Below, one piece after another: positions 1 through 64,000 of a stretch of DNA of 64,000 nt; positions within the stretch are counted from its first letter, which is position 1, and each line of letters opens with the position of its first letter. Origin of the DNA: Patescibacteria group bacterium. Lineage in GTDB: Bacteria; Patescibacteriota; Patescibacteriia; UBA2591; UBA6264. Location of the stretch: contig JAQTOB010000004.1 in NCBI GenBank assembly GCA_028713575.1, forward strand, positions 5,250 through 69,249, in the 5' to 3' direction. Under the pieces are notes generated by a model. It saw nothing but the letters and a program-made list of their open reading frames with translations. It was not told the DNA's origin and did no database searches. A program made the translations under genes and the position numbers.

Positions 1-100
1 TTGTCGCAAGGAAATAGACAGCTCTAACTATTTTTGCGCCGCGGCGGGCAAAGCTTGTTCCGAAGGAGTTTCTGGTCATGAAGGTTATAGCGCGGGGAGT

Positions 101-2866
101 TTGGGCAGTTATGGCAACCCCAGCTGGTTATGTAGCGCAACTGATACCAGTTATCAGTGCAATGCGGCCAATAAATGTAAAACATATAACTCAAGATATT
201 GCGATGGCGTCAATACTTGGAATTCCGGCACAGGCGCAGGCATATCAGTGACAGGTTGCAACGCTTATTCTTGTGGTTCTAGTGTGTTGGTGGTGAGAGA
301 CGCTTGTAATGGTTTGGGAGCATGCGCACCTGGGTTTGTTTTAGTAACAACCTGTGGCGGCGGGGAAAATAGCAGTTGCGTTGCCGGACAATCAACTTGT
401 CAGAATCTTTGTTCCAACAGCGTGGATGACGACGGAGACGGATACAAAGACGCTCAGGATTCCGATTGCGGCGGCTGTTCGCAGTGCACTTCCGGTGCGT
501 GCTGTAATACCTCCACCGGTTGTTATTATTCTTCCAGCACTGTCTGTCGTACGGCGGCCGATCTTTGCGACGAGGTTGAAAATTGTACGGGGTCGTCCGC
601 CAGTTGTCCAAGTGACGCTTTAAAGCCCACTGGCACTGTCTGCCGCGCGGCGGCCGGACCCTGCGATGTGGCTGAAACTTGTATTGCCGGCGCGCCCTAT
701 TGTCCACAAGATGTCAAATTAAGCGGCAAACAATCCTGCAGCACCTGTCAGTATTGCAACGGTTCTTCCGCCACTTGCCAGTATATGGCTTCAGGATCCG
801 ATACTTACGGCGATTGCGGCACCACCGGATGTTATACCGGTAATTGTGACGGTGCCGGAGCCTGCGCTTATTATCTTTCCGGCCAGCGCAATTGCGCAAC
901 ATGCCAACAATGCAATGCCAGCGGGACCTGCGTCAATATCACTTCCGGTACCGATCCTTACGGCGATTGCGGGACTTGTAAAATTTGTTCCGGTGGCGCT
1001 TGTATTAATGTAGCAATTGGGGAAGACCCCAAGAATGATTGTCCTTTTGATGATTGCAAAACCGGTCTTTGTAGCGGTTCGGGTTATTGCGCTTATTATA
1101 CTTCCGGCGAGCAGGAATGCCCTGAATGTCAAGCGTGTAGTAGTAGTGGTGTATGCGTTAATGCAGAGACGCTGGCCTGTCCTCAAGACAGGATGTATTG
1201 TTCAGACACTAACAATCGTCTTTGCGGAGCAAAAGAACCGGGAGAAGTTTGCTGTGTCCTCAAGAGCTGGGGTTGTTTTACCGCCGACACCATGATTAAG
1301 ACTACATGGGGAGGTGATAAAAAAATAAATAAAATTAGAGTCGGCGACCTGGTCCAGGGATATGATACTGAAAAAAAACAAATAAAAGAAGTCGAGGTAA
1401 ATAATGTTTTTAAACATGAAAAGCAAAATTATTATTCAATTGAATTTAAGGACAAAAGCGCTTTGAGAGTGACTAAAGACCATCCTTTATACACGGAAAA
1501 TGGTTATTTAAAAGTGGAAAATTTGAAAGTAGGAGATAAAATTGGAAGAATAAATGGTGATAAACTGGAATTTGTGGAAATAACCAAAATAAAAAAGAGT
1601 TTATTTAAAAAATCCGTTTATAACCTGGAGGTTGACGAATACCACAATTATTTCGCTAACGGATTTCTAGCACACAACAAAGAAAACGCTTGCGATAAAG
1701 CGCCGGACAATGCAGGGATAAAAAAGAACTATCCTTGTGGCACATGTAAACTTTGCTATGATGGAAGTTGTGTCAATATTGCCGCAGGAAAAGATTTAAA
1801 CAACGAGTGTCTAGCTGAAGGATGTTTGACCGGTCTTTGTAGCGGTTCGGGTTATTGCGCTTATTATACTTCTGGCCAGCAAGCTTGTTATTACGGTATG
1901 GTCTGTGACAGTTCGGGAAAGTGCGTTGTAGATCCTAACACAAATACCCTTGGAGCGGTTCAGGGAGAGACAAGGTTAATAGTAAATAATAAAAATATTT
2001 CTTTTAAAGAGGCGGCCATCTTAACCTCCAAGATTGGAACCTGTTTAAATTATCCACGTCAGACGTGCCAATCAAATGAGGATTGCCAAATTACTGACTT
2101 TGAATGTTTGCCTATGTTAAGATGTTCAAATAATCTTACTGTTACATGTGATGATGATTCCGATTGTATAAGCGGAGAAAGCGTTTGTGAGGGAGCAAAC
2201 GTCCCTGCGATTTATGGGAGTCAAAATGAGAGCGTAATCATCGAGGCAGATATTACATTAAAGCCTGATGCTTATTTAATATTTGGCGATCAGCTTTTGT
2301 TTAATGGCGGAAAAATCATTTTGGACGGGGGAGCAATATTAAGGGCAGGAAGCATGATTCAATCAGGAGGAGGTCAGGGTAGAAGGGCCTGCGCGTGCGT
2401 ATACTCTTCACTTGAGAATGAGAATTATTCTTTTAGATCATCGGGCATACTCACTCTTAGTAGTGGACAAGGACTGTGTGATGATAGTATTGTTTGCGAA
2501 GAAGGGACCGAGTTATTGGACAATTCATCAATTGATGAGCAGTGGGTTTTTAAAAGTGAAACAAAGAAGGTAGATTGGGACGGGATTCCTTTTGATTGGG
2601 TTGAAGGTGTTCGTTATAAAAAATTTTCTAAATATGATAAATACAGTAATAATGATTGTCCCTCCGACTGTGATAAATTTTATTGGCGACCCAAAGAGGA
2701 TCCGGAATCTGGTGAAATTATCTGGTATTATTATATGTGTTGTTCCGGTATAGGCCCCTATGGCCTCTCAGGATGTGGTGGTGGCGAGGCCGTGGACAGG
2801 TGTTGGTATGATCCATATTTGCCTCAACTCGCTCCTACAACAATGCCGTTTTACGGGTGGCAATAA
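101..2866 (+). CDS. Cysteine-rich repeat protein carrying an embedded Hint/intein-like (BIL-type) domain. Roughly 50-aa Cys-rich modules (CxxCxxC...GYCAYYTSG) flank the insert. The C-terminal region is Gly-rich and possibly beta-helical.
   Basis: 921-aa ORF. The motif ...C(K/L)TGLCSGSGYCAYYTSG(E/Q)Q(E/A)C... recurs before and after the insert. The insert begins CFTADTMI and ends LAHN. Confidence 0.5.
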   Translation: MGSYGNPSWLCSATDTSYQCNAANKCKTYNSRYCDGVNTWNSGTGAGISVTGCNAYSCGSSVLVVRDACNGLGACAPGFVLVTTCGGGENSSCVAGQSTCQNLCSNSVDDDGDGYKDAQDSDCGGCSQCTSGACCNTSTGCYYSSSTVCRTAADLCDEVENCTGSSASCPSDALKPTGTVCRAAAGPCDVAETCIAGAPYCPQDVKLSGKQSCSTCQYCNGSSATCQYMASGSDTYGDCGTTGCYTGNCDGAGACAYYLSGQRNCATCQQCNASGTCVNITSGTDPYGDCGTCKICSGGACINVAIGEDPKNDCPFDDCKTGLCSGSGYCAYYTSGEQECPECQACSSSGVCVNAETLACPQDRMYCSDTNNRLCGAKEPGEVCCVLKSWGCFTADTMIKTTWGGDKKINKIRVGDLVQGYDTEKKQIKEVEVNNVFKHEKQNYYSIEFKDKSALRVTKDHPLYTENGYLKVENLKVGDKIGRINGDKLEFVEITKIKKSLFKKSVYNLEVDEYHNYFANGFLAHNKENACDKAPDNAGIKKNYPCGTCKLCYDGSCVNIAAGKDLNNECLAEGCLTGLCSGSGYCAYYTSGQQACYYGMVCDSSGKCVVDPNTNTLGAVQGETRLIVNNKNISFKEAAILTSKIGTCLNYPRQTCQSNEDCQITDFECLPMLRCSNNLTVTCDDDSDCISGESVCEGANVPAIYGSQNESVIIEADITLKPDAYLIFGDQLLFNGGKIILDGGAILRAGSMIQSGGGQGRRACACVYSSLENENYSFRSSGILTLSSGQGLCDDSIVCEEGTELLDNSSIDEQWVFKSETKKVDWDGIPFDWVEGVRYKKFSKYDKYSNNDCPSDCDKFYWRPKEDPESGEIIWYYYMCCSGIGPYGLSGCGGGEAVDRCWYDPYLPQLAPTTMPFYGWQ
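1274..1678 (+). other. Hint (Hedgehog/intein-like) domain of about 135 aa inside CDS 101-2866. It starts with Cys and ends with His-Asn, but the +1 residue is Lys, so it is BIL-like rather than a canonical intein.
   Basis: The N-terminal block is CFTADTM and the C-terminal block is FLAHN. The segment is markedly more AT-rich than the flanking Cys-rich repeats. Confidence 0.5.
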
Positions 2867-2935
2867 GCAAAAAATCTACAAAAAATATGGAGACCTTCAT
2901 TTAATGATGGTCTCCATTTTTTTGCATTTTGTTTT

Positions 2936-4366
2936 TTATTTTTCTAAAATCAGTTTTTTACGAACCGTTGCCTGGTCCGTAGACAACTGGTAGATGTATG
3001 CGCCGCTGGCGACAAAGTTTCCTTTGTCGTTTTTTCCGTTCCAGATTAACGCATAACCTCCCGGCTCTTGAAAGCCGCAAAAAAACGTCTTAACAATTTT
3101 ACCAGTGATATCGAAGATAATGATTTGCACAAATGTTCTTTTAGGAATCCAATACTCAATTGTTGTTGCCGAATTAAAGGGATTTGGAAAATTCTGTTTT
3201 AAGTCAACGTTTTTTGCCAGGGTAGGAGGGGGGAGAGGATTTTTGATGTTTGCGTTTTCAGGCACGGCGATCTTAATAGCCCAGGGAATGCCCCTTCCGC
3301 CGCTGATTAACAAAAATTTGTCTTGCGTTAAAATAGCGTTACCTGTTTCCAATTTTTCCCATTTTTTTTGGTATATTAAATTACCAGAGGCGTCCATTTT
3401 GACAACATGTAATTCTTCCCAGCTTGAGTAGGGCTTTGAAAGCCTACCTTTTATCACTCCGATATACTCATTATTTTTTTCCCAACAACCGAGCATCCCG
3501 GCAGGAGACGTTTCACTATTTAGAACATCATTATTCTGCCAAACAACACTTCCCTGTTTATCAATTTTTATCAGTCCGGCGCAATAAGGTCCGGAGTTAT
3601 AATTATGTCTTGACATACCGGAGATCAGATAGCCATCTTTTGTAACAGTTAAATGCGATTCTGCTCCCATTATTTCGTGTTCTGGGTATGTTTTTTGCCA
3701 AACAAGATTTCCTTCCCCGTCAAGTTTTATCAAGCCGCCTCTATACCCGGCAAACTGACCATGAATTCCGCCAAAAAGAACATAATCATCATCATCCTTA
3801 CCTATTGTTATTCCGCAAACGTCTCCTTCCTTTGGGAGATAAGCTTTTTCCCATAGAATTTCCAGATTCTGGTCGAATTTTACCAAACAAAAATACCCAC
3901 CGTCTTCACTTTTTAGAAATCCTAAGGCCGTATAGGTACTGTCTCCGTTTTCAACTGCGTCAGTCAGGCCTCCCCACGTATAGTTATCTGGCAACCAGGT
4001 ATTCCTTTTTAATTCATTTCCCAAATTGTCGGTAATTAATAACAAATGGCCATTATCAGTACCTCCGATTATTAATAATTTTTCGTCCGCCAGTGTGAAG
4101 ATTTTATTGGGGTGTGTATAGCCAGTGATGCGGTGCTCTTGATGCCAGATAATTTCACCATTTTCTTTTTTTATTTTTAATAAACTCATTTGACCTTGGC
4201 ACCCTAGGTTGGCGTAGACATAGCCATTTTCCATTTCACCGATTGTCTGAATACTAAAATCTGATTCAATAAGTTCCGGATATTCTTTGTCCCATTCTTG
4301 GGCGCTTACATTTTGAAAAAATATAAGCGATCCCAACAAAACACTGATAAAATATTTTGTTTTCAT
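2936..4366 (-). CDS. Secreted repeat (beta-propeller-like) protein with a C-terminal T9SS-type (Por_Secre_tail-like) sorting domain
   Basis: The signal peptide is MKTKYFISVLLGSLIFFQNVSA. Repeated ...G.L.K.D..G..VW.K.Y units are present. The C-terminus reads FPNPFNSATTIEYW...IFDITGKIV...WNGKNDKGNFVASGAYIYQL. Confidence 0.5.
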   Translation of the reverse strand: MKTKYFISVLLGSLIFFQNVSAQEWDKEYPELIESDFSIQTIGEMENGYVYANLGCQGQMSLLKIKKENGEIIWHQEHRITGYTHPNKIFTLADEKLLIIGGTDNGHLLLITDNLGNELKRNTWLPDNYTWGGLTDAVENGDSTYTALGFLKSEDGGYFCLVKFDQNLEILWEKAYLPKEGDVCGITIGKDDDDYVLFGGIHGQFAGYRGGLIKLDGEGNLVWQKTYPEHEIMGAESHLTVTKDGYLISGMSRHNYNSGPYCAGLIKIDKQGSVVWQNNDVLNSETSPAGMLGCWEKNNEYIGVIKGRLSKPYSSWEELHVVKMDASGNLIYQKKWEKLETGNAILTQDKFLLISGGRGIPWAIKIAVPENANIKNPLPPPTLAKNVDLKQNFPNPFNSATTIEYWIPKRTFVQIIIFDITGKIVKTFFCGFQEPGGYALIWNGKNDKGNFVASGAYIYQLSTDQATVRKKLILEK

Positions 4367-4439
4367 GATTTCCTCCTTTTTTGTTTTTTTGTAAAGATCG
4401 AATTTATCTTATCTGTTAATATTAAAGCACATTTTTGCC

Positions 4440-4960
4440 CTTTTGTCAATACCCTGTAAAAATCCACCCATAATAGTACACATCCTGTGCAAGTCCACCC
4501 ATAGTATTACACCTTAGTTTTAACAAACTCATTTACGAGATTATCTACGAGGCGAGACCTCGTAGATCGTAGATTTTGATCATTACATCCTGGGGTCTGA
4601 CCCCATAAACATTCCTTCTAAAACCCTTATCAACAAAGGATTATATGACAAAAATTTCAATTTGGTGTGATTTTGATTAAATTTTTTTATCTACGAGGCG
4701 AGACCTCGTAGGAGGCGTATCTACGAGGCGAGACCTCGTAGATTGTAAATTTTTTATGGGGCTTGGGGTCTGACCCCCTGGGGTCTGGGGTCTGACCCCA
4801 TAAACATTCCTTCTAAAACCCTTATCAACAAAGGATTATATGACAAAAATTTCAATTTGGTGTGATTTTGATTAAATTTTTTTATCTACGAGGTTATCTA
4901 CGAGGCGAGACCTCGTAGATTGTACCTCGTAGATTGTAAATTTTTTAAAGAATGTTAAAA
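4440..4960. repeat. Repeat-rich intergenic region. It holds two copies of the MITE-like element (ggggtctgacccc...tttcaatttggtgtgattttgatt) and four copies of the hairpin tctacgagg-cgaga-cctcgtaga.
   Basis: Direct reading of the sequence. The hairpins are at about 4544-4566, 4689-4711, 4719-4742 and 4898-4920. The element cores begin at 4592 and 4765. Confidence 0.8.
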
Positions 4961-4968
4961 TAAAAAAC

Positions 4969-6471
4969 ATGAACGCGATAAAAGCAAAAAAAGAAAAAAT
5001 ATTTTTTATTATTATTTTGGTTTTAGTTTCTGTTTTTTTTGTATTATTGCCCCGTTTCAGTTACGGCCGGCTGTCAGAAAGCCCTTATAGTTCTTTCTAC
5101 ACCTATCCCCTGCACACCGACGAATGGCAGCATTATACTATTAGCATGTCTTTGGAAGAGAATTTTTTTCACCCCCACGTTTTTTATTATGAGAATTATG
5201 AGCCCTTTATTGACGGCAGTCCCTTTTTTCATGAAATTATTTTTTTTGCCCAAAAGTTGGGTCTTTCTCCAGACAAGTTCTTTGTTTTGCCCATTTTACA
5301 AGGAATTTTTTTTGTTTTGATTTTTTTCTTTTTTTTAAGTTTATTTTTTAACCCTTCAGTTAGTTTTATTGGCAGTTTGTTGGTTTTTTCCCTCCAAAGC
5401 GATGTTAGGATTTTAGGGTTGGTATTTTTTAAGCCCTTTGTTTTGGGTTTTTGTTTTCTTCTCTTGGCCCTTATTATTTTCCAACGGAAAAAAAGAGTTT
5501 CTTTTGCTTTTGTGATTTTCAGCTTGATGTCATTTTTTTGTTATCCGCCCTTAGTTTTGTTATTAATAATTTATGTTTTTGTTTATGGTTTGGTCAACAA
5601 AAAAATTGACAAAAAATATTTATTTTACATTGGTTTTTTGATTGTCCTGGCATTACTCTTCGGCTTAATTATTTTTAAAAATAACGCTTCTTTTTTAATG
5701 GATAAAATAATTTATAAAGGTTATCTTAGCGGTCAAGACAGGACCGCTGTCCCTGAATATTTAAATATCTTTTTAGTTGTTTTAGGGTTGCTAGGATTTT
5801 TAAAGACGATAAAAAAGAAAGAATTTTGGCCTTGCCATAGTTTGTTTATTTTTTTGTTGCTGGATTTTATTTTAGCCACGATTTTTAGATTTAGTTTGGG
5901 TTTTCACTATATGAGGATTATTTATTTTATCGGCATTTTTCTCGGCGTTTATGTTGCTTATATTTTAGTCTATATTTTCAAAAATTTCAGTTTTTTTTCA
6001 AAAAGAAAAACATTGGCCACAGTTTGCCTTTTTTTGATTGTTCTGGCGATTTTGGTTCCTAATTTTAAATTTTATGCCCGGTCCCTTTCCTCCTTTAATC
6101 CGGCTGTTCATGCTCGGTGGTTGGGTCAAAATAATTTGCAGGTTCTGGAATATTTGAAAGAAAGAAACAATAAAGAGGCAAAACTTTTGCATCTGCCTTA
6201 TTTGGGCGCGGTGATTACTCCCTTGACCGGGTTTAAGGCTACGGCCGTATTTTCCGCTTTTACCGGAGGGAAAAAAAATAAATATGACGAGATATTCAAC
6301 TCTCCCAAGGACTGCCAAAAAATAAAAGAAATTATTGACGAAGAGAATTATAATTTATTATGGATGAAACGAAAAATTGATTGCCCTTTTTTAGAGTTAA
6401 TTTTTAACAATAATTTCAATTTTATTTATCAATATAATCCAACAATTTATAATTTGGGGCCTGGGGTCTGA
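4969..6471 (+). CDS. Polytopic membrane protein, possibly a GT-C-fold (ArnT/PMT-like) membrane glycosyltransferase
   Basis: 500 aa with more than 10 predicted TM helices. A DE motif lies in the first extracytoplasmic loop (HTDEW). It is adjacent to the glycosyltransferase cluster. The stop codon lies inside a repeat element. Confidence 0.3.
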   Translation: MNAIKAKKEKIFFIIILVLVSVFFVLLPRFSYGRLSESPYSSFYTYPLHTDEWQHYTISMSLEENFFHPHVFYYENYEPFIDGSPFFHEIIFFAQKLGLSPDKFFVLPILQGIFFVLIFFFFLSLFFNPSVSFIGSLLVFSLQSDVRILGLVFFKPFVLGFCFLLLALIIFQRKKRVSFAFVIFSLMSFFCYPPLVLLLIIYVFVYGLVNKKIDKKYLFYIGFLIVLALLFGLIIFKNNASFLMDKIIYKGYLSGQDRTAVPEYLNIFLVVLGLLGFLKTIKKKEFWPCHSLFIFLLLDFILATIFRFSLGFHYMRIIYFIGIFLGVYVAYILVYIFKNFSFFSKRKTLATVCLFLIVLAILVPNFKFYARSLSSFNPAVHARWLGQNNLQVLEYLKERNNKEAKLLHLPYLGAVITPLTGFKATAVFSAFTGGKKNKYDEIFNSPKDCQKIKEIIDEENYNLLWMKRKIDCPFLELIFNNNFNFIYQYNPTIYNLGPGV

Positions 6472-6605
6472 CCCCCTAAACATCCCTTCTAAAATTGGGT
6501 TGGGGCCTGGGGTCTGACCCCCTAAACATCCCTTCTAAAATTCGCATCAATAAAGGGTTATAGAGCAAAAATTTCAATTTGGTGCGATTTTGATTGATTT
6601 TAATA
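6455..6605. repeat. MITE-like element copy, with two ggggcctggggtctgaccccc heads and one conserved tail tttcaatttggtgcgattttgattgatttt
   Basis: Sequence identity to the elements at 4592, 29248 and 37236-37930. Confidence 0.75.
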
Positions 6606-6787
6606 TCGCAGCAATATTGCAGGCGAAACTTGTAATATTGACACTTAATATGAGTCCAAGATATTGCCCTTTACGATTTTTCCGAATGGTTTTATAATAT
6701 AAACATAAATAATTAATAAAATTTATAGACCCTGTTAGAAATTTTAAGTAAATAGAATTTTTAATCGGGACCAAGAGAACAAAATTT

Positions 6788-7447
6788 ATGGAAAATTCTA
6801 AAGAAATAAAAAAAGCTTGGTTAATCGTCGTTGCCCTGATTTTAATCGTTTTGGTTATTGTTTTTTTTGGTAAAACAAAAACAGCCCCAACTGAAGAAAT
6901 TCTTTCTAATGAGGGCGAGGTTTTAGAACCAGTCGTGGCGGTTACTGAAATAACAGAAACAGAAACAGGTCCTTCTGAAGGAGAACAGGCAATGGAAGGA
7001 CAAAAAGCCCTTGAGTCGGCAAAAACTTTGGCTTTAAATATGAATCAAGTGTCAGCCGAGGGCGTGGTTTTAACCACCAATGGTTTGCCGGCGGACAATT
7101 CTGCCTTGCCTGGCTCATTTGCCGCGCCTTACCAATCGGAAGTTTTAGAGGAAAATGAAATTCCTCGTGGAGCCATAAGATTAAAAATTTCAGTTGATGG
7201 TTTTGAGCCAAAAGAAATTAGCGCCGTCGCGGGAAAAGCCGTGATTATCGCCTTGACTTCAATGGATGAAAATGTTCATATTCTGCGGTTTGAAGACGAA
7301 TCCTTACGAGGAATAAGAATCATTGTTTCTCCGGAAGAAACCCGAGCCATTGTTTTTAATGCGCCGGAAAAAGGGGACTATGCTTTTTATTGTGAAGCGG
7401 AAGGCCATCAGGAGCGCGGCGAAAGCGGCACGATGCGTGTAAAGTAA
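6788..7447 (+). CDS. Membrane-anchored cupredoxin-like (type 1 copper, plastocyanin/azurin fold) protein
   Basis: N-terminal TM helix. The C-terminal domain carries a His in VHILRF followed by FYCEAEGHQERGESGTM (Cys-x3-His...Met), which is a cupredoxin ligand pattern. It is a paralog of 13342-13920. Confidence 0.5.
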   Translation: MENSKEIKKAWLIVVALILIVLVIVFFGKTKTAPTEEILSNEGEVLEPVVAVTEITETETGPSEGEQAMEGQKALESAKTLALNMNQVSAEGVVLTTNGLPADNSALPGSFAAPYQSEVLEENEIPRGAIRLKISVDGFEPKEISAVAGKAVIIALTSMDENVHILRFEDESLRGIRIIVSPEETRAIVFNAPEKGDYAFYCEAEGHQERGESGTMRVK

Positions 7448-7600
7448 ATAAAAAAGCGAAATTTTAGGCTTAGTTTTGCTTTTTTAATTTTTGTTTTAGA
7501 CATTCCACAAAAGTTTTTAATTAACGAAAAGTTTTACGGAGGAAGTCTTAGGAAATTTTACGACCGGAGATATGTTTGGGATTTATAAAATCAAATAAAA

Positions 7601-8710
7601 ATGGAAACAGAAAATAAAAAAATAGCAGTTATTTATACTTCTATGGACAACATCGGCGGCGCTGAAATCGTCGGCTTAACTTTGGCTCGGGAATTAAAGG
7701 CAGATATTTATACCACTAACATTGACGAAGATAAAATTAAAAAAATGGGTTTTACTAATATTAATTTAAAATCCATTGGTCAAGTGCCTATTAACGCCCC
7801 TTTTCGTCATCAAATGATTTTGCAAAAATTTCGTAAACTTAATTTGGGAAATCAATACGATTTTTACATTATTGACGGGGATTGGGCTATATCCGCTGTT
7901 GTCAATAATAAGCCGAATTTATGGTATGTCCATTCACCAATAAGAGAGATATGGGATCTTTATAAATATACGAGAAAAAATATTGTTCCCTTTTATTTTC
8001 GACCAATCTTTGATTTTTGGGTAAAATATAATCGGCAGTTAAACAGAAAATATGCTGAAGACGTGGGAATTTTTGTTTGCAATTCAGAAACTACGCAAAA
8101 AAGACTAAAAAGATACCTGAATAAGAATGCGACGGTGATTAATCCTCCGATTGAAACCGCCGATTTTTATTATCGTCAAAACGGCGATTACTGGCTTTCT
8201 GTCAATCGTTTGATTACCCATAAAAGAGTGGACTTACAGGTTAAGGCCTTTGCCAAATTACCTGAGAAAAAATTAATTATCGTCGGCAGTTATGAAAAGT
8301 CTAAACATTTTCAGGCTTACGCAAATTATATTAAGAAATTGAAAACAAAAAATATCACCATTTTAAGCTGGGTGGATAGGCCGCAACTGATTGACCTCTA
8401 CGCTAATTGTAAAGGATTTATTACCACTTCTAAAGATGAAGATTTTGGTATGACGGCGGTTGAGGCAATGGCCGCGGGAAAGCCGGTTATTGCTTCGGCC
8501 GAAGGCGGTTATAGGGAAACAGTGATTGATAATATTACCGGAAAATTGATTGATAATATTAACGTTGATAAATTAATTGAGGCAATAAAAGAAATAGAAG
8601 AGGGTCCGGAAAAATATAAAGACGCCTGTCTAAAACAAGCAAAAAAATTTGACACCAAGATTTTTATTGGAAAAATAAAAGAGCAGATGAAAAAATACTC
8701 AAAAGAATAA
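7601..8710 (+). CDS. Glycosyltransferase family 4 (GT-B, retaining)
   Basis: The C-terminal motif FGMTAVEAMAAGKPVIASAEGGYRETV is the GT4 EX7E signature region. Confidence 0.8.
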   Translation: METENKKIAVIYTSMDNIGGAEIVGLTLARELKADIYTTNIDEDKIKKMGFTNINLKSIGQVPINAPFRHQMILQKFRKLNLGNQYDFYIIDGDWAISAVVNNKPNLWYVHSPIREIWDLYKYTRKNIVPFYFRPIFDFWVKYNRQLNRKYAEDVGIFVCNSETTQKRLKRYLNKNATVINPPIETADFYYRQNGDYWLSVNRLITHKRVDLQVKAFAKLPEKKLIIVGSYEKSKHFQAYANYIKKLKTKNITILSWVDRPQLIDLYANCKGFITTSKDEDFGMTAVEAMAAGKPVIASAEGGYRETVIDNITGKLIDNINVDKLIEAIKEIEEGPEKYKDACLKQAKKFDTKIFIGKIKEQMKKYSKE

Positions 8711-8731
8711 GAGCGAAAAAAAATAAACAAA

Positions 8732-9586
8732 ATGAGACTTATTGAAAAAAAATTTCCCGGAAATATTAAATTAAAATTTAAAGTTGAGACGACAACCGAT
8801 GAAAAAAGGGTTCTGGAAATGTGGGCAATCAGGGATTATTTTAAAAAAAGATTGGTCATCCAAAATAAAGATATAGTTATTGATATTGGAGCGCATATTG
8901 GAACATTTACTGTTTATGCGGCAAAATTGGCTAAAGAAGGTATGGTCTATTCTTTTGAGCCGCATTCAGAGAACATAAGATTACTAAAAGAAAATTGTGA
9001 ATTAAATAATTTAAAAAATGTTAAATTATTCAGATACGGAGTTTGCGGAAAAAGAAGAAAGGTTAAATTATTTATAGATGAAAATTATACTGGTCGCCAT
9101 AGTCTTTATAAAAAATCCCAAAAGTTTATTTTTATAGAATGTATAACCCTTAAGGAAATTTTTGATGCCAATGAAATTGGACATTGCAATTTTCTTAAGT
9201 TAGATTGTGAGGGAGCGGAATATGATATTTTATTTAATACACCTCAAGATTATTTTGATAAAATAGATAAAATCGTTTTAGAATATCATGATTATCTTCA
9301 TCAAGAAAGAATATGGCCTCAATTAGCGAGATTTCTTCATCAACGGGGATTTAAAATCATAATTGACCCTTACTCGGAAAATCAGGGATTAATTTACGCC
9401 AAAAATATTTGGCGGAAAAAATCAATCGGGTATCATTTGAATTTAGCGGCAAATTTAATAACGGCTAAAAGTAAAATTTTTATTCCCTCCATATTTATAA
9501 AGACAGAAAAAGGCTTTAGTTTTTTGGGGCTTTTTTTGAAAAAATATTTTTCAGGATTGTATTCCGTGTTAAAGAAATTAAAATAG
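8732..9586 (+). CDS. FkbM-family SAM-dependent methyltransferase
   Basis: VIDIGAHIGTFTVYAAKLAKEGMVYSFEP and NCELNNLKNVKLFRYGV match the FkbM domain pattern. Confidence 0.7.
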   Translation: MRLIEKKFPGNIKLKFKVETTTDEKRVLEMWAIRDYFKKRLVIQNKDIVIDIGAHIGTFTVYAAKLAKEGMVYSFEPHSENIRLLKENCELNNLKNVKLFRYGVCGKRRKVKLFIDENYTGRHSLYKKSQKFIFIECITLKEIFDANEIGHCNFLKLDCEGAEYDILFNTPQDYFDKIDKIVLEYHDYLHQERIWPQLARFLHQRGFKIIIDPYSENQGLIYAKNIWRKKSIGYHLNLAANLITAKSKIFIPSIFIKTEKGFSFLGLFLKKYFSGLYSVLKKLK

Positions 9587-9587
9587 A

Positions 9588-10655
9588 ATGGGAAAAGCAA
9601 AGAACAAAAAAAATTTACTTGTAACATTGGCGGACAAAAATTATGTGGAACCGGCCAAACAGCTTTTTTCCAGTGTTTATTGGAATGCCGGATGGCGGGG
9701 CGATTATATGTTACTTGCTCATGAAATCTCCGAAAAAAAATTAGAGTGGTTTAGGAGAAAAGGAATTTTAATTAAGAAGTGTGAACCCCTCTATCGCGGT
9801 AAGGTTGGGGGGTGGAGGCCCGCAACTCACACAAGTAAGTTTTATCTATTTGCCCCTGAGTTTAAGAAATGGGACAATGTGGTGTATTTAGACGGGGATA
9901 TAATTGTAAGAGGCTCCTTGGACGAACTGACAGAAATTAATGGTTTTGGCGCGACACTTGACTTGTGGAATAGCAAATTGTCCGAACAAATTATAAATGT
10001 TAGGCTTATGAAAGAAAGGAGGGTGGATAAAAAAATTTTTATTAATCTTTCAAACGAGCTTATAAAATATTATGATTTAAAAGAAGATGCATTTAATTCA
10101 GGAGTAATGGCTTTTAGCACAGATATAATAAAAAAGGACACTTTTTCAAAATTATATAATATCTTTAAAAAATACGAAAAAATTGGCGTTGGCGGAGACC
10201 AGTTGATATTTAATATATTCTTTTATAAGAATTGGATAAAATTGTCCCCGCTTTATAATATTTGGCCTATTTTTATGAGGAGCATTTTCAATATTGAAGA
10301 TGAAAAAATTAAAGGAATAATACTGCATTTTGTGGGAATATGGCAAAACGATAAACCATGGATTGTAAATAATTATTTTTATAAAGAATGGACAAATAAT
10401 TTGCAAAGAGCCGAATTGATTAATTTCAAAAAAATCCCGCCTCCTTTAAAAAAATGGACTAAACCGGAAATTGAAAAATATTCTTTTTATTTGAAATCCA
10501 AACGCGTATATCTAAAAAAAATATATTTGAAAACCAAAGAGAACATTGAATTTACATATAAGCTTGCGCTCAGACACATTAGTAGATTTATTGGAATTGC
10601 GGGGTTATTCCTAAAAAAGCATTTTCCAAAATTATATTTTAAATTAAAAAAATGA
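9588..10655 (+). CDS. Nucleotide-diphospho-sugar transferase (GT8-like / capsule-LPS glycosyltransferase-like)
   Basis: GT-A-like N-terminal region with a DxD motif (VVYLDGDIIV). Membership of the glycan cluster supports the call. Confidence 0.45.
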   Translation: MGKAKNKKNLLVTLADKNYVEPAKQLFSSVYWNAGWRGDYMLLAHEISEKKLEWFRRKGILIKKCEPLYRGKVGGWRPATHTSKFYLFAPEFKKWDNVVYLDGDIIVRGSLDELTEINGFGATLDLWNSKLSEQIINVRLMKERRVDKKIFINLSNELIKYYDLKEDAFNSGVMAFSTDIIKKDTFSKLYNIFKKYEKIGVGGDQLIFNIFFYKNWIKLSPLYNIWPIFMRSIFNIEDEKIKGIILHFVGIWQNDKPWIVNNYFYKEWTNNLQRAELINFKKIPPPLKKWTKPEIEKYSFYLKSKRVYLKKIYLKTKENIEFTYKLALRHISRFIGIAGLFLKKHFPKLYFKLKK

Positions 10656-11512
10656 AAAATCCTAAAGTTTCCGTTATTATTCCGGTTTATAATCGGGGAG
10701 AAAAATTAAAGGGATGTTTAAAATCTGTTTTAAATCAGACTTATAAAGATTATGAGGTTATTGTCGTTGATAATAATTCCACGGATAACACCAAGGAAAC
10801 AATAAAAGAATTTCAAAAAAAAGACAAAAGGGTGAGATATTTATTTGAACCGAAAAGGGGCGCGGCGGCCGCCAGATATTTAGGCGAAATAAATTCACAA
10901 GGAGAAATAATTTTAATGACTGATTCTGATTGCATTGTTAAGGAAAATTGGGTGGCGGAAATAATTGAACCCATTGTCAAACGCGGCGCCGTGGCGGTAC
11001 AGGGCGTTAAAAGGGCCGCGATTAAGAATTACTGGACTTTACATATGGAAGAGGACGAGAGAAGGAATACGGCGGGAAGAGTCAAAGATAAAAAAATGGG
11101 TTTGTTGGATACGGCAACCTTTGCGATTAAAAAATCCGTTTTGGAAAAAATCGGCCTTACCAACCCCCGGCTTTCAATCGGTCACGACACTGAACTGGAG
11201 GCCAGATTTAAAATTCAAGGGTATGAGATTTTTTTAAAACAAGTTGAAGTATTGCATTATTATGCGGATAATGCAATAAAATTATTTAAAAAAATGTTTA
11301 TTAGGGGCTATTGGAATGCGAGAATTACAAAAACATATGGAGCTTATAAAAAAATTTTTTTCATTCAAAGTAAAATGGAACATTTGCGTTATTTTATAAG
11401 AGTTGGTCTTGAATTATTATATTTACATAAAAATTTTAAGTATGATTTAGTCGCGGGCGTGGGTTGGAGGATAGGATTAGTTTGCGGTTATATATGGAAA
11501 AAAATAAAATAA
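10652..11512 (+). CDS. Glycosyltransferase family 2
   Basis: The N-terminal VSVIIPVYNRGEKLKGCLKSVLNQTYKDYEVIVVDNNSTD is a classic GT2 signature. Its 4-nt overlap with the upstream gene suggests translational coupling. Confidence 0.8.
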   Translation: MKNPKVSVIIPVYNRGEKLKGCLKSVLNQTYKDYEVIVVDNNSTDNTKETIKEFQKKDKRVRYLFEPKRGAAAARYLGEINSQGEIILMTDSDCIVKENWVAEIIEPIVKRGAVAVQGVKRAAIKNYWTLHMEEDERRNTAGRVKDKKMGLLDTATFAIKKSVLEKIGLTNPRLSIGHDTELEARFKIQGYEIFLKQVEVLHYYADNAIKLFKKMFIRGYWNARITKTYGAYKKIFFIQSKMEHLRYFIRVGLELLYLHKNFKYDLVAGVGWRIGLVCGYIWKKIK

Positions 11513-11678
11513 AAATAAATTTCTAAAAAGTGTATTAGAAAAAAAATATACGACAGGTATAAAATTTTTTGTCGTTTTATTCCTAAATAATTTTTCAATT
11601 TATAAAAAGACGCTCCAGCGAAGCGTTTTTTGGTTTATGAAATTTTGTAGGGAATAATATGTGAAAATAGATAAAGAT

Positions 11679-12407
11679 TTAATGTTGTTTTAGGTATTCT
11701 TCAACAACATCTTCAGGGTTCCCCTGTTTGATAATTTTTCCTTTATTAACCCAGATAACCCTGTCACAATATTTTTTAATTATTGGAAGCCTATGGCTTA
11801 CAAGTAAGGCGCTTGCTCCGTTTTTAATCAATTCTTTCACCTTATTGACGCTTTTATGTTTAAATTCTTCATCGCCCATTTCAAAAACTTCGTCTAAAAT
11901 TAAAATATCGGGATTGCAATGAACGGCAATTGAAAAAATGAGCCTTTGTTTCATTCCGTCTGAAAATTGATAAATTTTAGTATTAACAAAATCTTTCAAA
12001 TCAGAGAATTCAATAATGGAATTAATTTTTTCTTTGATTTCTTTTAGGGACAACCCTAAAAGCAGAGAATATAGATATATATTATCTCTTAATGTTAATC
12101 TTTCCTTTAGGCCGTTGTTTAAATTTATTAGAGAAATTATTTTTCCTTGAGTATTGATTCGGCCTTTTTCTTTATCATATATTCCGGCGATAATTCTAAG
12201 CAATGTGCTTTTACCTGAGCCGTTTTTGCCGATAATTCCGACAATTTCTCCGGCGTTAACATAAAAAGAAATATTGTCTAAAACCTGGATATTTTTTTTT
12301 GTTTCTTTTCCGGAAAAAAGCGAAATAAATCTGGCTAAAATTCCCCGGTTTTTTTCAAAACCGATTTTAAATTTTTTTGACAAATTTTCAACAATTATTC
12401 TTTTCAT
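11679..12407 (-). CDS. ABC transporter ATP-binding protein, polysaccharide/teichoic-acid export type (Wzt/TagH/KpsT-like)
   Basis: Walker A is GIIGKNGSGKSTLL, the signature is FSDGMKQRL and Walker B is ILILDEV. Confidence 0.85.
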   Translation of the reverse strand: MKRIIVENLSKKFKIGFEKNRGILARFISLFSGKETKKNIQVLDNISFYVNAGEIVGIIGKNGSGKSTLLRIIAGIYDKEKGRINTQGKIISLINLNNGLKERLTLRDNIYLYSLLLGLSLKEIKEKINSIIEFSDLKDFVNTKIYQFSDGMKQRLIFSIAVHCNPDILILDEVFEMGDEEFKHKSVNKVKELIKNGASALLVSHRLPIIKKYCDRVIWVNKGKIIKQGNPEDVVEEYLKQH

Positions 12408-13228
12408 TAAATTAGTTCTGCGAATTTATACTTTAATTTATTAAAGACACATAAACCGACGATTAAAAACAGTAAACTGTAAAATATTGCCCCTAAAACC
12501 ATCCAGGTTTCAGGGGATTTTGCGTATATCATTAAATCTCGGGCCATAGTGATAAAATAGTAGATAGGATTTAATAAGTTTAGTTTAAATAACCAGCTTT
12601 GATTTTCAATTGTATAGAAAATGGGCGTTCCAAACCAAATTAAAAAAGAAATGAACAGCCATATATTGAATAGGTCAATAAAATAAACGGTTAGGGCCGC
12701 CAAGATAAGAGAGGCGCCGTAAATAAAAAGGCAAAATAAAAAAAGAATTAAAGGGTAAAAAATAATTCCTTGGGTTGAAACATTAAAAATAAAAAGAAGT
12801 ATAACAAAAAGAATTATTTCAAATATATGCGAAAATAAAGTTTTTAAGGTGAGTGAAGCGACCAGGCATTCGCGGGGGAAGTTTATGGATTTAATAAGCC
12901 AACGGTTTTCGTTTATTACTTGGGTGGATTCTATGGTGGTTTGGCGAAAAAAATTAAACATAATTATGCCTAAGAGCAGGTAAAGCGAATAATGTGGAAT
13001 ATTATTGCTGAATTTATTGGCAAAAACGACCAAAAGGACAAGAAATGTTAAGGTCGGATTGAGCAGATACCAAAAAATTCCTAAATAACTTCCTTCGTTT
13101 CTTAATTTAAATTCAGCCTTAGCTAAGGCAAGACTTTTGTTTAGGGTGTTTTTTAACGTAAAGAAAAATTTTTGGGCCTTGTTCGTCACAAATATAGCGT
13201 TAACAAATTTATTTTTTAAATATGCCAA
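12407..13228 (-). CDS. ABC-2 family permease (Wzm/TagG-like)
   Basis: Six TM helices. It overlaps the ATPase gene by 1 nt, which is the typical Wzm-Wzt arrangement. Confidence 0.7.
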   Translation of the reverse strand: MAYLKNKFVNAIFVTNKAQKFFFTLKNTLNKSLALAKAEFKLRNEGSYLGIFWYLLNPTLTFLVLLVVFANKFSNNIPHYSLYLLLGIIMFNFFRQTTIESTQVINENRWLIKSINFPRECLVASLTLKTLFSHIFEIILFVILLFIFNVSTQGIIFYPLILFLFCLFIYGASLILAALTVYFIDLFNIWLFISFLIWFGTPIFYTIENQSWLFKLNLLNPIYYFITMARDLMIYAKSPETWMVLGAIFYSLLFLIVGLCVFNKLKYKFAELI

Positions 13229-13341
13229 AATAAAAGGACTTTGTCAATTTATTTGTCCAGCTTCCCCTTTACGATTTATTTTGTTATTATATAATATATT
13301 AGTGATAATCAATAATTAATAATCATTAATCAGCCAATTTT

Positions 13342-13920
13342 ATGACGCAAAAAAATACTACTCGGATAATCATTGCCGTGATTATCTTGGTTGTTCTCGG
13401 TTTAATTTTATTAACCGCGCCAAAAACTACGCCAAAACCGGAAACAAATTTAGGAGAAGAGCTGGAAACAGATAAAGAAGCAACTTCAATTGAATTGGAA
13501 AGTTTGGTTCCGGGAGCCAGTCCGGTTTCGGAAAAAGGCGAAGTTTTGACAACCGAAGGCAAAGCGACCGACAACGCGGCCATTCCCGGTTCGCCGGACG
13601 CGCCTAAGCAATCTGCTTCTTTAAAAGAGGAAGAAATTCCAGAAGAAGCAGTTAAAATTTCCGTTTCTACCAACGGCTTTACTCCTAATGAATTTAAAGT
13701 TAAAGCCAAAAGCGCGATTACTCTTTCTCTTACTTCCACAGATATGACCCATGTTTTCAAATTTGATGACCCGGTTCTGCAGGCCATTGCCATCGGTGTG
13801 GGAGGTAAGGAAACCCGAGCTATTACTTTCAATGCGCCTTCAGCTGGCGACTACACTTTTTATTGCGATGTGCCTGGTCATCGTGGTCGTGGCGAAACAG
13901 GCGTGATGCATGTTGAATAA
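13342..13920 (+). CDS. Membrane-anchored cupredoxin-like protein (paralog of 6788-7447)
   Basis: N-terminal TM helix. The C-terminal domain has a His in THVFKF followed by FYCDVPGHRGRGETGVMHVE. It aligns with 6788-7447 over the whole C-terminal domain. Confidence 0.5.
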   Translation: MTQKNTTRIIIAVIILVVLGLILLTAPKTTPKPETNLGEELETDKEATSIELESLVPGASPVSEKGEVLTTEGKATDNAAIPGSPDAPKQSASLKEEEIPEEAVKISVSTNGFTPNEFKVKAKSAITLSLTSTDMTHVFKFDDPVLQAIAIGVGGKETRAITFNAPSAGDYTFYCDVPGHRGRGETGVMHVE

Positions 13921-13933
13921 GTATTATTGTTTT

Positions 13934-13988
13934 GAGAACAAAAATATCCCGGATTAACCGGGATATTTTTGTTCTCAGTAATTTTTTA
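13934..13988 (+). terminator. Intrinsic terminator. A perfect 19-bp stem (gagaacaaaaatatcccgg / ccgggatatttttgttctc) with an attaa loop is followed by a T-run. It lies between convergent genes.
   Basis: Inverted repeat read directly, with tttttt at 13983-13988. Confidence 0.7.
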
Positions 13989-15455
13989 CGGACCAATCAA
14001 ATTATTGGCGATTATCTTATAATCTTGATCATAAATAAATATGCTTAAGGCGATACTTTGACATTGCTTTGGTAAAAGAAGACTATCTTCAGTCGTTTTA
14101 TCAAGACAGATTAACGGCTTTTCATTCACCAAAATATCCCGAGAAACAATAACAATTATTTTTTGATTTTTATATTCTTTTTTATCCCGCAGTGATAATT
14201 GATTGTTTTCTTTAGATACCGAAAGTAGATGATTTCTTAATTGATGATAATGAAAATCAAATGATTGTTGAAAGCCGGAAACGATTTTTTGATTATCAGT
14301 AATAAACGCGCTTTCATCATTATTATAATTGGCTAAAAGGCTCCAATTATTAGTGCCAAAAAGCGCAGTTTTCCCGTCTATAATCAGAACATGATGATGA
14401 AGAAAAGAATTAAAAATTTCTTCGCCAATAGAACCTGGTATTTCATCATTAAAATCAAAAGTTCGCCAAACGTCGTCTAAGATTTCAAGATTGTCTATTT
14501 TTTTTCTCCATTTTTCATAAAGAAGCAAGTTAAAAGCGGAATCAGGTTTCCAAAGATTAAAGTCGTCAGTGATGATTTTAATATTTATTCCTTGTTCTGC
14601 TTTTTGCAAAATAGCTTTAGCGATTTTTCTATCCGTGAGTTGCCAAATCATTATTTCTATGTCTTTTTCCGCTTCCTTGATTAAATCAATGATTTTTTCA
14701 TTAAGAGAATTAGTTTTGAATCCCGGACTCCACCAAAGGTCAAAAAAACAATCGTTAAAATTTATTCTTTTTGCCCAGGGCCGATAGCCGTTTTCCCCCA
14801 GTTTTTTGATGCCGCTTAATCCGTTTTTCAATCTAATAAATTCATGATAATAAGTTTTAATAATTTCTTCTTCATTGGTGGTAAAAAGAAAACTGGGGTC
14901 AAATTGTTCCTGCCAGTCTGTCCAATTAAGGGACTCAACAATTAAATTTTGATTATTTGTCCCCTCATCAATAATTAGAAATTTATGATGCATATAGCCG
15001 AGATCGGTATTAGCGTCTATTCTTTTAATACCCGAGGGCAAGTCGTAAAAAACAAGATTATGTTGTTCTTCTTTTTCTTTGTCAAAAATCATGGTTATCT
15101 TTACGCCCCTTTGTTTTGCCCGATAAAGCTCTTCTTTAAAACCTTCTAAATTAAAGGAATACATGGCCAGATCAATGGTTTTTTTTGCATTTTTAATTTT
15201 TTTTATAATAATTTCAGAAAACAAATTGGTCTTGAATTCATTATTGAAATATATTTCGCCTCTAAAGTCGTTTTTTGATTCAACTTCCTGATGAGAAATG
15301 TATTTTGGCAATTTGAAATTAAATAAATTCCAAGCGGTTATTTTTTTAGAAACAAGAACAAGAAAAAAACAAAGAAAGAAAAAAATAATCAAACCAAGGG
15401 TAATAATTTTAAATTTTTTCAACCCCTTTTTGGAATAGAAAATATTTTTTATCAT
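13986..15455 (-). CDS. Membrane-anchored phospholipase D-family protein with two HKD-type motifs (PLD nuclease / cardiolipin-synthase-like fold)
   Basis: N-terminal TM helix. Motif 1 is MHHKFLIIDEGTNNQNLIVESLNW (HxKxxxxD...N). Motif 2 is LHHHVLIIDGKTALFGTNNWS, a variant HxH(x4)D...GTNN. Confidence 0.6.
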   Translation of the reverse strand: MIKNIFYSKKGLKKFKIITLGLIIFFFLCFFLVLVSKKITAWNLFNFKLPKYISHQEVESKNDFRGEIYFNNEFKTNLFSEIIIKKIKNAKKTIDLAMYSFNLEGFKEELYRAKQRGVKITMIFDKEKEEQHNLVFYDLPSGIKRIDANTDLGYMHHKFLIIDEGTNNQNLIVESLNWTDWQEQFDPSFLFTTNEEEIIKTYYHEFIRLKNGLSGIKKLGENGYRPWAKRINFNDCFFDLWWSPGFKTNSLNEKIIDLIKEAEKDIEIMIWQLTDRKIAKAILQKAEQGINIKIITDDFNLWKPDSAFNLLLYEKWRKKIDNLEILDDVWRTFDFNDEIPGSIGEEIFNSFLHHHVLIIDGKTALFGTNNWSLLANYNNDESAFITDNQKIVSGFQQSFDFHYHQLRNHLLSVSKENNQLSLRDKKEYKNQKIIVIVSRDILVNEKPLICLDKTTEDSLLLPKQCQSIALSIFIYDQDYKIIANNLIGP

Positions 15456-17145
15456 ATTTTAATAAAGAATTATCTTGACCGGAAAGAACGATAAAAATTG
15501 ATTCTTTCAGCTGATTGGTTAAAATTTTGAAGACTTTGTTCGTTATTTCGTTATTTAGGTCAGCATAAATAGCGTCCACGATTATTAACAAAGGCTTTTT
15601 TATCAGGCAATAAGCGGCCTGCAAAGAAAAAAGTTCCGTTAAATTCATTTTCATTGATTGAAAATCATGACCCATGAATTTGCTTAATGACATAATAAAA
15701 TTAAATTCTTTAAAGGGAGAAAGTGTTTGAAATGTTTTTTCAACATCTAGGGGCGTAATGTCTTCTTTATTTTTTCCTGTTAAAATTTCACCGATTTTTT
15801 TTTCCGTTGACAAATCGTTTTTGATAAAATAAGCGGGAAAAGAGGCTTGCTGCCAATGTTTGTAAAAAAATCTTTTACCATTGATTTTTACTATCCAGCT
15901 GGAAATATTGAATTGACCTTGACCGGAAAAAATAAGACCTAACTGATTTTTATTTGGATTTTTCCCAAAAATGAGAATTTTTTCACTTTTTTTGAATTCA
16001 AATTTTAGATGATGCGAATATCCGTCTGATTTTATTAATTTTGTTTTTTTTGCATTAAAGGAAATGGTTTGGAAATTTTTGAAATTGATAAATCGGCGCT
16101 TATTGGTTTTAGATTTAGGAACAGAGAGGATTAGCCCCAGCTTGGTAGGCAATGAATAAAATCCGATTTGTAAACTGGTGTAGAGTAAGCGAGTGAGATA
16201 AAAGATAATGATGCCAGAAAGAAATAGATTGCCAATTTCTATTTGCAGAAAAAAAGAAGGAAAATATATTTGCAAAATATAAAATATTCCGGCCAAAAGA
16301 ATTAAAAGAGCGAAAATTACCCGTGGTCCGAAATTGAGCCAAAGATTTCGGCGGATGCGAAAATAAGTGTCAATTTTTACTAAATCATCAAGTTTTTTCA
16401 AGCTTTTTTCTTCCAAGCGATGGCTTTGAATAAAGGGCAATTCATAAAGGTCGGTTACAATATTTTTGATTATTTCCGAATACAAAGTGGTTTCCTTGGT
16501 AATGTAGTTTTTTGCAATGAAATAGCCAATAACTCCAATGGCGATGTTTATAGGAATGAAGGCAAGAACAATGATTAAAAGTTTTGTGTTATAGAAAAAA
16601 GTGATGGAGATTAGTCCTAAAATATAAAGAATCCAACGCATTGAACCAATAAGGCTTTTTTCAACCCCCATTTGTAGCAAAGGAAGATGATATGATATTT
16701 TGGCAATTAAAGAGGCCTTGTTTTGACTTTTTGTTTTGAAAAAGGGACGATGCAGGAAGATTTTAAACCAACCCCTTCTCAAATCGTTTAATAAATAAAC
16801 AATTAGGGTTTTTTCTATTTTTAAACCAATAAAAGAACAAACAAGATAAATCATTACTCCGGCGGAGAGAATAAAAAAAACGATTGGCATTTTTTTGCGG
16901 ATTAAAAGAGCGCTGAATTGGGAAATAAAACTGTGGCTAAACAAAGACAAAATAACTTCTAAAATAACCAGAAAGAAAATAAGCAAAATCATGATTTTTA
17001 CTTCTTTTTTGTGTTTTTTTATAAAACGCAAAAGGTATTGGAAATGAAAATTTTCCAATTTCAGTTGATGGATGTTTTTTTTAATTTTTTCCCTTTGTTG
17101 ATACAAAGAGATCTGATAGTTTTTTTCTTCCATGATGGACCTCAA
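15409..17145 (-). CDS. ABC-exporter-like membrane protein (N-terminal 6-TM domain plus C-terminal NBD-like domain) with all catalytic motifs degenerate (pseudo-ATPase)
   Basis: The TMD carries an ABC_membrane-like LLNDLRRGWFKIFL region. In the NBD-like part the Walker A position reads ILIFGKNPNKNQL (no GxxGxGKS/T). The signature position reads FSLQAAY instead of LSGGQ. The Walker B position reads LLIIVDAIYADLN, so the catalytic E is replaced by A. Confidence 0.55.
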   Translation of the reverse strand: MRSIMEEKNYQISLYQQREKIKKNIHQLKLENFHFQYLLRFIKKHKKEVKIMILLIFFLVILEVILSLFSHSFISQFSALLIRKKMPIVFFILSAGVMIYLVCSFIGLKIEKTLIVYLLNDLRRGWFKIFLHRPFFKTKSQNKASLIAKISYHLPLLQMGVEKSLIGSMRWILYILGLISITFFYNTKLLIIVLAFIPINIAIGVIGYFIAKNYITKETTLYSEIIKNIVTDLYELPFIQSHRLEEKSLKKLDDLVKIDTYFRIRRNLWLNFGPRVIFALLILLAGIFYILQIYFPSFFLQIEIGNLFLSGIIIFYLTRLLYTSLQIGFYSLPTKLGLILSVPKSKTNKRRFINFKNFQTISFNAKKTKLIKSDGYSHHLKFEFKKSEKILIFGKNPNKNQLGLIFSGQGQFNISSWIVKINGKRFFYKHWQQASFPAYFIKNDLSTEKKIGEILTGKNKEDITPLDVEKTFQTLSPFKEFNFIMSLSKFMGHDFQSMKMNLTELFSLQAAYCLIKKPLLIIVDAIYADLNNEITNKVFKILTNQLKESIFIVLSGQDNSLLKYDKKYFLFQKGVEKI

Positions 17146-18319
17146 GATAATATTTATATAAAGAAGGGATTTTAATATTTTTCAAATCCTTTTTTAGTTT
17201 TTTTTGTAATCGGGGAGAATAAGAACCGTAAAAATATTTAGTAATGATGCGGAAAAAAGTTTCAGACAAATTTTTAATTTGTTGTTCGTCATTAACTAAG
17301 ATTTTTTGGCTGATAATTTGCAATAATTGGTTATTTAAAGAATTCTCTTTTTTATAAAGAAGTTGGGAAAAATGTTTCATTTTATTTTTTGGCTTAAAAG
17401 AAAGAAGTGACGTCCGCCAATAACTTATGGTTTTTTTAACAAATGAGTCCTCTAAACTAATTAAACGGTCATGGAAACAATAGCCTAAAAAATTAAATTT
17501 TTCTTTTCCATTTATCAATCTGGTTTTTTCTTTTTTAATTTCTAATTTTAATTCTTTAAGGTGTTGATATAAATATTTTTCAATTTCTTTAAGTTTTTTT
17601 AGACTTGGGTCAAAGGCGATTAAATCGTCGCCGATGCGACGATAAAGGCAAATTTTTGGCCCCAAGTATTTGTCTAGGTCGTCCAAATAAAGATTAGTAA
17701 AAAGGGCGATTAAAGGCACGCCTTGAATAACGCCGATTTTTGGCTGATAAATTTTTTTATCCTTATAAACCGCATTTTTAATGAAAAGTTTAAGGATTTC
17801 CATCAGCGGTTTTTCAGAAATAGTTTTTTCAAGTTTGGTTATTAAAATATCTTGGTCAATGTAATCGGAATAATTTTTAAGGTCGGCAATCAGAATAAAA
17901 TCTTTATCATAATAACGTTGATAGCGTCGCGCCACGCTACGACTGGCGTAAAAACTGCTATGAGAAGAACGATAAGAGAATAGATAAGGCGAATAAAGAT
18001 TTTCAAAAATTGGCTCTAAAACCCGATAAATAGCTTGAGCTTTAATTCGGGCTCTAACTGAATAAACATATATGTCTCTTAAAGAACCGTCTTTTTTTGG
18101 AATGTAATGGCAAATAGCTGGCGCCAAAGGAGTAATTTCAATTAATTCTTTCCTCGCTTTTTGGCAGAATTCTTCTGCCTGAGATTTAACGTCGTTTAGG
18201 CCAAGTCCTTCAATGCCGACGTATCTTGCCGTTAAGGATTTTTGGTCAAATTTTTTAGCCAAATCCAAATAGGCCTGCCGAATGTTTTTAATGTCAATTA
18301 TTTTTTCAAAAAGTTTCAT
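17081..18319 (-). CDS. Reverse transcriptase (group II intron / retron-like RT motifs 0-7 plus a roughly 130-aa C-terminal extension) with an unusual IGDD motif C
   Basis: Motif 0 is RYVGIEGLG and motif 1 is IPKKDGSLRDI. Motif 2 is SVRARIKAQAIYRVLEPIFE and motif 3 is FSYRSSHSSFYA. Motif 4 is ILIADLKNYSDYID and motif 5 is GVIQGVPLIALFTNLYLDDLD. Motif C is LYRRIGDDLIAF and motif 7 is LKLEIKKEKTRLIN...FNFLGYCF. The gene overlaps the downstream gene by 65 nt. Confidence 0.8.
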   Translation of the reverse strand: MKLFEKIIDIKNIRQAYLDLAKKFDQKSLTARYVGIEGLGLNDVKSQAEEFCQKARKELIEITPLAPAICHYIPKKDGSLRDIYVYSVRARIKAQAIYRVLEPIFENLYSPYLFSYRSSHSSFYASRSVARRYQRYYDKDFILIADLKNYSDYIDQDILITKLEKTISEKPLMEILKLFIKNAVYKDKKIYQPKIGVIQGVPLIALFTNLYLDDLDKYLGPKICLYRRIGDDLIAFDPSLKKLKEIEKYLYQHLKELKLEIKKEKTRLINGKEKFNFLGYCFHDRLISLEDSFVKKTISYWRTSLLSFKPKNKMKHFSQLLYKKENSLNNQLLQIISQKILVNDEQQIKNLSETFFRIITKYFYGSYSPRLQKKLKKDLKNIKIPSLYKYYLEVHHGRKKLSDLFVSTKGKN

Positions 18320-18330
18320 TTTTATATCAA

Positions 18331-18369
18331 GCCCCGTATTTCAAAAACAAAATACGGGGCTGTTTTTTT
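18331..18369 (+). terminator. Strong hairpin (gccccgtattt / aaatacggggc, 11-bp stem) followed by tgttttttt on the + strand. It lies 12 nt upstream of the minus-strand RT start codon.
   Basis: Read directly from the sequence. It would terminate + strand (antisense-to-RT) transcripts. Alternatively it is part of a structured RT leader RNA. Confidence 0.55.
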
Positions 18370-18727
18370 ACCATAACATGGCAATGCCCAACGGCGAGCC
18401 ATTAATCAAGTCAAATTGAGATAACAGTGCTAAATAGGTTTTTTTTATTTTTTTTATTATTTCACTTGCTGTTTTGGTATTAGGCGGTTTTATAACAACA
18501 AGCCGGATAATTTTTAATACCCCTTATTTAAAGAGTGGTTATGGTTTTAATTTAATTGAAATTTTTATTTGAACAGCAATTATTGGAAATTTCCATTCAA
18601 CTACATTTTAACACGGATTTTAAAAAATTGATATGCTTGTCTTGTGGAAAAGTTTTTAAATTAATTGAAGTTTTTAATTGTTATTTTCCCCTTTTTATAC
18701 TATAATAAAAGTATTATTATTGGTTTT

Positions 18728-21700
18728 ATGTCTTTGTTTTCAAAATTTAATTTTAAAAATTTTTTGATTGTTACGGGGTCTTTTTTTCTGCTGTTTATCC
18801 TTATTTTAACCGGCATTTTTTTATTTAACCGAAAAATGAATATTCAGGCGGCGGAAACACACAAGCTCCGCGGTTGGGGTTGGTCGGAAAACGTCGGTTG
18901 GATTTCTATGAATTGTTTTAATGATTTTGATAATGATGGCGTTTTTGAAAATTGTTGTCCCGGCGGTACAGAATGTACTAGTGAAAATACCCCTTATACC
19001 CAATGTTGCCCTTATGATTTGAGCGCTGATTATGGGGTCAATTATGATACGATTTCAAAGGAATTAAGCGGTTATGCTTGGGCGGAAAATATCGGTTGGA
19101 TTTGTTTTGGCAAAACCTGCGATGGCGCGACGCCTGACGGCAATAACGCTTGGGCCTGCGTCGGCAACGGGTCTTGTCTCAATGGTGTTTGTTCCTGTGT
19201 CGGCGACCAAGGGGAAGATTTTCTGGATACCGACAAGGCGTGTACCGAATCCAATCATTTAAAAGCTCACTGGAAAATGAATGATATAGTTAATGGGAAA
19301 ATTATTGACGAGACTACGGTTAATGGAGGAACCTTAATGCCCGCGGTTGCTCCGCCCGCTTTAACCAAAGGAAAGTTTGAAAATGCTTTGAAATTTGATG
19401 GGATAGAGGATTATGTTGAAATGGCGGACAGTCCCAATCTCAGTATGACCGGCAATTTAACCATTGAGGCATGGGTAAAAAGAAATGAAGTCGGCGGAGA
19501 ACAAACTATTGTTGCTAAATGGGATGAATCTCAAAACAAAAAAAGCTATCGGCTTTGGTTTAGCAGTGACAACCGATTAAATTTTACTGTTTCTAATAAT
19601 ACTAATCTCGCCACGGCGCAGCAAAAAAACGGCATTTGCGTGGGCAGTAATAGAAAGCAGTGTTATAACGGTCTGGAAACAAATGAACAAAGTTGTTCTT
19701 TTCATGCTGATTGTCCAATTGGTTATTATTGTCACGAAAAACTTTGCGACAATGATAGCAATTGTGACCAGGATTTACACGAAATCTGCCAGAACGCGCC
19801 CATTACTGACATTAAAAAATGGCATCATGTCGTGGGCAAGTATGTGGCTGATATTCCCGGCACTGATGTTGATGAAAAAGCCCTGTTGCTTTTTATTGAT
19901 GGTTCGCCGGCTTTCGTTAACATTACTGGAACTATTCCCAATGCTTTAATTGATGACAGCCAGAATTTTTATATTGGCGCAAAAAAGGGAACCACTGTCA
20001 TGAATACTTATTTTAAGGGCAATATTGACAATGTGTCTGTTTGGTCTTGTCAAAATTTGGGCAAAATTTTGGGTCGCCACAAAAAAGAGATTTGGAATGA
20101 CGCCAAAATGGAAGTGGACGGTTGGGCAAAAATAGTTTCTTTGAATGACGGCGGGTGGTTAAAATTACAAGGACTTACTCGCGATAGCCGAGTTTGGGGC
20201 AGTTATTTAAACAATTATAATACTTTTTACACTTTTAGCGGTTATATGGCTAATCGTTATGTTAAAGAACCTACAAATAGCTCCGGTTTAATGGCTTATT
20301 GGAAAATGAATGAACCATTTTGGAATGATAGCATTAATGAGGTGATTGATTCTTCAATTAATAATAATCATGGCACCGCAAAAAATGGGGCCAAAATTAT
20401 CAATAACGGCGCTTTACATAATGCCGGAGATTTTGACGGCGAAAATGATTGTTTGTTGATACCGGATTCTCCCACTTTGGACATTGCCAATAGCATCACT
20501 TTAAGCATCTGGATTTTAAATGAAGGCCCGGGAAGCGGAAATGAAAGTTCGTCAAAGGGAATGATTATATCTAAAAATTATGCCGGCAATAATGGCGTTT
20601 ATAATTTGCATTTAAATTACTATACCTCCGGCAATAAAATAGAATTTGAAGTCTATGATTTAAACGATACCCGGCATTATTTGGAATCAACCACGGTGGT
20701 TGAGGATAAAAAATGGTATCACGTTGTCGCTATCTACGATTATGGTTCGGGCAAAGCGAAAATTTATATTAATGGAGAAAAAGAAGAAAACGAAGGGACA
20801 TGGGGCGGTTATAACTTAAAAACAACATCATTAGCCACCAGTATCGGCTGTTCAACTTCCGCGGACAACACTCCTTTAAAGATGTTTTTTAGCGGTTTGA
20901 TTGACGATGTGATGATTTATAATAGAGTATTGAGCGAAACCGAAATTAAAGCGATTTATAATTCATCTATTCCTTTTTGTGCCGGCTGGGAAGACCACGA
21001 ACATGAATATAGCGGTCCGCCCGCGCCTTTGGATTTTGATAATTTAAGCCTGGACAATACTTTGCTTTGTGGGCAAATGTCATTGCAATGGGAGTCCTCT
21101 GATTGGGCGGAAAGCTATACTTATGAGCGTTGCGACAATGTTTCAGAGACAGAATGTGCCAGTTGTTCTTATGTGGAAAAGAGCGTTTTGGACGATTCTT
21201 GCGAATTAACGGGTTGTTATTTGGTTGATAATGATTTAATTCCAAACACTGGTTATTGTTACAAGGTTCAGGCACACAATGAAACCGGTTCTACTTATAA
21301 CTCCGAGGGGCCGGTTTGGAAAAGCACTTTGTTTTGCGCCCCGACTTTTGGTGTGATTGACAATTCGGTTTGCGGACAACTTTCTCTTCAATGGGAATCA
21401 ATTGAAGAGGCCGACGGCAATAATATTTATCGTTCTTTAACAAACAATGGTTGTTATGATGTTTACAGCCCCACTTGCGAATTAATTGGTCACGTGGCAG
21501 AGGGTATGAATTATTATGTTAATAACGATGAGCTTAAAGATTTAATCGCTCATTGGAAAATGAATGAATCGTCTTGGAGTGGCGCGACTGATGAAGTCAA
21601 TGATTCTTCTGGTAATGGAAATCACGGGGTTGCCAGCACCGGAACCACGACTACTGGCAATGGAAAATTTGATTATGCCGGCGTTTTTGACGGCAACGAT

Positions 21701-22450
21701 TATTTAACTATCGGACACCATGAACAATTTGATTTGGGCGAAGATGATAAAATGACTATTGAAGCTTGGGTTTATTTAAATGCCGCGCCGACTAATTATC
21801 AGATGATTTTAAGCAAGGGCTATAATCCGGGCTATGAATTTAGAATCAATACTGGTCGTTATGCGCAATTTTTAAATGTGGCAACCGGCTATAGTTCTTA
21901 TGTTCTTACTTCCACTAATGCTTTGTCTTTAAATGAATGGTATCATTTGGCCGTGACTAAAAGTAATATGACTGGTGAAACAAAAATTTATATCAATGGC
22001 GTTTTGGATAAAACCGGATTTTTAGATACTTTTGATTATAGTAATGAAAATGAAATAAGAATCGGCCGTGATGCTGATGACGGATGCGCCAACGGCAATG
22101 CCTATTTTAAGGGTTATTTGGACAATTTGGCCGTTTATAACGCGATTAAAGACGAAGAACAAATGAGAATTGATTACGAAGCAGGCAATTGCGGTGCTGA
22201 TAATTGCCGAATAAGTGAAGTTTGCAATCTTTGTCATGTTCAGGGCGTTGACGACGGAATTTGCGGCAGAATATCAAGCGATGCCAGTGTTTGTTGTTGT
22301 TCCTTTACTGATTCGCGCATTGTTCCTTTTGTTGATTATCACTATGTTTTTACTGTCACCAGCGGACAAGGCGAATCAACACCCGGTCCGGAACCGCCCT
22401 TAACCAGTCAAACGATTTGTTTTCCGCCAACAGAAGAAGAAGAAAATTAA
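18728..22450 (+). CDS. Large membrane-anchored surface protein with multiple LamG-like (concanavalin A-like lectin/glucanase) domains and FN3-like segments
   Basis: An N-terminal TM helix follows MSLFSKF. The block AHWKMNE...NGNHG...A..DG.DDY... ...EAWV... recurs three times and is LamG_3-like. The ORF track starts at 18665, but the later ATG at 18728 immediately precedes the TM helix. Confidence 0.6.
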   Translation: MSLFSKFNFKNFLIVTGSFFLLFILILTGIFLFNRKMNIQAAETHKLRGWGWSENVGWISMNCFNDFDNDGVFENCCPGGTECTSENTPYTQCCPYDLSADYGVNYDTISKELSGYAWAENIGWICFGKTCDGATPDGNNAWACVGNGSCLNGVCSCVGDQGEDFLDTDKACTESNHLKAHWKMNDIVNGKIIDETTVNGGTLMPAVAPPALTKGKFENALKFDGIEDYVEMADSPNLSMTGNLTIEAWVKRNEVGGEQTIVAKWDESQNKKSYRLWFSSDNRLNFTVSNNTNLATAQQKNGICVGSNRKQCYNGLETNEQSCSFHADCPIGYYCHEKLCDNDSNCDQDLHEICQNAPITDIKKWHHVVGKYVADIPGTDVDEKALLLFIDGSPAFVNITGTIPNALIDDSQNFYIGAKKGTTVMNTYFKGNIDNVSVWSCQNLGKILGRHKKEIWNDAKMEVDGWAKIVSLNDGGWLKLQGLTRDSRVWGSYLNNYNTFYTFSGYMANRYVKEPTNSSGLMAYWKMNEPFWNDSINEVIDSSINNNHGTAKNGAKIINNGALHNAGDFDGENDCLLIPDSPTLDIANSITLSIWILNEGPGSGNESSSKGMIISKNYAGNNGVYNLHLNYYTSGNKIEFEVYDLNDTRHYLESTTVVEDKKWYHVVAIYDYGSGKAKIYINGEKEENEGTWGGYNLKTTSLATSIGCSTSADNTPLKMFFSGLIDDVMIYNRVLSETEIKAIYNSSIPFCAGWEDHEHEYSGPPAPLDFDNLSLDNTLLCGQMSLQWESSDWAESYTYERCDNVSETECASCSYVEKSVLDDSCELTGCYLVDNDLIPNTGYCYKVQAHNETGSTYNSEGPVWKSTLFCAPTFGVIDNSVCGQLSLQWESIEEADGNNIYRSLTNNGCYDVYSPTCELIGHVAEGMNYYVNNDELKDLIAHWKMNESSWSGATDEVNDSSGNGNHGVASTGTTTTGNGKFDYAGVFDGNDYLTIGHHEQFDLGEDDKMTIEAWVYLNAAPTNYQMILSKGYNPGYEFRINTGRYAQFLNVATGYSSYVLTSTNALSLNEWYHLAVTKSNMTGETKIYINGVLDKTGFLDTFDYSNENEIRIGRDADDGCANGNAYFKGYLDNLAVYNAIKDEEQMRIDYEAGNCGADNCRISEVCNLCHVQGVDDGICGRISSDASVCCCSFTDSRIVPFVDYHYVFTVTSGQGESTPGPEPPLTSQTICFPPTEEEEN

Positions 22451-22680
22451 TAGAAAAATAAAGGAATTGATGATGCTCCTGATGAGGTGGTTCCGATGAC
22501 ACTTAAAGATACTTAGGAGGATACTTGGGAGCAAGGCTCCGAAGTAAGTCTCATAAGTACGGAAAAAACAAGACCGGAGATAGAAGTCACACGCAATAGC
22601 CATGGATTAAATGGATTAAAAAAGTTTTATAAAGGGTTCTATATTCTATATTATATTATATTTTTCATTTTTCAGATTTT

Positions 22681-22710
22681 CTTTTTGGCAGGTGCTCACC
22701 TGCCAAAAAG
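22681..22710. repeat. REP-like palindrome ctttttggcaggtg-ct-cacctgccaaaaag immediately upstream of the Y1 transposase gene
   Basis: Perfect 14-bp inverted repeat. Half-site echoes (gacctgccaaaaaa, acccgccaaaaac) follow. Confidence 0.75.
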
Positions 22711-22752
22711 AAAATGACCTGCCAAAAAAGACCAAACCCGCCAAAAACCAAA

Positions 22753-23412
22753 ATGTCTCTTAAAAATTCACTTAAAATTTACATTAAAGATGGAATCTAT
22801 CACATCTATAACCGGGGCATAGAAAAAAGAAACATCTTTTTAGATGAACAGGATTATAAAGTATTTTTATATTATTTGAAAAGTTATTTAACACCAGTTG
22901 GTCAACAAGAAAAACCGCCCTATGGTATTGATAGAAATGTTTTAGATTTCACCCTTTATAAACAAATCCGGCTTTTTTGTTTTTGTTTAATGCCAAATCA
23001 TTTTCATTTAATGATTCAGCAATTAACTGAAAGGGCGATTATAGAATTTATGAAGCGTTTAACTAACGCCTATGTAAGATATTTTAATGAAAAGTATGAT
23101 CGCAAAAGTATAGGTCCGCTTTTCCAGGGCAAATATAAAGCTGTGTTAATAAAAAAAGAACAACAATTCTTATATTTGCCGTATTATATCCATTTTCACA
23201 ATCCGGAAGGATTATATAGAAACAAGAGAGATGCTGAGTTAATCAAAAAAATACAAAATTATCCTTGGTCAAGTTATGCCGATTATTTAGGTAAACGTGA
23301 CACCAAATGGATTTATAAAAAAGGAATAATGGAGCAATTTATGGAAACAGAAGAAATAAAGCCGGAGACGGAAACTACGCGCAAAATTTTAGGTTCAACG
23401 GTTATAGATTAA
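22753..23412 (+). CDS. Y1 HUH transposase (IS200/IS605 TnpA-like; REP-associated tyrosine transposase-like)
   Basis: YHIYNRG is present. The HUH motif is CLMPNHFHLM. The candidate catalytic Tyr lies in LFQGKYKAVLI. The gene is flanked on both sides by related palindromes. Confidence 0.65.
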   Translation: MSLKNSLKIYIKDGIYHIYNRGIEKRNIFLDEQDYKVFLYYLKSYLTPVGQQEKPPYGIDRNVLDFTLYKQIRLFCFCLMPNHFHLMIQQLTERAIIEFMKRLTNAYVRYFNEKYDRKSIGPLFQGKYKAVLIKKEQQFLYLPYYIHFHNPEGLYRNKRDAELIKKIQNYPWSSYADYLGKRDTKWIYKKGIMEQFMETEEIKPETETTRKILGSTVID

Positions 23413-23425
23413 AGGGAATGTGTAT

Positions 23426-23447
23426 TTGGAAGGTGAGCACCTTCCAA
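23426..23447. repeat. REP-like palindrome ttggaaggtg-ag-caccttccaa immediately downstream of the Y1 transposase
   Basis: Perfect 10-bp inverted repeat of the same ttggNaggtg family as 22681-22710. Confidence 0.75.
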
Positions 23448-23478
23448 GAAATATCTTCCAAGAAATAAGAAATAATTT

Positions 23479-25515
23479 ATGGGTCAACAAGAGGCAAAAC
23501 AAAGAATTGAAAAATTAAAAACGGAACTGAATCATCACCGTTATTTTTATCATGTTTTAGATAAACAGGAAATTTCTGACGCGGCCTGGGATTCTTTAAA
23601 ACACGAATTAGCCAGTTTAGAAGAGCAATACCCGGAATTTATCACTTCTGATTCTCCCACGCAAAGAGTCGGTGGCGAGCCCTTAGAAAAGTTCGTTAAA
23701 ATTAAACACCCCGAACCCATGTTGTCTATTGAAGATGTTTTTAATTTTAAGGAATTGCAAGAATGGGAAGATTATATGAAAGATTATCTTTTAAAAGAAA
23801 TGGGGGTTTTCCCAAAATTCACTTATTTTTGCGAACGAAAAATTGACGGCGTGGACATTGTTTTAATTTATAAAAAAGGAGTTTTATTTAACGCCGCCAC
23901 GCGAGGTAATGGCTTAATTGGCGAAGATGTCACTCAAAACATTAAAACAATAGAAGCTATTCCTTTGCGTTTAGAAAAAGAAATTGATTTGGTGGTCAGA
24001 GGAGAAATTTTTTTACAAAAAAAAGATTTTCAGAAACTTAATCGTGAACGAGAAAAAAGAGGCCTACCGACCTATGCCAATCCTCGTAATATTGCCGCTG
24101 GTTCAATTCGTCAATTAGACCCAAAAATCACGGCTCAACGTTTTCTTGATTGCTATATTTTTGAAATTATCACGGATTTGGGACAGAAAACCCATCAGCA
24201 AGTTCATGAAATTTTAAAACAACTGGGCTTTAAGACAGATTCTCAAACTAAACTTTGTTTTGATTTAAAACAAGTCCAGAAATATTATTTATTTTTAAAT
24301 CAGAAACGGCTAGAAAATTCTTTTGATTATGACGGCATGGTGGTAATGTTAAATGATATTGTTTTACAAAAAAAATTGTCTTTTATTGGCAAATCGCCGC
24401 GTTGGATGCGCGCTTATAAATTTCCTGGAGAACAGACAACAACGATTATAGAAGATATTTTTATTCAGGTTGGCCGAACTGGCGTTTTGACCCCGGTGGC
24501 AAAATTAAAGCCGGTTTCATTGATGGGAACTACGGTTTCTCGCGCTACTTTACATAATCAGGACGAGATAGAGCGATTGGACGCGCGTCTTGGTGACAGC
24601 GTAATTATTGAGAAGGCCGGCGATATTATTCCGGCTGTGGTTAAAGTTTTGAAAAATTTAAGAACCGGGAAAGAAAAAAAATTTCAGATGCCGACAAAAT
24701 GTCCGATTTGCAACGGCCCGATAAGAAAAAAAGAAGGCGAAGTCGCTTATTATTGTCAGAATAAAAATTGTTTTGCCAGCCAGCAAAGAAAAATTAGTTA
24801 TTTTGTTTCTAAAAGATGTTTTGACATTGAAGGTTTGGGCCCAAAAATTATAGGCAAACTTTTAGAAGCGGGATTAATATCAGATGCAGCCGATTTGTTT
24901 AAATTGCAAAAAGGAGATATTATTTTATTAGAAAGTCCGTCTGATATCAAACCGAAAGTTTTAGTGCGGGGGTTCGCGGAAAAATCGGCGGATAATTTAA
25001 TCAAGGCCATTGATAAAAGTAAAGAGATAGAATTGTCGCGCTTTATTCAGGCCCTGGGTATTCGTCACATTGGCGAACAAATGGCTAATGATTTGGCCGA
25101 GTATTTTAAAAGTTTTGAAAAATTTTCTCAAACCAAAAAAGAAGAATTGCTGACCTTATCGGATATTGGTCCGATTGCCAGTCAAAGCATTGTTATGTGG
25201 CTTAAAAACAAAGAAAATCAAAAATTTTTGGGAAAATTAAAAAAATATGGCGTGATTATAAAGAATCATTATTTATTAAAAGCAAAACAAATTTTAAAAG
25301 GAAAATCTTTTGTTTTAACCGGCGTTTTAACATCAATGTCGCGGGAAAAAGCCAAAGAAAAAATTCAAAGTCTTGGCGGCAGGGTTTTAAACGCGGTCAG
25401 CACAAAAACCGATTTTCTTGTTAGTGGAAAAAATCCTGGAAGTAAATATAATACAGCGAAGAGCCTAAGAATTAACATAATCAACGAGCAGGAATTTTTA
25501 AAGATGGTTAGATAG
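23479..25515 (+). CDS. ligA: NAD-dependent DNA ligase
   Basis: The adenylation site is KIDGVDIV (KxDG). The Zn finger is CPICNGPIRKKEGEVAYYCQNKNC. HhH and C-terminal BRCT regions are present. Confidence 0.95.
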   Translation: MGQQEAKQRIEKLKTELNHHRYFYHVLDKQEISDAAWDSLKHELASLEEQYPEFITSDSPTQRVGGEPLEKFVKIKHPEPMLSIEDVFNFKELQEWEDYMKDYLLKEMGVFPKFTYFCERKIDGVDIVLIYKKGVLFNAATRGNGLIGEDVTQNIKTIEAIPLRLEKEIDLVVRGEIFLQKKDFQKLNREREKRGLPTYANPRNIAAGSIRQLDPKITAQRFLDCYIFEIITDLGQKTHQQVHEILKQLGFKTDSQTKLCFDLKQVQKYYLFLNQKRLENSFDYDGMVVMLNDIVLQKKLSFIGKSPRWMRAYKFPGEQTTTIIEDIFIQVGRTGVLTPVAKLKPVSLMGTTVSRATLHNQDEIERLDARLGDSVIIEKAGDIIPAVVKVLKNLRTGKEKKFQMPTKCPICNGPIRKKEGEVAYYCQNKNCFASQQRKISYFVSKRCFDIEGLGPKIIGKLLEAGLISDAADLFKLQKGDIILLESPSDIKPKVLVRGFAEKSADNLIKAIDKSKEIELSRFIQALGIRHIGEQMANDLAEYFKSFEKFSQTKKEELLTLSDIGPIASQSIVMWLKNKENQKFLGKLKKYGVIIKNHYLLKAKQILKGKSFVLTGVLTSMSREKAKEKIQSLGGRVLNAVSTKTDFLVSGKNPGSKYNTAKSLRINIINEQEFLKMVR

Positions 25516-25689
25516 CGACACTATTGCTACAAATTAACATACTAATGCTACGAATACGAGAGAAGATATTATTTATCCAAATTCGTCTTATAAATTAGTT
25601 GGCATATTTTTTAATGTTTATAGAAATATGAAATTTGCATTAATCCTCAGCATTCGCATGCTGTTCGCATATAATTCGCATCGCTTTAT

Positions 25690-25995
25690 ATGATCTCAAA
25701 AGAAGAAGTCCAACATATCGCCAAATTAGTCCGCCTGCGTCTAAGTGAGGCGGAAATAAAAAAATACCAGAAGCAACTGGGGGAAATTTTAGATTATGTT
25801 AGCCAATTGAAAAAAATTTCCACAAAAAACATTATGCCCTTTTCTTTGTTTGGATTAAAAAACATTTTTCGTTTAGATAAACCAAAAGAAAAGAATCAAG
25901 AACAGACAAGAAAATTGGTCCAATCTGCGCCGGCGCAAAAAGAGGGGATGATTAAAACAAAAGGAATTCTTAACATTAAAGCATTAAAGCATTAA
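25690..25995 (+). CDS. gatC: Glu-tRNA(Gln)/Asp-tRNA(Asn) amidotransferase subunit C
   Basis: MISKEEVQHIAKLVRLRLSEAEIKKYQKQLGEILDYVSQL is typical of GatC. It lies upstream of gatA. Confidence 0.8.
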   Translation: MISKEEVQHIAKLVRLRLSEAEIKKYQKQLGEILDYVSQLKKISTKNIMPFSLFGLKNIFRLDKPKEKNQEQTRKLVQSAPAQKEGMIKTKGILNIKALKH

Positions 25996-26232
25996 AGTAC
26001 ACAATAAGTAATTGATTTTCCAGGCCCCGTTATTTTACATTACATTTTGAGGCTGCCGTCCTTTTTTGAAAGGACGGGGTCCGGCCCATTTGTAGATGGC
26101 CTGCGGTTTGAGTTTTGTATTCTGAATTTTTTAATGGAGCAGGCATTTTGACCATGAAAGAAAAAAAATAATTTTAGATTTAAAAAGTAAGAATATTTTT
26201 TATAAAAAGAATTTACAGCATTTACATTATTT

Positions 26233-27666
26233 ATGAATTTAAATCAATTAACAATTTTATCGGTTCATCAGGGTTTAAAAAAGAAAGAATTTTCCAGTCA
26301 AGAATTGACTAAAGATTGCTTAACAAAAATAAAAAAAAGCAATAAAGAAATTAATGCTTTTATTACTGTTTTAGAAAAACAAGCTTTAAAACAAGCCGAG
26401 GAAATTGATAAAAAAATTAAAATTCAAGGCGTGGATAATTTTTTAACTGGTATTCCCCTGGGAATTAAAGACAATATTTTAATTCAAGATGTTGTTTGTA
26501 CTGCTGGTTCAAAAATTTTAGAAAATTATCAGGCTATCTATGATGCCACGGTAATTAAAAAATTAAAAAAAGCTGGAGCGATTTTTTTAGGCAAAACCAA
26601 TCTTGACGAATTCGCCATGGGTAGCTCTACTGAATCGTCTGCCTTTGGTCCGACCAAAAATCCTATTAATTTATCTTATATTCCCGGTGGTTCTTCTGGC
26701 GGTTCTGCCGCCGCAGTCGCGGCTAATATGTGTTTGGCTGCCCTTGGTTCTGATACTGGCGGTTCTGTCCGTCAACCGGCGGGATTTTGTGGCGTCGTTG
26801 GACTAAAACCAACCTATGGGCGGGTTTCTCGCTATGGCTTGATTGCCATGGCTTCTTCTCTTGATCAAATCGGACCATTGACCAAAAACATTGAAGACGC
26901 GGAAATTTTATTTAAAACAATTAAGGGCAAAGATGATTTTGATGCCACTAGCGTTGAGGTAAAAGATGAAGACCCAGGGAAAATGAAAACAAAAAAAATA
27001 AAAATTGGCCTACCTAAAGAATATTTTATCCAAGGGCTTGACTCGCAGATAAAGGAAGTCATCAATAACTTAATTAAAAAATGGCAGAAGCAAGACGCTG
27101 AATTTATAGAGGTTAGTTTGCCCCACGCATCGCTCGCTTTGGCTTGCTATTATATTATTATGCCCGCGGAAGTTTCTTCTAATTTGGCTCGTTATGACGG
27201 CATTAAATACGGATTTTCCACCAATGGGGAAAATAAAAATTTATTAGATGTTTATTTAGATTCTCGAACCACGGGTTTTGGCGAAGAAGTCAAACGCCGA
27301 ATTATGCTCGGCGCCTATACTTTGTCTGCCGGCTATTATCAGGATTATTATTTACAGGCGCAGAAAGTAAGAACTTTAATCAAAAAAGATTTTGAAAAAC
27401 TTTTTCAAGAAAAAGATATAGATTGTTTATTAACCCCAATTAGCCCAACTTTGCCCTGGAAATTGGGAGAAAAAATAAACAACCCTTTAAGTATGTATTT
27501 GGCGGATGTTTATACCGTTTCCGCCAATCTGGCTGGTTTGCCGGCGCTTTCATTGCCTATTGGTAAAATTGATGATTGGCCGGTCAATGGGCAATTAATC
27601 GGTAATTATTTTCAGGAAAGCAAAATTCTGCATCTCGGAAAAATGATTGAAAAATTAGGACTTTAA
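26233..27666 (+). CDS. gatA: Glu-tRNA(Gln) amidotransferase subunit A (amidase signature family)
   Basis: The amidase signature is GGSSGGSAAAVAANMCLAALGSDTGGSVRQPAGFCGVVGLKPTYGRVSRYG. Confidence 0.95.
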   Translation: MNLNQLTILSVHQGLKKKEFSSQELTKDCLTKIKKSNKEINAFITVLEKQALKQAEEIDKKIKIQGVDNFLTGIPLGIKDNILIQDVVCTAGSKILENYQAIYDATVIKKLKKAGAIFLGKTNLDEFAMGSSTESSAFGPTKNPINLSYIPGGSSGGSAAAVAANMCLAALGSDTGGSVRQPAGFCGVVGLKPTYGRVSRYGLIAMASSLDQIGPLTKNIEDAEILFKTIKGKDDFDATSVEVKDEDPGKMKTKKIKIGLPKEYFIQGLDSQIKEVINNLIKKWQKQDAEFIEVSLPHASLALACYYIIMPAEVSSNLARYDGIKYGFSTNGENKNLLDVYLDSRTTGFGEEVKRRIMLGAYTLSAGYYQDYYLQAQKVRTLIKKDFEKLFQEKDIDCLLTPISPTLPWKLGEKINNPLSMYLADVYTVSANLAGLPALSLPIGKIDDWPVNGQLIGNYFQESKILHLGKMIEKLGL

Positions 27667-27718
27667 GGTTTTTGGAGACCAGGTCTCCAAAAACCTTTTG
27701 GAGACCAGGTCTCCAAAA
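27667..27718. repeat. Two adjacent REP-like palindromes (ggtttttggagacc-a-ggtctccaaaaacc and ttttggagacc-a-ggtctccaaaa) directly after the gatA stop codon
   Basis: Perfect inverted repeats. The same family clusters around the second Y1 transposase gene at 58931-59843. Confidence 0.8.
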
Positions 27719-28208
27719 AAGGTATTCAAAAAATGGCTGCTAAAATTCTGTATCTCGGAAAAATGCTGGAAAAAATATAGAAAAACGTACGGAACAAAGC
27801 TTTGTCGTTTTTTATCTATGCGCAAGTCCACCCATAGCATTACACCTGTCTGTTTGAGTAGACGAGAGGTTAAAAGGATAGCGGTCGCCGCCTTGGTATC
27901 GGCTACTCTGCCTACGGCGGGGCCTCGCACGTTGTTGACGTTTATCTCGACCACTCCAACGACAACGGGGGCTTTCGGCTCGCGGTCGTGTTTAAAATCA
28001 AGTCCTGACCTTTGATTCCTAATTTCTAATTGATTTGGAGGACTGAGGACTGAAAACTGAAGACTAATTTTAGGGAGCATTAATGATAGATGGAGATGGC
28101 AATACTTTTTATTTCATTTATCCACATCCTTTGAATGAGCGGGTATGTTGACAAAAATTTTGAAGACTATAAACTAAATAATATTAATTTGTAATTTATT
28201 TTATTCTT

Positions 28209-29231
28209 ATGGAAGAAGTAAAAAATTTAGAAATGGCGAAAAAGCCTTGCCGTTGTAAATTCGGCCTTTGGCAAATAATTGCCGCGATTTTACTTATTAT
28301 TACTGTTGTTTCGGTTTTAACCGGAGGGTTTGGTTTAAAATTGTTCGGAGCTTCTCCTGATAAATTAGCCAAACAAACAGTAGAATTTATTAATCAATAT
28401 TTATTACAGGCAGGCTCTACTGCTTCTTTGATTACCTCTGAATGTAATCATAAAGTTTCTCTTTGTAAATTTAAAATTGATGTTTCTGGCGCCGAATATG
28501 ATTCTTATGTGAGCAGTGACGGTCAAATACTTTTCCCCGACGCGATTGAAATAGAGAAATTTAAAGAACAACAAATTTCGGCAAATCAGGAACAGCAGGT
28601 TTCTTTGGAGGATTTGCCCAGAGCTGAAAAACCCGAAGTAGACCTCTTTATTATGTCCTATTGTCCTTATGGTTTGCAGGCGCAAAAGGCCATGTTGCCG
28701 GCAATGGATTTATTAAAGGATAAAGCGGATATTAAAATTCGTTTTGTTGACTACATTATGCACGACAAACAGGAAATAGATGAAAATTTGAGGCAGTATT
28801 GTATTCAAAAGGAAGAACAGGAAAAATATACAGCTTATCTTAATTGTTTTGTAATTGCCGGTGAATTTGAAAAATGTTTAACCGAAGCGAAAATTAATAA
28901 AACAAAAATGAATAATTGTATTTCTCAAACAGATAAAGAATACAAAATTAGCGCCAATTATGAAGATAAGTCAACCTGGCTGAATGGAAATTATCCCGCT
29001 TTTAATGTGGAGGCGGATTTGAATGACCAATATAATGTTCAAGGTTCTCCCACTTTAGTTATTAATGGACAAGAAATTAATGTTAATCGCACCCCTAATG
29101 ATTACAAAGAAGCGATTTGTTTTGGCTTTGAATCAATGCCCGAAGAGTGCGCTCAAGAGCTTTCTGCCCAATCTTCAACGCCCAGTTTTGGTTTAGAGGC
29201 GGGAGAATCAACTGACGCTGAATGCCAATAA
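28209..29231 (+). CDS. Membrane-anchored thioredoxin-fold (DsbA-like) protein with a CPYG active-site variant
   Basis: N-terminal TM helix. MSYCPYGLQA sits at the usual CxxC position. The C-terminal GSPTLVINGQEI resembles the DsbA/thioredoxin-like motif before the final helix. Confidence 0.35.
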   Translation: MEEVKNLEMAKKPCRCKFGLWQIIAAILLIITVVSVLTGGFGLKLFGASPDKLAKQTVEFINQYLLQAGSTASLITSECNHKVSLCKFKIDVSGAEYDSYVSSDGQILFPDAIEIEKFKEQQISANQEQQVSLEDLPRAEKPEVDLFIMSYCPYGLQAQKAMLPAMDLLKDKADIKIRFVDYIMHDKQEIDENLRQYCIQKEEQEKYTAYLNCFVIAGEFEKCLTEAKINKTKMNNCISQTDKEYKISANYEDKSTWLNGNYPAFNVEADLNDQYNVQGSPTLVINGQEINVNRTPNDYKEAICFGFESMPEECAQELSAQSSTPSFGLEAGESTDAECQ

Positions 29232-29244
29232 ATAAATTTTAAAT

Positions 29245-29465
29245 TTTGGGGGCTGGGGTCTGACCCCCTAAACAGACCCCCCAAAACCATTATTAGATTT
29301 GCAAAGTAGAACGATTTTTCTAATTTGGTGCGATTTTGTTGAATTTATTATATCATACCACTACAACTTCTTGCAGGTCAGACCTGCAAGAAGTCTCTGC
29401 AAGAAGTACTGCAAGAAGTAGGGCAAAAATTTTGATTTGGTGTAATTTTGACGGATTTTCATTTT
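29245..29465. repeat. MITE-like element copy (ggggctggggtctgaccccc...tttctaatttggtgcgattttgttgaattt) with an appended hairpin cttcttgcagg-tcaga-cctgcaagaag and half-site echoes
   Basis: Sequence similarity to the elements at 4592, 6455 and 37236. The hairpin is at 29367-29393. Confidence 0.7.
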
Positions 29466-29548
29466 TTTAATTTTAACTAAATTTATTTTGGTAATCTCTC
29501 AAAAAATTTAACCCAAGTTTTATTTTTTTGAGTTTATGTCTCTTAAAT

Positions 29549-30403
29549 ATGTTTGATTTGTTTTTTAATTTTTTACATAATTTTAAACCCCAGCCGATTA
29601 TTTTACGGCTGGGATTTTTTAATGTCTATTGGTATAGTTTTTTAATTGTTTTGGGCCTTGTTTTAGGTTTGATTTTGGTTTTTAAATTGGCTCCGCGATT
29701 TAAAATAAAAAAAGAAAATTTGGAAGATTTGATTTTTTATTTAATTATTGCTGGTTTTATCGGCGCCAGGCTTTATCATGTTTTTTCCGAACTTCCTTAT
29801 TATTTTAAAAATCCGTTAGATGTTTTTAAGGTTTGGAACGGAGGTTTGGGGATTTACGGTGCGATTATCGCCGGTTTGCTTATTTTGTTTTTTTCCGCAA
29901 AAAAATATAAGATAAAATTTTTTGTTTTGGCTGATTTATTTGTGCCTGCTTTGGCTTTGGGTCAGGCTATTGGTCGCTGGGGAAATTATTTTAATCAGGA
30001 AGTTTTTGGCAGGCCGACTGATTTACCTTGGGGAATTTTTATTGAAGCGGCTAATCGGCCATTTGAGTTTTTTTCTGAACAGTATTTCCACCCGACTTTT
30101 TTATATGAATCAATCTGGAATTTTTTGATTTTTTTTGTTTTAATCTTAATGATAAAATCTAATTTTTATAGAAATTTTTTTGGAGAAAATTTTTATGGAG
30201 GTCGGACCTCCAAAGAAAACCGTTCGGGTGTTATTTTTGGATTTTATCTTATGTTTTATTCCTTCGGCCGGTTTTGGCTGGAGTTTATAAGAATTGATTC
30301 CCAACCAATGCTATTGGGACTGAGGCTGGCGCAGGTAATCTCAATTTTAATGTTTATTGTCGGCGGAGTGATATTAATGAGAAAATATAAAATATTAGAA
30401 TAA
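29549..30403 (+). CDS. lgt: Prolipoprotein diacylglyceryl transferase
   Basis: The Lgt signature is GQAIGRWGNYFNQEVFGRPTDLPWGI. It is a multi-TM protein. The ATG at 29549 (MFDLFF...) is preferred over the TTG at 29528. Confidence 0.9.
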   Translation: MFDLFFNFLHNFKPQPIILRLGFFNVYWYSFLIVLGLVLGLILVFKLAPRFKIKKENLEDLIFYLIIAGFIGARLYHVFSELPYYFKNPLDVFKVWNGGLGIYGAIIAGLLILFFSAKKYKIKFFVLADLFVPALALGQAIGRWGNYFNQEVFGRPTDLPWGIFIEAANRPFEFFSEQYFHPTFLYESIWNFLIFFVLILMIKSNFYRNFFGENFYGGRTSKENRSGVIFGFYLMFYSFGRFWLEFIRIDSQPMLLGLRLAQVISILMFIVGGVILMRKYKILE

Positions 30404-30453
30404 AAGAGAATTTGTAATTTATGGTTATTTTTATGCTCCCATATTTTTATTTT

Positions 30454-31107
30454 CTACCCCCGCATCAGGACAATACCCCAAATTTCTTTAGCCCCGGCTT
30501 GATGCAATGATTTTGCCGCTTCCGCCAAGGTGGCGCCAGTGGTTAAAATATCATCAACTAAAACCAAATTGGTTGGACAATCGGCTTTAATCCGGAAAAC
30601 GTTTTTGACGTTATTTTTTCTTTCTTCAGGACTAAGATTTGTTTGAGAGCGCGTGTTTTTAATTTTTTTCAGAATTTTTGTATTTAGGTTTAAATTAAAT
30701 TCCGTGGCTATTTCTTTGGCGATTAGTTCCGATTGATTAAATCCGCGTTGAGCTAATTTTCTTTTGGTTAGGGGGATTGGGATTAAAACAAAATTGTTTT
30801 TTTTCAAATAATCTATGGTCGTGGGCGAATATCTCAAAAATTCAATTAAAAAGGGGATAAGATAATTTAAAATATTTTGGTTAAAGGGCGGGTATTTAAA
30901 ACTTCTAATAGCTTTTTTAATTAAGGGTTGATCATAGTCAAGAACGGTAATGATTTTTTTTAGGTTGCCGAAAGAGGGAAGATATTGTCCAGTGAGAATG
31001 ATTTCCGATAAACAGGTTGGGCAAATCAATTCTCCGGACTTGCCGCAGCCAAGGCAGTTAGATGGCAAAAAAATATCAAGCAATTTTTTTATTTTATTTA
31101 TCCACAT
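30454..31107 (-). CDS. comFC: ComF family competence protein (phosphoribosyltransferase domain)
   Basis: The N-terminal Zn finger is CLGCGK...CPTC. The C-terminal PRTase motif is LVLVDDILTTGATL. Confidence 0.8.
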   Translation of the reverse strand: MWINKIKKLLDIFLPSNCLGCGKSGELICPTCLSEIILTGQYLPSFGNLKKIITVLDYDQPLIKKAIRSFKYPPFNQNILNYLIPFLIEFLRYSPTTIDYLKKNNFVLIPIPLTKRKLAQRGFNQSELIAKEIATEFNLNLNTKILKKIKNTRSQTNLSPEERKNNVKNVFRIKADCPTNLVLVDDILTTGATLAEAAKSLHQAGAKEIWGIVLMRG

Positions 31108-31402
31108 CGGGGTTGTAAAAATAAGATTTTATAGTATAATGATAACATAAAATATAAGAACATTAAAACGCCAGAACACTAGAATATAGTGACAGAAATA
31201 CAATAACTAATTATTCTAATTATTCCAATGAATACCCAATTTCCAACCCCCAATGTCTAAAAATTTTTGGTCATTCAGTCATTGGTTATTGGGATTTTGT
31301 TAGGTCAATTAGAAATTAGGTTAATTAGGTTAATTTTATCTTATTTGTTCCAATGTTCCTATGTTATAATGTTCTAATGTTCTAATATTAAAATGATTTA
31401 TT

Positions 31403-32446
31403 ATGGGGCTTTTTGGTATAAGAAAAAATAAAAGTTTTTTGGGCATTGATATTGGGTCAACCAGCATCAAGTTGGTTGAATTAGGCAAAGAAAACGGTTT
31501 GCCGGTTTTATTGACTTATGGTTATGCCGAGAGGGCGATGAGCGATATTGTTAACGGTGATGCCAAAGAAATTTTGAGTAAAGTGGCAGTTTTGCTTAAA
31601 AAGTTATATACGCAGGCCGGAGCGGACAGCTATCAGGCAGTCACGGCTTTGCCGAATTTTTCAGTTTTCAATTCCGTGATTACCCTGCCGATGATGAGCA
31701 AAAAAGAACTTGATTCTGCGATTCATTGGGAGGCAAAAAAATTTATTCCTATGCCCATTGAAGAAGTAATTTTAGATTGGCGAATTATTGATGTTATTGA
31801 TGTGGATAAAAAAAGAAAAAATTATCGCATTCTTTTAACCGCCGCGGCAAAAAATTTGGTTAAAAGATATGTGGAAATTTTTAAACAAGCCGACCTGCAA
31901 CTTCTTTTTTTGGAAACAGAAGCTTTTGCCTTAGTTCGTTCCTTGCTTGGTAAATCGCAAGCCACTACCATGATTATTGACACCAGTGCCGTCACCACGG
32001 ATATTATTATTATTGAAAAGGGCGTGCCCGCGCTTAATCGTAGCATTGATGTTGGCGGGATTACTATTTCTCAGGCCATTGCCAATGGATTGAGCATTGA
32101 TTTTAAAAGAGCGGAGCAATTTAAAAGAGACATTGGGATGAGCGGTCCTTCAAAAATTTCCCGGGTGATTGAAGAAATTTTAAAACCAGTAGTTGATGAG
32201 ATGAGTTATTCTTTAAGGCTTTATCAGGATCAATCGGGTAAAAAAGTGGAACAAATTATTTTGTCTGGCGGTTCGGCTTATTTGCCGGATTTATCCGATT
32301 ATTTTTCAAAAATTATGAATATACGCGTTATTGTCGGCAATCCTTGGGCCCGTATTTCTTTTAACCAAGAATTAAAGCCGGCCTTGGATGAAGTGGCTCC
32401 GCGTTTTGCCGTTGCCATTGGTTTGGCTTTAAGGGAAATTATTTAA
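31403..32446 (+). CDS. pilM: Type IV pilus assembly protein PilM (actin-like ATPase fold)
   Basis: The N-terminal actin-fold phosphate-1 motif is GIDIGSTSIKLVEL. The gene is the first of the pilMNO-B-T-C arrangement. Confidence 0.85.
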   Translation: MGLFGIRKNKSFLGIDIGSTSIKLVELGKENGLPVLLTYGYAERAMSDIVNGDAKEILSKVAVLLKKLYTQAGADSYQAVTALPNFSVFNSVITLPMMSKKELDSAIHWEAKKFIPMPIEEVILDWRIIDVIDVDKKRKNYRILLTAAAKNLVKRYVEIFKQADLQLLFLETEAFALVRSLLGKSQATTMIIDTSAVTTDIIIIEKGVPALNRSIDVGGITISQAIANGLSIDFKRAEQFKRDIGMSGPSKISRVIEEILKPVVDEMSYSLRLYQDQSGKKVEQIILSGGSAYLPDLSDYFSKIMNIRVIVGNPWARISFNQELKPALDEVAPRFAVAIGLALREII

Positions 32447-32450
32447 TAAT

Positions 32451-33152
32451 ATGGATTTGCAAAAAGATTTGGGAAAAGATAATTCTTCCGATACGGTTAA
32501 AAAAACCGGCTTGTTTAAATCTCTTTTTAAAAAGAGAAAAACAGAAGAAAAGTTAAAAAAAGAATCGGTTTTGAAAAATCTTAAACAAACGTCGGATAAC
32601 GGCGACTTGGGAATCAGCCTGATGCCGGCAAAGGCGATTATCATTCCCCGTATTGTTCATTCAAGAAGTTTATTTTTAATCGCGGCCATTATTGTTATTA
32701 TTAATATTTTTATCATTACTTGGCTTTATCTTGATTGGCATTTTGAAAAAATAGAGAACGCGGTGGCAGAAATTGAAAGAGAAATTCAATTTATGAAAAC
32801 GCAAAGTTTATCCTTGTTAAATGTCAGAGACGAGATAGCCGTTTTGGAAAAAAATGCCGCTCGGGCAGAAAGTATTTTAAACAATCATATTTATTGGACG
32901 AAATTTTTTAGTTTATTGGAAAAATATACTATATCGGATGTTTTTTTCAATGATTTTACCGCCGACACAAGCGGCATTATTCGTTTAGATTCAGTTGGTC
33001 GTGACCTTATTTCCATTGCTAAACAATTTGTCATTTTTTCTCAAGCCCCGGATTTTGTCAAACAAGTGGATGTTTCCGATGTGGTTAATACGGTAAACGG
33101 CATCAGAGCCACCTATACTTTAGTTTTAGAAGATAATGTATTTAAAAGGTAA
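32451..33152 (+). CDS. pilN: PilN-like type IV pilus biogenesis protein
   Basis: K-rich cytoplasmic N-terminus, single TM helix and periplasmic coiled coil. It immediately follows pilM. Confidence 0.5.
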   Translation: MDLQKDLGKDNSSDTVKKTGLFKSLFKKRKTEEKLKKESVLKNLKQTSDNGDLGISLMPAKAIIIPRIVHSRSLFLIAAIIVIINIFIITWLYLDWHFEKIENAVAEIEREIQFMKTQSLSLLNVRDEIAVLEKNAARAESILNNHIYWTKFFSLLEKYTISDVFFNDFTADTSGIIRLDSVGRDLISIAKQFVIFSQAPDFVKQVDVSDVVNTVNGIRATYTLVLEDNVFKR

Positions 33153-33374
33153 GATATGGCAACATTGTAATTAGAAATATTAAGATTAAAACAAACAAGA
33201 TTAATTTTTCCTTATAAATTACAAATTTCTTCGTTCCTCACTCAAGAGCTGCACTTAGGAGATTTGTTCCTAAGTATTTCTGATGGGGGATGCACCCCAT
33301 CAGTTTGCCCCTAACGTCAATTTTAAGTTGTATATTCCAATGTTAAGATGTTAGAATGTTAAAATGATTTTTGT

Positions 33375-33932
33375 ATGGCGCAAATAAAAAAAACAGAAAC
33401 AAAAAAAACAAAACTATACAGAAATGTCATTATTAGATTTTATTGGTTAGTTATTCTTGTTATTTTTCTTTTAAGTTTTTCATTTGAATATTTTGTTATT
33501 ATTAAGCCGAAAATCCAGCAGACAAAAAATAACGGACCACTGGATTTAGCCAGTCGTCAAGTCGTTTTAAATGAACAAAAAGATTATCTTGGAAAATTAA
33601 AGGTCTTAAAAAATGAAGCAGAGAACATTAATCGCGTTGAATTGGAAAAAATAAATTATGTCTTGGCGGAAAAAATAAATGTTTCTGATATTTTAAAACA
33701 AATATCCATCATTTCTCAGCAACCAAAATTTAATCTGGAGGGTTTTAGCTATAAATACGGAGAAGGCGTTTTAATCTTTAATTTTAATTTTGTCGGTGGG
33801 ACTTATCAGGATGTAAAAAAATTCTTGGAAGAAATTGAAAAAAATATCCGCGTTATGGATGTTACCAATATCGCGATTAAAAACGCCGGCGACGGATTTT
33901 CTTTGGTTATAAAAAGTTATTATTTGGAATAA
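33375..33932 (+). CDS. pilO: PilO-like type IV pilus biogenesis protein
   Basis: Single N-terminal TM helix plus periplasmic coiled-coil/ferredoxin-like region. It sits between pilN and pilB. Confidence 0.4.
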   Translation: MAQIKKTETKKTKLYRNVIIRFYWLVILVIFLLSFSFEYFVIIKPKIQQTKNNGPLDLASRQVVLNEQKDYLGKLKVLKNEAENINRVELEKINYVLAEKINVSDILKQISIISQQPKFNLEGFSYKYGEGVLIFNFNFVGGTYQDVKKFLEEIEKNIRVMDVTNIAIKNAGDGFSLVIKSYYLE

Positions 33933-33933
33933 T

Positions 33934-34236
33934 ATGGCCAAAATAGGGAAACAATATCTATTTTTAACAACATTTTTCCTTTTGATTTTAGTTATTGGTT
34001 TTATTGTTTTTAAAAATAGCGATGTTTTTTTAACCCCGGAAATTGAGGTTTCCGGTTTTGAAAAACCGGCTTATTTAAGTCAGCCGATTCCTAAAATAGA
34101 TAAAATAAAAACAATTGTTGATAATCCGAAATTTAAAGAATTGAAATACATTAAAAGTTTTTTTGAGCCGGTGGAGACAACTGTTTCCGGCCGGATTAAT
34201 CCTTTTATTCCTTTTATAAATTTGGAAGAGAAATAA
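33934..34236 (+). CDS. Small membrane-anchored protein in the pilus operon (possible PilP-like)
   Basis: 100 aa with an N-terminal TM helix. The stop/start with neighbours is translationally coupled (ATAATATGG). Confidence 0.25.
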   Translation: MAKIGKQYLFLTTFFLLILVIGFIVFKNSDVFLTPEIEVSGFEKPAYLSQPIPKIDKIKTIVDNPKFKELKYIKSFFEPVETTVSGRINPFIPFINLEEK

Positions 34237-34248
34237 TTTTTATAAATT

Positions 34249-35997
34249 ATGGCCGGACAGACAGATAACAATATTGTGCGTTTTTTAGCCCAACACGGGA
34301 AGATTTCTCAGGAGCAATTTCAGGAGCTTATTGCTGAAGCTCAAGAAGTTAATATCTCTGCGGATCGGCTTTTGGAAACAAAAAAAATTCTTTCAGAAGA
34401 AGATGTCGCTTGGGCCAAAAGTCAGCTTTATAATATTCCCATTGCTGATATTTATGGTATGGTGGTGGACAGAAAAGTTTTAGAAATAATCCCCAAAGAT
34501 GTGGCCGAAAATTATAATGTTGTCGCCTTTGCCAAAGAAAAAGATATTTTAAAAGTGGCGATTCTTGACCCGAGTAATTTTAAGGCGCGTGAAGCGGTGG
34601 AATTTGTCGCCCGAAGAAAAAATTTAAAAGTGGAATTATGTACCGCCGCCACAACAGCCCTGAAAAATATTTTGGCTCAATATGGCGGTTTGTCCGCGGA
34701 GGTTGAAGAAGTGGTTGGCGCGGTTGAATCAAGATTTGCATCAGTGGGCCAAGAGAAGAAAATAACCGGCGAAATGGACATAGAAAAAGCGGGACAAGAA
34801 GCACCCATTGCCAAATTGGTCAGTTCTATTTTAAAATATGCCGTGGACAACCAAGCCTCAGACATTCATATTGAGCCGCTTTTAGATAAAACCAGGGTGC
34901 GTTACCGCTTAGACGGCATTTTAAAAGAGACCGCTCTTTTGCCCGGGCACCTTCATTCTTCTATTATTTCCAGAATAAAAGTGATGGCCAATCTTAAACT
35001 TGATGAAACTAGAGTACCCCAAGACGGCCGTATCCGAATTATGGCTGCCAACAGAAAAATAGACCTTCGTATTTCTGTTCTTCCTCTTTTTGACAAAGAA
35101 AAAGTGGTGATGAGAGTTTTAGACCCGATGCGCAGAGTTTTTGATTTAAAGGATTTGGGGCTTTGGGGGAATGCGCTGGAAGTGGTTAATAAAAATTTAA
35201 CGCGGCCGCACGGATTAATTTTGATTACTGGACCGACTGGTTCTGGTAAAACCACTACGATTTTCGCCGCCATGAAAATTCTTAATCAGCCGGCGGTTAA
35301 TGTGGTGACCCTGGAAGACCCGATAGAATATTTTTTGTCCGGGGCCAACCAGTCGCAAGTTAAGCCAAACATTGGTTATACTTTTGCTTCGGGCTTGCGT
35401 TCAATTGTTCGGCAAGACCCGGACATTATTATGGTGGGCGAAATTCGCGACACGGAAACAGCTGAATTATCTACGCACGCAGCCTTGACCGGTCATGTTG
35501 TTTTGTCTACTCTGCACACCAATGATTCTTTTGGCGCGATTCCTCGTTTAATTGATATGGGCATTGAACCGTTTTTAATTGCCTCTTCAATGAATTTGGT
35601 TATTGCTCAGCGTTTGGTTAGAAAAATTTGTCCTCATTGCGCCGAACAAGTTGAACCCTCGCCACAGATTGAAGAATCAATTGAACAAAGCCTAAAAGAC
35701 ACTAAGGACATTGATTTGGATTATTATCGGGATAAAAAAACTAATCATTTGAAATTTTATCGCGGGCGCGGCTGTTCTCGTTGCAACAATGAAGGTTATC
35801 GCGGTCGTTTAGCCATTTTTGAAGCCTTGGAAATAACTGACGAAATGAAAAAAATTATTACTAGCGGCTGTAGAATAGAAGAAGTTAAAAATGAATTTTG
35901 CCGGCAAAAAATGATTACCATGCTTCAAGACGGATATATCAAAGTTTTGCGCGGAGAAACGACCATTGAAGAAGTTTTAAGGGCCGCCAGAGAGTAA
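34249..35997 (+). CDS. pilB: Type IV pilus assembly ATPase PilB (GspE family)
   Basis: N-terminal GSPII_E_N domain. Walker A is LITGPTGSGKTTT. The Asp/His boxes and the tetracysteine CPHC...CSRC motif are present. Confidence 0.95.
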   Translation: MAGQTDNNIVRFLAQHGKISQEQFQELIAEAQEVNISADRLLETKKILSEEDVAWAKSQLYNIPIADIYGMVVDRKVLEIIPKDVAENYNVVAFAKEKDILKVAILDPSNFKAREAVEFVARRKNLKVELCTAATTALKNILAQYGGLSAEVEEVVGAVESRFASVGQEKKITGEMDIEKAGQEAPIAKLVSSILKYAVDNQASDIHIEPLLDKTRVRYRLDGILKETALLPGHLHSSIISRIKVMANLKLDETRVPQDGRIRIMAANRKIDLRISVLPLFDKEKVVMRVLDPMRRVFDLKDLGLWGNALEVVNKNLTRPHGLILITGPTGSGKTTTIFAAMKILNQPAVNVVTLEDPIEYFLSGANQSQVKPNIGYTFASGLRSIVRQDPDIIMVGEIRDTETAELSTHAALTGHVVLSTLHTNDSFGAIPRLIDMGIEPFLIASSMNLVIAQRLVRKICPHCAEQVEPSPQIEESIEQSLKDTKDIDLDYYRDKKTNHLKFYRGRGCSRCNNEGYRGRLAIFEALEITDEMKKIITSGCRIEEVKNEFCRQKMITMLQDGYIKVLRGETTIEEVLRAARE

Positions 35998-36153
35998 AGA
36001 TTTTTCCCAAAAAGAGTTAGAATTATTACTGAAAGAATTGATAGAAATGACCAAAGTGATTGCTTTAAATATTTTAACCTTAAAAGGTAAAAATAATTTT
36101 ATATTTTAAATTGTCATTTTAATTTTTGAGATTTGCATTTTACGCTTAATTTT

Positions 36154-37227
36154 ATGTCTACTCAAAATGAAATTATTTTAAATCGTATTTGTCAAAATAG
36201 CGCCGAAAAAAGGGCCTCAGAAGTTTATTTATTGCCAGCTCAGCCACCCTTTGTCAGAATTGACGGAAAAATGGGAATTTTGGCCGGCGAAAGCATTATC
36301 ACCGCTTCTTTTATCAACGATTTTTTTAAAAATATTCTTGATGAAAGAGAGCAGTCCGTTTTAGAAAAAGAAAAGCAGATTGAAGTGATAAAAAATATCG
36401 GGAAAATGGGGGAGTGCCAAATAGATATTTATTATCAAAAAAATTCTTTGGCTTGCCGTATAAAATTATTGGCCCAAGAAGTTATTGACTTGGAAAAACT
36501 TGGCTTGCCTAAAATGGTTACTCGTTTTGCGGACTTTTTTAAAGGCATTATTTTTATTGCCGGACCGCGCGATTCAGGTCGTTCCACTTTGGCAAATTCT
36601 ATTTTAAATCATATTAATAAAAATCAAGCTAAATTTATCGCCACCGTAGAAAAACCCATAAAATCAATTTTAATTGGAAGAAGAAGCGTAGTTGAACAAA
36701 GAGAAGTGGGGAAAGATGTTCTTTCTTTTTTGTCCGGTCTCCGTTATATTCGGCAAAGAAATGCTGATGTCGTTTTTGTTTCGCAAATAGATGACGCAGC
36801 GACAATGGATGAAATTTTTGCTATTGTTGAGGCCGGAAGCTTGGTTTTTGCCATTATGGATACGGAATCAGCCATTAAAACAATTAAAAGAATTTTGCAT
36901 TTTTATCCTACTGACAAAGAAGAAACCGCCCGTTATTTTTTAAGTGAAAATTTAGCCGGCATTGTTGTTTCCCGTCTGGTTCCTAAAATTGGTGGTGGCC
37001 GAATTAGGGCTTTGGAGGTTTTGGCCGGTACGCCGGCGGTTCGTTCAATTATCGCCAGTGGACGCTTTCATCAATTAGCCGGTGTTATCCAGGCGACAGA
37101 AGACCAAACCTCTGTTTCTTTAGACCAATCCTTGGTTGACTTAGTCACTTCAGGGAAAGTGGTTTCTGAAGAAGCCATAAAACATTGCAACAACGAAGAA
37201 ATTTTTAGGAATTTGTTGAGAAAATAA
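36154..37227 (+). CDS. pilT: PilT-family retraction-ATPase paralog with degenerate catalytic motifs
   Basis: The PilT-like C-terminus is ALEVLAGTPAVRSIIASGRFHQL...SLDQSLVDLV. Walker A reads AGPRDSGRST (Lys replaced by Arg). Walker B reads DVVFVSQIDD, with Gln in place of the catalytic Glu of GEMRD. Confidence 0.7.
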   Translation: MSTQNEIILNRICQNSAEKRASEVYLLPAQPPFVRIDGKMGILAGESIITASFINDFFKNILDEREQSVLEKEKQIEVIKNIGKMGECQIDIYYQKNSLACRIKLLAQEVIDLEKLGLPKMVTRFADFFKGIIFIAGPRDSGRSTLANSILNHINKNQAKFIATVEKPIKSILIGRRSVVEQREVGKDVLSFLSGLRYIRQRNADVVFVSQIDDAATMDEIFAIVEAGSLVFAIMDTESAIKTIKRILHFYPTDKEETARYFLSENLAGIVVSRLVPKIGGGRIRALEVLAGTPAVRSIIASGRFHQLAGVIQATEDQTSVSLDQSLVDLVTSGKVVSEEAIKHCNNEEIFRNLLRK

Positions 37228-37235
37228 AGAGATAA

Positions 37236-37930
37236 TTAGATAATTGGGGTCGGAGATAATTGGGGTCTGACCCCATGAGCATCCCTTCTGAGATAATTGG
37301 GGTCTGACCCCATGAGTATCCCTTCTAAAACATACATGATAATTGGGGTCTGATAATTGGGGTCTGACCCCATGAGCATCCCTTCTAAAACATACATCAA
37401 TAAAGGATTATAGAACGAAAATTTCAATTTGGCGCGATTTTGATTGATTTCCAATAATTTTTTATCAAAACAACGATTTTTGACACTAATTTTGGGGTCT
37501 ACACTAATTTTGGGGTCTGACCCCATGAGCATCCCCTCTAAAACATACATCAATAAAGGATTATAGAACGAAAATTTCAATTTGGTGTGATTTTGATTGA
37601 TTTCCAATCACTAATTTTGGGGTCTGACCCCATGAGCATCCCTTCTAAAACATACATCAATAAAGGATTATAGAACGAAAATTTCAATTTGGTGTGATTT
37701 TGATTGATTTCCAATAATTTTTTATTAAAACAACGATTTTAATTGAAAATTGATAATTATTTAATTTACATTTAATCACTAATTTTGGGGTCTGACCCCA
37801 TGAGTATCCCTTCTAAAACATACATCAATAAAGGATTATAGAACGAAAATTTCAATTTGGTGCGATTTTGATTGATTTCCAATAATTTTTTAACAAAACA
37901 ACGATTTTAATTGAAAATTGATAATTATTT
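37236..37930. repeat. Array of at least 4 full plus partial copies of the roughly 100-115-bp MITE-like element (ggggtctgaccccatgagcatcccttctaaaacatacatcaataaaggattatagaacgaaaatttcaatttggtgYgattttgattgatttcc) between pilT and pilC
   Basis: Direct reading. The copies are near-identical, contiguous or separated by short AT-rich linkers. Confidence 0.85.
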
Positions 37931-37981
37931 AATTTACATTTTGCATTTTGATTTTTCAGTTTTGAATTTAGCGAAGCGCTT

Positions 37982-39193
37982 ATGTTATTTGAATATCAAG
38001 CGAAAAATTTAAAAGGAGAAACCATCACCGGAACAATTGAATCCATTAATCAGAACGCCGCCCTTGAGATGTTGGCGCGCCGGCAAATGATTATTATCTC
38101 CCTGAAAGAAACAAGCGCTTTGCCCATTTGGCGCCGGCCGATTAATCTGTCTTTTTTAGAAAGAGTAACCGGCAAAGATATGGTTTTTCTTTCCCGCCAA
38201 TTATCCGTAATGGTTATGGCGGGCTTGCCTTTGGTTGAATCTTTGGAAATTTTGGCGCGCCAAACAAGCAAACCGGCCTTAAAAAAGATTGTGGAAAGCG
38301 TTGCGGAAAATGTTCGTGGCGGTTCAAGATTTTCCAGCGCTTTAGCAAAGTATCCCAAAGTCTTCAACAATTTTTATATTAATATGGTGCGCGCCGGAGA
38401 AACCGCGGGCAAACTTGACGAAGTCTTAGATTATTTGGCCAATGAACAGGAAAAAAATTATGATTTAATGAGTAAAATTAGGGGGGCTATGATTTATCCG
38501 ATTTTTGTTATTTCTGCGGTTATTGGCGTGATGATTTTGATGATGGTTTTTGTTGTCCCTCAATTAACTGACATTTTAAAGGAATCGGGCGTATCATTGC
38601 CCTTGCCAACCAAAATTCTTATTGCCACTAGCGATTTTTTAGAAAATTATACTTTATTAATCGTTTTGTTCCTTGTGGTTTTTGTTGTCGCTTTCAGGTT
38701 TTTTTTAAAAAGTAAAGCGGGTCAGATGATTTGGGACAAAACGCTTTTAAAAATGCCGATTTTTGGTGTTCTTTTTAAACAAGTTTATTTAGTTCGTTTT
38801 ACTCGCAGTCTTTCTACTTTGATTATTGGCGGTATTCCTTTAACCGCGGGATTAAAAATTGTTTCCGAAGTGGTAAGTAATTATGTTTTTAAAGAAATAA
38901 TCCTTGACGCGATTATTGACGTGGAAGAGGGACGTTCGGTCAGCAATGCTTTTCTTAATTCTTCAGCCGTGCCTAAAATGCTTCCCCATTTAATGGCGAT
39001 TGGAGAAGAAACCGGCAAGCTTGACGAAGTTTTGGGGAAAATTGCTGATTTTTATTCTCGGGAAGTGGAAAACATTTTAAGCAAATTAGTCACTTTGCTT
39101 GAACCGATTATTCTTATTTTTTTAGGAGTAGTTGTTGGCGGCATGGTTGCTTCTATTATTTTGCCAATGTATAAACTTGCCACCGCCTTTTAA
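37982..39193 (+). CDS. pilC: Type IV pilus inner-membrane platform protein PilC (GspF family)
   Basis: Two GspF repeats (MVRAGETAGKLDEVL and MAIGEETGKLDEVL), each with TM helices. Confidence 0.9.
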   Translation: MLFEYQAKNLKGETITGTIESINQNAALEMLARRQMIIISLKETSALPIWRRPINLSFLERVTGKDMVFLSRQLSVMVMAGLPLVESLEILARQTSKPALKKIVESVAENVRGGSRFSSALAKYPKVFNNFYINMVRAGETAGKLDEVLDYLANEQEKNYDLMSKIRGAMIYPIFVISAVIGVMILMMVFVVPQLTDILKESGVSLPLPTKILIATSDFLENYTLLIVLFLVVFVVAFRFFLKSKAGQMIWDKTLLKMPIFGVLFKQVYLVRFTRSLSTLIIGGIPLTAGLKIVSEVVSNYVFKEIILDAIIDVEEGRSVSNAFLNSSAVPKMLPHLMAIGEETGKLDEVLGKIADFYSREVENILSKLVTLLEPIILIFLGVVVGGMVASIILPMYKLATAF

Positions 39194-39272
39194 TGCATTT
39201 TCCCTTAATGAAGTTTTTTTTGATGAGTTTTGATGAGGTGCGTTCCCATCAAGGGCGGGGAAAGTAAAATTT

Positions 39273-39347
39273 GGGCGCTTGGCTCAGTGGTAGAGCGTTT
39301 GCTTCACATGCAAAAGGCCACAGGTTCAAATCCTGTAGCGCCCACCA
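39273..39347 (+). tRNA. tRNA-Val (anticodon CAC), CCA encoded
   Basis: Manual cloverleaf. The acceptor stem is GGGCGCT/AGCGCCC and the D stem is GCTC/GAGC. The anticodon stem is TTTGC/GCAAA with loop TTCACAT. The T stem is ACAGG/CCTGT with loop TTCAAAT, and the 3' ACCA is encoded. Confidence 0.85.
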
Positions 39348-39404
39348 GTATTAAAATATTTTAAAAATAGGTCGACACTTTAATAATTTTTTAACTTAAA
39401 CATT

Positions 39405-40127
39405 ATGAAAAACAAAATTTTAGTCGTCGGAGTTTTTGTCTTTATTTTTATTCTCGCCACCAATATGTATGCCATTGCTCAAAATGGCGATACCGGAATG
39501 GGTAATCAAATGCAACAGCGAATTCAGATTGACAATCAGAGCGAGAATGACCAAATCCAGACGCAAAACAGAGAACAAGTTCAATTAGAAATGAATGTTG
39601 AAATGGGCAATCAGGTGCAACAGCAAAATCAAGTGCAAAATCAAGGCGAAACAAGTCAACTTCAAAACAGCGAACAACAACAAACACAAACTCAAAAGAA
39701 TTTATCTTTAAACGAACAGAGAAGAAGTCAAGTTGCCAATGCTGTGCAGGAAATGTTGCAGGTAGCGGAAAAAGATAGTGAAATGGGTCAGCAAATAAGA
39801 ATAATTGCTCAAAATCAAAATCAAAATCAGGAAAAAATTGAAGACAGTTTGCAAAAAGTCCAAAGCCGAAGCGGCTTTGTTAAATTATTTATCGGACAAA
39901 ATTACGCAGAAATCAACAATATTAAAAAAATGTTGATGCAGAATAAAGAACAGATTGAACAGTTAAACCAGATTAAAAATCAACTTGTTAATCAAGATGA
40001 CCAGCAACAGTTAAATGAACAAGTTCAAGTTTTAGAGCAGACTAATTTGCAAGTTGGGAGTTCTTTGGAGGCGGCTCAAAAAGGATTCAGTTTATTCGGC
40101 TGGATGTTTAGAATGTTTGCCAAATAA
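39405..40127 (+). CDS. Secreted Gln/Asn-rich low-complexity protein
   Basis: Signal peptide MKNKILVVGVFVFIFILATNMYA, followed by a Q/N-rich coiled-coil-like sequence. Confidence 0.4.
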   Translation: MKNKILVVGVFVFIFILATNMYAIAQNGDTGMGNQMQQRIQIDNQSENDQIQTQNREQVQLEMNVEMGNQVQQQNQVQNQGETSQLQNSEQQQTQTQKNLSLNEQRRSQVANAVQEMLQVAEKDSEMGQQIRIIAQNQNQNQEKIEDSLQKVQSRSGFVKLFIGQNYAEINNIKKMLMQNKEQIEQLNQIKNQLVNQDDQQQLNEQVQVLEQTNLQVGSSLEAAQKGFSLFGWMFRMFAK

Positions 40128-40251
40128 TTTTTCGGCAGCGCATAACTCCGTATAAAAGTGGCTTAAATTTGGCTAAATAATCATATTAATTTTTAAAGAC
40201 TCGGTCTTCAAGGGGTCCTTTCGCTTGAATTGTAATTTTAATAAAATTTTT

Positions 40252-41085
40252 ATGCCTGAATTGCCCGAAGTGGAGACAATAAAAAGTCAGCTTAATCGTC
40301 GGCTTAAAGGGGGGAAAATAAAAAAAATAGAAATATTTTTGCCCAAAATTATCCGGTTGGAGGCAAAATTTTTTATTAACAAGACCGTGGGGGCGAAAAT
40401 AAAAAAAGTTTGGCGTCGGGCCAAGATGATTATTATTGACTTAGATAATGGTTATTCTTTGCTGATTCATTTAAAATTGACCGGACGGTTGATTTTATGT
40501 CACCGGCTTCGGGAAGATTACCAAAAGCATACGCATTTAGTTTTCCATTTTTTTGACAAAAGTGTCCTGATTTTTCAGGATATCCGGCAATTCGGATATT
40601 TTGACCTTTATCGTACTGAAAACCTGAAGGGATTTTTTCAGGAAAAGAAACTGGGGCCTGAGCCCTTGAAAAAAAGTTTTACTTTAAAAAAATTTACTGA
40701 GTTATTAAGCAAAAAACCGGATAAAAAAATTAAACCCTTGTTAATGGAACAAAATTTTATTGCCGGCATTGGCAATATCTATGCTCAGGAAATTTGTTGG
40801 TCGGCCAAAATTTCTCCTCTTCGTCTCGCCAAAACTTTGAATAAAAAAGAAATTCAAGAAATTTACCGCCACTTGCTCATGATTTTAAAAAAAGCCGTTA
40901 AACAGGGCGGAACCACAGCCGCGGATGAAGGGTATATTGATGCGCGAGGGAATAAAGGAAAATACGGCTCGCAACTAAAAGTTTATCAAAGAGAAGGGGA
41001 AAAATGTTTTCGTTGCAAAGGGATAATAGAAAGAATTGTTTTGACCGGCAGGGGAACCGCTTATTGTCCTCGTTGTCAAAAGTAA
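40252..41085 (+). CDS. mutM: Formamidopyrimidine-DNA glycosylase
   Basis: The N-terminal MPELPEVET has the catalytic Pro2. The C-terminal Zn finger is CFRCKG...CPRCQ. Start is set at the MPELPEV Met. Confidence 0.9.
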   Translation: MPELPEVETIKSQLNRRLKGGKIKKIEIFLPKIIRLEAKFFINKTVGAKIKKVWRRAKMIIIDLDNGYSLLIHLKLTGRLILCHRLREDYQKHTHLVFHFFDKSVLIFQDIRQFGYFDLYRTENLKGFFQEKKLGPEPLKKSFTLKKFTELLSKKPDKKIKPLLMEQNFIAGIGNIYAQEICWSAKISPLRLAKTLNKKEIQEIYRHLLMILKKAVKQGGTTAADEGYIDARGNKGKYGSQLKVYQREGEKCFRCKGIIERIVLTGRGTAYCPRCQK

Positions 41086-41278
41086 TCAAGAGTGATTGGT
41101 CGCGTTAAAAAACTCGCATGGAAATTTTTTAAAACAAATTTAATCACCCCGGAGGAAATATATGATTTTCTAACGAGGTTGACAGAATTCAAACTTTTGA
41201 TATTATAAATCAATAAAGGGGAGTTTTTCTCCTGTTTTTTAAATCTTTAAAATTAAATAAAAATAAAAGGAGGAAAAA

Positions 41279-41746
41279 TTGATTTGGTCAGAAATTATTG
41301 CCGGAATTTTACTTGTTGTCCGGTCAGAATTTGCTATTATGCAGTTTCACCATATTGGTTTAACAGCAATAATAGCTTTTCTGATTGTGACAATTTGGAC
41401 CAATTTTAAAGTGGTCTTGATTTTTACGTCCACCGGCCTGGTTGACTGGTTGGTGGCGAAATTTGGAAAAAGGCACCGCCATCTGGGAGAGATGGCAGTT
41501 AATTGGCCTTGGTTAAAAAAAATAAATCAAGGGGTCAGGAGTGGCCGAAAAAAATTACTGGCTTGGCTAATCACTCATAATAAGCTGGCAATTTTCCTAA
41601 TCTTGTTTGTTCCTTTTACGCCATTTATGGAAGATGTTGCCATTGTGGCGGCGCGTATCGCCAAGATTAAGGGAGCATTGCCGCTGTTGCTTATCGCTAA
41701 CACGGCGCGCATGGCCTTGATGACCTTTGTCGTGTATTTGTTTTGA
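41279..41746 (+). CDS. Small integral membrane protein, function unknown
   Basis: Four predicted TM helices and a TTG start in the ORF track. Confidence 0.3.
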   Translation: MIWSEIIAGILLVVRSEFAIMQFHHIGLTAIIAFLIVTIWTNFKVVLIFTSTGLVDWLVAKFGKRHRHLGEMAVNWPWLKKINQGVRSGRKKLLAWLITHNKLAIFLILFVPFTPFMEDVAIVAARIAKIKGALPLLLIANTARMALMTFVVYLF

Positions 41747-41829
41747 AAATTATATAAGAGGACGTTGAGAAACGTTCTCTTGTTCGTTTAAAAACAAAAA
41801 TCGGAATACCGAAATTTGAACTCGGGCTT

Positions 41830-41870
41830 CCGCCAAGGGCGGACCCGCCTTTGGCGGGAAATATTTTTTT
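41830..41870 (+). terminator. Intrinsic terminator (ccgccaagggcgg / ccgcctttggcgg stem followed by a T-run) after CDS 41279-41746
   Basis: Inverted repeat with one G-U position, with ttttttt at 41864-41870. Confidence 0.6.
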
Positions 41871-41899
41871 AGCGAGTCATAACGATATCAATTTTAAAA

Positions 41900-41973
41900 T
41901 CGGGATGGTGGGATTCGCACCCACGGTCTCCACGTCCCGAACGTGGCGCATTAGACTACTATGCTACACCCCG
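41900..41973 (-). tRNA. tRNA-Pro (anticodon CGG), CCA not encoded
   Basis: Manual cloverleaf on the minus strand. The acceptor stem is CGGGGTG/CATCCCG with one G-U pair and the D stem is GCAT/ATGC. The anticodon stem is CCACG/CGTGG with loop TTCGGGA. The T stem is GTGGG/CCCAC. Confidence 0.8.
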
Positions 41974-42093
41974 ATTGGTGTAAATAATATAGATTATTTA
42001 TGAAGATTTGACAAGGTCGCGCTTGAAATGTTTTCAAAATACTTTACTATAAATCAGGATGCGAGATGTTTAAATTAACCAAAAATCATATCC

Positions 42094-43251
42094 ATGAAAT
42101 TTTTTAACTTAACTCCCAAAATCAATCTTTCTAAAGATTTTAAAATGCTTTGCCTTTATCAAACCATTATTGCTTTGGCTGACGGTATGATCGGTTTATT
42201 TTTGCCGATTTTTTTATTTGAAAAATTAAATCAATCAATTTATCCGGTGATTATTTTTTACGCTACCGGTTATTTGCTTTACGGCCTTTTAGTGCCTTTG
42301 GGCGCCATTTTAATGAATAAAATCGGCTTGGAAAAATCAATTCTCTGGGGCCGTTTTTTTACCATTCCCTTTTATCTTTGTTTGTTTTTTTTGAAAAATA
42401 ATCCTTGGGTTTTTCTTGTTTTGGCCGGTTTGTTTTTGTTGTTTTTTCGCCTTCTTTACTGGGTGCCTTATCATGTTGATTTTGTTAGTTTTACCGAAGG
42501 CAGATATCGCGGTCGGCAAATGGCTTATTTGGCTATTTTGGGTTACCTTGTTGCCATTGGCGCGCCCTTGTTGTCTGGATTTTTGCTTAATAGCTTTAGT
42601 TTTGAATTTGTTTTTCTGTTAGTAATAATTATTTTAATAATTTCTTTGATTCCTTTAAAAAAATTAAATGACACTCAGGCCAATTTTCAATTTTCTTATT
42701 TGCAAACATTTAAGGAATTATTTAAAAAGCAAAATAGGTCAGCCTCTTTGGCTTATTTGGCTGACGGCGGACAAAATATGATTGGCGTTGTTATTTGGCC
42801 GCTTTTTATCTACCAAATTTTGGAAAAGCAATACTTGGCCTTGGGCGCGGTGGCCGCCTTAATTACAATTGGAACCGTCCTTTGCCGTTTGTTAATCGGC
42901 AGTTATACTGACAAGTATTCAAAAAAGAAACTTTTAAAAATCGGGTCCTTTTTTTACGCTTTAGGCTGGCTGGCAAAGTCATTGGTGGAAACCGCTTTTC
43001 AGATTTTTATTATCGGCACTTTTCACAGTTTTATGTCCATTATTATGCGTTCGCCCCTGGATGCTTTGACTTACGAAAGAATTTCCGTTCGCGATTCTTA
43101 TATTGACGAATATACGGTTTTGCGCGAGATAAGCGTTAGCTTGGGTTATTTTTTAATGGGAATGATTGTTTTGCTTTTAGTCGGATTGGTTGGCCTTAAA
43201 ATTACTTTTTTAGTCGCGGCTTTTTGTAGCTTATTTGTCAATAAATTATAA
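42094..43251 (+). CDS. Major facilitator superfamily transporter
   Basis: 385 aa with about 12 TM helices in a 6+6 arrangement and a basic central loop. Confidence 0.55.
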   Translation: MKFFNLTPKINLSKDFKMLCLYQTIIALADGMIGLFLPIFLFEKLNQSIYPVIIFYATGYLLYGLLVPLGAILMNKIGLEKSILWGRFFTIPFYLCLFFLKNNPWVFLVLAGLFLLFFRLLYWVPYHVDFVSFTEGRYRGRQMAYLAILGYLVAIGAPLLSGFLLNSFSFEFVFLLVIIILIISLIPLKKLNDTQANFQFSYLQTFKELFKKQNRSASLAYLADGGQNMIGVVIWPLFIYQILEKQYLALGAVAALITIGTVLCRLLIGSYTDKYSKKKLLKIGSFFYALGWLAKSLVETAFQIFIIGTFHSFMSIIMRSPLDALTYERISVRDSYIDEYTVLREISVSLGYFLMGMIVLLLVGLVGLKITFLVAAFCSLFVNKL

Positions 43252-43254
43252 TTT

Positions 43255-43800
43255 ATGCCGCCCAAATTATTGCTTCATGTTTGTTGCGCCAATTGCGGAA
43301 TAGTTCCCATTGAATTACTAAGAGACCGGTTTGACCTGACTTTATTTTGGTATAATCCGAATATTTATCCCCGAACAGAATATCAAAAACGCTTGGCAGA
43401 TGTTAAAAAATTAGTTAAAATATATAAAAAGGATTTGATTGTTGAAAACAATGATATTAAAAAGTGGTTTGAAATTACCAAAGAGCTGGAAAACGAGCCA
43501 GAAGGGGGTAAAAGGTGCGAAAAATGTTTTCAAATGCGATTAAGCCGAACCGCGCGGTTAGCCAAAGAAAAAAGTTTTGATTTTTTTGCCACTACTTTAA
43601 GTGTCGGACCGCAGAAAAGGGCGAAAATAATTAATAAATTGGGAGAAAAATTGGCGAAAGAATGCGATTTGAAATTTTACCCGGCGGATTTTAAAAAACA
43701 AGATGGATTTAAAAAAAGCGTTGAACTGAGCAAAAAATACGGGTTTTACCGCCAGCACTATTGCGGTTGCGTCTTTAGCATTAGAACGTCAAAACATTAA
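43255..43800 (+). CDS. queH: Epoxyqueuosine reductase QueH (DUF208)
   Basis: N-terminal LLLHVCCANCG matches the HxCCAPC-type motif. The C-terminal motif is HYCGCVFS. Confidence 0.7.
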   Translation: MPPKLLLHVCCANCGIVPIELLRDRFDLTLFWYNPNIYPRTEYQKRLADVKKLVKIYKKDLIVENNDIKKWFEITKELENEPEGGKRCEKCFQMRLSRTARLAKEKSFDFFATTLSVGPQKRAKIINKLGEKLAKECDLKFYPADFKKQDGFKKSVELSKKYGFYRQHYCGCVFSIRTSKH

Positions 43801-43803
43801 AAC

Positions 43804-44160
43804 ATGAAAACAAGTAGTTTTAAAGAAAATTTAAAAAAGAAAATGGATGAATATGTTCATTTTGTTTATAAAATTACTCTTAATTTTCCTAAAGCGGAAA
43901 TATATGGAACTGTTTCTCAATTAAGAAGGGCGTCTTTGTCGGTGGTTTTAAATTATATAGAAGGATTTGCCAGAAGAAAGAGACTTGTTCAATTGAATTT
44001 TTTAGAAATTTCTTACGGGTCGTTAAAAGAATCAAAATATCTTTTACATTTTGCTTTGATTGAAAATTATTTGGACACAAAAGACTATAAAATTGCTTTA
44101 AAAATGGCAGAAGAAATCGGAGCTATGCTTTGGACAGAAATATCTAATTTAGATAAATAA
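43804..44160 (+). CDS. Four-helix-bundle protein (TIGR02436-like; 23S rRNA intervening-sequence protein family)
   Basis: 118 aa. The sequence YKITLNFPKAEIYGTVSQLRRASLSVVLNYIEG...LKESKYLLHFA is typical of the family. Confidence 0.6.
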   Translation: MKTSSFKENLKKKMDEYVHFVYKITLNFPKAEIYGTVSQLRRASLSVVLNYIEGFARRKRLVQLNFLEISYGSLKESKYLLHFALIENYLDTKDYKIALKMAEEIGAMLWTEISNLDK

Positions 44161-44242
44161 TTAATTGTTTTTTAGCCAAAGGCTGATCCGTCTCCGACGG
44201 AAATGTTCTAATGTTCTAGTGTTTTAATGTTTTAATGTTTTT

Positions 44243-44611
44243 ATGTTTTTATGTTTTTATGTTTTTATGAATCCTAATAAATGGGAAAATTTAATATTTA
44301 TGGCTGAGGAAAAATTTGGTTTAGACAAGAAATACATGGAAGATTTTGAGGTTTCCGAACTTTCTACGGGCGAGAAAATTATGGGCCAAAAAGAAATTGT
44401 GGAATTTAAGAGTCCTTTGGGTCGGATAAAGTTAGAAAAAACTTCCCGGCCAAAAGTCATTGATAAAAAAGTTTTACACACCAAGAGAATTGGCGGCAGA
44501 ACCGCCATTGATTTCGTTTATTCGCCGGACGAAAGAGTTGAAGAGCTTAAAATTTATAAAGAAAATAAAGAAGGGGAATGGGAAGAGTTAACGGCATTGA
44601 AGGAATTTTAA
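44243..44611 (+). CDS. Hypothetical protein
   Basis: ORF only. The likely start is the later ATG at 44300 (MAEEKFGL). Confidence 0.3.
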   Translation: MFLCFYVFMNPNKWENLIFMAEEKFGLDKKYMEDFEVSELSTGEKIMGQKEIVEFKSPLGRIKLEKTSRPKVIDKKVLHTKRIGGRTAIDFVYSPDERVEELKIYKENKEGEWEELTALKEF

Positions 44612-44623
44612 TTTTTATTTTTT

Positions 44624-45301
44624 ATGAATAAGTCTTATTTTTATTTGCCGGCTATTTTTTGTTTAATTCTTTTTTTTATTTTTAAATTTCCTTCCGTTAA
44701 AGCAATAATTATTGGTTATGATTTGATTTTAGTTTTAACCATTTTTTTAGTTTTTTTCTTGATTAAAAAGAAGATAAAAACCCGCTGGATGTTTTTGGCT
44801 CAAAGCGCGGTTTTTGTTTTAAGCGGTCTGGGATTTTTCCTTTTTGTCGCCGATGTCTTTTGGCAATTTGTTTTCGGCCTGATTTTTATTCTCGGCTTGG
44901 GCTATTTTTTCTTTCATATTTTTAAATTATTTAATCAGCCCCGTATTTGCCAGCCGGATGCTTTGGAAAAAATGAGTTTTTGGCAAAATTTCATTATTAT
45001 TTATTGGACTTTAAGCGTGATTGGCGCCACTCTCGGAGTTAATCCTTTAAATTGGCGATTTTTTTCCGCTTTGCCTTTGGTTTTTCTTCTGTTTTATTGG
45101 TTGGGTTATTATTCTTTTTATCTTAAATCAGGAGAGCTCAAATTGATTAAAATTGATTTGTTAATCATTGGTTTGGTTTTGACGGAAATTCATTTAGCCA
45201 TAAATTTTTTGCCCTTAGGTTTTTATCTAAACGCTTTGATAATTTCTTCATTATATGGTATAATTATTAACATATGGCAAAAGATAAAGAGTTTTGTTTA
45301 A
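44624..45301 (+). CDS. Integral membrane protein, function unknown
   Basis: 225 aa with about 6 TM helices. Confidence 0.35.
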   Translation: MNKSYFYLPAIFCLILFFIFKFPSVKAIIIGYDLILVLTIFLVFFLIKKKIKTRWMFLAQSAVFVLSGLGFFLFVADVFWQFVFGLIFILGLGYFFFHIFKLFNQPRICQPDALEKMSFWQNFIIIYWTLSVIGATLGVNPLNWRFFSALPLVFLLFYWLGYYSFYLKSGELKLIKIDLLIIGLVLTEIHLAINFLPLGFYLNALIISSLYGIIINIWQKIKSFV

Positions 45302-45426
45302 AATTTGGAGCCGCCAGTTGGCGGGGAACAAATTTTAGAAACAAAACCTTTACCCCGCCCCCATTTTTTCTAAATTTTCTATAATATCCGACTATGTAGT
45401 ATTATGTATATGTTCTACAAGATAAA

Positions 45427-45630
45427 TTGACAAAAGAGATATACATTGGTTATAGCGAAAATTTAATTTCTAGAGCCAAAGACCACCAAAAGCAAAATAA
45501 AAATTGGGTACTTGTCTACTACGAAGCTTATCAATCAGAAAAAGCTGTTCAAGAAAGAGAAAAAAGATTGAAATATTATGGTACCTCGCTTTCTAATTTA
45601 AAACGTCGTATTAAAGATTGCTTTTTCTGA
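45427..45630 (+). CDS. GIY-YIG nuclease-superfamily small protein, N-terminally truncated
   Basis: KEIYIGYSENLISRAKDHQ...WVLVYYEAY matches the YIGxTxxLxxRLxxH / WxLVYxE core of UPF0213/GIY-YIG proteins. The first beta-strand is missing and there is no in-frame ATG. Confidence 0.4.
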   Translation: MTKEIYIGYSENLISRAKDHQKQNKNWVLVYYEAYQSEKAVQEREKRLKYYGTSLSNLKRRIKDCFF

Positions 45631-45768
45631 GAAAAAATGGGGGCTGGGTGCTCATAATTATAACGAAATTATTTCCCCAGCACATAATGGATTTTCTAAA
45701 AAAAGAATATCAATATTATTATGAAATTAAAATAAGATAATCAAAACTCAGCATAGCGCCATATATTT

Positions 45769-47052
45769 ATGTGCTGGGTCATAATTTTGATAATTATGGT
45801 AAAAAAAATTGATATCACCGATGATTTAGAAGAAAAAGAAGTGGAAATAAAAAAAAGCGAGAGGTTGAACGCTTTGGAAAACCGCCAAAACAAAGCAGAG
45901 AAAAAAATCTCGGAATTTTATCAGAACAAAGAGTTTTCTTTTGAAAAGCCCAAAGCTTCAACCAAGGGCCTTGTTTGGCTGATTATTATTTGGTCAATTG
46001 TTTTCGGTTTGGCTGGTGGCACTTTGGCCAGTTATTTTATGTTGACGCGCGAAAGCATTAACATTCCTTTTTTGAATAAAGAAATTAAATTAAATAAAAT
46101 TTTTTCTCCCAAGGAGGTTAATACGGTAACGGAAAAAAATGTTACGGTTCTGGCCGAAACCAGAATGGCGGAATTAGTTGATGATTTATTTGTTAAAACC
46201 GTTAGAATTTTTAAAACCAAAACTCAAGACCAAACAAGTTTTTTAGAGCAGATTTATGCTCCTTGGCAGGCCTTGGGAATCGGCGCTTTCGTCAGTCCTA
46301 ATGGTTGGCTAATTACTGCTTATAACTTTGAGCCGGAGACAGATTATGTGGTCGTTGATTATAAAAATAATATTTTAAGCATTGAAAAAATAATCAGTGA
46401 CCCAATCACTGATTTGAGTTTTTACAAAATCAATCAGGAAGAATCCCCCTTTTTTGAATTAGAAGAAAAAAAAGGAATAATCCCGGGTCAGCAAGCGATT
46501 ATTTCGGACAAATTGCAGAATGTTCATTTAACTGCCATCAGTCAACCTTTGACTAGAAACATTTTTAAAACCGAAGATTTGGTTTATTCCAGTGACAAAT
46601 TTTCCGAATTTATGCGCTTGGAGTTTTCTGAGGTCGCTTTTCCCCAAAGTTTAATTTTCGGCTTAAACGGTAAACTTTTGGGATTTATTTCGCAAAAAGC
46701 CGTTCCGGCGTGGCAAGTGAGAGCTTTAATTGACCAGGTAGTGGCCACGGGTGAGATTAAGCGGCCGTTTTTGGGCATTGATTATTTAAGAATAGACCAA
46801 GCTCCCGGCTTAACCAGTCCCCGTTTTAAAGATTTGAACCAAGGGCTGATTGTTTATGGCTCGCCTTTGGCAAATAGTCCGGCAGAAAAGGCCGGGATTA
46901 AAAACGCGGATGTGATTGTTAAAATAGACGGCCAAATTATTGACAAAAATATTGACTTGACTGAATTGGTTTTACAGAAGATACCTCAAGAAATGGAAAT
47001 AACGGTTTTAAGAGAAGGAGAGCAAATAATTTTAAAAGTTGTCTTAGAATAA
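45769..47052 (+). CDS. HtrA/DegP-like membrane-anchored protein with a C-terminal PDZ domain and a degenerate protease catalytic triad
   Basis: N-terminal TM helix. The trypsin-fold region has TAYNF where HtrA has TNNHV, and LIFGLNGKLLGFIS without a GNSGGP motif. The PDZ domain is clear (GIDYLRIDQAPGL...LANSPAEKAGIKNADVIVKIDGQII). Confidence 0.5.
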   Translation: MCWVIILIIMVKKIDITDDLEEKEVEIKKSERLNALENRQNKAEKKISEFYQNKEFSFEKPKASTKGLVWLIIIWSIVFGLAGGTLASYFMLTRESINIPFLNKEIKLNKIFSPKEVNTVTEKNVTVLAETRMAELVDDLFVKTVRIFKTKTQDQTSFLEQIYAPWQALGIGAFVSPNGWLITAYNFEPETDYVVVDYKNNILSIEKIISDPITDLSFYKINQEESPFFELEEKKGIIPGQQAIISDKLQNVHLTAISQPLTRNIFKTEDLVYSSDKFSEFMRLEFSEVAFPQSLIFGLNGKLLGFISQKAVPAWQVRALIDQVVATGEIKRPFLGIDYLRIDQAPGLTSPRFKDLNQGLIVYGSPLANSPAEKAGIKNADVIVKIDGQIIDKNIDLTELVLQKIPQEMEITVLREGEQIILKVVLE

Positions 47053-47251
47053 AAAAGTGATAAAAGTGATAAAAGTGATATGAAAAATTTACTTAAGAGC
47101 AAGACTTCTAAGTAGTTTTTTTGTAAAAAGTTTTTCACAGGAGGTTTTAAAAAATAAAAATAAGTGATATAATACAATCAAGATATATAAAAAAATAGCA
47201 TTTTATAAAATGAGTCATTAAAGAGAAAAAATAAATTTAATTTAAAATTTT

Positions 47252-50200
47252 ATGAAAATCAAAAACAAAATTTTTAGGAGGGTGAAACAAAAAATCACAA
47301 AAATTATTTTTGTTTTTTTAATGGTCGCGACGATGACGGGGAGTTTAACTAACATTGCTCAAGCTTATTTATTAGACGCGGTTGATTTGTTAGGACAAAT
47401 GGACACTTTAGACGAACCGATTTATACGCGAAGCACGCAAAACAATCCTTATAGTACCATAGTCAGCAATGCGGTTTTCAACGGCGCGGAAGATGTGAAA
47501 ATTGATACAGTTCATCACCGTTTATTCGTCGCCGACCGCAGTAACAATAGGGTTTTAGTTTATGATTTGGACGAAAATAATCAATTTGAACATTATGCCG
47601 CTGATTATGTTTTGGGTCAGCCGGATTTTACCACGGTCAGCGCCGGCACCACGCAGAGCAAATTCAACGCTTCAAGATATATCGCCTATGATTCCAATCA
47701 TCAGCGTTTGTTTGTTTCCGAAGAAGAAAATAAACGGGTAACGGTCTTTGATTTATCCGAAGGAGTTACCACTGGTATGGACGCTTCTTATGTTCTTGGT
47801 CAGCCGGATTTCACCACCAGCGACACTACCACCACTTTATTTGGTTTTGATTATTGTTGGGGACTGGCTTATGACTTAGATAATGATTATTTGTATGTGG
47901 CTGACGGATCTTCCCATAATCGTATTTTAATTTTTGATGTTGCCCCCGAAGAAATGTATAACTATAAACCGGCCTTTGCTCATTTGGGCTCTTTGATCGG
48001 CACTGCTTTGGACGATTCTCATTTTGAGGGTCCCCATGGCTTGGTTTTGGACAAGACCAATGATATTTTATATGCGACCGACACCGACCATCATAGAATA
48101 ATGATTTTTGATACAGAAGAAATTATCAATGGAGAAAGCGCGATTAATGTCCTTGGTCAATTAAATTTTACTTCAGATAGCACCAGCACTAGCAGCGTGG
48201 GTATGAATTACCCTTATAATGTTGATTTTGATGGAGTTGATGAGCGTTTATTTGTTGCTGACGCTACCAATCATCGCGTAATGGTTTTTGACGTTTCTGG
48301 GGGAGTGACAGATGGCATGGAAGCCTCTTATGTTTTGGGTCAGATTGATTTTGACGCCAACAGTTCTGGCGCGACCCAATCTAAATTTAATAAGCCTCGC
48401 GGCGTGGCCTATAATTCCGTTACCAAAGAATTATATGTCGGCGATTCAGGCAATAATCGGATAATGGTTTTTGATTTATCCCAAGGTATTACTAACGGCA
48501 TGAACGCTTCCAAACTTTTAGGACATACCACGCGCGGCGGCGTGCCGAATTGGACTTTTACCACTGCCAATCAAATGGGAGCACCTATTGACGACATCGG
48601 TTTGCACACGCCCGATAAAGTCCATTTTGATTCTGTCGGGCACCGTTTGTTCCAATCAGACCAGAACAATAGCCGTATCTTGGTTTATAATTTGGATGAA
48701 AATAATAATTTAATTGACCATGTTGCGGATTATGTGATTGGCAGAGATGATTTTTTTACCGGCGGCTCGGACAATACCGGTGGCGGTCAAGCCGCTTTTA
48801 AATGGCAACATAATTCAATTCTTGATTCCGGGCGTCAGCGTTTATTCGTTTCTGATTCTTATAATAACCGGATTATGGTTTTTGACATTTCCGAAGGCAT
48901 CGCCAACGGCATGAATGCGGCTTATGTTCTTGGTCAACCGGATTTTACTTCTTATGATGCGATTACTACCATTAGTGGCGTTAACGGGCCTCGCGGTTTT
49001 GCTTTTGATTCAAGCACTGACCGTTTATTTGTTGCCGACCGCAATAATCATCGGGTTTTGGTTTATGATGTGGCGGAAATTGAAACCGGCGAAGACGCAA
49101 TCAATGTTTTGGGCCAGTCCGACTTCACTAGCAACTCCGCAACCACTAGTATCAGTGGCATGGACTATCCTTATGATTTAGCTTTGGACCAAACCAATCA
49201 ACGTTTATTTGTTATTGACAAGAACAACAACCGAGTGGTTGTTTATGATGTGGCGGAAATTACTAACGGCGAAGACGCGGTGGCGGTTCTGGGTCAAGCT
49301 GATTTTAATTCTAAAATTGATACCGTTGAAGATGTTGAACAAAGGATTCAAACCCAAGATAGATTATTTAACACCAGGGGAGTGGCTTATGATTCGGTTA
49401 ATAATTGGTTATTTGTCGTGGAATACGCCGGTCATCGGGTAATGGTATTTGATGTCACGGAAATTGAAAACGGCGAGCCGGCAATCAATGTTTTAGGAGA
49501 CGAAACTTTTAATACGACTCTTTTGGAAACAATTGATGCCAATGAAAATACGAATCGGGTCGCGACTGCCAGCAATTTTTGGACGCCCGAGACAGCGGAA
49601 ATAGACGGAACCAATAGAAAATTATATGTTAGCGACCAAAATCATAACCGGACCATGATTTTCCAATTGCCCAAAATTACGACTGCTTCATTAAGTAATG
49701 GCACTGTAGGCGAAGTTTATAGTCAAACAATTTCCGGTACTGGCGGCGCTGAGCCCTATGTTTGTTCTTTGGTCTCAGGCACTTTGCCCACTGGTTTATC
49801 CTTAAACGCTAATTGCACTATTACCGGCGCGCCATCAGCGGCCGGAACAGCCAATAATCTTGTTATTCGTTTTTCTGACAGTTCAATTACTTCGCCGGAA
49901 ACAGTCGGCTTATGGCACAACAAAACTTTTAGTTTAACTGTTGACGAGTCTTTGGCTAACATTAAAATTTCAGCCAAAGCCGAATTAACCGCGGCCTTGG
50001 CGACTTATAATCAGGAGGATTACACCGAAGAAAACTGGACAGGTCTAAATACTTATAAAACCGATGGCGACACAGCTATTGATGATGCCGAAGATACAGC
50101 CGGAGTTACAACAGCTAAAAATACGGCTATCAATGGAATGGCCGGAGTGGAAACCATTGCTCAAACACTTAAAACAATTACTGCTTTTTCTGTTCCTAAT

Positions 50201-51994
50201 CAAGTTGGCGCGTCAACGATTAATCAAACCGACAAGACAATCAAATTAGTGGTTCCGTTTGGCACAGATGTTACTGACCTTGTGGCGTCTTTTACTACTA
50301 CTGGCGCCTTGGTTAAAGTTAGCGGAGCAACACAAACCAGCGGTCAAACCGCTAATGATTTCACAAATTCTTTAATTTATACTGTTTCCGCCGTCAATGA
50401 GACAACACAGAATTATACGGTTAGTGTCACGGTCTTGACTAATACGCAAACCGCCATAGATGATGAGGGCGCTGTTACCATTGATAACAGCACGCCTCAG
50501 GCGGTTATTATTAATCCAACTCAGGCAGTCACTGTTGATATTGCCGAAGACACGGAAGGCCCGAGCATTGATGTTAGTTCATTTATTAGTGCCGGAACAG
50601 GAACCATTCCTCAAATTACTATTACAGCCGCGAACGCGAATAATGTTAATGTAGCCATTCCCGCCTCCACCACTGTGACCAGTGCTGATTCGGCTTGGGA
50701 TGGAGTAATTGCCGCGCCAGTCGTGACCACGGTCACTTTGCCCAATACTTCAGGAGAAATGAAAACATTAAGCACAGCCATTGAAGTCGGATTCTCCGGT
50801 GCCAAATTATCTTTTGATAAGGCGGTTAGGCTATTATTGCCGAACCAAGCGGGGAAAAGAGTAGGTTACATTAGAACAGGAATTGATTTTACGGAAATAA
50901 CTTCGGTTTGTGACGCAGACAGCCAAGCGGTTGGCGACCTCTTGTCCGCTGACGGTGAATGTAAAAAAGATGTGGGCAATGATTTAGTTGTCTGGACAAA
51001 ACATTTTACTTCCTTTGCCACTTTTAGCGCGGTTCCTTTGTCTAGTGGCGGAGGAGGCGGCAGCGCTCCTGTTTTAGTGGGCCCCTCTGATTTAAGTTTA
51101 AAAATAAATAATGATGCATTGGAAACTTTTTCAAGAAATGTTGTTTTAAATATTAATGCCGCTAATGCCACGGAAATGTTAGTCGGCGATACTGTTGATT
51201 TTGCCAATGTTGATTGGGAAGAGTATGCGAGTTTGAAAAATTGGACCTTAACTTCTGGCAATGGAGAAAAAATAATTTATATTAAATTTAGAGACAGCAG
51301 TCACAATGAATCTTCTGTAGTTTCCGACACGATTATATTAGAAGAAGAAATAGTTGCGGTTGGCGAGGGAAGCTTGGTTAAAACTGCTGATTCTACTGCT
51401 TTGTATTTGATTCTTAATGCCAAGCGTCATGTTTTTCCGCACTTGGCCGTTTATCATTCCTGGTCTTATCCAAATGATTTTTCCACTGTTAAAACAATTA
51501 CTACTGTTGAATTAAATCAATATCCGGAAGGCGATGCCGTTCCTTTCCGCGACGGCTCAATGTTCAGGGGCACGACCCAATCCTTGTATGGTAAATCCGC
51601 TTCTGCTGTTTTTTATGTAGAAGACGGGAAATTAAGAGCAGTTAAATCAGGAGAAATTTATCAGACACTTTTTAATGACCCGAATTGGTCATTAGTCACT
51701 TGGGTTCCGGACGACTTGTTGGCCAAGTTTAATTATGAATTGTCTAATGATTTAGATTCGTCAGATATCCATCCCAATGGTTCTTTGGTTAAATACCCTG
51801 ATGCTCCTGCGGTTTACCTGATTAAAAATGGCAAAAAGCAACCCTTTTCTTCTTGGGACATTTTCGTCGCTAACGGTTATAGTCAAAGGAAGATTTTTGT
51901 CATTTCGGCTGAAGAGACCTATGAAACAGCAGAAATAATCAGCAGTTTAGCCGAATCCCTGACTACGCCAGTCATTGCTGCGATGTATCAATAG
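47252..51994 (+). CDS. Giant secreted/surface protein: N-terminal signal peptide, numerous NHL-type beta-propeller repeats, Ig-like domains, and a C-terminal roughly 190-aa domain shared with the 55179-58928 protein
   Basis: RLFVADRSNNRVLVYD-like units occur at least 12 times. The Ig-like segment is SLSNGTVGEVYSQTISGTGG...LPTGLSLN. The C-terminal block KRHVFPH...PFRDGSMFRGT...VTWVPDDLLAKFNYE is shared with 55179-58928. Confidence 0.6.
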   Translation: MKIKNKIFRRVKQKITKIIFVFLMVATMTGSLTNIAQAYLLDAVDLLGQMDTLDEPIYTRSTQNNPYSTIVSNAVFNGAEDVKIDTVHHRLFVADRSNNRVLVYDLDENNQFEHYAADYVLGQPDFTTVSAGTTQSKFNASRYIAYDSNHQRLFVSEEENKRVTVFDLSEGVTTGMDASYVLGQPDFTTSDTTTTLFGFDYCWGLAYDLDNDYLYVADGSSHNRILIFDVAPEEMYNYKPAFAHLGSLIGTALDDSHFEGPHGLVLDKTNDILYATDTDHHRIMIFDTEEIINGESAINVLGQLNFTSDSTSTSSVGMNYPYNVDFDGVDERLFVADATNHRVMVFDVSGGVTDGMEASYVLGQIDFDANSSGATQSKFNKPRGVAYNSVTKELYVGDSGNNRIMVFDLSQGITNGMNASKLLGHTTRGGVPNWTFTTANQMGAPIDDIGLHTPDKVHFDSVGHRLFQSDQNNSRILVYNLDENNNLIDHVADYVIGRDDFFTGGSDNTGGGQAAFKWQHNSILDSGRQRLFVSDSYNNRIMVFDISEGIANGMNAAYVLGQPDFTSYDAITTISGVNGPRGFAFDSSTDRLFVADRNNHRVLVYDVAEIETGEDAINVLGQSDFTSNSATTSISGMDYPYDLALDQTNQRLFVIDKNNNRVVVYDVAEITNGEDAVAVLGQADFNSKIDTVEDVEQRIQTQDRLFNTRGVAYDSVNNWLFVVEYAGHRVMVFDVTEIENGEPAINVLGDETFNTTLLETIDANENTNRVATASNFWTPETAEIDGTNRKLYVSDQNHNRTMIFQLPKITTASLSNGTVGEVYSQTISGTGGAEPYVCSLVSGTLPTGLSLNANCTITGAPSAAGTANNLVIRFSDSSITSPETVGLWHNKTFSLTVDESLANIKISAKAELTAALATYNQEDYTEENWTGLNTYKTDGDTAIDDAEDTAGVTTAKNTAINGMAGVETIAQTLKTITAFSVPNQVGASTINQTDKTIKLVVPFGTDVTDLVASFTTTGALVKVSGATQTSGQTANDFTNSLIYTVSAVNETTQNYTVSVTVLTNTQTAIDDEGAVTIDNSTPQAVIINPTQAVTVDIAEDTEGPSIDVSSFISAGTGTIPQITITAANANNVNVAIPASTTVTSADSAWDGVIAAPVVTTVTLPNTSGEMKTLSTAIEVGFSGAKLSFDKAVRLLLPNQAGKRVGYIRTGIDFTEITSVCDADSQAVGDLLSADGECKKDVGNDLVVWTKHFTSFATFSAVPLSSGGGGGSAPVLVGPSDLSLKINNDALETFSRNVVLNINAANATEMLVGDTVDFANVDWEEYASLKNWTLTSGNGEKIIYIKFRDSSHNESSVVSDTIILEEEIVAVGEGSLVKTADSTALYLILNAKRHVFPHLAVYHSWSYPNDFSTVKTITTVELNQYPEGDAVPFRDGSMFRGTTQSLYGKSASAVFYVEDGKLRAVKSGEIYQTLFNDPNWSLVTWVPDDLLAKFNYELSNDLDSSDIHPNGSLVKYPDAPAVYLIKNGKKQPFSSWDIFVANGYSQRKIFVISAEETYETAEIISSLAESLTTPVIAAMYQ

Positions 51995-52026
51995 AATTAA
52001 GCCGAAATTCGGTTTAAATAAAGAAA

Positions 52027-52600
52027 AGTCCTCCTATTTTTGAGGGGGTCTTTTCTTTGTTTTGAGACTCGGTTTCCCGTTGGAAACCGAGTCTCTTCAC
52101 TTCTTGGTTGTTTTGAGACTCGGTTTCCCGTTGGAAACCGAGTCTCTTCACTTCTTGGCTTCCTGTTTAAAGTTCGGTTTCCCGCTTTGCTTCGTAGCGA
52201 GCTTTGCTCTGCTACTGGGGCTGGAAGCCGAACTTCTTTATTTTATAAAAAGCCACTTGGTCTTTAAAGTCCTCCTATTTTTGAGGGGGTCTTTTCTTTG
52301 TTTTGAGACTCGGTTTCCCGTTGGAAACCGAGTCTCTTCACTTCTTGGCTTTGATACTTTGGCGCAATCCCTGATTATGCCGGCTATGGCCGATTTAGCG
52401 CAATAAAGCTTCTATTATATATACACTTTGTTTTGAGACTCGGTTTCCCGTTGGAAACCGAGTCTCTTCACTTCTTGGCTTCCTGTTTAAAGTTCGGTTT
52501 CCCGCTTTGCTTCGTAGCGAGCTTTGCTCTGCTACTGGGGCTGGAAGCCGAACTTCTTTATTTTATAAAAAGCCACTTGGTCTTTAAAGCCTTTTTTATA
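52027..52600. repeat. Complex tandem repeat region built on a 32-nt perfect hairpin gagactcggtttcc-cgtt-ggaaaccgagtctc (4 copies) plus a twice-repeated 104-bp structured segment and duplicated leader tcctcctatttttgagggggtcttttctttg
   Basis: The hairpin copies are at 52064-52095, 52115-52146, 52305-52336 and 52435-52466. The 104-bp segment is at 52157-52260 and 52487-52590. Confidence 0.85.
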
Positions 52601-52689
52601 GGGAGGTTTGACCCCTTCCTCTTGTTATAAATATTATAAATGTTATAATAATTTTCTACTATTTTCGTAAAATTTTCGTATTTCGTAGC

Positions 52690-53220
52690 ATGTTCCACCT
52701 CAGAGAGAAAATCCTTTTTCATCAAATTAAAAACGGTGACGAACAGGCCTTCACCGTCTTTTATAATACCTATAAAGACAGAATTTATCGTTTTATTTAT
52801 TTTAAAGTTTCTGATCGTGAAAAAGTTTATGATTTGGTTTCCGAAGTTTTTATTAAAATATATGATTATATTAAAGAGGGGAATGACATTGATAATTTTC
52901 AAGCTTTTTTGTATAAAATCGCTCGTAATTTAGTAATAGATTTTTATCGCACTAAAAAAGAGGAAATTTCTTTAACTGATGCGCCGGAAACAGTTTCTCC
53001 TATCAATTTAGAAAAAGAAGTGGGAGATAAGGTTGCCGTGGAAAACGTCAAAAGATACCTTAATAAAATTAAACCAGAATACCGCGAAGCGGTTCATCTT
53101 CATTTTTTTGAAAATTTTTCTTTTTCCGAGATTGCGGATATTATCAATCAATCCGAAGGCAATGTTAGGATTAGGGTTTATCGCGGCATTAAGCAATTAA
53201 AAGAGGTTTTAAGGGGTTGA
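52690..53220 (+). CDS. RNA polymerase sigma factor, ECF (sigma-70 group 4) family
   Basis: Region 2 is FYNTYKDRIYRFIYFKVSD...DLVSEVFIKIY. Region 4 is FSFSEIADIINQSEGNVRIRVYRGIKQLK. Confidence 0.8.
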   Translation: MFHLREKILFHQIKNGDEQAFTVFYNTYKDRIYRFIYFKVSDREKVYDLVSEVFIKIYDYIKEGNDIDNFQAFLYKIARNLVIDFYRTKKEEISLTDAPETVSPINLEKEVGDKVAVENVKRYLNKIKPEYREAVHLHFFENFSFSEIADIINQSEGNVRIRVYRGIKQLKEVLRG

Positions 53221-53760
53221 ACCCCTTCTATATGTAGGGGTTCAACCCCCTCCCCAATAATCGCCATCATAAACTTTTTACACAGGAACTTTTTACACAT
53301 TTTTACACAGGACATTTTTACACAGGTTGAACCTGTGTAAATTTTCATTTGCATATTTCACAAAACAAATCCAAAATCCAAAACCCAAATTTTCATAATC
53401 ACTTGGGAACCGAGTTTCTAAAAAGCAAGAAAGCAAGAGATGGATTCTACGCTAGAAACTCGGTTTCCCGTTGGAAACCGAGTTTCCTTCTCCCCAATAA
53501 TCGCCATCATAAACTTTTTACACAGGAACTTTTTACACATTTTTATACAGCACATTTTTACACAGCACATTTTTATACATTTTTACACAGGTTGAACCTG
53601 TGTAAATTTTCATTTGCATATTTCACAAAACAAATCCAAAATCCAAAACCCAAATTTTCATAATCACTTGGGAACCGAGTTCCTAAAAAGACATTTTTAC
53701 ACAGGTTGAACCTGTGTAAATTTTCATTTGGCATTTAGTCATTTGATATTGATTTGACAT
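53213..53760. repeat. Repeat region downstream of the sigma gene. It has palindromes ggggttgaacccc and ggggttcaacccc, a roughly 200-bp direct repeat (two copies), and a compensatory variant of the 52-kb hairpin (gaaactcggtttcc-cgtt-ggaaaccgagtttc).
   Basis: Direct repeat copies at about 53246-53440 and 53490-53690. ttacacaggttgaacctgtgtaa palindromes occur at 53313-53341 and again in the second copy. The variant hairpin is at 53454-53485. Confidence 0.8.
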
Positions 53761-53867
53761 TTGACATTGGAAATTTGACATTTCACGTTTTAATGGTGTA
53801 TAATTTTTCCCCTTTCTTCGTCTTATTATTTGTCATTTAGCCATCAAATAGTTAAATCTCAATTTCA

Positions 53868-54845
53868 ATGAAATTTAAAAATTTGACCCGACAATATAAT
53901 TCAATAAAATTGGATACTGTTTCTGAAGATAAAATTCGGGAACGGGTTTTTGATTATTTTCAACAAACTCGTCCTGCTACGCCAACAATGAGTTATCATT
54001 TTAGTTTGTTTCTTAAACCGGCTTTAATAAGTTTGCTGGTTTTGTTTTTTATTTTTACAACTGGTTTTGGAACAATAGCCGTGGCGAAAAAATCCTTGCC
54101 CGGTGATTTTTTATATTCTCTTAAAAGAGTTGTGGAAAAAAGTCAAATGTTTTTGGCTTTTAGTTCTTCGCAAAAAGTCGTTTTACGCGCGGAAATTTTA
54201 AATAATCGTTTTGATGAAGCCAAGGTTTTGGTTAAGAAAATGGAAACAGGAGACAAGGAGTCAGAATCAGATTTTAATATCTTGGCCGCGAATTTTAATC
54301 AGGAATTAAAAATTTTAAAAGAAGAAATTGGAGAACAAATTTTAGTAGAGGATGGGCCTTTTCCGGCTGAGGACTTATTAAACACCGAATTATTGGACCA
54401 GGGTTCATTGCCGATTCAAGACCAACGCCAGATGTTTACTGTTTTGCCCAATGAAGACATTGAAAGACTCTTGACTGAAACCAGAGAATTGCTGGCTGAA
54501 AAAAATATGGCTTTGGCCCTAGCTCGGATTGAGCAAGTAGAAAAAATAGTCAGCGGTGAAGAAAAAGTAGAACCCCAAGAGGCAGAATCTCAGGAAATAG
54601 AACTTCAAGAAATTCAGGAAAATGAAAAGAGGATTTTAGAATCAACAGAAGAAAATTTTCAATTTCCAGCTCTTCAACCGGCGGAACAATCTCCGAATTC
54701 CGAATTGCTTGAAACCCAATCCTTGAATTCCCAATTACCCAATTTAGGTTCAACAGGAAATCTTTCAAAAGAAAAACAAGATGATTTTAAAGTTAAAATA
54801 GAAAAGGATTCTTCAGCGCAAACCAGTATGATTCGGGAAGAGTAG
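53868..54845 (+). CDS. Membrane-anchored protein downstream of the ECF sigma, possibly an anti-sigma factor
   Basis: A roughly 60-aa cytoplasmic N-terminus and a single TM helix (LISLLVLFFIFTTGFGTIAVA) precede an acidic extracytoplasmic domain. The position next to the sigma gene is the main argument. Confidence 0.3.
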   Translation: MKFKNLTRQYNSIKLDTVSEDKIRERVFDYFQQTRPATPTMSYHFSLFLKPALISLLVLFFIFTTGFGTIAVAKKSLPGDFLYSLKRVVEKSQMFLAFSSSQKVVLRAEILNNRFDEAKVLVKKMETGDKESESDFNILAANFNQELKILKEEIGEQILVEDGPFPAEDLLNTELLDQGSLPIQDQRQMFTVLPNEDIERLLTETRELLAEKNMALALARIEQVEKIVSGEEKVEPQEAESQEIELQEIQENEKRILESTEENFQFPALQPAEQSPNSELLETQSLNSQLPNLGSTGNLSKEKQDDFKVKIEKDSSAQTSMIREE

Positions 54846-55178
54846 TTTTTTAAAAAAGTATTCGCAATATTTAGATAAATTCGTAATTTAGAATTATTTA
54901 ACTAACTAACCATTAATATAATTTTCCCCCTTGGTGAAAGTTGATTCTCTGTCGATAGTCAGCGATTAGCTAATCCTTCGCGGGAATTAAAGGTCGAGCT
55001 CAATTTTGAGAAATTTTCGGACATCGGGATATCCCCCGAGAGTTTCAAGAAAAGAGCGGGGTAAAAATAATAAATATACGAATAATCATGAATTATAAAA
55101 CAAAATACCAATCGCGAATTCGTGATTAGTTAAAATTCGTTCAAAATTCGTGAAAATTCGTAATAATTAGAGGATTAA

Positions 55179-58100
55179 ATGAATAAACTTAAAAAATTGA
55201 TTGCTTTGGGAACAACCGTTTCAATGCTTTTGAGTTTAGTAGTGGTGATGCCTGCTCGAGCCGTGACCATCGCCGATGGCGATTTGGTTATGACCACCAG
55301 CAGCTCTGCTGTTTACTATATTCAAGGAGCGTATAAACGCGTTTTTCCTCATTATAATGTCTATCTTTCTTGGGGCTATCCTTCTGATTTTTCTACCGTT
55401 AAAACGGTCAGCACTTCGGAATTAGCCTCTTATACCGACGCCAATCCAATGCCGTTCCGCGACGGAGCGCTCTTCCGCGGCACTGCTGCCAGTTTAGGCG
55501 ATAAAGATGCAACTGCTGTTTTTTATGTTGAAAACGCTCAGCTTCGCCCTGTTTTATCAGAGCAAGTTTATCAAGCGTTATTCAAAGATACAGACTGGGC
55601 AAAAGTTACTTGGGTTCCTGATGATTTATTGAGCAAATTCAATTATGAAATGGGCTCAAATCTTTCTTCATCTTCAACCCATCCTGATGGCAGTTTGGTC
55701 AAGTATTCTAACTCAGACCAAATTTATGTCATTGAAAGCGGAAAAAAGAGAGCGATTTCTGCTACGGCTTTTGATGCCAACCGCTATAGTGTCGCCAATG
55801 TCATTACCATTGACTCAAGCGAAACTTATGCTAACGGTTCGGCTGTCACTGGCGTTGAATCCAGCTTATTAACACCAGGTTGGCTTGGAACCACTGTTGC
55901 TTCCGGTGCTTTGACCGCGAGTTTATATAACCCTCCGGCTGGCGCCACTATTCCGAACAAAGCTACTAATGTTTCTCTTTTAAAAGTTAAATTAACCGCG
56001 GGTAATACCGCTGCCACTATTAGTGGTTTGACTTTTAAGAGGAGTGATTTGGGCGCAACCACTGATTGGGACACCCTTTATGTTTATGAAGGGAATGATT
56101 GTATTACTCCCAATGGCCGTAGCTTAAGTTCGGACGACCATACTGTTGAATTCGCGGTAAACATTAGCGTTCCTGCTAATGGTTATAAAGTTCTTGAATT
56201 GCGCGGTGATTTGAAAGCCGGTGGCGCGACCGCCAACAACCGCCATGCTTTCCAAATAACTGAGGTAGCAACTTCAGCCACGGTTAGCGGCTTGCCTTTA
56301 ACTGGCAATGTGATGATTGTCGGCTCGGTCAATGTAACCACTGCTATTATCAGCGCCGGCACCCTTCCGATCAATCCTTCGGTCGGTGCTCAGGACGCCG
56401 AAATCGCCAACTTTAAGATTCAGGCCGGCGATAACGACATTACTTTCAGCCAGATCGTCTTCACCTTTGCTGGCACTATGTCCAGAGGCGATATCACTAA
56501 TCTTAATCTTTATTTGCTTGGTGAAACCGAATCTTTGGCGAGTGTTTCCGGTATCGCTTCCAACGACACCTTCACTTTGACTCTTGATTCTCCCTATGTC
56601 ATTACTAAAGGACAGACCAAAAATTTTGTGTTAAGAGCTGATTTGACTGGTGAAGTCGGACGAACTTTGGAGATGTATATGGAAGAAACCTATCATTTGG
56701 CGGTTAGCGACAACGAATATAATTTCGGCGCCGCTGTCACCAATAGTTTTGGCAACGCCGATGTGACTGCGTTAACTTTACAGGGTGGTGAAATCACCAT
56801 GGCTGATAACGGTCCTTTGGCAGGAAATGTTGCGCAAAACCAACAGGATGTGGTTTTAACCAAAATTGCTATTACTGCTGACCGGAGCATTGAAGTCCGC
56901 AAGTTATTTGTTACCTTGGCCAGTGATGTGGCGGGTGCTGCTAACCCGACTGACGGAGTCAGCGACTTAAGAATTAAAGATGAAGATACTGGTCAAACTT
57001 TGATGACTCCGACTTCTGCAGTCGGCACCACCATCTCCGGTAATTATCTGATGACTGGAACCTTTAATTTAACCGCCAATACTACCCGTAATTTAGTTAT
57101 TACGGTTGACATTGGTGTTGATGCGGGTGATGCCCTTGACGGCAAATATGTTTCAGCCGACTTAAAAATGGTTGACCGCAGCGACGATTCAGTGGCGGAC
57201 AACAGTAGCGGTGAAGAAGCGCAGATGCGTGATTCTTCCACTGGCGACTGGATTTTAACCGCTGATATTATTCCGATTAGCGTTTCTGGCGAACACCAGA
57301 CTATCCAAACCCCGGCTTTGACCACGGCTGTGGCTTCAACTCCGGTTTCCGGCTTGACTTCCATTAAGGGTGCGTCAAAAGTTGATGGTATTGGCATTGT
57401 CTTTACCGCCGGTGATGCTTCTGCTGTTTCTTTACGGCAGTTCTCAGTCAGAGCTTATGTCAACAGCGCCGCTACTTTCTTGGCGACCAATGAAGACACT
57501 TCTCCGACTGGCGAAGTCACCACGGTCTACTTGTATGATGACTCCGGAACTTTATTGGCTTCTAAAACATTAAGTGCCACTTCCGCGAATCATGATTATG
57601 GCGCGGCTACTTTCAGTGGTCTTACTGTTACCATTCCGGCTGGTGAAAACAAGAAATTAACGGTTAAATTTGATGTCAATTCAACTTTAGAGGCGGCTAG
57701 ATATGTTGCCTTTGGTATTGACGACGCGAGCATTACTGCTTATGACAGCGAAGGTTCAACCGTGGATGTCACGGGCGACCTGAATTTCTACGCCAGCGAC
57801 CTCAGCGTTCCGACTCACTACACTTATCTTGACACCGGTGGCGCTTTAACCATGGCGCAGGATCCGTCAACGCCTGATTCAGATATTGTTTTGGCGGGCG
57901 CGACTGACGTGATTATGTCCAAGATTAAATTCACCGCTACCAAAGAAGATTGGACGGTCAGTAAGTTGAGAGTTGAAATGGCTACTTCAGCCAATGAGAG
58001 CAGCGTCTCTAAAGTCAAGATTTCTTATCCGGGCGGTAGCGCCACGGGCACTTTGTCCGGCGGTTTTGCTAAATTCACTGGCCTTAACTGGCTAATTGAA

Positions 58101-58928
58101 AAAGACACCGAAGAAATTTTGACCATCAGCGTTGATTTGGCGGATATCAATCAGGATATCGCCACCACTGGTCGCGACTTGAAGGTCGGCCTTGATTGTT
58201 CCGATGCTGACGACGATTGTGAAGCCATCGGCACCTCTTCAACCGTTTTGGGCGATGCTGACAGTGAGTTAAGCGATGTGGACGGCAACTCAATGTATTT
58301 GAGAAAGTCTCGTCCGACCGTTGCTGCTGCTTCTTTACCATCAAGTCAATTAATTAATGGAACCAGAGTCATTAACAAGTTCACTGTTACAGCTGATGCT
58401 GCGGGTGCCATCACCCTTAAGAAATTCAGTTGGGACGTTAATGTGAGCGACTACAATACTGACGGTTTATCTGTCACTAATTGGAGAGTTTATGACACTG
58501 GTAATTCAACCGCTTTGGCTGGTCATTGGTCAAACGCTACAACCACCAGCACTTCTGGCGCGATTGCCGTTACCAACGGAGCCAAGGTTATGATTGTTGA
58601 ACTTGATGACGAAATCGAAATTGCTGCCGGCACTAGCAAAACATTTGAGTTAAAAGCAGATGTTTCTAGCGCTGCCATTTACGATTCAGTCAGCTCAAGC
58701 TTACTCAACGATGATAACGACACAGCGGTTAGAACCGGCGGTTTAGCCGACCATGATACCCAAGGTGTCCAACTTGAAGGCAGTGTTGCCGTTGATTTCC
58801 TCTGGTCTGATAAGGCCCGGGGTGCCAACCACACTGATTCATACCAGACAACCTATGATGACTGGACCAATGGTTACTTGATTGACGTGTTGCCGACCGA
58901 AACTGTCTCATTGATCTATCCTAGCTAA
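55179..58928 (+). CDS. Large secreted surface protein with repeated Ig-like/invasin-like beta domains. Its N-terminal roughly 190-aa domain is homologous to the C-terminus of 47252-51994.
   Basis: Signal peptide MNKLKKLIALGTTVSMLLSLVVVMPARA. Repetitive T/S/A-rich beta-strand modules (LTVTAD...FEL.AD.S) are present. GC content is visibly higher than in the surrounding DNA. Confidence 0.55.
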   Translation: MNKLKKLIALGTTVSMLLSLVVVMPARAVTIADGDLVMTTSSSAVYYIQGAYKRVFPHYNVYLSWGYPSDFSTVKTVSTSELASYTDANPMPFRDGALFRGTAASLGDKDATAVFYVENAQLRPVLSEQVYQALFKDTDWAKVTWVPDDLLSKFNYEMGSNLSSSSTHPDGSLVKYSNSDQIYVIESGKKRAISATAFDANRYSVANVITIDSSETYANGSAVTGVESSLLTPGWLGTTVASGALTASLYNPPAGATIPNKATNVSLLKVKLTAGNTAATISGLTFKRSDLGATTDWDTLYVYEGNDCITPNGRSLSSDDHTVEFAVNISVPANGYKVLELRGDLKAGGATANNRHAFQITEVATSATVSGLPLTGNVMIVGSVNVTTAIISAGTLPINPSVGAQDAEIANFKIQAGDNDITFSQIVFTFAGTMSRGDITNLNLYLLGETESLASVSGIASNDTFTLTLDSPYVITKGQTKNFVLRADLTGEVGRTLEMYMEETYHLAVSDNEYNFGAAVTNSFGNADVTALTLQGGEITMADNGPLAGNVAQNQQDVVLTKIAITADRSIEVRKLFVTLASDVAGAANPTDGVSDLRIKDEDTGQTLMTPTSAVGTTISGNYLMTGTFNLTANTTRNLVITVDIGVDAGDALDGKYVSADLKMVDRSDDSVADNSSGEEAQMRDSSTGDWILTADIIPISVSGEHQTIQTPALTTAVASTPVSGLTSIKGASKVDGIGIVFTAGDASAVSLRQFSVRAYVNSAATFLATNEDTSPTGEVTTVYLYDDSGTLLASKTLSATSANHDYGAATFSGLTVTIPAGENKKLTVKFDVNSTLEAARYVAFGIDDASITAYDSEGSTVDVTGDLNFYASDLSVPTHYTYLDTGGALTMAQDPSTPDSDIVLAGATDVIMSKIKFTATKEDWTVSKLRVEMATSANESSVSKVKISYPGGSATGTLSGGFAKFTGLNWLIEKDTEEILTISVDLADINQDIATTGRDLKVGLDCSDADDDCEAIGTSSTVLGDADSELSDVDGNSMYLRKSRPTVAAASLPSSQLINGTRVINKFTVTADAAGAITLKKFSWDVNVSDYNTDGLSVTNWRVYDTGNSTALAGHWSNATTTSTSGAIAVTNGAKVMIVELDDEIEIAAGTSKTFELKADVSSAAIYDSVSSSLLNDDNDTAVRTGGLADHDTQGVQLEGSVAVDFLWSDKARGANHTDSYQTTYDDWTNGYLIDVLPTETVSLIYPS

Positions 58929-58930
58929 AT

Positions 58931-59293
58931 TCTTTGGAGACCAGGTCTCCAAAGATAGATATAACGTTTGACTGAAGCGCGTGTCCGCCTCTGGTGGACT
59001 AAAATCAGTCCATCTGGAATAATATAATAAAAATATTAGTTCCATCGCCAAAATCCCCTTAACAGGGGATTTTGGCTTTTAAAAGGGCGCAATACCTGCC
59101 TATCGGCAGGTTTTGGAGACCAGGTCTCCAAAAAAAGTCTCCAAAAAAATCTTGCGAGGTTTTTTAGTTTTAGAGACCAGTTTTTTGGAGACCTGGTCTC
59201 CAAAAAACCCTGCGAGGCCTTTTAGGGATTGTTTTTTTTAAATTAAAATATTATAATAATTGGAGACCTAATTTGGAGACCTGGTCTCCAAAT
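58931..59293. repeat. Cluster of at least 4 REP-like palindromes of the ttggagacc-N-ggtctccaa family (58931-58955, 59111-59133, 59181-59207, 59273-59293) plus half-site fragments, upstream of Y1 transposase paralog 2
   Basis: Perfect inverted repeats. Same family as 27667-27718. Confidence 0.85.
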
Positions 59294-60028
59294 TACTCCA
59301 AATTAAAAAATAGCCTTATGAGAAAAATTAAATTTGTTAATGATGAGTATTATCATATTTATAACCGTGGAGTAGATAAACGGATTATTTTTGAGGATAA
59401 AGATGATTTAAAAAGATTTTTCCAAAGTATGAAAGAGTTTAATGTTTTAGAGCCAATAGGTAGCATTTATGAAGCGGTTCGTTGTAAAACTTTTAGAGAA
59501 ACTTTTGGAGACCAAGTCTCCAAAAGTTTTACAAATAATGAAAGATTGGTTGATTTTATTTGTTACAATTTACTTCCCAATCATTATCATTTCATTTTAA
59601 AACAGTCAGTTGAAGATGGAATTAAGAAATTTATGCATAGACTCGGATTGGGTTACGCAATGTTTTTCAATCAAAAGTATAAGCGCAACGGTTCATTGTT
59701 CCAAGGACCGTTTAAGGCGATTCATATTGATTCCGAAGCTTATTTGCTTCACTTGAGCGCTTATATTAATTTGAATCATAGGGTTCATTCTAAATTTGAG
59801 GATTTTGGAGACCTTGAGGATTTTGGAGACCTGGTCTCCAAAAGATATAAATCAAGCTGGGAGGAATATTTGGGATTAAATCAAGAAAAATTTTGTCAAA
59901 AGGAAATTCTTTTAGACCAATTTGACACAATAAAAAGCTATAGAGAGTTTGCCGAAGAATCATTAAAAGGAATAAGAGAAAGAAAGGAAATAAAAAAGTT
60001 TCTTTTAGATGATCAAATAATTGGTTGA
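59273..60028 (+). CDS. Y1 HUH transposase paralog 2 (IS200/RAYT-like). It carries in-frame REP-palindrome insertions and a Phe at the position aligned with the catalytic Tyr of paralog 1.
   Basis: YHIYNRG is present and the HUH motif is LLPNHYHFIL. GPFKAI aligns with GKYKAV of paralog 1. REP copies are at 59501-59527 and 59821-59843 inside the ORF. The start may instead be the ATG at 59318. Confidence 0.55.
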   Translation: METWSPNYSKLKNSLMRKIKFVNDEYYHIYNRGVDKRIIFEDKDDLKRFFQSMKEFNVLEPIGSIYEAVRCKTFRETFGDQVSKSFTNNERLVDFICYNLLPNHYHFILKQSVEDGIKKFMHRLGLGYAMFFNQKYKRNGSLFQGPFKAIHIDSEAYLLHLSAYINLNHRVHSKFEDFGDLEDFGDLVSKRYKSSWEEYLGLNQEKFCQKEILLDQFDTIKSYREFAEESLKGIRERKEIKKFLLDDQIIG

Positions 60029-60064
60029 TTGACAAACGGTTAATTTTCTGATAAAATTTGGCAT

Positions 60065-61486
60065 ATGAAGATTAAAATTATTGCCATTTTTATTTTTGTA
60101 ATTTTGCTGTTTCCGGGCAAGTTATTTGCTTCTGCCGCGCCGATTGAAGAAAAATACTGGTGTGGCAATTTTGTTTCTTCTGGTTCTTGCGACCGTGAGC
60201 GAAGCAATGTTGACTGGGAAAATAAAACTATGGTTTTAAATAAAAGAGACGACAATACTTATTCATCTTCCAGTATTTGTTGGACCAATGAAATAAGGTT
60301 TGGAAAACATATTCACTCCATTACGAATTTAAGTGGCGTCTATTCTTCGCCCGGCGGGACAAGCGTTAAAGCTTTTTTTCGTTTTGGCGATGCGGAAGAA
60401 GAATATCTTTTAAACTGGGGAGGAATTTATGAACCCAAAGAGGCGTTTAAAAGTTTTCGCCTGAAAATATTTCTTGCTTCAAATAATTCTGCCGTTTCTC
60501 CCAATGTTTCTCAGATTTGTTTTAAAGTAAGATTGCAAGACCGCTCAATTGAAGGAATTAAAAGTCGGGACAGAACGAGGGTTTCTAATTTGGAAAAGAC
60601 TAAAAATGTTTTAAAAAAATATTATGAAGATTTTAATCAATATCCTGTTGTTGATATTCAGCCAACCGAGAAACAGCGTCAATGGGATTTATTAAAAAAT
60701 ACTTTATCTTCTGCTTCTTTTAATCATTACGAAAATTATACTCGTGGTTTTATTGATCAGCCCGAAAATGTTAGTGAGGATTATCAATATGGTTATTTAA
60801 CCAGTTCTCTTGGTCTGTATTATCTTCTTTGGACAAAATTGGAAGATATTAATTCCGAGCGTTTTGAAAATTCTTGGACCGGAGAAATTTTAAACGTGGA
60901 TTGTTCTCCGCCGATTTATTGCATTTATTCTCGGGCCGATGCCGACCCAGAGGTCTTGTTAAAAGAATTTAATAATAAACAAAAAAAGGAAAATATTGAG
61001 GATGCGGAATTTATTAGAACGCCGGACGATTCCAAGGTTTGGCTAAAGACAAAAAATCGCCGCGTTTGGCTAAGAACCCCGGAGATTTTTAATCAAGCTA
61101 ATGGGAACTGGGATAAAATAACAATAAAAAACACCCTGGCAGATGTTCCTTTATTAAAATTCATTAAATTTAAAGACAAAGAAGAGATATATTTAGTTAG
61201 CGAGAAAGGGTTTAAAAGGCACATGTCTAACAGTCAAATCCTTAATTTTTATGGGCAAATTTCAGAAATTGTTGTTTTTGATAATGAAAAAATTATTAAT
61301 CTTTTACCCGAAAACCGTTTAATCAAAGGCAAGGGACTGTCAGAAGTCTATTTTCTTGACCAAAAAATAAAAAGATGGATTACTTCTCCTGAGGTTTTCG
61401 CAAAAATGGGATTTGATTGGAATGAAGTAGTAGAAGTGGACCCCCGGGAATTAGATTATTATCCGGAAGCAACCCCGATGTTTTAG
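60065..61486 (+). CDS. Secreted hypothetical protein
   Basis: Signal peptide MKIKIIAIFIFVILLFPGKLFASAAP. 473-aa ORF. Confidence 0.4.
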   Translation: MKIKIIAIFIFVILLFPGKLFASAAPIEEKYWCGNFVSSGSCDRERSNVDWENKTMVLNKRDDNTYSSSSICWTNEIRFGKHIHSITNLSGVYSSPGGTSVKAFFRFGDAEEEYLLNWGGIYEPKEAFKSFRLKIFLASNNSAVSPNVSQICFKVRLQDRSIEGIKSRDRTRVSNLEKTKNVLKKYYEDFNQYPVVDIQPTEKQRQWDLLKNTLSSASFNHYENYTRGFIDQPENVSEDYQYGYLTSSLGLYYLLWTKLEDINSERFENSWTGEILNVDCSPPIYCIYSRADADPEVLLKEFNNKQKKENIEDAEFIRTPDDSKVWLKTKNRRVWLRTPEIFNQANGNWDKITIKNTLADVPLLKFIKFKDKEEIYLVSEKGFKRHMSNSQILNFYGQISEIVVFDNEKIINLLPENRLIKGKGLSEVYFLDQKIKRWITSPEVFAKMGFDWNEVVEVDPRELDYYPEATPMF

Positions 61487-62061
61487 TTAAAATATTTTAT
61501 TAGATGGAATTTTTTAATTTCAAAATAATAAAATAACTAATTAAGTTTAATAAAAAAATATGATTGAGGAAAAAACTTTTTTAAATCAACAAAATCAAAA
61601 ACAAGAAAAAAACAAAATCGGACAAAAGAAGAGGCCCAACAAGAATTAATTGAAAAGTTTGGATTAAGAAAAACCTCTGATTTTCAATTAGCCTTGCAAC
61701 AAGGTAAAATTGAATTGGCCGAAGCATGGCTGGATTACATTGTGGGGAATAAAGAAAATTTTCCTCAATATAAAGCTACCTGGGACAGTTGGTTGGAAGA
61801 TCGCCGAAGAGAATTATTAGATGCTAAAAATTTAAATAAGACATAAAAGGAAGCTATCCCTGTGGAAAACTTTTTTGACAAAAAAGAAATATAAACTATT
61901 ATGAATTAAAATAATAGAAAGTAGAAAAAAATAAATGGAGAGGCGTAGGAGTAAACAAAAATTTATTTTTTTAAAAAAGTTAATAAATTTTATCAGCTAA
62001 TTTTAAGTACCCTTAATTGGTATTTTTTTTGTTTATAAAAATATGTTAATTTACTGGATTC

Positions 62062-62100
<39 letters not shown>

Positions 62101-62179
62101 TTTTTCGGCGATTTTTTAATTTCTATAGATACTGTTTTTAGACAGTATTTTTATTATAATTAAAAATTCTAAAAAATTT

Positions 62180-63088
62180 ATGAAAAAAATATTAAAAATT
62201 TTATTAATAGTCTTTTTTTGTTTTGTCGTCGCTTATGGAATAAGAATTTTTTACGGTTTATGGATTTTGCGCCATGTTTCTTCAGGCGACCAGCTTAAAA
62301 TAGCGCGATCAGCCTATGAAAGTTGCCTTGCTCGAGGGGAAGAAAATTGCGAATCTTATTTAAACAGGGGAATAAAAATGTCTTTAGAAACTCAAAAGAA
62401 AGAATTGATGGATAGAATGTTGGATGAAAATAATTTAACAGAAGACAGATTATTGGCCTTGGATATGTTTTATAGATACTGCCGCAATGAGGATGAATTC
62501 TTGGGTTGGGAAGAGGCCGAACTTTATTTTTCCATTACTAATAATAAGGAAGAGTCAGGAGAATTGCGCAGCGAGGCGGCCAAATATCTATTACAGACAA
62601 AAACCAAAGACGAAACAGTTAGTAAATTGCAAAAAGAGGCCTTAGAAGGAACAGAAACGAGCATTGAGTATAAAAGAGCGGCCCTTCAGGGCGTGGCCGG
62701 CTTAGAAGATGACGAAGCGATAGACGCTTTAATAAAAGCGCTAAAAGACGAAACAGGAGAAATTAGTGTTAAAGCGCACAGCGCTTTAATTGCGATGGGA
62801 TTAAAAATAGAACAAAGAATTCCTCAATTTTTAGAAATTAGCATTGATGAAAGCGAATCCCTTTTAGCCAGAAATAATGCCCTTGATATAATTAGTTCTT
62901 TGGCCAAAAATTATGGAATAAAAAATCAAGAAGCGATTGAAAAATTAAAATCCTTAATAAAACACCCTCATTACGTTATTCGTTCTTCAGCCGCTGAAGC
63001 CCTTAAAGCAATGACCGGCAAAGAATATGAAATTGAACCAGGAACCCAAGAAGAAGAGGAGGAGCTTTTAGACGCTATTCTTTTTTAA
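62180..63088 (+). CDS. Membrane-anchored HEAT-repeat (PBS-lyase HEAT-like) protein
   Basis: N-terminal TM helix. Repeated ...A(A/L)..L..(I/L)GD..A(I/V)..L(I/L)..L.D... units (e.g. KRAALQGVAGLEDDEAIDALIKALKDETGEISVKAHSALIAMG). Confidence 0.45.
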   Translation: MKKILKILLIVFFCFVVAYGIRIFYGLWILRHVSSGDQLKIARSAYESCLARGEENCESYLNRGIKMSLETQKKELMDRMLDENNLTEDRLLALDMFYRYCRNEDEFLGWEEAELYFSITNNKEESGELRSEAAKYLLQTKTKDETVSKLQKEALEGTETSIEYKRAALQGVAGLEDDEAIDALIKALKDETGEISVKAHSALIAMGLKIEQRIPQFLEISIDESESLLARNNALDIISSLAKNYGIKNQEAIEKLKSLIKHPHYVIRSSAAEALKAMTGKEYEIEPGTQEEEEELLDAILF

Positions 63089-63123
63089 AATTAGAATAAA
63101 AAATATTTTTTTAATGTTATTGC

Positions 63124-64000
63124 TATGAAAATTTCAGGGAATAAAAATCAAATTTTTTTTATTTTTATATTTATACTGTTTTTTGTTTTATTTTTTCCTT
63201 CCACCATTAAAGCAATTCCCAGAGGGACAATTCTTTATAAAACCTCGGAGGACGGGAAAATGTATGGATATAATAATTTTGATTTTTCTTTAATCACGGG
63301 AAAATTTTATCCTGGAGGAGTCGCGATTTATATTGGAAGAGATAAAATAAAAAAAGAAGATATGATTGTTGAGGTGGATTATAATGGCGTAAGAAAAATT
63401 CCGGCTAAATATTTTGTTGATTTAGACAAAGGAGAAAAATTTATTGGAGCAAAAATACCAAACGGTTTTAAGGGAATAAGTGAAAAGATGGCGGAGAATA
63501 TTGTAAATCAATATGGCGAGAATTTTGACTTTACTTACCATAAGCAAAAAGGACCGCAAAGTGGGGATTGGACTTCGGCCGGATTTGTGGAAAAAATTTA
63601 TGAAAGCGCGGAATCGTCTCAATTAACTTATCACCAGGAACCCATCTGGAATTATACATATTATTCCGCTTTTAATATCACTCCGGACAGCTATGATAAT
63701 GAATCGGAAATTAATAATAATCATGACTGTTTCTCAGAGAAAATGGAATTTTCTAAAATTCATAAACTCGGTCAAGGGGGATTTTTTGAACGGTTTTTTA
63801 CTCAGGAGGCAAAAAGTTTGGTTAAGGCCATCCAGTCCTCGCTCTCTGAAGCCGCCGACGAGATTATTAATCTTAATGTTCTTGGTAAAAAATATGACGG
63901 GGAGAGATATTTTTTCTTCCCTTACACCCAATTTAAACAGCCGTCTTTGCAAGAAGTTGAAATTGATATTCCCGTTGCTTCTCATGGAAAAGCCCAAGCT
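63124..64000 (+). pseudogene. Secreted protein gene running off the window end, apparently split by a +1 frameshift in a T-run near 63418-63424
   Basis: Frame A (ATG 63124, MKISGNKNQIFFIFIFILFF... signal peptide) reads through to a stop at about 63471. A second frame is open from 63392 to the window end. Removing one T from gattttag joins them into ...VRKIPAKYFVDLDKGEKFIGAKIPNGF.... This was read by eye. The ORF track lists neither piece, so treat with caution. Confidence 0.25.

Follow-up and report, generated by a model that had tools for sequence, protein, structure and literature searches.

A palindromic repeat family in the intergenic spacers, a pilus operon and one reading frame of a Patescibacteria genome

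The closest likenesses of the repeat family described in this paper are found among the RPEs of Rickettsia, the REP/BIME elements and the BOX elements of pneumococci. Dozens of in-gene RPE sites exist in Rickettsia conorii, and the MIRUs of mycobacteria, another group of relevance here, are located between operon genes, vary in copy number between strains and contain short ORFs overlapping the neighbouring stop and start codons. RPEs are palindromic repeats occurring both in intergenic DNA and in frame within genes, with orthologous in-gene copies present across species (PMC10969869). In the organization called REPtron, every tnpA_REP gene has a REP family of its own on its flanks, and several such families are possible per genome (PMC6006769). 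BIMEs join palindromes to other conserved motifs in tandem clusters, the copy number of which varies (PMC6006769; PMC5581495), and REPs are recognized by a conserved GT[AG]G (or CGTC) tag at the base of the palindrome (PMC3733652; PMC6006769). The pneumococcal BOX, RUP and SPRITE elements are modular repeats that cluster with repeats of other types and can be found within one another (PMC10969869).

Here we analyse a repeat unit present at four loci of a 64,000-nucleotide stretch of DNA (the window) from a member of Patescibacteria. Genomes of this group count as extremely streamlined, their spacers measuring a few dozen bases. In the organism under study, several spacers have grown roughly ten- to twenty-fold owing to the repeat family, a variable array of its copies interrupts a pilus operon, one copy has entered a conserved enzyme in frame, and the family has persisted across species. 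We are inclined to regard the unit as a non-autonomous, non-coding palindromic repeat, a piece of selfish mobile DNA rather than a terminator or a small RNA.

Anatomy and distribution of the repeat unit

The unit has a gap-free core of 98 nt consisting of the head GGGGTCTGACCCC, the block CCCTTCTAAAA and the tail TTTCAATTTGGYGYGATTTTG, and possibly extends 10–12 bases further in the 5′ direction. The head is a perfect, odd-centred palindrome of 13 nt, the middle is a decayed second inverted repeat, and the tail is invariant and AT-rich. Eight full and at least five partial copies of the core occur at the four loci, all on the plus strand, with none expected by chance. The exact head was counted 12 times in the window (at 4592, 4765, 4787, 6463, 6509 and 29255, and at 37262, 37299, 37359, 37512, 37619 and 37787 in the array discussed below), the central T being on the plus strand in all 12 cases (0.02 expected), and the tail core ATTTGGYGYRATTTTG nine times, likewise always on the plus strand (0.08 expected); the head and the tail separated by a fixed gap of 54 nt were encountered eight times against zero expected. 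These exact counts, far above chance, corroborate the preliminary description of this DNA in that a repeat family with a palindromic head and a conserved tail is real. Each head belongs to a full unit or to a local partial duplicate of one, and none is solitary elsewhere. An alignment of 14 distinct copies, including those from another species, is free of indels at pairwise identities of 61–98%, with positions 1–13 and most of positions 64–84 invariant in all 14 and the spacing between these blocks constant although divergence elsewhere reaches 39%. Such a lack of indels, combined with two invariant blocks at a fixed spacing, could mean constraint, which would speak against a purely selfish nature of the unit.

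Locus A lies between divergent gene starts, because the gene on its left (2936–4366, encoding a protein with a C-terminal Por_Secre_tail domain) is on the minus strand. It contains the full unit A1 (4592–4689, plus strand; nhmmer 86.5 bits) and the full unit A2 identical to it (4787–4884, plus strand), the latter directly preceded by a solo head with a duplicated half-head (GGGGTCTGACCCC-CT-GGGGTCT; 4765–4786, plus strand). The A1/A2 duplication, with a period of 195 nt, is missing in assembly L022, which has one copy at this locus against two in the window. At locus B, a partial unit (the head and CCCTTCTAAAA; 6463–6496, plus strand), which forms the first repeat of a tandem duplication with a period of 46 nt, is followed by a full unit (6509–6606, plus strand; nhmmer 93.9 bits), and the element overlaps the upstream ORF 4969–6471, the stop codon of which is a TGA at the centre of the head. 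Locus C harbours a full but diverged unit C (29255–29352, plus strand; nhmmer 71.7 bits), in which 68 of the 98 positions agree with the alignment consensus and no indel is present, and a partial unit C2 (29381–29462, plus strand; profile positions 21–96, E 6e-6), in which the palindrome ACTTCTTGCAGGTC-A-GACCTGCAAGAAGT and repeated 3′ arms stand in place of the usual head.

The units are accompanied by other palindromes. Four copies of ATCTACGAGG-CGAGA-CCTCGTAGAT (4543–4567, 4691–4711, 4719–4743 and 4896–4920), with tandemly repeated arms, are interleaved with A1 and A2 at locus A (4543–4920), an imperfect palindrome CAATATTGCAGG-CGAAA-CTTGTAATATTG is located 3′ of unit B (6612–6640), and a perfect odd-centred palindrome is present at locus C (29366–29394), its apex GGTC-A-GACC matching that of the head with a complementary centre base. 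The 3′ arm of the locus C palindrome comprises three repeats in the window and two in strains L026 and L028, and arm indels of 7 nt and 13 nt distinguish strains at this locus. The perfect hairpins previously noticed as appended to the unit are indeed there: locus A has four copies of TCTACGAGG-CGAGA-CCTCGTAGA, and locus C has CTTCTTGCAGG-TCAGA-CCTGCAAGAAG.

The label “MITE-like” given to the unit earlier is apt as far as its small size, non-coding nature, dispersal (multiple copies at a minimum of ten loci, with sites occupied in this organism and empty in relatives) and variable copy number are concerned, and inapt as regards the ends and flanks of the element. No terminal inverted repeats are apparent in the alignments, the 5′ end (a W-rich stretch plus GGGGTCTGACCCC) not being the reverse complement of the 3′ end GATTTTGAYYRATTT, and the suggested search for target-site duplications, carried out on independent loci, yielded no direct repeat common to their flanks. 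The GATTTTGAT repeat flanking A1 was considered as a target-site duplication and rejected as a remnant of another tail.

Nearly all genes in the window are on the plus strand. The orientation of the unit was surveyed at a sample of ten loci. They include another gene cluster of the same organism (L009 and L013, assigned to this organism by shared NCBI assemblies), where three copies are oriented opposite to the flanking genes and a further one is in frame inside an ATP-grasp gene; the heads of the reversed copies in L009 and L013 lie 8–10 nt upstream of the start codons of the DUF1611 and Mur-ligase genes. Five of the ten loci are co-oriented with the flanking genes and five are reversed, which, as regards orientation, is the mixture that the preliminary description itself had named as evidence against its interpretation. 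The copies sit in tiny spacers of a streamlined genome in either orientation with respect to genes. The constant orientation reported before is true of the window (12 of 12 heads) and not of the organism elsewhere, and the position “always immediately 3′ of a gene” breaks down at locus A, with its divergent genes, and at locus B, where the element overlaps the upstream ORF. The transcribed function deduced from these two regularities thereby loses its premises, which hold, where they do, only inside the window. The elements are found on the G-rich strand according to GC skew in the window and in L052, two independent contigs (L009, L012 and L013 are too short for this comparison), which hints at a strand bias.

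Copies matching the DNA profile inside a gene were detected at positions 525–618 of L009 and 3276–3369 of L055, the gene being that for the ATP-grasp protein. The element encodes about 30 residues of this protein, and homology to orthologues resumes on both sides of it (BLASTP, multiple alignment). Of the 120 homologues listed, at least 13 contain an element-like peptide, and these are all among the 31 closest (identity of at least 48%); the insert is missing in some close orthologues and in every listed homologue with identity below 42%; some ATP-grasp proteins retain the native segment beside the element-like peptide. In-frame insertion was seen in this one gene only. The reverse frame of the unit is open in 12 of the 14 distinct copies first examined, and among intergenic copies in seven of ten, against 4.4 expected under neutral change, with variable sites distributed over the three codon positions as 23/18/20. 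There is no codon-position bias, and a protein-coding interpretation of the open reverse frame was rejected for the intergenic copies.

Comparison with related genomes reveals both occupied and empty sites. The pilT-pilC gap measures 754 nt here and 36 nt in L017, and is filled with about 150–180 nt of other palindromes in L015, L016 and L018, with a gene inserted at this junction in L019; the element is absent from the junction in the related species examined, which have diverged copies elsewhere. Upstream of lgt, the spacer measures about 320 nt here versus 27 nt in L017, and the GT4-DUF1611 junction comprises about 290 nt with a copy of the unit in this organism versus 12 nt, with no copy, in L052. 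L052 itself has one copy upstream of the Mur-ligase gene, at the same site and in the same orientation as in L013, and one upstream of a gene for a 236-aa protein, and diverged copies occur also in L055, the closest relative. Some copies are thus old and common to different species at the same site, and others, the pilT-pilC array included, are lineage-specific. That two species retain copies directly in front of the same start codons may have a functional reason beyond mere persistence, which would count against a selfish interpretation. As part of the explanation preferred here, it seems somewhat likely that the family is limited to a narrow clade of Patescibacteria and has expanded in this organism. 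The exact 23-nt tail has no match in public genome contigs, the exact head–tail pattern was found in metagenomes in only six contigs of one sample, and a scan of a viral collection with the exact pattern returned no match; these patterns were too strict, because relatives carry the tail variant GGGACG.

Possible functions of the unit

The proximity of many copies to gene starts raises the possibility of a portable promoter or 5′ leader. The reverse strand would offer a TTGAAA box and a TATAAT-like one, together with a hairpin leader, an A-rich stretch and, in many cases, a start codon, and alternatively, the sense strand would supply CTGACC-N16-TAAAAY. A perfect TATAAT is readable from the alignment on the reverse strand of most copies, and five copies end on this strand 7–11 nt before a real start codon, A1 (towards gene 2936–4366) more distantly, with L013 and L052b (Mur ligase), L052a (236-aa gene) and L009a (DUF1611) as the start-codon-proximal ones. 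An ATG is found 8–12 nt beyond the head at seven of 11 loci and a GTG at 7 nt at an eighth. As for the sense strand, a scan flagged CTGACC-16-TAAAAT at locus B, and in five of the ten loci this orientation places the unit upstream of a co-oriented gene. However, the promoter geometry is non-canonical on both strands, with TTGAAA just 9 nt from TATAAT on one and the −10 box being TAAAAC, without the final T, in most copies on the other, and half of the loci face the 3′ end of a gene whichever strand is active. Proximity to start codons is to be expected of anything inserted into spacers of 12–40 nt, and a promoter scan of the array gave seven predictions, not clearly more than in shuffled sequences (4.7 ± 2.6). 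We regard a promoter or leader role of the unit as unlikely.

It is quite unlikely, too, that the unit acts as a transcribed cis-acting RNA element or small RNA, be it a terminator, an mRNA-stabilizing 3′ hairpin or a 3′-end sRNA. Within the window, every copy runs in the direction of the plus-strand genes around it, as would suit such a role, and the GC-rich head hairpin folds in every copy folded. REP hairpins of Escherichia coli stabilize upstream mRNA (mentioned in PMC3733652). These points are countered by the above-mentioned mixed orientation in the same genome, by the position of locus A, which is not 3′ of a gene, and by the relatives that have the same operon without the element at the pilT-pilC junction. 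Moreover, a T-run precedes the head hairpin and none follows it, the next bases being ATGAGC or CTAAAC, and terminator scans of all four loci did not flag any head hairpin; an intrinsic terminator was rejected on this basis. Neither the terminator nor the promoter scans of the four loci gave a hit consistently coinciding with the unit. No Rfam family matched the unit in searches of the whole window at gathering thresholds and of the array at permissive E-values, the window yielding only two tRNAs plus sub-threshold noise. The folding z-scores are near those of shuffled sequences in four of six copies (−0.01, +0.78, −0.32 and +0.54), the RNAalifold consensus of −7.75 kcal/mol comes chiefly from the head, and folding of six copies together with consensus folding, on both strands, has the head hairpin alone in common. 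The middle inverted repeat has a preferred register, with 71% of it paired versus no more than 51% when slid. The covariance analysis proposed earlier returned no pair above shuffled controls, including in two explicit tests of this middle inverted repeat.

Another interpretation is that the copies serve as arrayed sites at which a protein, nucleoid-associated or regulatory, binds DNA by contacting the head and the tail at a fixed distance. The BIME elements of E. coli bind IHF and gyrase (IHF mentioned in PMC3479197), and the head and tail blocks are invariant at a spacing fixed in all 14 distinct copies. Nevertheless, the alignment contains no match to the IHF-like consensus WATCAANNNNTTR in the unit, no protein emerged as a candidate binder, the flanking genes have no function in common beyond cell-envelope roles, and the same operon exists in relatives without the element, all of which makes such a binding array very unlikely.

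The array at the pilT-pilC junction

The preliminary description also reported that an array of the units splits the pilT-pilC junction, which is borne out by the flanking genes, namely a T2SSE (PilT-like) gene (36133–37227) and a T2SSF (PilC) gene (37982–39193), and by four full copies between them. The array, which is on the plus strand throughout, begins with 3′-truncated partial units and half-heads (37236–37358), all restarting at GA(GA)TAATTGGGG with periods of 37 and 14 nt, followed by the full unit D1 (37359–37456; a profile match) and by an 18-nt tandem duplication (two copies of ACACTAATTTTGGGGTCT; 37483–37511), which extends to the centre of the palindrome and gives way to D2 (37512–37609; also a profile match). 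D2 and the full unit D3 (37619–37716) are related by a period of 107 nt, and D3 and D4 (37787–37884, likewise full) by a period of 168 nt, the latter duplication including also about 60 nt downstream of the unit; D4 is succeeded by a pilC-proximal sequence partly conserved in the relative L016. The tandem periods recognized by Tandem Repeats Finder are thus 14, 18, 37, 107 and 168 nt. The array grew in place by tandem duplication with several periods, not by repeated insertions, and it still varies between strains: among assemblies with an identical PilC protein, there are four full copies in the window, four in a rearranged configuration in L001 and one in L005. Break points appear to cluster at the tip of the head hairpin, which would fit slippage or repair at a stalled hairpin.

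The exact structure of the array is uncertain in a short-read assembly, because assemblies differ in the order and number of copies and contigs end there. That the array as such is an assembly artefact, created by short reads from dispersed copies misjoined between pilT and pilC, is nevertheless highly improbable: five of eight contigs do stop within or just downstream of the array and in contig L030 the locus C palindrome is the point of junction with unrelated sequence, but the window, L001 and L005 span the region from pilT to pilC and agree on its left part through D1 and on the last pilC-adjacent copy, and loci B and C, which are single-copy, show little or no difference among 3–8 independent assemblies. 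Given this agreement of the three spanning assemblies and of loci B and C, the family is real and only the middle of the array is uncertain.

Possible mobilization by Y1 enzymes and comparison with known repeats

Two candidates for a mobilizing enzyme of the unit are encoded in the window, which puts the number in the genome at two or more. A RAYT-like Y1 (HUH) transposase may recognize the head hairpin, dispersal to new sites would then proceed via single-stranded DNA, and any effects on pilC expression would be by-products and not the reason for the existence of the element. No transposition event was caught in the sequences compared. The putative enzymes, conceivably linked to the element, are two Y1/IS200-like proteins, the first of them a RAYT-like HUH protein (22714–23412, plus strand) and the second encoded at 59318–60028 (plus strand). 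They score 34.5 and 26.6 bits, respectively, with the Pfam domain Y1_Tnp (PF01797; cut-off 23), and both display the HUH and catalytic tyrosine motifs in the alignment (NHFHL/NHYHF and YIHFHNP/YINLN). The first one, the only one scanned in this way, reaches 33.5 bits with the NCBIfam model REP_Tyr_transpos, which is below the cut-off of 80.

Both genes are associated with palindromes of their own that are odd-centred and built in the same way as the head. Those of the first gene (22676–22715 and 23426–23447) are mutually inverted copies one compensated stem change apart, and these two flanking copies are the only ones in the window. The palindrome of the second gene, TTTTGGAGACC-W-GGTCTCCAAAA, occurs four times upstream of the gene, twice inside its own ORF and twice about 31 kb away (27665–27718). 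More than 7,900 Y1 homologues were found. Five of these were examined, four belonging to other Patescibacteria and one to the present organism, and all have lineage-specific odd-centred palindromes beside and inside the gene; in five of six members examined, the enzyme's own palindrome is inside the ORF in the same protein loop. One homologue has the palindrome GGAGGTC-C-GACCTCC, which has the GGTC-N-GACC apex in common with the head. A Y1 gene flanked by GGGGTCTGACCCC was not found in about 200 kb of sequence, where tblastn recovered the two known genes only, and none of the 120 Y1 homologues listed contains a peptide motif encoded by the head. We tentatively entertain the possibility that Patescibacteria harbour a large radiation of domesticated, RAYT-like Y1 enzymes, hitherto undescribed, that act on the unit and on the other odd-centred palindromes of the genome. 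A system of this REP-RAYT-like kind would reshape spacers and, through palindromic repeats embedded in frame in housekeeping genes such as that for the ATP-grasp protein, even proteins, with concerted evolution of the in-gene and intergenic copies.

The inflated spacers, the split operon, the in-frame insertion and the persistence across species indicate that selfish repeats, possibly maintained by the host, are active even in the streamlined genomes of this group. If the unit is truly linked to the RAYT-like Y1 enzymes, REP-RAYT biology would reach into a major uncultured radiation; no paper connecting it with Patescibacteria turned up in the searchable literature. The array could serve as a strain marker, and since short-read assemblies of this organism break at the repeats, the contiguity of assembled genomes is limited.

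With the REP, BIME and REPIN elements, the family shares GC-rich extragenic palindromes, a high local density and the occurrence of Y1 genes with palindrome families of their own. It differs from REPs in lacking the GTAG/GTGG tag, the bases 5′ of the head being NNYT (TTTT, ATCT, TACT, TCCT and others), and from both REPs and REPINs in that the head is a perfect 13-nt palindrome that forms no inverted doublets, never occurs without the 85-nt body and keeps one orientation per locus. The two RAYT-like genes of the window are flanked by palindromes other than GGGGTCTGACCCC, each having its own family in a REPtron-like arrangement. The IS200/IS605-derived PATEs resemble the unit in having a hairpin near one end and neither terminal inverted repeats nor target-site duplications, with a Y1 family being present in the genome and the possible strand bias noted above as a further point of resemblance, and differ from it in that an autonomous IS sharing its ends was not found here, the right-end hairpin is decayed and no conserved target tetranucleotide was established. 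The location between operon genes and the strain-dependent copy number recall MIRUs, but no short overlapping ORFs of the kind mentioned above were seen in the unit. Variable numbers of sub-modules and the presence of different repeat types together in the same spacers are reminiscent of BOX, RUP and SPRITE, although neither these elements nor MIRUs are similar in sequence to the unit, and BOX is made of defined A, B and C modules. Finally, RPEs are distinguished from the present family by their occurrence in a different phylum and by the number of in-gene sites, just one being found here with most copies intergenic, and tandem arrays are, to our knowledge, not a feature of RPEs. The two nonetheless have much in common, each being a palindromic repeat of about 100–150 nt that resides in a small streamlined genome, has both intergenic and in-frame copies, the latter present in orthologues of different species, and possesses one stop-free frame.

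The repeat unit and its distribution

The array at 37236-37930, between a pilT-like gene (T2SSE, a weak match, 36133-37227) and pilC (T2SSF, a strong match, 37982-39193), is composed of copies of one unit, as the preliminary description had proposed, with head and tail counts far above chance. The palindromic head, GGGGTCTGACCCC, has 12 exact occurrences in the 64-kb window (0.02 expected by chance), its central T lying on the plus strand in all 12; the AT-rich tail core, ATTTGGYGYRATTTTG, occurs nine times (0.08 expected), always on the plus strand, and the two stand at a gap of exactly 54 nt in eight cases, where none is expected. Full 98-nt units lie at 4592, 4787, 6509, 29255, 37359, 37512, 37619 and 37787, and partial ones at 4765, 6463, 29381, 37262 and 37299, all on the plus strand. 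The companion perfect hairpins reported earlier are also present in the window. Between head and tail the unit contains an inverted repeat that has decayed; in the copy on contig L013 it is perfect over 12 bp, and in L052b nearly so. An alignment of 14 distinct copies from two species (A6) contains no indel in any of its 98 columns, with pairwise identity down to 61%, and simple neutral decay would leave this unexplained.

Exact-pattern scans of public collections recovered the unit from one JGI sample only, and were too strict, as copies from other species have the tail variant GGGACG. A profile built from 14 distinct copies, used in later searches, retrieved two full copies with this variant from L052, a contig of another species (E about 1e-21), and diverged copies from L055, a contig of the closest relative (E 3e-9 and weaker); the family is thus that of a small clade and not of a single species. 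Further copies occur on L009 and L013, which belong to the organism of the window, since their proteins and the transposase-like protein of the window lie about 200 accession numbers apart in the same two NCBI assemblies. The identical PilC is encoded on contigs in JGI, NCBI, ENA and Logan assemblies, and Patescibacteria genome bins supply its relatives, at 69-83% identity. A literature search found no paper linking RAYT/REPIN systems or MITE-like repeats with Patescibacteria.

A transcribed function had been suggested on the grounds that the unit always has the same orientation and always lies immediately 3' of a gene. The latter fails at locus A (4592/4787), which sits between divergent starts because the left gene (2936-4366) is on the minus strand. 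The former holds inside the window, where all copies, and most genes, are on the plus strand, whose GC skew is positive throughout. Reversed copies were seen in a cluster of the same organism encoding ATP-grasp, 236-aa, GT4, DUF1611 and Mur ligase proteins: one ends 10 nt 5' of the DUF1611 start codon, another (L013) 8 nt 5' of the Mur-ligase start codon, and the third lies within the ATP-grasp ORF. L052 carries reversed copies 7 nt before the start of the 236-aa gene and 11 nt before that of the Mur ligase, and a copy on L012 is co-oriented with the genes. Altogether, the unit is co-oriented at five of ten loci and reversed at the other five, which refutes a fixed orientation and, on this point, is the outcome that the preliminary description had itself named as counting against its reading. 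In the two contigs whose skew can be read, all six loci have the unit on the G-rich strand; with two contigs, a replication-related orientation bias is a lead and not evidence.

At locus B (6463/6509), the TGA at the centre of a head palindrome (6469-6471) is the stop codon of the ORF 4969-6471, so that this codon and the last few residues come from the repeat. An extended -10 promoter-like site, TGTTAAAAT (4934-4968), ends 7 nt short of the ATG of the same gene and, if used, would point to an mRNA with little or no leader.

Growth of the array and history of insertion

Tandem Repeats Finder resolves the array into nested duplications with periods of 37, 14, 18, 107 and 168 nt. The 168-nt duplication takes along about 60 nt downstream of the unit, and the 14-nt one is bounded by TGA...TGA microhomology. 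Truncated copies share a 5' restart point and often break off halfway through the head palindrome, at GGGGTC or GGGGTCT. Arm duplication of this kind recurs in every other palindrome family in the window, including the 5' and 3' arms at locus A, the 3' arm (three times) at locus C (29255/29381) and the flanks of both Y1 genes. Copy number also varies: three assemblies have four, four (differently arranged) and one full copies in the array, locus A has two copies in the window vs one in assembly L022, and arm units of 7 and 13 nt distinguish strains or assemblies at locus C. We infer that the array grew locally, through slippage or repair at the hairpin that would add tandem copies on the spot, and not by serial transposition. 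Five of eight pilC contigs end in the array or just downstream, and the precise arrangement seen in the window may in part be a product of assembly. On one further contig (L030, Ga0172377_10022907), unrelated sequence follows the locus C palindrome from about 4175; either the genome holds this palindrome at another place too, or the repeat is where a chimeric contig was joined.

The pilT-pilC junction measures 754 nt in this organism and 36 nt in its relative L017; it spans about 150-180 nt with unrelated palindromes in L015, L016 and L018 and holds an inserted gene in L019, the unit being absent from it in all relatives compared (L015-L019). The junction of a 340-aa gene with lgt is about 320 nt here and 27 nt in L017, and that of GT4 with DUF1611 is about 290 nt, unit copy included, and 12 nt, empty, in L052. 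The Mur-ligase copy, at the same site in L013 and L052, is common to two species, and the in-ORF copy is more widely shared still. By these comparisons of sequence, some insertions are old and others new.

The in-ORF copy lies in frame within the C-terminal region of an ATP-grasp protein that is itself conserved (L009 525-618; L055 3276-3369, by profile). In BLASTP, the L009 ORF and its orthologue in L052 match on both sides of about 30 element-coded residues, and the DNA profile matches the same place in the L055 gene. Of the 120 homologues listed, at least 13 have the peptide QN.xKLKK...G[ST][DV]P, and these all rank within the 31 closest (at least 48% identity); it is missing in several close orthologues and in all of the listed homologues below 42% identity. 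Some proteins keep a native IKIIKGDLK segment beside it. The tetrapeptide at the head position differs among homologues (P0241-P0271), namely GSDP, GTVP, GPGP and GSGP, and a different palindrome could underlie each of them. Such in-gene behaviour is that described for Rickettsia palindromic elements (PMC10969869).

Y1 genes, palindromes and other features of the window

The window encodes two IS200-like Y1 proteins (22714-23412 and 59318-60028), which share 35% identity and both have HUH and Tyr motifs. On either side of the first gene lie TTTTTGGCAGGTG-CT-CACCTGCCAAAAA and TTGGAAGGTG-AG-CACCTTCCAA (22676-22715, 23426-23447), mutually inverted hairpins with one compensated stem change, each followed by tandem 3'-arm repeats; this palindrome has no other occurrence in the window. 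That of the second gene, TTTTGGAGACC-W-GGTCTCCAAAA, occurs four times upstream (58931, 59111, 59180, 59269), twice in its own ORF (59499-59529, 59821-59843) and again 31 kb away (27665-27718). This layout, a gene flanked by its own palindromes, resembles that of the REPtrons formed by RAYT / TnpA_REP genes, several of which can coexist in one genome (PMC6006769; PMC5581495). More than 7,900 proteins, most of them from Patescibacteria, make up the family, and JGI calls some of them RayT. In four homologues from other species (L040, L045, L048, L050), an odd-centred palindrome peculiar to each lies next to the gene and again within the ORF; of the six Y1 genes examined, five, from five Patescibacteria lineages, have both positions occupied. 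The in-ORF palindromes occupy one shared variable protein loop (about codons 54-60), sometimes with a second one near codon 160 or spanning the stop codon; their sequence is lineage-specific and their symmetry retained.

One homologue palindrome, GGAGGTC-C-GACCTCC, and that of locus C share the GGTC-N-GACC apex with the head, which thus appears to belong to this class of odd-centred palindromes. The Y1 proteins are inferred to be a candidate mobilising system for the unit, with the link incomplete: neither the search for Y1 paralogues in about 200 kb of sequence nor the motif scan of 120 homologues found a head-flanked Y1 gene. The lgt ORF contains a perfect palindrome, TGGAGGTC-G-GACCTCCA (30196-30212), its core matching the Y1-flanking palindrome of L048; about one such palindrome with 8-bp arms is expected per 64 kb by chance.

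Several other features were noted. A reverse transcriptase gene (17081-18319, minus strand) near a hairpin (18330-18361) has a sub-threshold match to group II intron RT/maturases (146 bits, cut-off 300), with no intron RNA found by Rfam; an Avd-like four-helix-bundle gene (43804-44160) lies far from it, and the two could belong to a diversity-generating retroelement or to something else. An ECF sigma-factor gene (52690-53220) sits amid dense repeats (52000-53800), among them an exact 162-nt duplication whose period is 320 nt, GAGACTCGGTTTCC-CGTT-GGAAACCGAGTCTC in five copies, TTTACACAGGTT-G-AACCTGTGTAAA in three, and the half-arm TTTTTACACAG in runs. An 8-nt repeat (AATGTTCT or AATGTTTT) recurs in tandem at 31344-31399, 33331-33370 and 44202-44269, directly 5' of pilM (31403) and of genes at 33375 and 44243, and could be a regulatory motif common to them. 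In a 921-aa protein (101-2866), which has no identical counterpart in the public collection, residues 390-530 form a Hint / intein-like (PT-HINT) domain.

Function and affinities of the unit

The strongest rival to a mobile repeat is a portable promoter or leader. Real start codons adjoin several reversed copies, and both strands carry promoter-like hexamers; however, neither strand has the canonical geometry, the unit faces a gene 3' end at half of the loci, and adjacency to a start or stop codon is unavoidable for any insertion in a 12-40-nt spacer. The total absence of indels and the two invariant blocks at fixed spacing hint at a protein-binding role; a purely selfish model does not explain these features, and nothing beyond them argues for binding. 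The preliminary description had proposed a terminator, an RNA stability element or a small RNA. A terminator, a structured RNA or a gene is unlikely: Rfam has no family matching the unit, terminator scans flag none of the head hairpins (T-rich sequence precedes the head and none follows), six folded copies share no structure except the head, fold energies are near those of shuffled sequence in four of the six (z-scores -0.01, +0.78, -0.32 and +0.54), the consensus fold reaches only -7.75 kcal/mol, pairing in the middle inverted repeat covaries no more than in shuffled controls, and variable sites fall evenly on the three codon positions (23/18/20). Of the first 14 distinct copies checked, 12 do leave one reverse-strand frame open, as do seven of ten intergenic copies, a number not clearly above the neutral expectation of 4.4; the minus-strand ORF 37236-37607 and a JGI-called gene on the array of assembly L001 are by-products of this frame.

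We file the unit as a palindrome-headed, non-autonomous repeat of a Patescibacteria clade. The label MITE-like is apt for a non-autonomous repeat with filled and empty sites, but the unit is no classical MITE, as neither terminal inverted repeats nor target-site duplications were found. Nor is it a REP: the head has no GT[AG]G tag, forms no doublets, is never seen without the 85-nt body, and its cognate gene was not found. The array itself is ordinary repeat dynamics; what merits study across whole genomes is the copy in frame within a gene, the family's persistence in more than one species and the Y1 genes carrying their own palindromes. The unit has some features in common with REP/BIME mosaics, pneumococcal BOX-type modular repeats and IS200/IS605-derived miniature elements, and its behaviour is most similar to that of the Rickettsia palindromic elements.

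Follow-up and report, generated by a model that had tools for sequence, protein, structure and literature searches.

The window, a 64-kb stretch of DNA from an uncultured patescibacterium, contains an ECF sigma factor gene (52690–53220; 176 aa) followed by a gene for a DUF5667 membrane protein, the presumed anti-sigma factor (53868–54845). An NHL-repeat gene lies upstream, and the sigma and anti-sigma genes, like the promoter candidates, repeat elements and Y1 genes described below, are read on the + strand. Two candidate promoters of the sigma gene are suggested by matches to the sigma-70-like consensus (TTGACC-18-TATTAT and TTGTTA-16-TATAAT with TG, within 52608–52649). The anti-sigma gene is preceded by a triplicated TTGACA box and a candidate promoter with a perfect consensus match, TTGACA-18-TATAAT (53752–53804), and its leader, TGTATAA...TTTCTnCGTCTTA, is kept in four of four orthologous loci.

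Upstream of the sigma gene are four perfect copies of a 32-nt hairpin, GAGACTCGGTTTCC-CGTT-GGAAACCGAGTCTC, beginning at 52064, 52115, 52305 and 52435, as a preliminary description of this DNA had reported; shuffled controls gave zero matches to the hairpin and repeat elements described here. The first of these, H1 (52064–52095), is an inverted doublet in which GAGAC-TCG-GTTTCC and GGAAAC-CGA-GTCTC are joined by the asymmetric 4-nt loop CGTT. H2 (52115–52146) is identical and in tandem with H1 at a 51-nt period, and H3 (52305–52336) and H4 (52435–52466) are likewise identical. A fifth copy downstream of the sigma gene, H5 (53455–53486), was also correctly described as carrying matching changes on both arms: its sole difference from H1–H4 is the paired substitution G3A/C30T (G:C to A:T), which gives a doublet of the canonical palindrome, GAAAC-TCG-GTTTCC and GGAAAC-CGA-GTTTC about the same CGTT, the form found widely among Patescibacteria. 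Each arm of the H hairpin corresponds to a palindrome of about 15 nt, GGAAAC-NNN-GTTTCC. The hairpins are flanked by TTTTG...TTCAC, and the doublets occur as tandem units in one shared orientation. As single strands, array hairpins are very stable (−16.6 and −15.9 kcal/mol; z of about −6.7). Within the window the H family is confined to 52.0–53.5 kb, beside the sigma gene, and scans of genome-contig and metagenome-contig collections returned single copies only, in other organisms. Viral contigs matched the small palindrome only two times, which gives no phage link. An ECF-type promoter within the H units (GGAAAC-N16/17-CGT) was considered and rejected, as CGT, judged by eye, is not found at the right spacing. 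CRISPR or TIGR guide arrays were likewise rejected, because copies and spacers alike are exact duplicates and the spacers do not vary.

The remainder of the upstream array is built from repeated blocks. The preliminary description had recognized a duplication of 104 bp here; the duplication is real, and its size is not, since an exact 162-nt duplication (52108–52269 = 52428–52589) and a separate exact one of 83 nt (52025–52107 = 52266–52348) are present. Each 162-nt copy holds one hairpin, H4 opening the second copy, together with a long structured hairpin, L1 (52170–52235), exactly repeated as L2 (52490–52555). The long hairpin has H-like arms, TTCGGTTTCC and GGAAGCCGAA, that contain one G.T wobble on the + strand, a 40-nt structured loop insertion and a T-rich tail. 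A terminator-like hairpin, a stem followed by a T-run, stands after the NHL-repeat gene (T1, 52016–52062) and has an exact second copy, T2, within 52266–52303. The L-to-T junction shows AAAG microhomology. Between these blocks lies X (52349–52406), the 3′-end remnant, stop codon included, of a paralogue of the upstream gene (DTLAQSLIMPAMADLAQ compared with SLAESLTTPVIAAMYQ), and this remnant marks past recombination or deletion between hairpin-bearing loci.

Downstream, the doublet hairpin P, GGGGTTGAACCCC-11 nt-GGGGTTCAACCCC (53213–53249), overlaps the sigma stop codon, an overlap that had been noted previously: the TGA (53218–53220) lies in GGGGTTGAACCCC (53213–53225), and the partner GGGGTTCAACCCC occupies 53237–53249. 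Some four partial left-arm tandem copies (TTTTTACACAGG; 53274–53341) then lead into K1 (53317–53341), a full palindrome, TTTACACAGGTTGAACCTGTGTAAA, that is terminator-like and has a T-run. Two further K palindromes follow, K2 (53582–53606) in the second 265-nt period and K3 (53696–53720), and TTACACAGGTTGAACCTGTGTAA accordingly has three copies, at 53318, 53583 and 53697. The direct repeat previously given as 200 bp is confirmed as a repeat, with the size corrected to a 265-nt period in which a 114-nt segment is 99% identical and a 76-nt segment 97%. H5 belongs to the B unit, where small palindromes run forward, reverse and forward (53405–53420, 53455–53468 and 53473–53486) whereas the H doublets themselves, across the arrays, repeat directly. 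A degenerate single small palindrome, CACTTGGGAACCGAGTTTCTAAAAAG (53401–53425), is able to pair with the left arm of H5, in what would be a BIME-like alternating arrangement, and the unit has an alternative pairing. Homology of the B unit to a 109-nt GGGGTCTGACCCC module elsewhere in the window was considered and rejected, with alignment scores within the range of shuffles.

Pairing between the hairpin arms is conserved beyond the window. In two related species (L066 and L067), where the orthologous hairpins were located via sigma orthology and not by palindrome search, the CGTT loop and TTCAC flank are kept and both arms carry three or four matched transitions. An alignment of 14 hairpin sequences has every one of its 196 cells paired and double-sided changes at 7 of 14 pairs, a result equalled by 0 of 500 shuffles. 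Two wobble pairs were encountered in all, each a G.T on the sense strand. Additionally, a copy in a ComEC-like gene has perfect arms within flanks that are merely 79–81% identical. Given the paired transitions in the orthologous arms, pairing is actively maintained, as the preliminary description had proposed from the matching changes in H5. Three species have H-like hairpins in the gap that separates sigma from the same upstream gene, a shared position that would also fit a host function.

The window as a whole contains 28 perfect hairpins with stems of at least 10, compared with 2.6 ± 1.4 in simulations, and 24 of the 28 are intergenic, while intergenic DNA makes up 17% of the sequence. At least seven local palindrome families are spread over many intergenic regions, GGGGTCTGACCCC for instance being dispersed over four to five loci. 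Many are perfect DNA palindromes about a single central base (GGTC-N-GACC, GGTT-S-AACC, GACC-W-GGTC), and direct-orientation half-site repeats adjoin full sites. Most long intergenic regions are filled with analogous arrays, which flank many unrelated genes.

Comparison among strains and relatives shows that these arrays are in flux. The unit types, and the majority of junctions, are found again in assemblies made independently from different samples, four in all, with the three others encoding an identical sigma protein, and the repeats are therefore not an artefact of the window's assembly alone. The strain comparison that the preliminary description had called for shows that array copy number and arrangement vary among strains with identical sigma protein, part of the copy-number differences possibly reflecting short-read collapse (L045 is a k141 contig, L046 is of 1.1 kb and an NCBI MAG contig is broken at the array), and the P element is wholly inverted in the three other assemblies relative to the window. 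Between the window and L044, which are 99% identical over 20.5 kb, indels of at least 6 nt fall in palindrome arrays (139, 140, 25, 20, 9, 6 and 6 nt), with the sole exception of an 8-nt AG repeat at 62065. The spacer between sigma and anti-sigma genes measures 40, 131, 401, 647 or 807 nt across relatives. It is 40 nt in L068, a more distant orthologous locus from a related species, where entirely different palindrome families lie upstream of sigma and the K, CTACGAGG and GGGGTCTGACCC palindromes occupy non-orthologous sites. Farther afield, 8 of 11 patescibacterial matches to the H-type doublet share the full 14-nt arm at unrelated sites, and H-type hairpins in other Patescibacteria are also found inside unrelated ORFs, such as ComEC-like and ComF-like genes.

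The window also encodes two RayT-like HUH/Y1 proteins that are associated with palindromes of their own. Y1a (ORF 22714–23412; 22676–23447 with its flanking palindromes) lies between two inverted palindromes (22676–22715 and 23426–23447) whose centres, CT and AG, are reverse complements. Y1b (59318–60028) has upstream copies of its palindrome, TTGGAGACCWGGTCTCCAA, at 58934, 59113, 59185 and 59273 and in-frame copies within the ORF at 59505 and 59823; the same palindrome appears again 31 kb from the gene, at 27672 and 27698. Y1b and its homologues have palindromes upstream, inside and downstream, with alternating centres. Both window genes possess HUH and Tyr motifs (PNHYHF / PNHFHL and AYINLNH / YYIHFH), the Pfam Y1_Tnp model (PF01797) is matched at 26.4 bits against a cutoff of 23, and the paralogue in the window is recovered by tblastn at 1e-26. 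The link to RAYTs comes from the fold search only: the best PDB match of the AlphaFold model is the E. coli RAYT-REP complex (4er8_A; probability 1.0, E 9.8e-4), followed by the IS608 and ISDra2 TnpA proteins, and a sequence search of the PDB with the Y1 protein returned nothing. The NCBIfam RAYT equivalog model NF047646 is not reached (20.5 bits against a cutoff of 80), and the window proteins are a distant clade separate from this curated model. At least 7,954 homologues are labelled Patescibacteria transposase or RayT, some of the RayT labels being from JGI. Synteny of the Y1 gene with HEAT and LTD genes is kept in L056–L059 and L068, and two paralogues lie within the 64 kb.

At all of the RayT-like loci examined, species-specific perfect palindromes are located about 50–90 nt upstream and within the ORF at about +170–190; most have a further palindrome at about +450–505, and some have one just past the stop codon. 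Each gene examined carries exactly its own genome's palindrome. When the two in-ORF palindrome sites of a homologue are compared with each other, 6 or 7 of 7 residues agree in 48 of 88 homologues, compared with 4% of random pairs. In two loci (L062 and L065) the palindrome is TTGGAAAC-CGA/TCG-GTTTCCAA, which equals one arm of the sigma-flanking H hairpin. As this arm is the RayT-flanking and in-frame intragenic palindrome of other Patescibacteria, the 32-nt H element can be understood as a REPIN-like inverted doublet. The 64-kb window holds no RayT-like gene with GGAAAC-NNN-GTTTCC or its GAGAC variant, and the cognate pairing is seen only in L062 and L065.

Together, these observations indicate that the sigma-flanking arrays are probably REP/REPIN/BIME-like clusters, of a Patescibacteria-wide kind tied to RayT-like Y1 transposases, that have been amplified locally by recombination. 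On this reading the arrays are local clusters of a genome-wide palindromic-repeat population and not a dedicated sigma switch, and the link between hairpin and sigma gene is positional. Mechanistically, the hairpins would form on transiently single-stranded DNA, where a cognate RayT-like enzyme may recognize and nick them and seed copies into intergenic DNA and, at times, in frame inside genes. Unequal recombination, slippage and template switching between the repeats could then multiply, remove or invert the seeded copies and their flanks in place, which would yield the tandem units, partial-arm duplications, gene-end remnant and strain-to-strain differences; the indels and the microhomology are themselves observed. 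Pairing would be kept either because the hairpin is the recognition unit of the enzyme or through intrastrand templated correction. The elements may have gathered in permissive gaps, one behind the upstream gene and the other reaching from the sigma stop codon to the conserved promoter of the anti-sigma gene itself.

The preliminary description had suggested that the arrays control the sigma/anti-sigma module, and a dedicated cis-regulatory role as stacked terminators, attenuators or small-RNA genes, which set read-through and uncouple the anti-sigma gene, can be argued from several features. The intrinsic-terminator pattern, in which a T-run stands directly behind a G+C-rich stem of at least 5 pairs, occurs at 12 sites compared with 2.4 expected, fitting T (52030–52048), K (53317–53341 and its copies) and, roughly, L, as consensus matches only. 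The H-like hairpins with compensatory changes at the same position in three species, the sense-strand G.T wobbles, the alternative pairing in the B unit and the anti-sigma gene's own consensus promoter are all in keeping with such a role. However, T-runs are absent after the H and P hairpins, and copy number and order differ between strains whose sigma protein is identical. In L068 the spacer is only 40 nt and the palindromes ahead of sigma are unrelated, and the same hairpin is found elsewhere in ComEC-like, ComF-like and other ORFs. Equivalent arrays beside many unrelated genes of the window, in most of its long intergenic regions, come close to the situation that the preliminary description had set against its own suggestion, that of ubiquitous repeats with no association with regulatory genes. 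Rfam offers no match for the arrays: at gathering score only two tRNAs are found in the whole window, and a permissive scan of 51900–53950 returned only sub-threshold matches to models of generic hairpins, those of plant miRNAs among them. A dedicated regulatory role is thus unlikely. Because some units resemble intrinsic terminators, a secondary insulating effect is possible, and several may plausibly act as terminators or insulators that uncouple sigma from anti-sigma transcription as a by-product.

An origin by purely local processes is similarly improbable. Here, ordinary terminator hairpins would stall replication, and slippage, template switching and unequal crossing-over would raise their number, with no transposase involved and the RayT-like genes coincidental. 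The tandem direct units, the exact 162-, 83- and 114-nt duplications, the AAAG microhomology at the L-to-T junction and the inversion of hairpin loops or elements, which is typical of template switching, would be accounted for in this way. Local duplication alone would also give H units in tandem and in the same orientation. Partial-arm tandem duplications beside many palindromes point in the same direction and are shown by example and by one 9-nt strain indel; a crude automated test failed to set them apart from background, scoring 9 of 42 palindromes and, in the wrong-side control, 10, since neighbouring full copies confound it. Against this origin, TTGGAGACCWGGTCTCCAA has copies 31 kb apart, K, CTACGAGG and GGGGTCTGACCC take up other positions in L068, and H-type doublets, with the full 14-nt arm in 8 of 11 matches, stand at unrelated sites in many Patescibacteria. 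Every RayT-like gene examined also carries exactly its own genome's palindrome.

It is very doubtful that the palindromes serve a dimeric DNA-binding protein as its operators or iterons, be it a regulator, a protein of partition or replication, or the sigma/anti-sigma pair itself. Perfect palindromes with a single centre do suit dimer binding better than an RNA loop, and direct half-site repeats lie next to full sites, but at least seven different sequences are present in 64 kb with rapid turnover between species, some copies are inside ORFs, the loop of H has 4 nt and lacks symmetry, and no candidate binding protein is tied to the arrays. Assembly artefacts in the form of collapsed, duplicated or chimeric repeats are scarcely credible: short-read assemblers do mishandle such repeats, an NCBI MAG contig ends at the array, two further contigs end inside it and, among the assemblies compared, only the window has the L-to-T junction, yet the unit types and most junctions are shared by the four assemblies and homologous hairpins exist in related species.

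The preferred reading, that of REP-like clusters tied to RayT-like enzymes, places these arrays alongside the REP/REPIN/BIME and RAYT (TnpA_REP) systems of E. coli, Pseudomonas fluorescens and Stenotrophomonas. Both consist of short extragenic palindromes clustered in intergenic DNA, with inverted doublets that form long hairpins (H5 and P here), an HUH/Y1 gene between two inverted copies of its own palindrome, several classes of gene and palindrome per genome, and a gene inherited in synteny; the best structural match, 4er8, is itself a RAYT. The palindromy of REPs is kept by complementary mutations (PMC2817692, PMC5581495), as it is here, and RAYTs are mostly inherited vertically at low copy number, unlike insertion sequences (Bertels 2017, PMC5581495). 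In contrast to REPs, the patescibacterial palindromes are perfect and not imperfect, very short (15–25 nt) and built on a 1–3-nt centre, and the GT(A/G)G head (GTAG/GTGG) was not found 5′ of the H hairpins. The doublets reach only 32–46 nt, the protein is too divergent for the NCBIfam model and the host genome is tiny. The patescibacterial system differs further in carrying palindromes in frame within the transposase ORF, at two loop positions that are conserved, along with copies in other ORFs, and such in-frame REP copies at two conserved RayT-like loop sites appear not to have been described before.

Other known systems resemble the arrays in part. IS200/IS605 elements and palindrome-associated transposable elements (PATEs) share the Y1 HUH fold, the Pfam Y1_Tnp match and a dependence on subterminal hairpins. 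Here, however, the gene is in synteny across species rather than multi-copy and mobile, no TnpB partner is seen, and the repeats are bare hairpins and not element ends. The Rickettsia palindromic elements (RPEs), reportedly described by Ogata et al. in 2000, are said to be 100–150 bp long and to occur both between genes and in frame within protein genes, where they add a tolerated peptide. They are alike in being palindromic repeats found intergenically and in frame, while the inserts here are 21–40 nt and go together with a family of Y1 transposases. T, L and K have a G+C-containing stem, a T-run and a position after genes in common with Rho-independent terminators and with those inverted uptake-sequence pairs that also serve as terminators; the arrays differ in that H and P have no T-run, copies are far more numerous than termination needs, and the sequences also occur in ORFs and upstream of promoters.

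A more specific proposal, offered tentatively and with a fair measure of doubt, is that the RayT-like gene itself holds the master copies of the hairpin, two in frame in disordered surface loops and others just outside, all of which would evolve in concert with the extragenic copies. Gene and palindrome family might then be one self-templating unit that seeds doublets into intergenic DNA and other ORFs, and the sigma arrays would be its products, splitting an ancestrally adjacent sigma/anti-sigma pair.

The biology of REP and RAYT has been worked out almost wholly in Proteobacteria, and a search of the accessible literature found no paper linking REP, REPIN or RAYT to the Candidate Phyla Radiation. 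These tiny, streamlined genomes nonetheless keep many palindrome families and, in 64 kb, at least two RayT-like genes. The elements have driven the sigma and anti-sigma genes as far as 807 nt apart. Metagenome assemblies break at the arrays, which also form the main structural difference between near-identical strains; they are useful as strain markers and a matter for caution in MAG curation. Additionally, the transposase ORF spells out its palindrome, and protein sequences alone could therefore reveal the cognate hairpins of thousands of enzymes.

The ORF of the ECF sigma factor (52690-53220) and that of a DUF5667 membrane protein, the presumed anti-sigma factor (53868-54845), lie among repeats that were characterized by direct reading and repeat scans. 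The latter located four perfect copies of a 32-nt hairpin (H), GAGACTCGGTTTCC-CGTT-GGAAACCGAGTCTC, at 52064, 52115, 52305 and 52435; a fifth, at 53455, differs solely by G-to-A and C-to-T changes that match each other. This hairpin had no match in shuffles of the window, and the hairpins fold as single strands with an energy near -16 kcal/mol and a z of about -6.7. Two stretches, of 162 nt (52108-52269, repeated at 52428-52589) and 83 nt, are duplicated exactly 5' of the sigma gene, a 265-nt period with three TTACACAGGTTGAACCTGTGTAA palindromes lies 3' of it, and the pair GGGGTTGAACCCC/GGGGTTCAACCCC (53213-53249) overlaps its stop codon. The repeats and hairpins of the preliminary description are present, the fifth copy with its matched arm changes included; only the unit sizes needed slight correction. 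The GGGGTTGAACCCC pair forms a doublet built like H, a longer hairpin (L) is an H-like doublet whose loop contains a 40-nt insertion, and the four upstream H copies are a derived form, the outer half being altered on both arms. The anti-sigma promoter (53752-53804) carries its -35 box in triplicate (ATTTGACATT three times), a further short tandem duplication in intergenic DNA, followed by a perfect TTGACA-18-TATAAT.

A repeat scan of the whole window, followed by reading of the long intergenic regions, revealed elements of like style nearly everywhere between genes and not only at the sigma locus, which leaves the proposal that the arrays act as sigma-specific regulators unsupported. Among the palindrome families are GGGGTCTGACCCC, present at four to five loci, TTGGAGACCWGGTCTCCAA, whose two loci are separated by 31 kb, and the intergenic ATCTACGAGGCGAGACCTCGTAGAT and ACTTCTTGCAGGTCAGACCTGCAAGAAGT. 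The window contains 28 perfect hairpins (stem of at least 10), against 2.6 +/- 1.4 in simulated sequence, and 24 of them are intergenic (intergenic DNA being 17% of the window). Next to many palindromes stand incomplete tandem copies of one arm together with its flank, such as TTTTTACACAGG, repeated about four times 5' of the full palindrome at 53317, and the series ATCTACGAGGTT, ATCTACGAGGCGAGACCTCGTAGATTGTA and CCTCGTAGATTGTA near 4890.

Other repeats were also noted. A module of about 109 nt, starting with GGGGTCTGACCCC and ending with AAATTTCAATTTGGTGYGATTTTGATTGATTT, occurs in eight copies in five intergenic regions (4590-4698, 4785-4893, 6507-6615, 29253-29361 and 37357-37893), every time on the + strand and 5' of genes on that strand; possible identities are a MITE, a small RNA and a promoter module. 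The 24-nt CAAGTCCACCCATAGYATTACACC is common to two distant intergenic regions (4490-4513 and 27823-27846), the second copy adjoining a G+C-rich stretch (about 27850-28000) that resembles a gene fragment. A gene with 23S_rRNA_IVP/bAvd domains (43804-44160) encodes a four-helix bundle resembling Avd of diversity-generating retroelements; 8-nt tandem repeats, AATGTTCT/AATGTTTT, lie 3' of it (44202-44265), with similar ones at about 31.3 kb (31344-31399).

An above-threshold Pfam Y1_Tnp match marks the ORF at 59318-60028, which has a paralogue at 22714-23412. Both possess HUH and Tyr motifs and are flanked by palindromes of their own, and the former contains its palindrome twice within the ORF (59505 and 59823). 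The AlphaFold model (pLDDT 76) has as its best PDB match 4er8, the complex of E. coli RAYT with a REP hairpin, followed by the IS608 and ISDra2 transposases. The proteins score below the cutoff of the curated RAYT model. A profile search returned at least 7,954 homologues of these RayT-like proteins, annotated as Patescibacteria transposase or RayT, which also places the source organism among the Patescibacteria; the gene neighbours are kept in loci of other species. In every RayT-like locus examined, perfect palindromes that are specific to the species lie both about 50-90 nt upstream of the ORF and within it, at about +170-190; most loci have others at about +450-505, and some directly past the stop. 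The in-ORF copies keep the reading frame and occupy two conserved positions, about +180 and +450-505 nt, in the window gene 59318-60028 and in the Patescibacteria loci L056, L057-59, L060-61, L062, L065 and L068, with a sequence that varies by species and equals that of the flanking extragenic copies. The two sites encode hypervariable heptapeptides, [FL][GR]xxxx[KQ], mostly alike within a protein and unlike between proteins: 6 or 7 of the 7 residues are common to both sites in 48 of 88 proteins, versus 4.3% of random pairs. The two low-confidence segments of the AlphaFold model, residues 63-72 and 160-173, are exactly these heptapeptides.

Both sites read LGNRVSK or LGNSVSK in four homologues (P0036, P0071, P0083 and P0116). 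In L065 and L062 the corresponding DNA is the palindrome TTGGAAAC-CGA/TCG-GTTTCCAA, found upstream of, inside and downstream of the RayT-like gene with alternating centres. The fifth hairpin, [GAAAC-TCG-GTTTCC] CGTT [GGAAAC-CGA-GTTTC], has this 15-nt palindrome as one of its arms. The hairpin at the sigma locus therefore consists of two inverted RayT-type palindromes, the arrangement that defines a REPIN (PMC5581495). Its inner 20 nt gave 43 matches in a scan of 185,579 species genomes, 11 of them in Patescibacteria, where the full 14-nt arm is common to 8. The 64-kb window holds no cognate RayT for the H palindrome, and the GTAG head is absent from these hairpins. H-type doublets also lie in frame in unrelated Patescibacteria genes, ComEC-like, ComF-like, O-antigen-ligase-like and for a secreted protein (L051 10286-11647, L048 6152-6913, L050 7700-9229 and L049 88-1983), adding peptides such as ETRFPxGNRVS. 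The ComEC-like gene has its hairpin at one identical site in three species; the flanks are 79-81% identical, and the arms are perfect and differ by one paired change.

At orthologous loci of related species (sigma identity 86%, 79% and 71%), the spacer between sigma and anti-sigma genes is 401, 131 and 40 nt, versus 647-807 nt here. Every species compared retains the promoter of the anti-sigma gene with its leader, GTGTATAA...TTTCTnCGTCTTA, so the arrays were inserted between the sigma stop codon and this promoter. Hairpins at the orthologous position in L066 and L067 keep the CGTT loop and TTCAC flank, and their arms (GAAGCTTGGCTTCC and GAGACTCAGCCTCC) differ by paired transitions without exception. 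When 14 hairpins are aligned, all 196 cells pair, with double-sided changes in 7 of the 14 pairs; no shuffle reaches this pairing, and slid controls pair at only 25-58%. The earlier suggestion that arm pairing is maintained is upheld by these data. In the third species (L068), seven CTACGAGG palindromes occur upstream of sigma instead, and K, the palindrome of the 265-nt period, adjoins the RayT-like gene of L068; families accordingly move between loci. By eye, an ECF-type promoter motif precedes the orthologous sigma genes of L066 (about 1852-1880; TGAAAC-N16-CGTCT) and L067 (about 2800-2830; TGAAAT-N16-CGTCT); none was seen 5' of the window's sigma gene, where sigma-70-like hexamers stand instead.

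Three other assemblies (L044, L045 and L046) encode an identical sigma protein. With T a terminator-like hairpin and X a 3'-terminal remnant of a gene paralogous to the one upstream of the array, the upstream arrays read T-H-H-L-T-H-X-H-L in the window, T-H-H-H-X-H-L in L044 and T-H-H-L in L045 and L046. Downstream, where A and B are the two halves of the 265-nt period and B' a truncated B, the order is A-B-A-B', B-A-B-A-B' and B-A-B', respectively. X is consistent with deletion between hairpin-bearing loci. The whole GGGGTTGAACCCC-11 nt-GGGGTTCAACCCC element is inverted between the window (53213-53249) and L044 (10527-10563), L045 and L046; as spacer it has TTCTATATGTA in the window and TACATATAGAA in these three assemblies. 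The window and L044 align over 20.5 kb at 99% identity, and all their indels of at least 6 nt fall within palindrome arrays except one 8-nt AG repeat; among the array indels, one of 9 nt duplicates part of an arm. Assembly collapse could account for some of the copy-number variation. A separate 1-nt indel (window 51072, L044 about 8520) splits a 1580-aa NHL-repeat gene into two ORFs (1274 and 305 aa) in the JGI assembly, through either sequencing error or a strain-specific frameshift. The NCBI MAG contig L052 (GCA_028711035.1, JAQTSZ010000020.1) starts within the anti-sigma gene, so this assembly broke at the repeat array; such arrays fragment Patescibacteria MAGs.

Because T, L and K fit the terminator pattern, these units may have a secondary role as terminators or insulators. 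The sigma-flanking arrays are best read as REP/REPIN/BIME-like elements linked to RayT-like enzymes, with local amplification that would proceed by recombination and slippage. The points that weigh against this reading are the absence of a cognate RayT from the window and of a GTAG head from the hairpins, the protein scores below the RAYT-model cutoff, and the copy-number differences that assembly collapse could explain in part. The literature searched yielded no REP/REPIN/RAYT system tied to the Candidate Phyla Radiation. As in classical REP/RAYT systems (PMC2817692, PMC5581495), the Patescibacteria system shows REPs that flank the gene in inverted orientation, complementary mutations and more than one class in a genome. 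The REP/RAYT literature searched contains no description of its perfect mini-palindromes, of its tiny doublets, of copies in other ORFs or, foremost, of palindromes that stand in frame within the transposase gene itself, at two conserved loop sites.

Follow-up and report, generated by a model that had tools for sequence, protein, structure and literature searches.

A RAYT-like transposase gene of Patescibacteria with REP hairpins upstream of it and in two in-frame slots

The window, the whole stretch of 64,000 nucleotides that we analysed, is from an ultra-small bacterium of the Patescibacteria. It contains two Y1/HUH transposase genes, and this report concerns mainly the second of them, paralog 2 (features in Table 1). 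We place its start at ATG 59318, because the protein beginning MRKIKF is the form kept in orthologs, and not at TTG 59273. Its product matches Pfam Y1_Tnp with 26.6 bits (cutoff 23) and has 3,534 database matches, which lie in Patescibacteria and, where named, are called transposase or RayT. The AF2 model (pLDDT 79) has its best PDB fold match by Foldseek in the RAYT structure 4er8_A (E 1.1e-5), followed by the ISDra2 and IS608 TnpA proteins, and it contains an extra helical region of ~65 aa at the C-terminus (residues 170-235). At the sequence level a profile was required for comparison with the PDB, where a single-sequence phmmer search gave spurious matches only (IntI4 and an oxidoreductase). 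Paralog 1 is 34% identical to paralog 2 and goes with a different hairpin type, whose apex is GGCAGGTG; the apex in the related contig L001 is GGGGACC. A second Y1/HUH paralog with its own palindrome family, as the sequence-only reading of this DNA had described it, is thus supported.

Paralog 2 is flanked by a gene for a surface protein with a weak Fn3-like domain (below the Pfam cutoff) and by a gene for a 473-aa protein without a Pfam match. There is no tnpB partner among the neighbor genes, and within the 64-kb window no near-identical further copy of paralog 2 was found, paralog 1 being its sole relative. In contigs L001, L004, L005 and L095, and partly in L006, the RAYT gene lies between the same two neighbors in the same order, and this conserved synteny points to vertical inheritance of paralog 2 in the clade of the window.

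Table 1. Features of the two transposase genes and of the REP hairpins in the window.
Feature	Position	Strand	Remarks
Paralog 1 transposase gene	22714..23412		
Distal tandem REP pair	27665..27716	.	31 kb off, just past the stop of an amidase (GatA-like) gene
REP copy 1	58931..58955 (core 58934-58952)	.	three bases past the stop of the upstream surface-protein gene
REP copies 2 and 3	59111..59208 (cores 59113-59131, 59185-59203)	.	degenerate tandem unit; half-copies 59137-59144 and 59170-59178
Possible promoter, TTGTTT-17 nt-TATAAT	59229..59257	+	upstream of the last hairpin; read by eye from the sequence
REP copy 4, promoter-proximal / 5'-leader	59260..59295 (core 59273-59291)	.	with half-copy 59260-59268
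RAYT-like Y1/HUH transposase gene (paralog 2)	59318..60028	+	open reading frame and translation; 236 aa plus stop
Slot-1 hairpin	59499..59529 (core 59505-59523)	+	14-bp stem, 3-nt loop; peptide ETFGDQVSKSF
HUH motif H89-Y90-H91 (PNHYHF)	59582..59590	+	aligned to E. coli RAYT LPEHMHC and to the ISDra2 TnpA HUH
F132 (GPF), non-catalytic	59711..59713	+	opposite the Phe of WQPRF (WQPRFWEH) in the E. coli RAYT
Y149, predicted catalytic tyrosine (LSAYINLN)	59762..59764	+	hhalign: opposite Y115 of 4ER8 (VDY115IYIN)
18-nt tandem duplication, TTGAGGATTTTGGAGACC x2 (EDFGDL x2)	59796..59831	+	extends into the left slot-2 arm
Slot-2 hairpin	59821..59843 (core 59823-59841)	+	perfect 11-bp arms, one central base; peptide DFGDLVSKR

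We counted 17 occurrences of TTGGAGACC in the window where 0.31 would be expected, and the full palindrome TTGGAGACC-N-GGTCTCCAA, allowing up to two mismatches, occurs eight times against 0 expected. Four of these copies lie upstream of paralog 2, two in frame inside it and two at a distal site. The upstream four, all within 390 bp of the gene, come with three half-copies and bear out the earlier count of at least four palindromes there. The copy nearest to the gene ends 26 nt before the ATG and has a DNA fold of -9.7 kcal/mol. In the window, a hairpin in the 3' flank of paralog 2 is absent. Dispersed copies are few (the distal pair is all that we find in 64 kb), and that pair is kept in the conspecific contig L087, which like the conspecific contig L095 comes from Ga0172377. 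The exact REP is present in 17 metagenome stretches, five of them in the metagenome to which conspecific contigs also belong. The foot of the hairpin reads (C/T)TTGG...CCAA(G/A), and the stems are perfect and short. We rejected transcription terminators as an identity for the palindromes, which have T-runs on their 5' side and A-runs on their 3' side with no trailing T-run, and we likewise rejected a coincidence with the BsaI site (GGTCTC), given that the core differs in every genome. Searching Rfam with 58800-60200 returned nothing near the gathering score; the miRNA-precursor matches reflect merely paired REP copies.

Both palindromes inside the gene are in frame and belong to the same family as the extragenic copies, as the sequence-only reading had seen. 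The slot-1 core has one A/A mismatch at its apex, hence the shape of its stem and loop, and its DNA fold is -12.9 kcal/mol (z -7.1), compared to -8.2 kcal/mol (z -4.4) for slot 2. In the AF2 model, the sole segments with pLDDT<50 are residues 63-72 (slot 1) and 160-173 (slot 2), i.e. the hairpin-encoded peptides. The slots are thus modeled as disordered loops that bracket the catalytic core, one before the HUH strand and one after the catalytic-Tyr helix. The second insertion had been credited with adding ~10 aa, but most of the extra length comes from the lineage-specific 18-nt duplication, which is absent from ortholog proteins and present in the conspecific contig L095; the hairpin itself is common to orthologs. 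Contig L095 is 98.6% identical across the gene and has both internal hairpins unchanged, whereas its upstream REP cluster is different, notably near copies 2/3, where an additional ~88-bp unit and two hairpins of a different type are found. The population-level comparison that had been suggested as a check for REP indels, made here with L095, turned up differences in the upstream cluster and none in the internal hairpins.

The Phe of GPFKAI in paralog 2, opposite the Tyr of GKYKAV in paralog 1, had been read as a Tyr-to-Phe change at the catalytic position and as a sign that the enzyme may be catalytically dead. While the correspondence of the two motifs is real, alignment to known enzymes places the catalytic Tyr elsewhere, at Y149. 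The profile alignment to ISDra2 TnpA and the hhalign alignment to 4ER8 agree with each other on the placement of both HUH and Tyr, although the E. coli RAYT alignment is statistically weak (hhalign E 0.15; profile vs PDB E 0.3). In the AF2 model, Y149 sits on helix 140-151, directly behind strand 133-137, and N153, four residues further on, corresponds to E. coli N119. Y149, H89, H91, N151 and N153 are found in 71/71 orthologs, and H89, H91 and Y149 are also invariant in the ortholog protein alignment A1. Position 132, in contrast, is Phe in 56 and Tyr in 15 of the 71 orthologs, and the active E. coli RAYT also has Phe there. Neither the loss of the catalytic Tyr nor a dead enzyme is borne out by this distribution.

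Across the 71 orthologs, a strict filter detects a hairpin in slot 1 of 41 genes and in slot 2 of 44, with both occupied in 27 and neither in 13, and some slots are truly empty. Occupancy is thus patchy, and the internal hairpins are not essential. The reading phase of TTGG is identical in 83/85 slot hairpins, and the two slots of one protein share at least 6 of 7 residues in 64/120 database homologs, compared to 33/600 in a cross-protein control. In most orthologs the palindromes fall into these two slots with one reading phase, so that the slots are old and family-wide. The idea of a recent colonisation, a rarely observed stage, does not agree with slots and phase that recur across a Patescibacteria family of this size. 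Palindromes that are ancestral in orthologs without extragenic REPs had been named as the pattern that would speak against an insertion: the slots are indeed old, but the orthologs do have matching extragenic copies. Perfect GC-containing palindromes have a density of 1.70 per kb in RAYT coding sequences vs 0.055 per kb in other long ORFs (~30x), and the slot hairpins of family genes keep perfect stems, which in many cases run on into the coding flanks and reach 14-19 bp.

Comparison of these sequences shows up to four fixed hairpin places in the family, namely the promoter, the two in-frame slots and the 3' flank. In the window gene both slots are filled and a cluster lies upstream, and the promoter region is remodelled. 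As far as we found, the layout with hairpins in the promoter and in two in-frame slots is undescribed: the RAYT/REP literature that we searched describes intragenic REPs and REP-flanked RAYTs, but we came across no account of hairpins within a RAYT gene or in Patescibacteria.

At the promoter, the pattern TT[GA]GNN-17-TAnnnT ends <=12 nt from the ATG in 33/68 orthologs, and exactly 6 nt from it in 23. By chance this arrangement is expected at 0.0025 per gene, and 0/79 in-CDS hairpins show it. In the family, the left arm of the hairpin would thus supply a -35-like TTGGNN and its remainder the 17-nt spacer, with a -10 box that ends ~6 nt before the ATG. Paralog 2 is without this canonical arrangement; its possible promoter (Table 1) forms a unit that is duplicated in L095. 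A promoter/terminator scan flagged no promoter for the window gene, and the TTGTTT hexamer matches at 3/6 positions.

The hairpins of this class consist of a conserved base, TTGG...CCAA, and a variable apex of 4-5 bp. When we compared the variable 5-mer between places of the same gene, promoter and slot 1 were identical in 31/35 genes, promoter and slot 2 in 29/40, slot 1 and slot 2 in 19/27, and promoter and 3' flank in 29 of the 37 family genes that have both, where chance would give about 2 (about 2.4) in each comparison. Outside the coding sequence, the in-CDS core has a density of 111 per Mb in the locus to which it belongs vs 3 per Mb in other loci, and 85/107 extragenic matching copies are no more than 200 bp away from the gene. 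Cores do not track the protein tree, and they differ even within protein pairs that are 87%, 87% and 83% identical. Between L021 and L028, differences concentrate in the apical base pairs, whereas the CTTGG/CCAAG base and the coding sequence (~88% nucleotide identity) are kept. Apical pairs are changed on both sides in 12-21 of 42 sequences and basal TTGG/CCAA is nearly invariant, with the proviso that hairpin detection required Watson-Crick pairing, so that pairing percentages are partly built in. These comparisons show that the apex turns over quickly and that the copies within and beside a given gene remain identical. Some cores are shared across slots between related genomes, e.g. GGGAAC, which L005 has in slot 2 and L006 in slot 1. 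This could indicate cassette movement, but we do not rely on it because the repertoire is small and G-rich. RNA-level structure seems less likely to be the selected feature, because the stems pair purely by Watson-Crick rules with hardly any G-T (subject to the same detection bias) and identical copies lie in untranscribed flanks.

Of the known systems, REP/RAYT (REPtrons; E. coli TnpA_REP, PDB 4ER8; Pseudomonas REPIN-RAYT) is alike in its Y1/HUH fold, with 4er8_A the best match. It also shares a single, vertically inherited syntenic gene flanked by its own species-specific palindromes, which are also found elsewhere in the genome, and the presence in one genome of two paralogs, each with a palindrome type of its own. 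Classical REPs have a conserved GTAG/GTGG tetranucleotide 5' of the hairpin foot (PMC3733652, PMC6006769); here this guide tetranucleotide is absent, and a TTGG...CCAA foot with a short perfect stem is found in its place. NCBIfam NF047646 (the REP_Tyr_transpos equivalog, cutoff 80 bits) is not reached by either paralog (20.7 bits for paralog 2, 33.5 for paralog 1). The helical C-terminus, the low number of dispersed copies in the 64 kb and the cognate hairpin in the promoter plus two fixed in-frame slots are further differences. The IS200/IS605 elements (IS608, ISDra2 TnpA) resemble our family in catalytic domain and motif order. Their recognition elements are subterminal hairpins on both sides of the gene; of our family, 37 genes have a hairpin on either side, and the window gene has 5' copies only. 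Unlike them, the window gene shows no sign of multicopy transposition within the 64 kb, has no tnpB beside it, keeps its synteny and has hairpins also within the ORF.

Intragenic REPs and Rickettsia palindromic elements are short palindromes that lie in frame in ordinary genes, often DNA-repair genes (PMC3733652). Here too the palindromes are read in frame and tolerated, and on related contigs the same REP is in frame, in all three phases, in genes for UvrB, a UvrA-like ABC ATPase, PriA, a MiaB-like enzyme and glycosyltransferases. Together with a similar hairpin in lgt of the window, this indicates that in-frame tolerance is general to these repeats. In those systems, however, the hosts are unrelated and the positions idiosyncratic, whereas in our case it is the transposase gene itself that has the palindromes, at two positions and in a phase that are conserved throughout a phylum-level family, and their sequence is kept matched to the flanking hairpins. 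Intragenic auxiliary operators such as lac O2 in lacZ and gal OI in galE place a regulator's site both at the promoter and inside the coding sequence that is controlled. The likeness to our layout is one of analogy: the sites here are hairpin palindromes for a single-strand DNA enzyme, and regulation of transcription by the RAYT would be hypothetical.

Taken together, we favor the explanation that paralog 2 is an intact, not a dead, RAYT-type Y1/HUH single-strand DNA transposase of a large Patescibacteria-specific family. We consider this account moderately probable, a single judgement that covers the intact enzyme, the family layout and the proposed roles of the hairpins jointly. It is possible, if on balance unlikely, that the internal hairpins are passive passengers that do nothing, with a RAYT that acts preferentially in cis and so lands or converts most often in its own gene and flanks, two disordered loops that tolerate inserts, and a hairpin-for-hairpin renewal that keeps the frame. 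Patchy occupancy and truly empty slots would fit such passengers, as would the hypervariable peptides modeled as disordered, in-frame copies of the same REP across many unrelated genes, with each of the three phases represented, and REP clusters beside the gene that differ between near-identical strains. Passengers would leave unexplained, however, why the phase is nearly constant in the slots although other genes show all three phases to be viable, and why the stems stay perfect and often reach into the coding flanks. Nor would they account for the ~30x density, for slots that bracket exactly the catalytic core, or for a matching copy built into the promoter. If it were instead the peptides ([FL]G-x3-[SPT]K) that are selected, for example as paired DNA-contact loops, the palindromic DNA would be incidental. 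The two peptides do lie at symmetric positions round the catalytic core, but we give this reading next to no credence: selection on the protein is unable to yield codons that are reverse complements of each other, the residues in the middle are free to vary while the two DNA arms change together, the same DNA also occurs in flanks that do not code and is read in different phases in other genes, and both segments have pLDDT<50.

Another reading takes the unit of 5' hairpin, gene and 3' hairpin for a mobile IS of IS200/IS605 type, with the outer hairpins as LE and RE and the internal ones as scars of nested insertion. The fold and catalytic residues are as in IS608 and ISDra2 TnpA, the outer hairpins bound the homology of L021 and L028, and beyond these the flanks are unrelated. 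In L029 and L037, fragments from the N-terminal part of the gene border on hairpins a short way upstream of an intact gene, and in L006 a copy breaks off precisely at the hairpin of slot 1. We nevertheless regard a mobile IS as very unlikely, since synteny is kept across at least four related genomes of the window clade, the window holds no near-identical extra copies and only the one distant paralog, tnpB is missing and the window gene has no 3' hairpin. Nested insertion would also fail to explain the same two slots and phase in most family members. The original proposal of a catalytically dead transposase, recently colonised by the repeats that it formerly mobilised, could draw on the Tyr/Phe difference between the paralogs and on in-ORF palindromes identical to the extragenic ones. 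It now seems extremely unlikely, with Phe at position 132 of an active enzyme and of most orthologs, with Y149, HUH and N153 invariant, and with slots that are occupied family-wide and unchanged in the conspecific strain.

Under the favored explanation of an intact enzyme with a family-wide hairpin layout, the copies would be homogenised by hairpin-to-hairpin copying. Either the RAYT might cleave and rejoin the DNA at the conserved base, or nearby palindromes might recombine or serve for template switching. The internal copies may persist because they code for disordered loops. As to their function, they could be additional binding sites, master copies or tolerated passengers. It seems most likely that they are extra binding sites for a dimeric RAYT, for autoregulation or for synapsis with the promoter hairpin, and/or that they act as linked master copies of the REP family. 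It is tempting to speculate further that the matched hairpins of promoter, slots and 3' flank form a self-recognition circuit, in which the RAYT binds its own hairpins, for autoregulation or for synapsis across the stretch with the catalytic core, and the gene-resident copies are the master templates that seed the REP family of the genome, but we think this strong version doubtful.

For annotation, our results mean that genes of this type should not be labeled degenerate because of 'repeat insertions'. They also bear on the open questions of how REP families and RAYT enzymes stay matched and where new REP variants arise. The family offers thousands of natural genes, each with an enzyme and up to four hairpin copies within ~1 kb, as a dataset for the protein-hairpin specificity code, and a gene plus its own hairpins is a simple construct for studying autoregulation, cis-preference and hairpin exchange by a Y1 transposase. 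If the self-recognition circuit is true, the identity of a REP family would be encoded in the transposase gene itself and could be re-programmed by swapping a 4-5 bp apical cassette. A corollary would be RAYT-mediated, hairpin-bounded deletion or exchange within the enzyme's own gene, of which the L006 truncation would be an example.

The window has a G+C content of 36%. In it, the 9-mer TTGGAGACC is expected 0.31 times and is present 17 times; the complete palindrome TTGGAGACC-N-GGTCTCCAA, the hairpin repeat (REP) of the RAYT-like Y1/HUH transposase gene at 59318..60028 (+), occurs 8 times against an expectation of 0. The REPs that a sequence-only reading had described upstream of this gene and, twice, in frame within it are therefore real. 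Half-copies are interspersed among the four complete upstream copies. The same reading had noted extra length at the second in-frame site (slot 2); the added residues are present, but they stem from an 18-nt tandem duplication without counterpart in orthologs. Relatives of the window genes are found in Patescibacteria (CPR) assemblies. Other palindromes of the window are entered at the foot of the table.

Positions of REPs, related hairpins and other palindromes in the window and on fetched loci or contigs (L numbers)
Feature	Position	Remarks
Four complete REP copies	cores 58934, 59113, 59185, 59273	within 390 bp upstream of window gene
Two distal tandem REP copies	27672 and 27698	31 kb off, directly after amidase (GatA-like) gene
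Slot-1 hairpin, in frame	59499-59529	14-bp stem; peptide ETFGDQVSKSF
Slot-2 hairpin, in frame	59821-59843	11-bp palindrome arms; peptide DFGDLVSKR
18-nt tandem duplication	59796-59831	source of extra slot-2 residues
Differing upstream stretch	L095 1000-1290	equivalent to window 59080-59270
Paralog 1 5' hairpin, TTGGCAGGTG-CT-CACCTGCCAA	22676-22715	19-bp stem, overlaps ATG
Paralog 1 3' hairpin, TTGGAAGGTG-AG-CACCTTCCAA	23426-23447	
In-frame REP	L091 9726	UvrB
In-frame REP	L094 69	UvrA-like ABC ATPase
In-frame REP	L085 26	PriA
In-frame REP, two copies	L088 1329/1353	MiaB-like radical-SAM enzyme
In-frame REP	L086 (433/463), L090, L083	glycosyltransferases (GT1, GT2, PMT)
In-frame REP	L082	Dus
In-frame related hairpin, TGGAGGTC-G-GACCTCCA	30196-30212	in lgt (29528..30403; Pfam LGT 248 bits); peptide YGGRTSK
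N-terminal RAYT fragment, 66 codons	L006 14728-14940	syntenic with window gene
N-terminal RAYT fragments	L037 1186-1401; L029 475-700	just upstream of intact genes
5' flanks with hairpin-promoter, examples	L021 5300-5340; L028 1512-1554; L037 1367-1411	
Hairpin GCCAAAATCCCC-TTAA-CAGGGGATTTTGGC with T-run	59047-59076	13-bp stem; not REP-family
32-nt palindrome GAGACTCGGTTTCC-CGTT-GGAAACCGAGTCTC, five copies	52025-53486	embedded in direct repeats (83 and 162 nt); region holds small ORFs only
TTTACACAGGTT-G-AACCTGTGTAAA, three copies	53250-53730	inside 114-nt direct repeats, adjoined by arrays of TTTTTACACAG-like short repeats
ATCTACGAGG-CGAGA-CCTCGTAGAT, four copies, and 109-nt direct repeat	4531-4924	intergenic, upstream of gene 4969..6471
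Long perfect palindrome	13933-13977	20-bp stem, intergenic gap
Long perfect palindrome ACTTCTTGCAGGTC-A-GACCTGCAAGAAGT	29366-29394	neighbouring half-copy

The window protein begins with MRKIKF, as do its orthologs, and passes the curated Pfam Y1_Tnp cutoff. When a profile built from 42 family members was aligned to ISDra2 TnpA, PNHYHF fell on the HUH strand and GSLFQGxYKAI paired with GNLWNPSYCIL, which places the GPF/GKY position, previously taken for a catalytic Tyr-to-Phe change, upstream of the catalytic helix. Using hhalign with the E. coli RAYT, whose sequence we confirmed to be 4ER8 chain A, H89/H91 align with H59/H61, Y149 with Y115, N153 with N119, and F132 with the Phe of WQPRF. Of 71 orthologs, 56 have F and 15 have Y at residue 132, and all of them keep H89, H91, Y149, N151 and N153. 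In the AlphaFold model (pLDDT 79), the elements come in the canonical order: the HUH motif in strand 89-96, then strand 133-137, then helix 140-151 bearing Y149. Among PDB folds, the model matches the RAYT-REP complex 4er8_A best and the ISDra2 and IS608 transposases next. Sequence-to-PDB statistics are weak (E 0.15-0.3); nevertheless, the alignments agree with one another. With F132 non-catalytic in the alignments and Y149 and the HUH motif invariant, three lines of evidence concur that a dead enzyme is not supported, and, judged from its sequence, the window gene is an intact RAYT-type gene.

Among 3,534 database homologs of the window protein, we aligned 42, and every one has a short peptide at both slot positions. 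These peptides are alike within one protein and unlike between proteins (KFGHSVSKLF/KFGHRVSKLL; KFRSSAPKLF at both slots; KLGSSTP at both): a protein's own two slots agree in at least 6 of 7 residues in 64 of 120 homologs, compared to 33 of 600 control pairs drawn from different proteins. DNA was read at 79 genomic loci from Patescibacteria MAGs, except for some obviously mislabelled records. Under a strict filter for perfect or near-perfect hairpins, 71 genes had slot 1 occupied in 41 cases, slot 2 in 44, both in 27 and neither in 13, and many of the last retain LGxxxxK remnants or low-GC hairpins at the slots. The codon phase of TTGG is identical in 83 of 85 slot hairpins, while the window REP in other genes uses all three phases (LETRSPK, FWRPGLQK, FGDLVSK). 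In the model, the segments with pLDDT <50 (residues 63-72 and 160-173) coincide exactly with the two slots, which flank the HUH-to-Tyr core on either side. On these comparisons, the cognate hairpin occupies conserved internal slots of the gene family, and a rare stage of colonisation, as first proposed for the palindromes in the ORF, does not describe an arrangement found at the same sites and in the same phase across the family.

Nor do the internal copies look recent. A conspecific strain (L095) matches the window locus at 98.6% identity along the gene and keeps the 18-nt duplication and the two internal hairpins unaltered, with a 6-nt in-frame duplication (TTACAA) directly after slot 1. Upstream, this strain has an additional ~88-bp unit (REP plus promoter-like sequence) relative to the window and two hairpins of a different type, TTGGTGGC-TCG-GCCACCAA. 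The REP cluster in the flank is therefore changing, while the copies inside the gene stay fixed. L001, L004, L005 and L095 all keep the gene order surface protein, RAYT, 473-aa protein, and L006 keeps part of it, which indicates vertical inheritance in the window clade, RAYT-like rather than insertion-sequence-like; no tnpB lies near the window gene. The sole terminator-like site in the region, the T-run hairpin at 59047-59076, probably terminates the upstream surface-protein transcript.

The hairpins of a gene also match one another. Palindromes with the core of an in-CDS hairpin turn up outside the CDS at a rate of 111 per Mb in the hairpin's own locus and 3.0 per Mb in other loci. Of 85 such cores, 69 are matched by one or more extragenic twins, and most twins are close by, 85 of 107 being no more than 200 bp away from the gene. 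We compared the variable 5-mer at four places within each gene: where both hairpins were present, the promoter-proximal one was identical to slot 1 in 31 of 35 genes (2.4 by chance), to slot 2 in 29 of 40 (2.3) and to the 3' flank in 29 of 37 (2.4), and the two slots were identical in 19 of 27 (1.8). All four agreed in 10 of the 19 genes occupied throughout. Two or three distinct cores coexist in some RAYT genes, as in L028, where the upstream hairpin and slot 1 share GGAAGC, slot 2 carries GGAGAC, and the downstream hairpin has GGCGGC. Perfect GC-containing palindromes reach 1.70 per kb in RAYT CDSs, 0.92 in intergenic DNA and 0.055 in other long ORFs, the last count including several family genes overlooked by motif.

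Between genomes, 42 aligned slot-2 hairpins show a near-invariant TTGG/CCAA base and a hypervariable apex. Paired positions are altered on both sides in 12-21 of the 42, and G-T pairs are almost absent; since hairpins had to be Watson-Crick paired to be detected, the paired fraction is in part a product of the method, but the pattern of variable positions is unaffected. The nearest protein pairs (87%, 87% and 83% identity) have unlike cores, differences between the ~88% identical CDSs of L021 and L028 are concentrated in the hairpins' apical base pairs, and core identity does not track the protein tree. By these comparisons, the hairpins of one RAYT gene evolve in concert, turning over fast between genomes. 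Paralog 1 (22714..23412), which is located between a Laminin_G_3 surface protein and LigA, has flanking hairpins of the TTGG...CCAA class with cores differing from the window gene's, and none inside the gene.

Gene fragments also occur at hairpins. The L006 fragment ends inside the slot-1 hairpin, followed by the promoter of the downstream gene, and an intact paralog 8 kb away (5939..6610) has an identical core; those of L037 and L029 adjoin hairpins or hairpin clusters. All three are no more than suggestive of hairpin-associated rearrangements, with the latter two suggesting repeated replacement or nesting.

For 33 of 68 orthologs, TT[GA]GNN in the left arm of the 5' hairpin is followed exactly 17 nt on by TAnnnT, which ends at most 12 nt from the ATG and, in 23 of them, at a distance of exactly 6 nt, against a chance expectation of 0.0025 per gene; the spaced motif pair is found in 0 of 79 in-CDS hairpins. 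This hairpin looks like the -35 element and spacer of a sigma-70-type promoter, and the consensus spacing would imply leaderless or near-leaderless mRNA. The window gene deviates: its last upstream hairpin stops 26 nt short of the ATG, with no -10 box at the 17-nt spacing. It is possible that a candidate promoter, TTGTTT-17-TATAAT at 59229-59257, places the hairpin in the leader; a promoter scan of the window gave no call there.

An exact-match metagenome scan for the window REP returned 17 stretches. On related contigs (L080-L096), genes named by domain match carry it in frame, some in the same sample as conspecific contigs, and the phase of the lgt hairpin matches the RAYT slots. In-frame tolerance is thus general to these repeats, and it is shared with intragenic REPs and Rickettsia RPEs, for which it has been reported (PMC3733652). 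Such tolerance bears on the main rival reading, that the internal hairpins are tolerated passengers, whose build-up may reflect an enzyme acting in cis. The RAYT gene stands apart in how densely hairpins occur in it, in keeping them at two fixed slots in a fixed phase, and in their agreement with the hairpins of its own promoter and 3' flank. Our literature search, incomplete in coverage, found no description of this internal-hairpin architecture.

Homogenisation could be due to hairpin-to-hairpin copying, either catalysed by the enzyme at the conserved base or arising from recombination or template switching. We infer that the internal hairpins of RAYT genes would provide additional binding sites or act as master copies.
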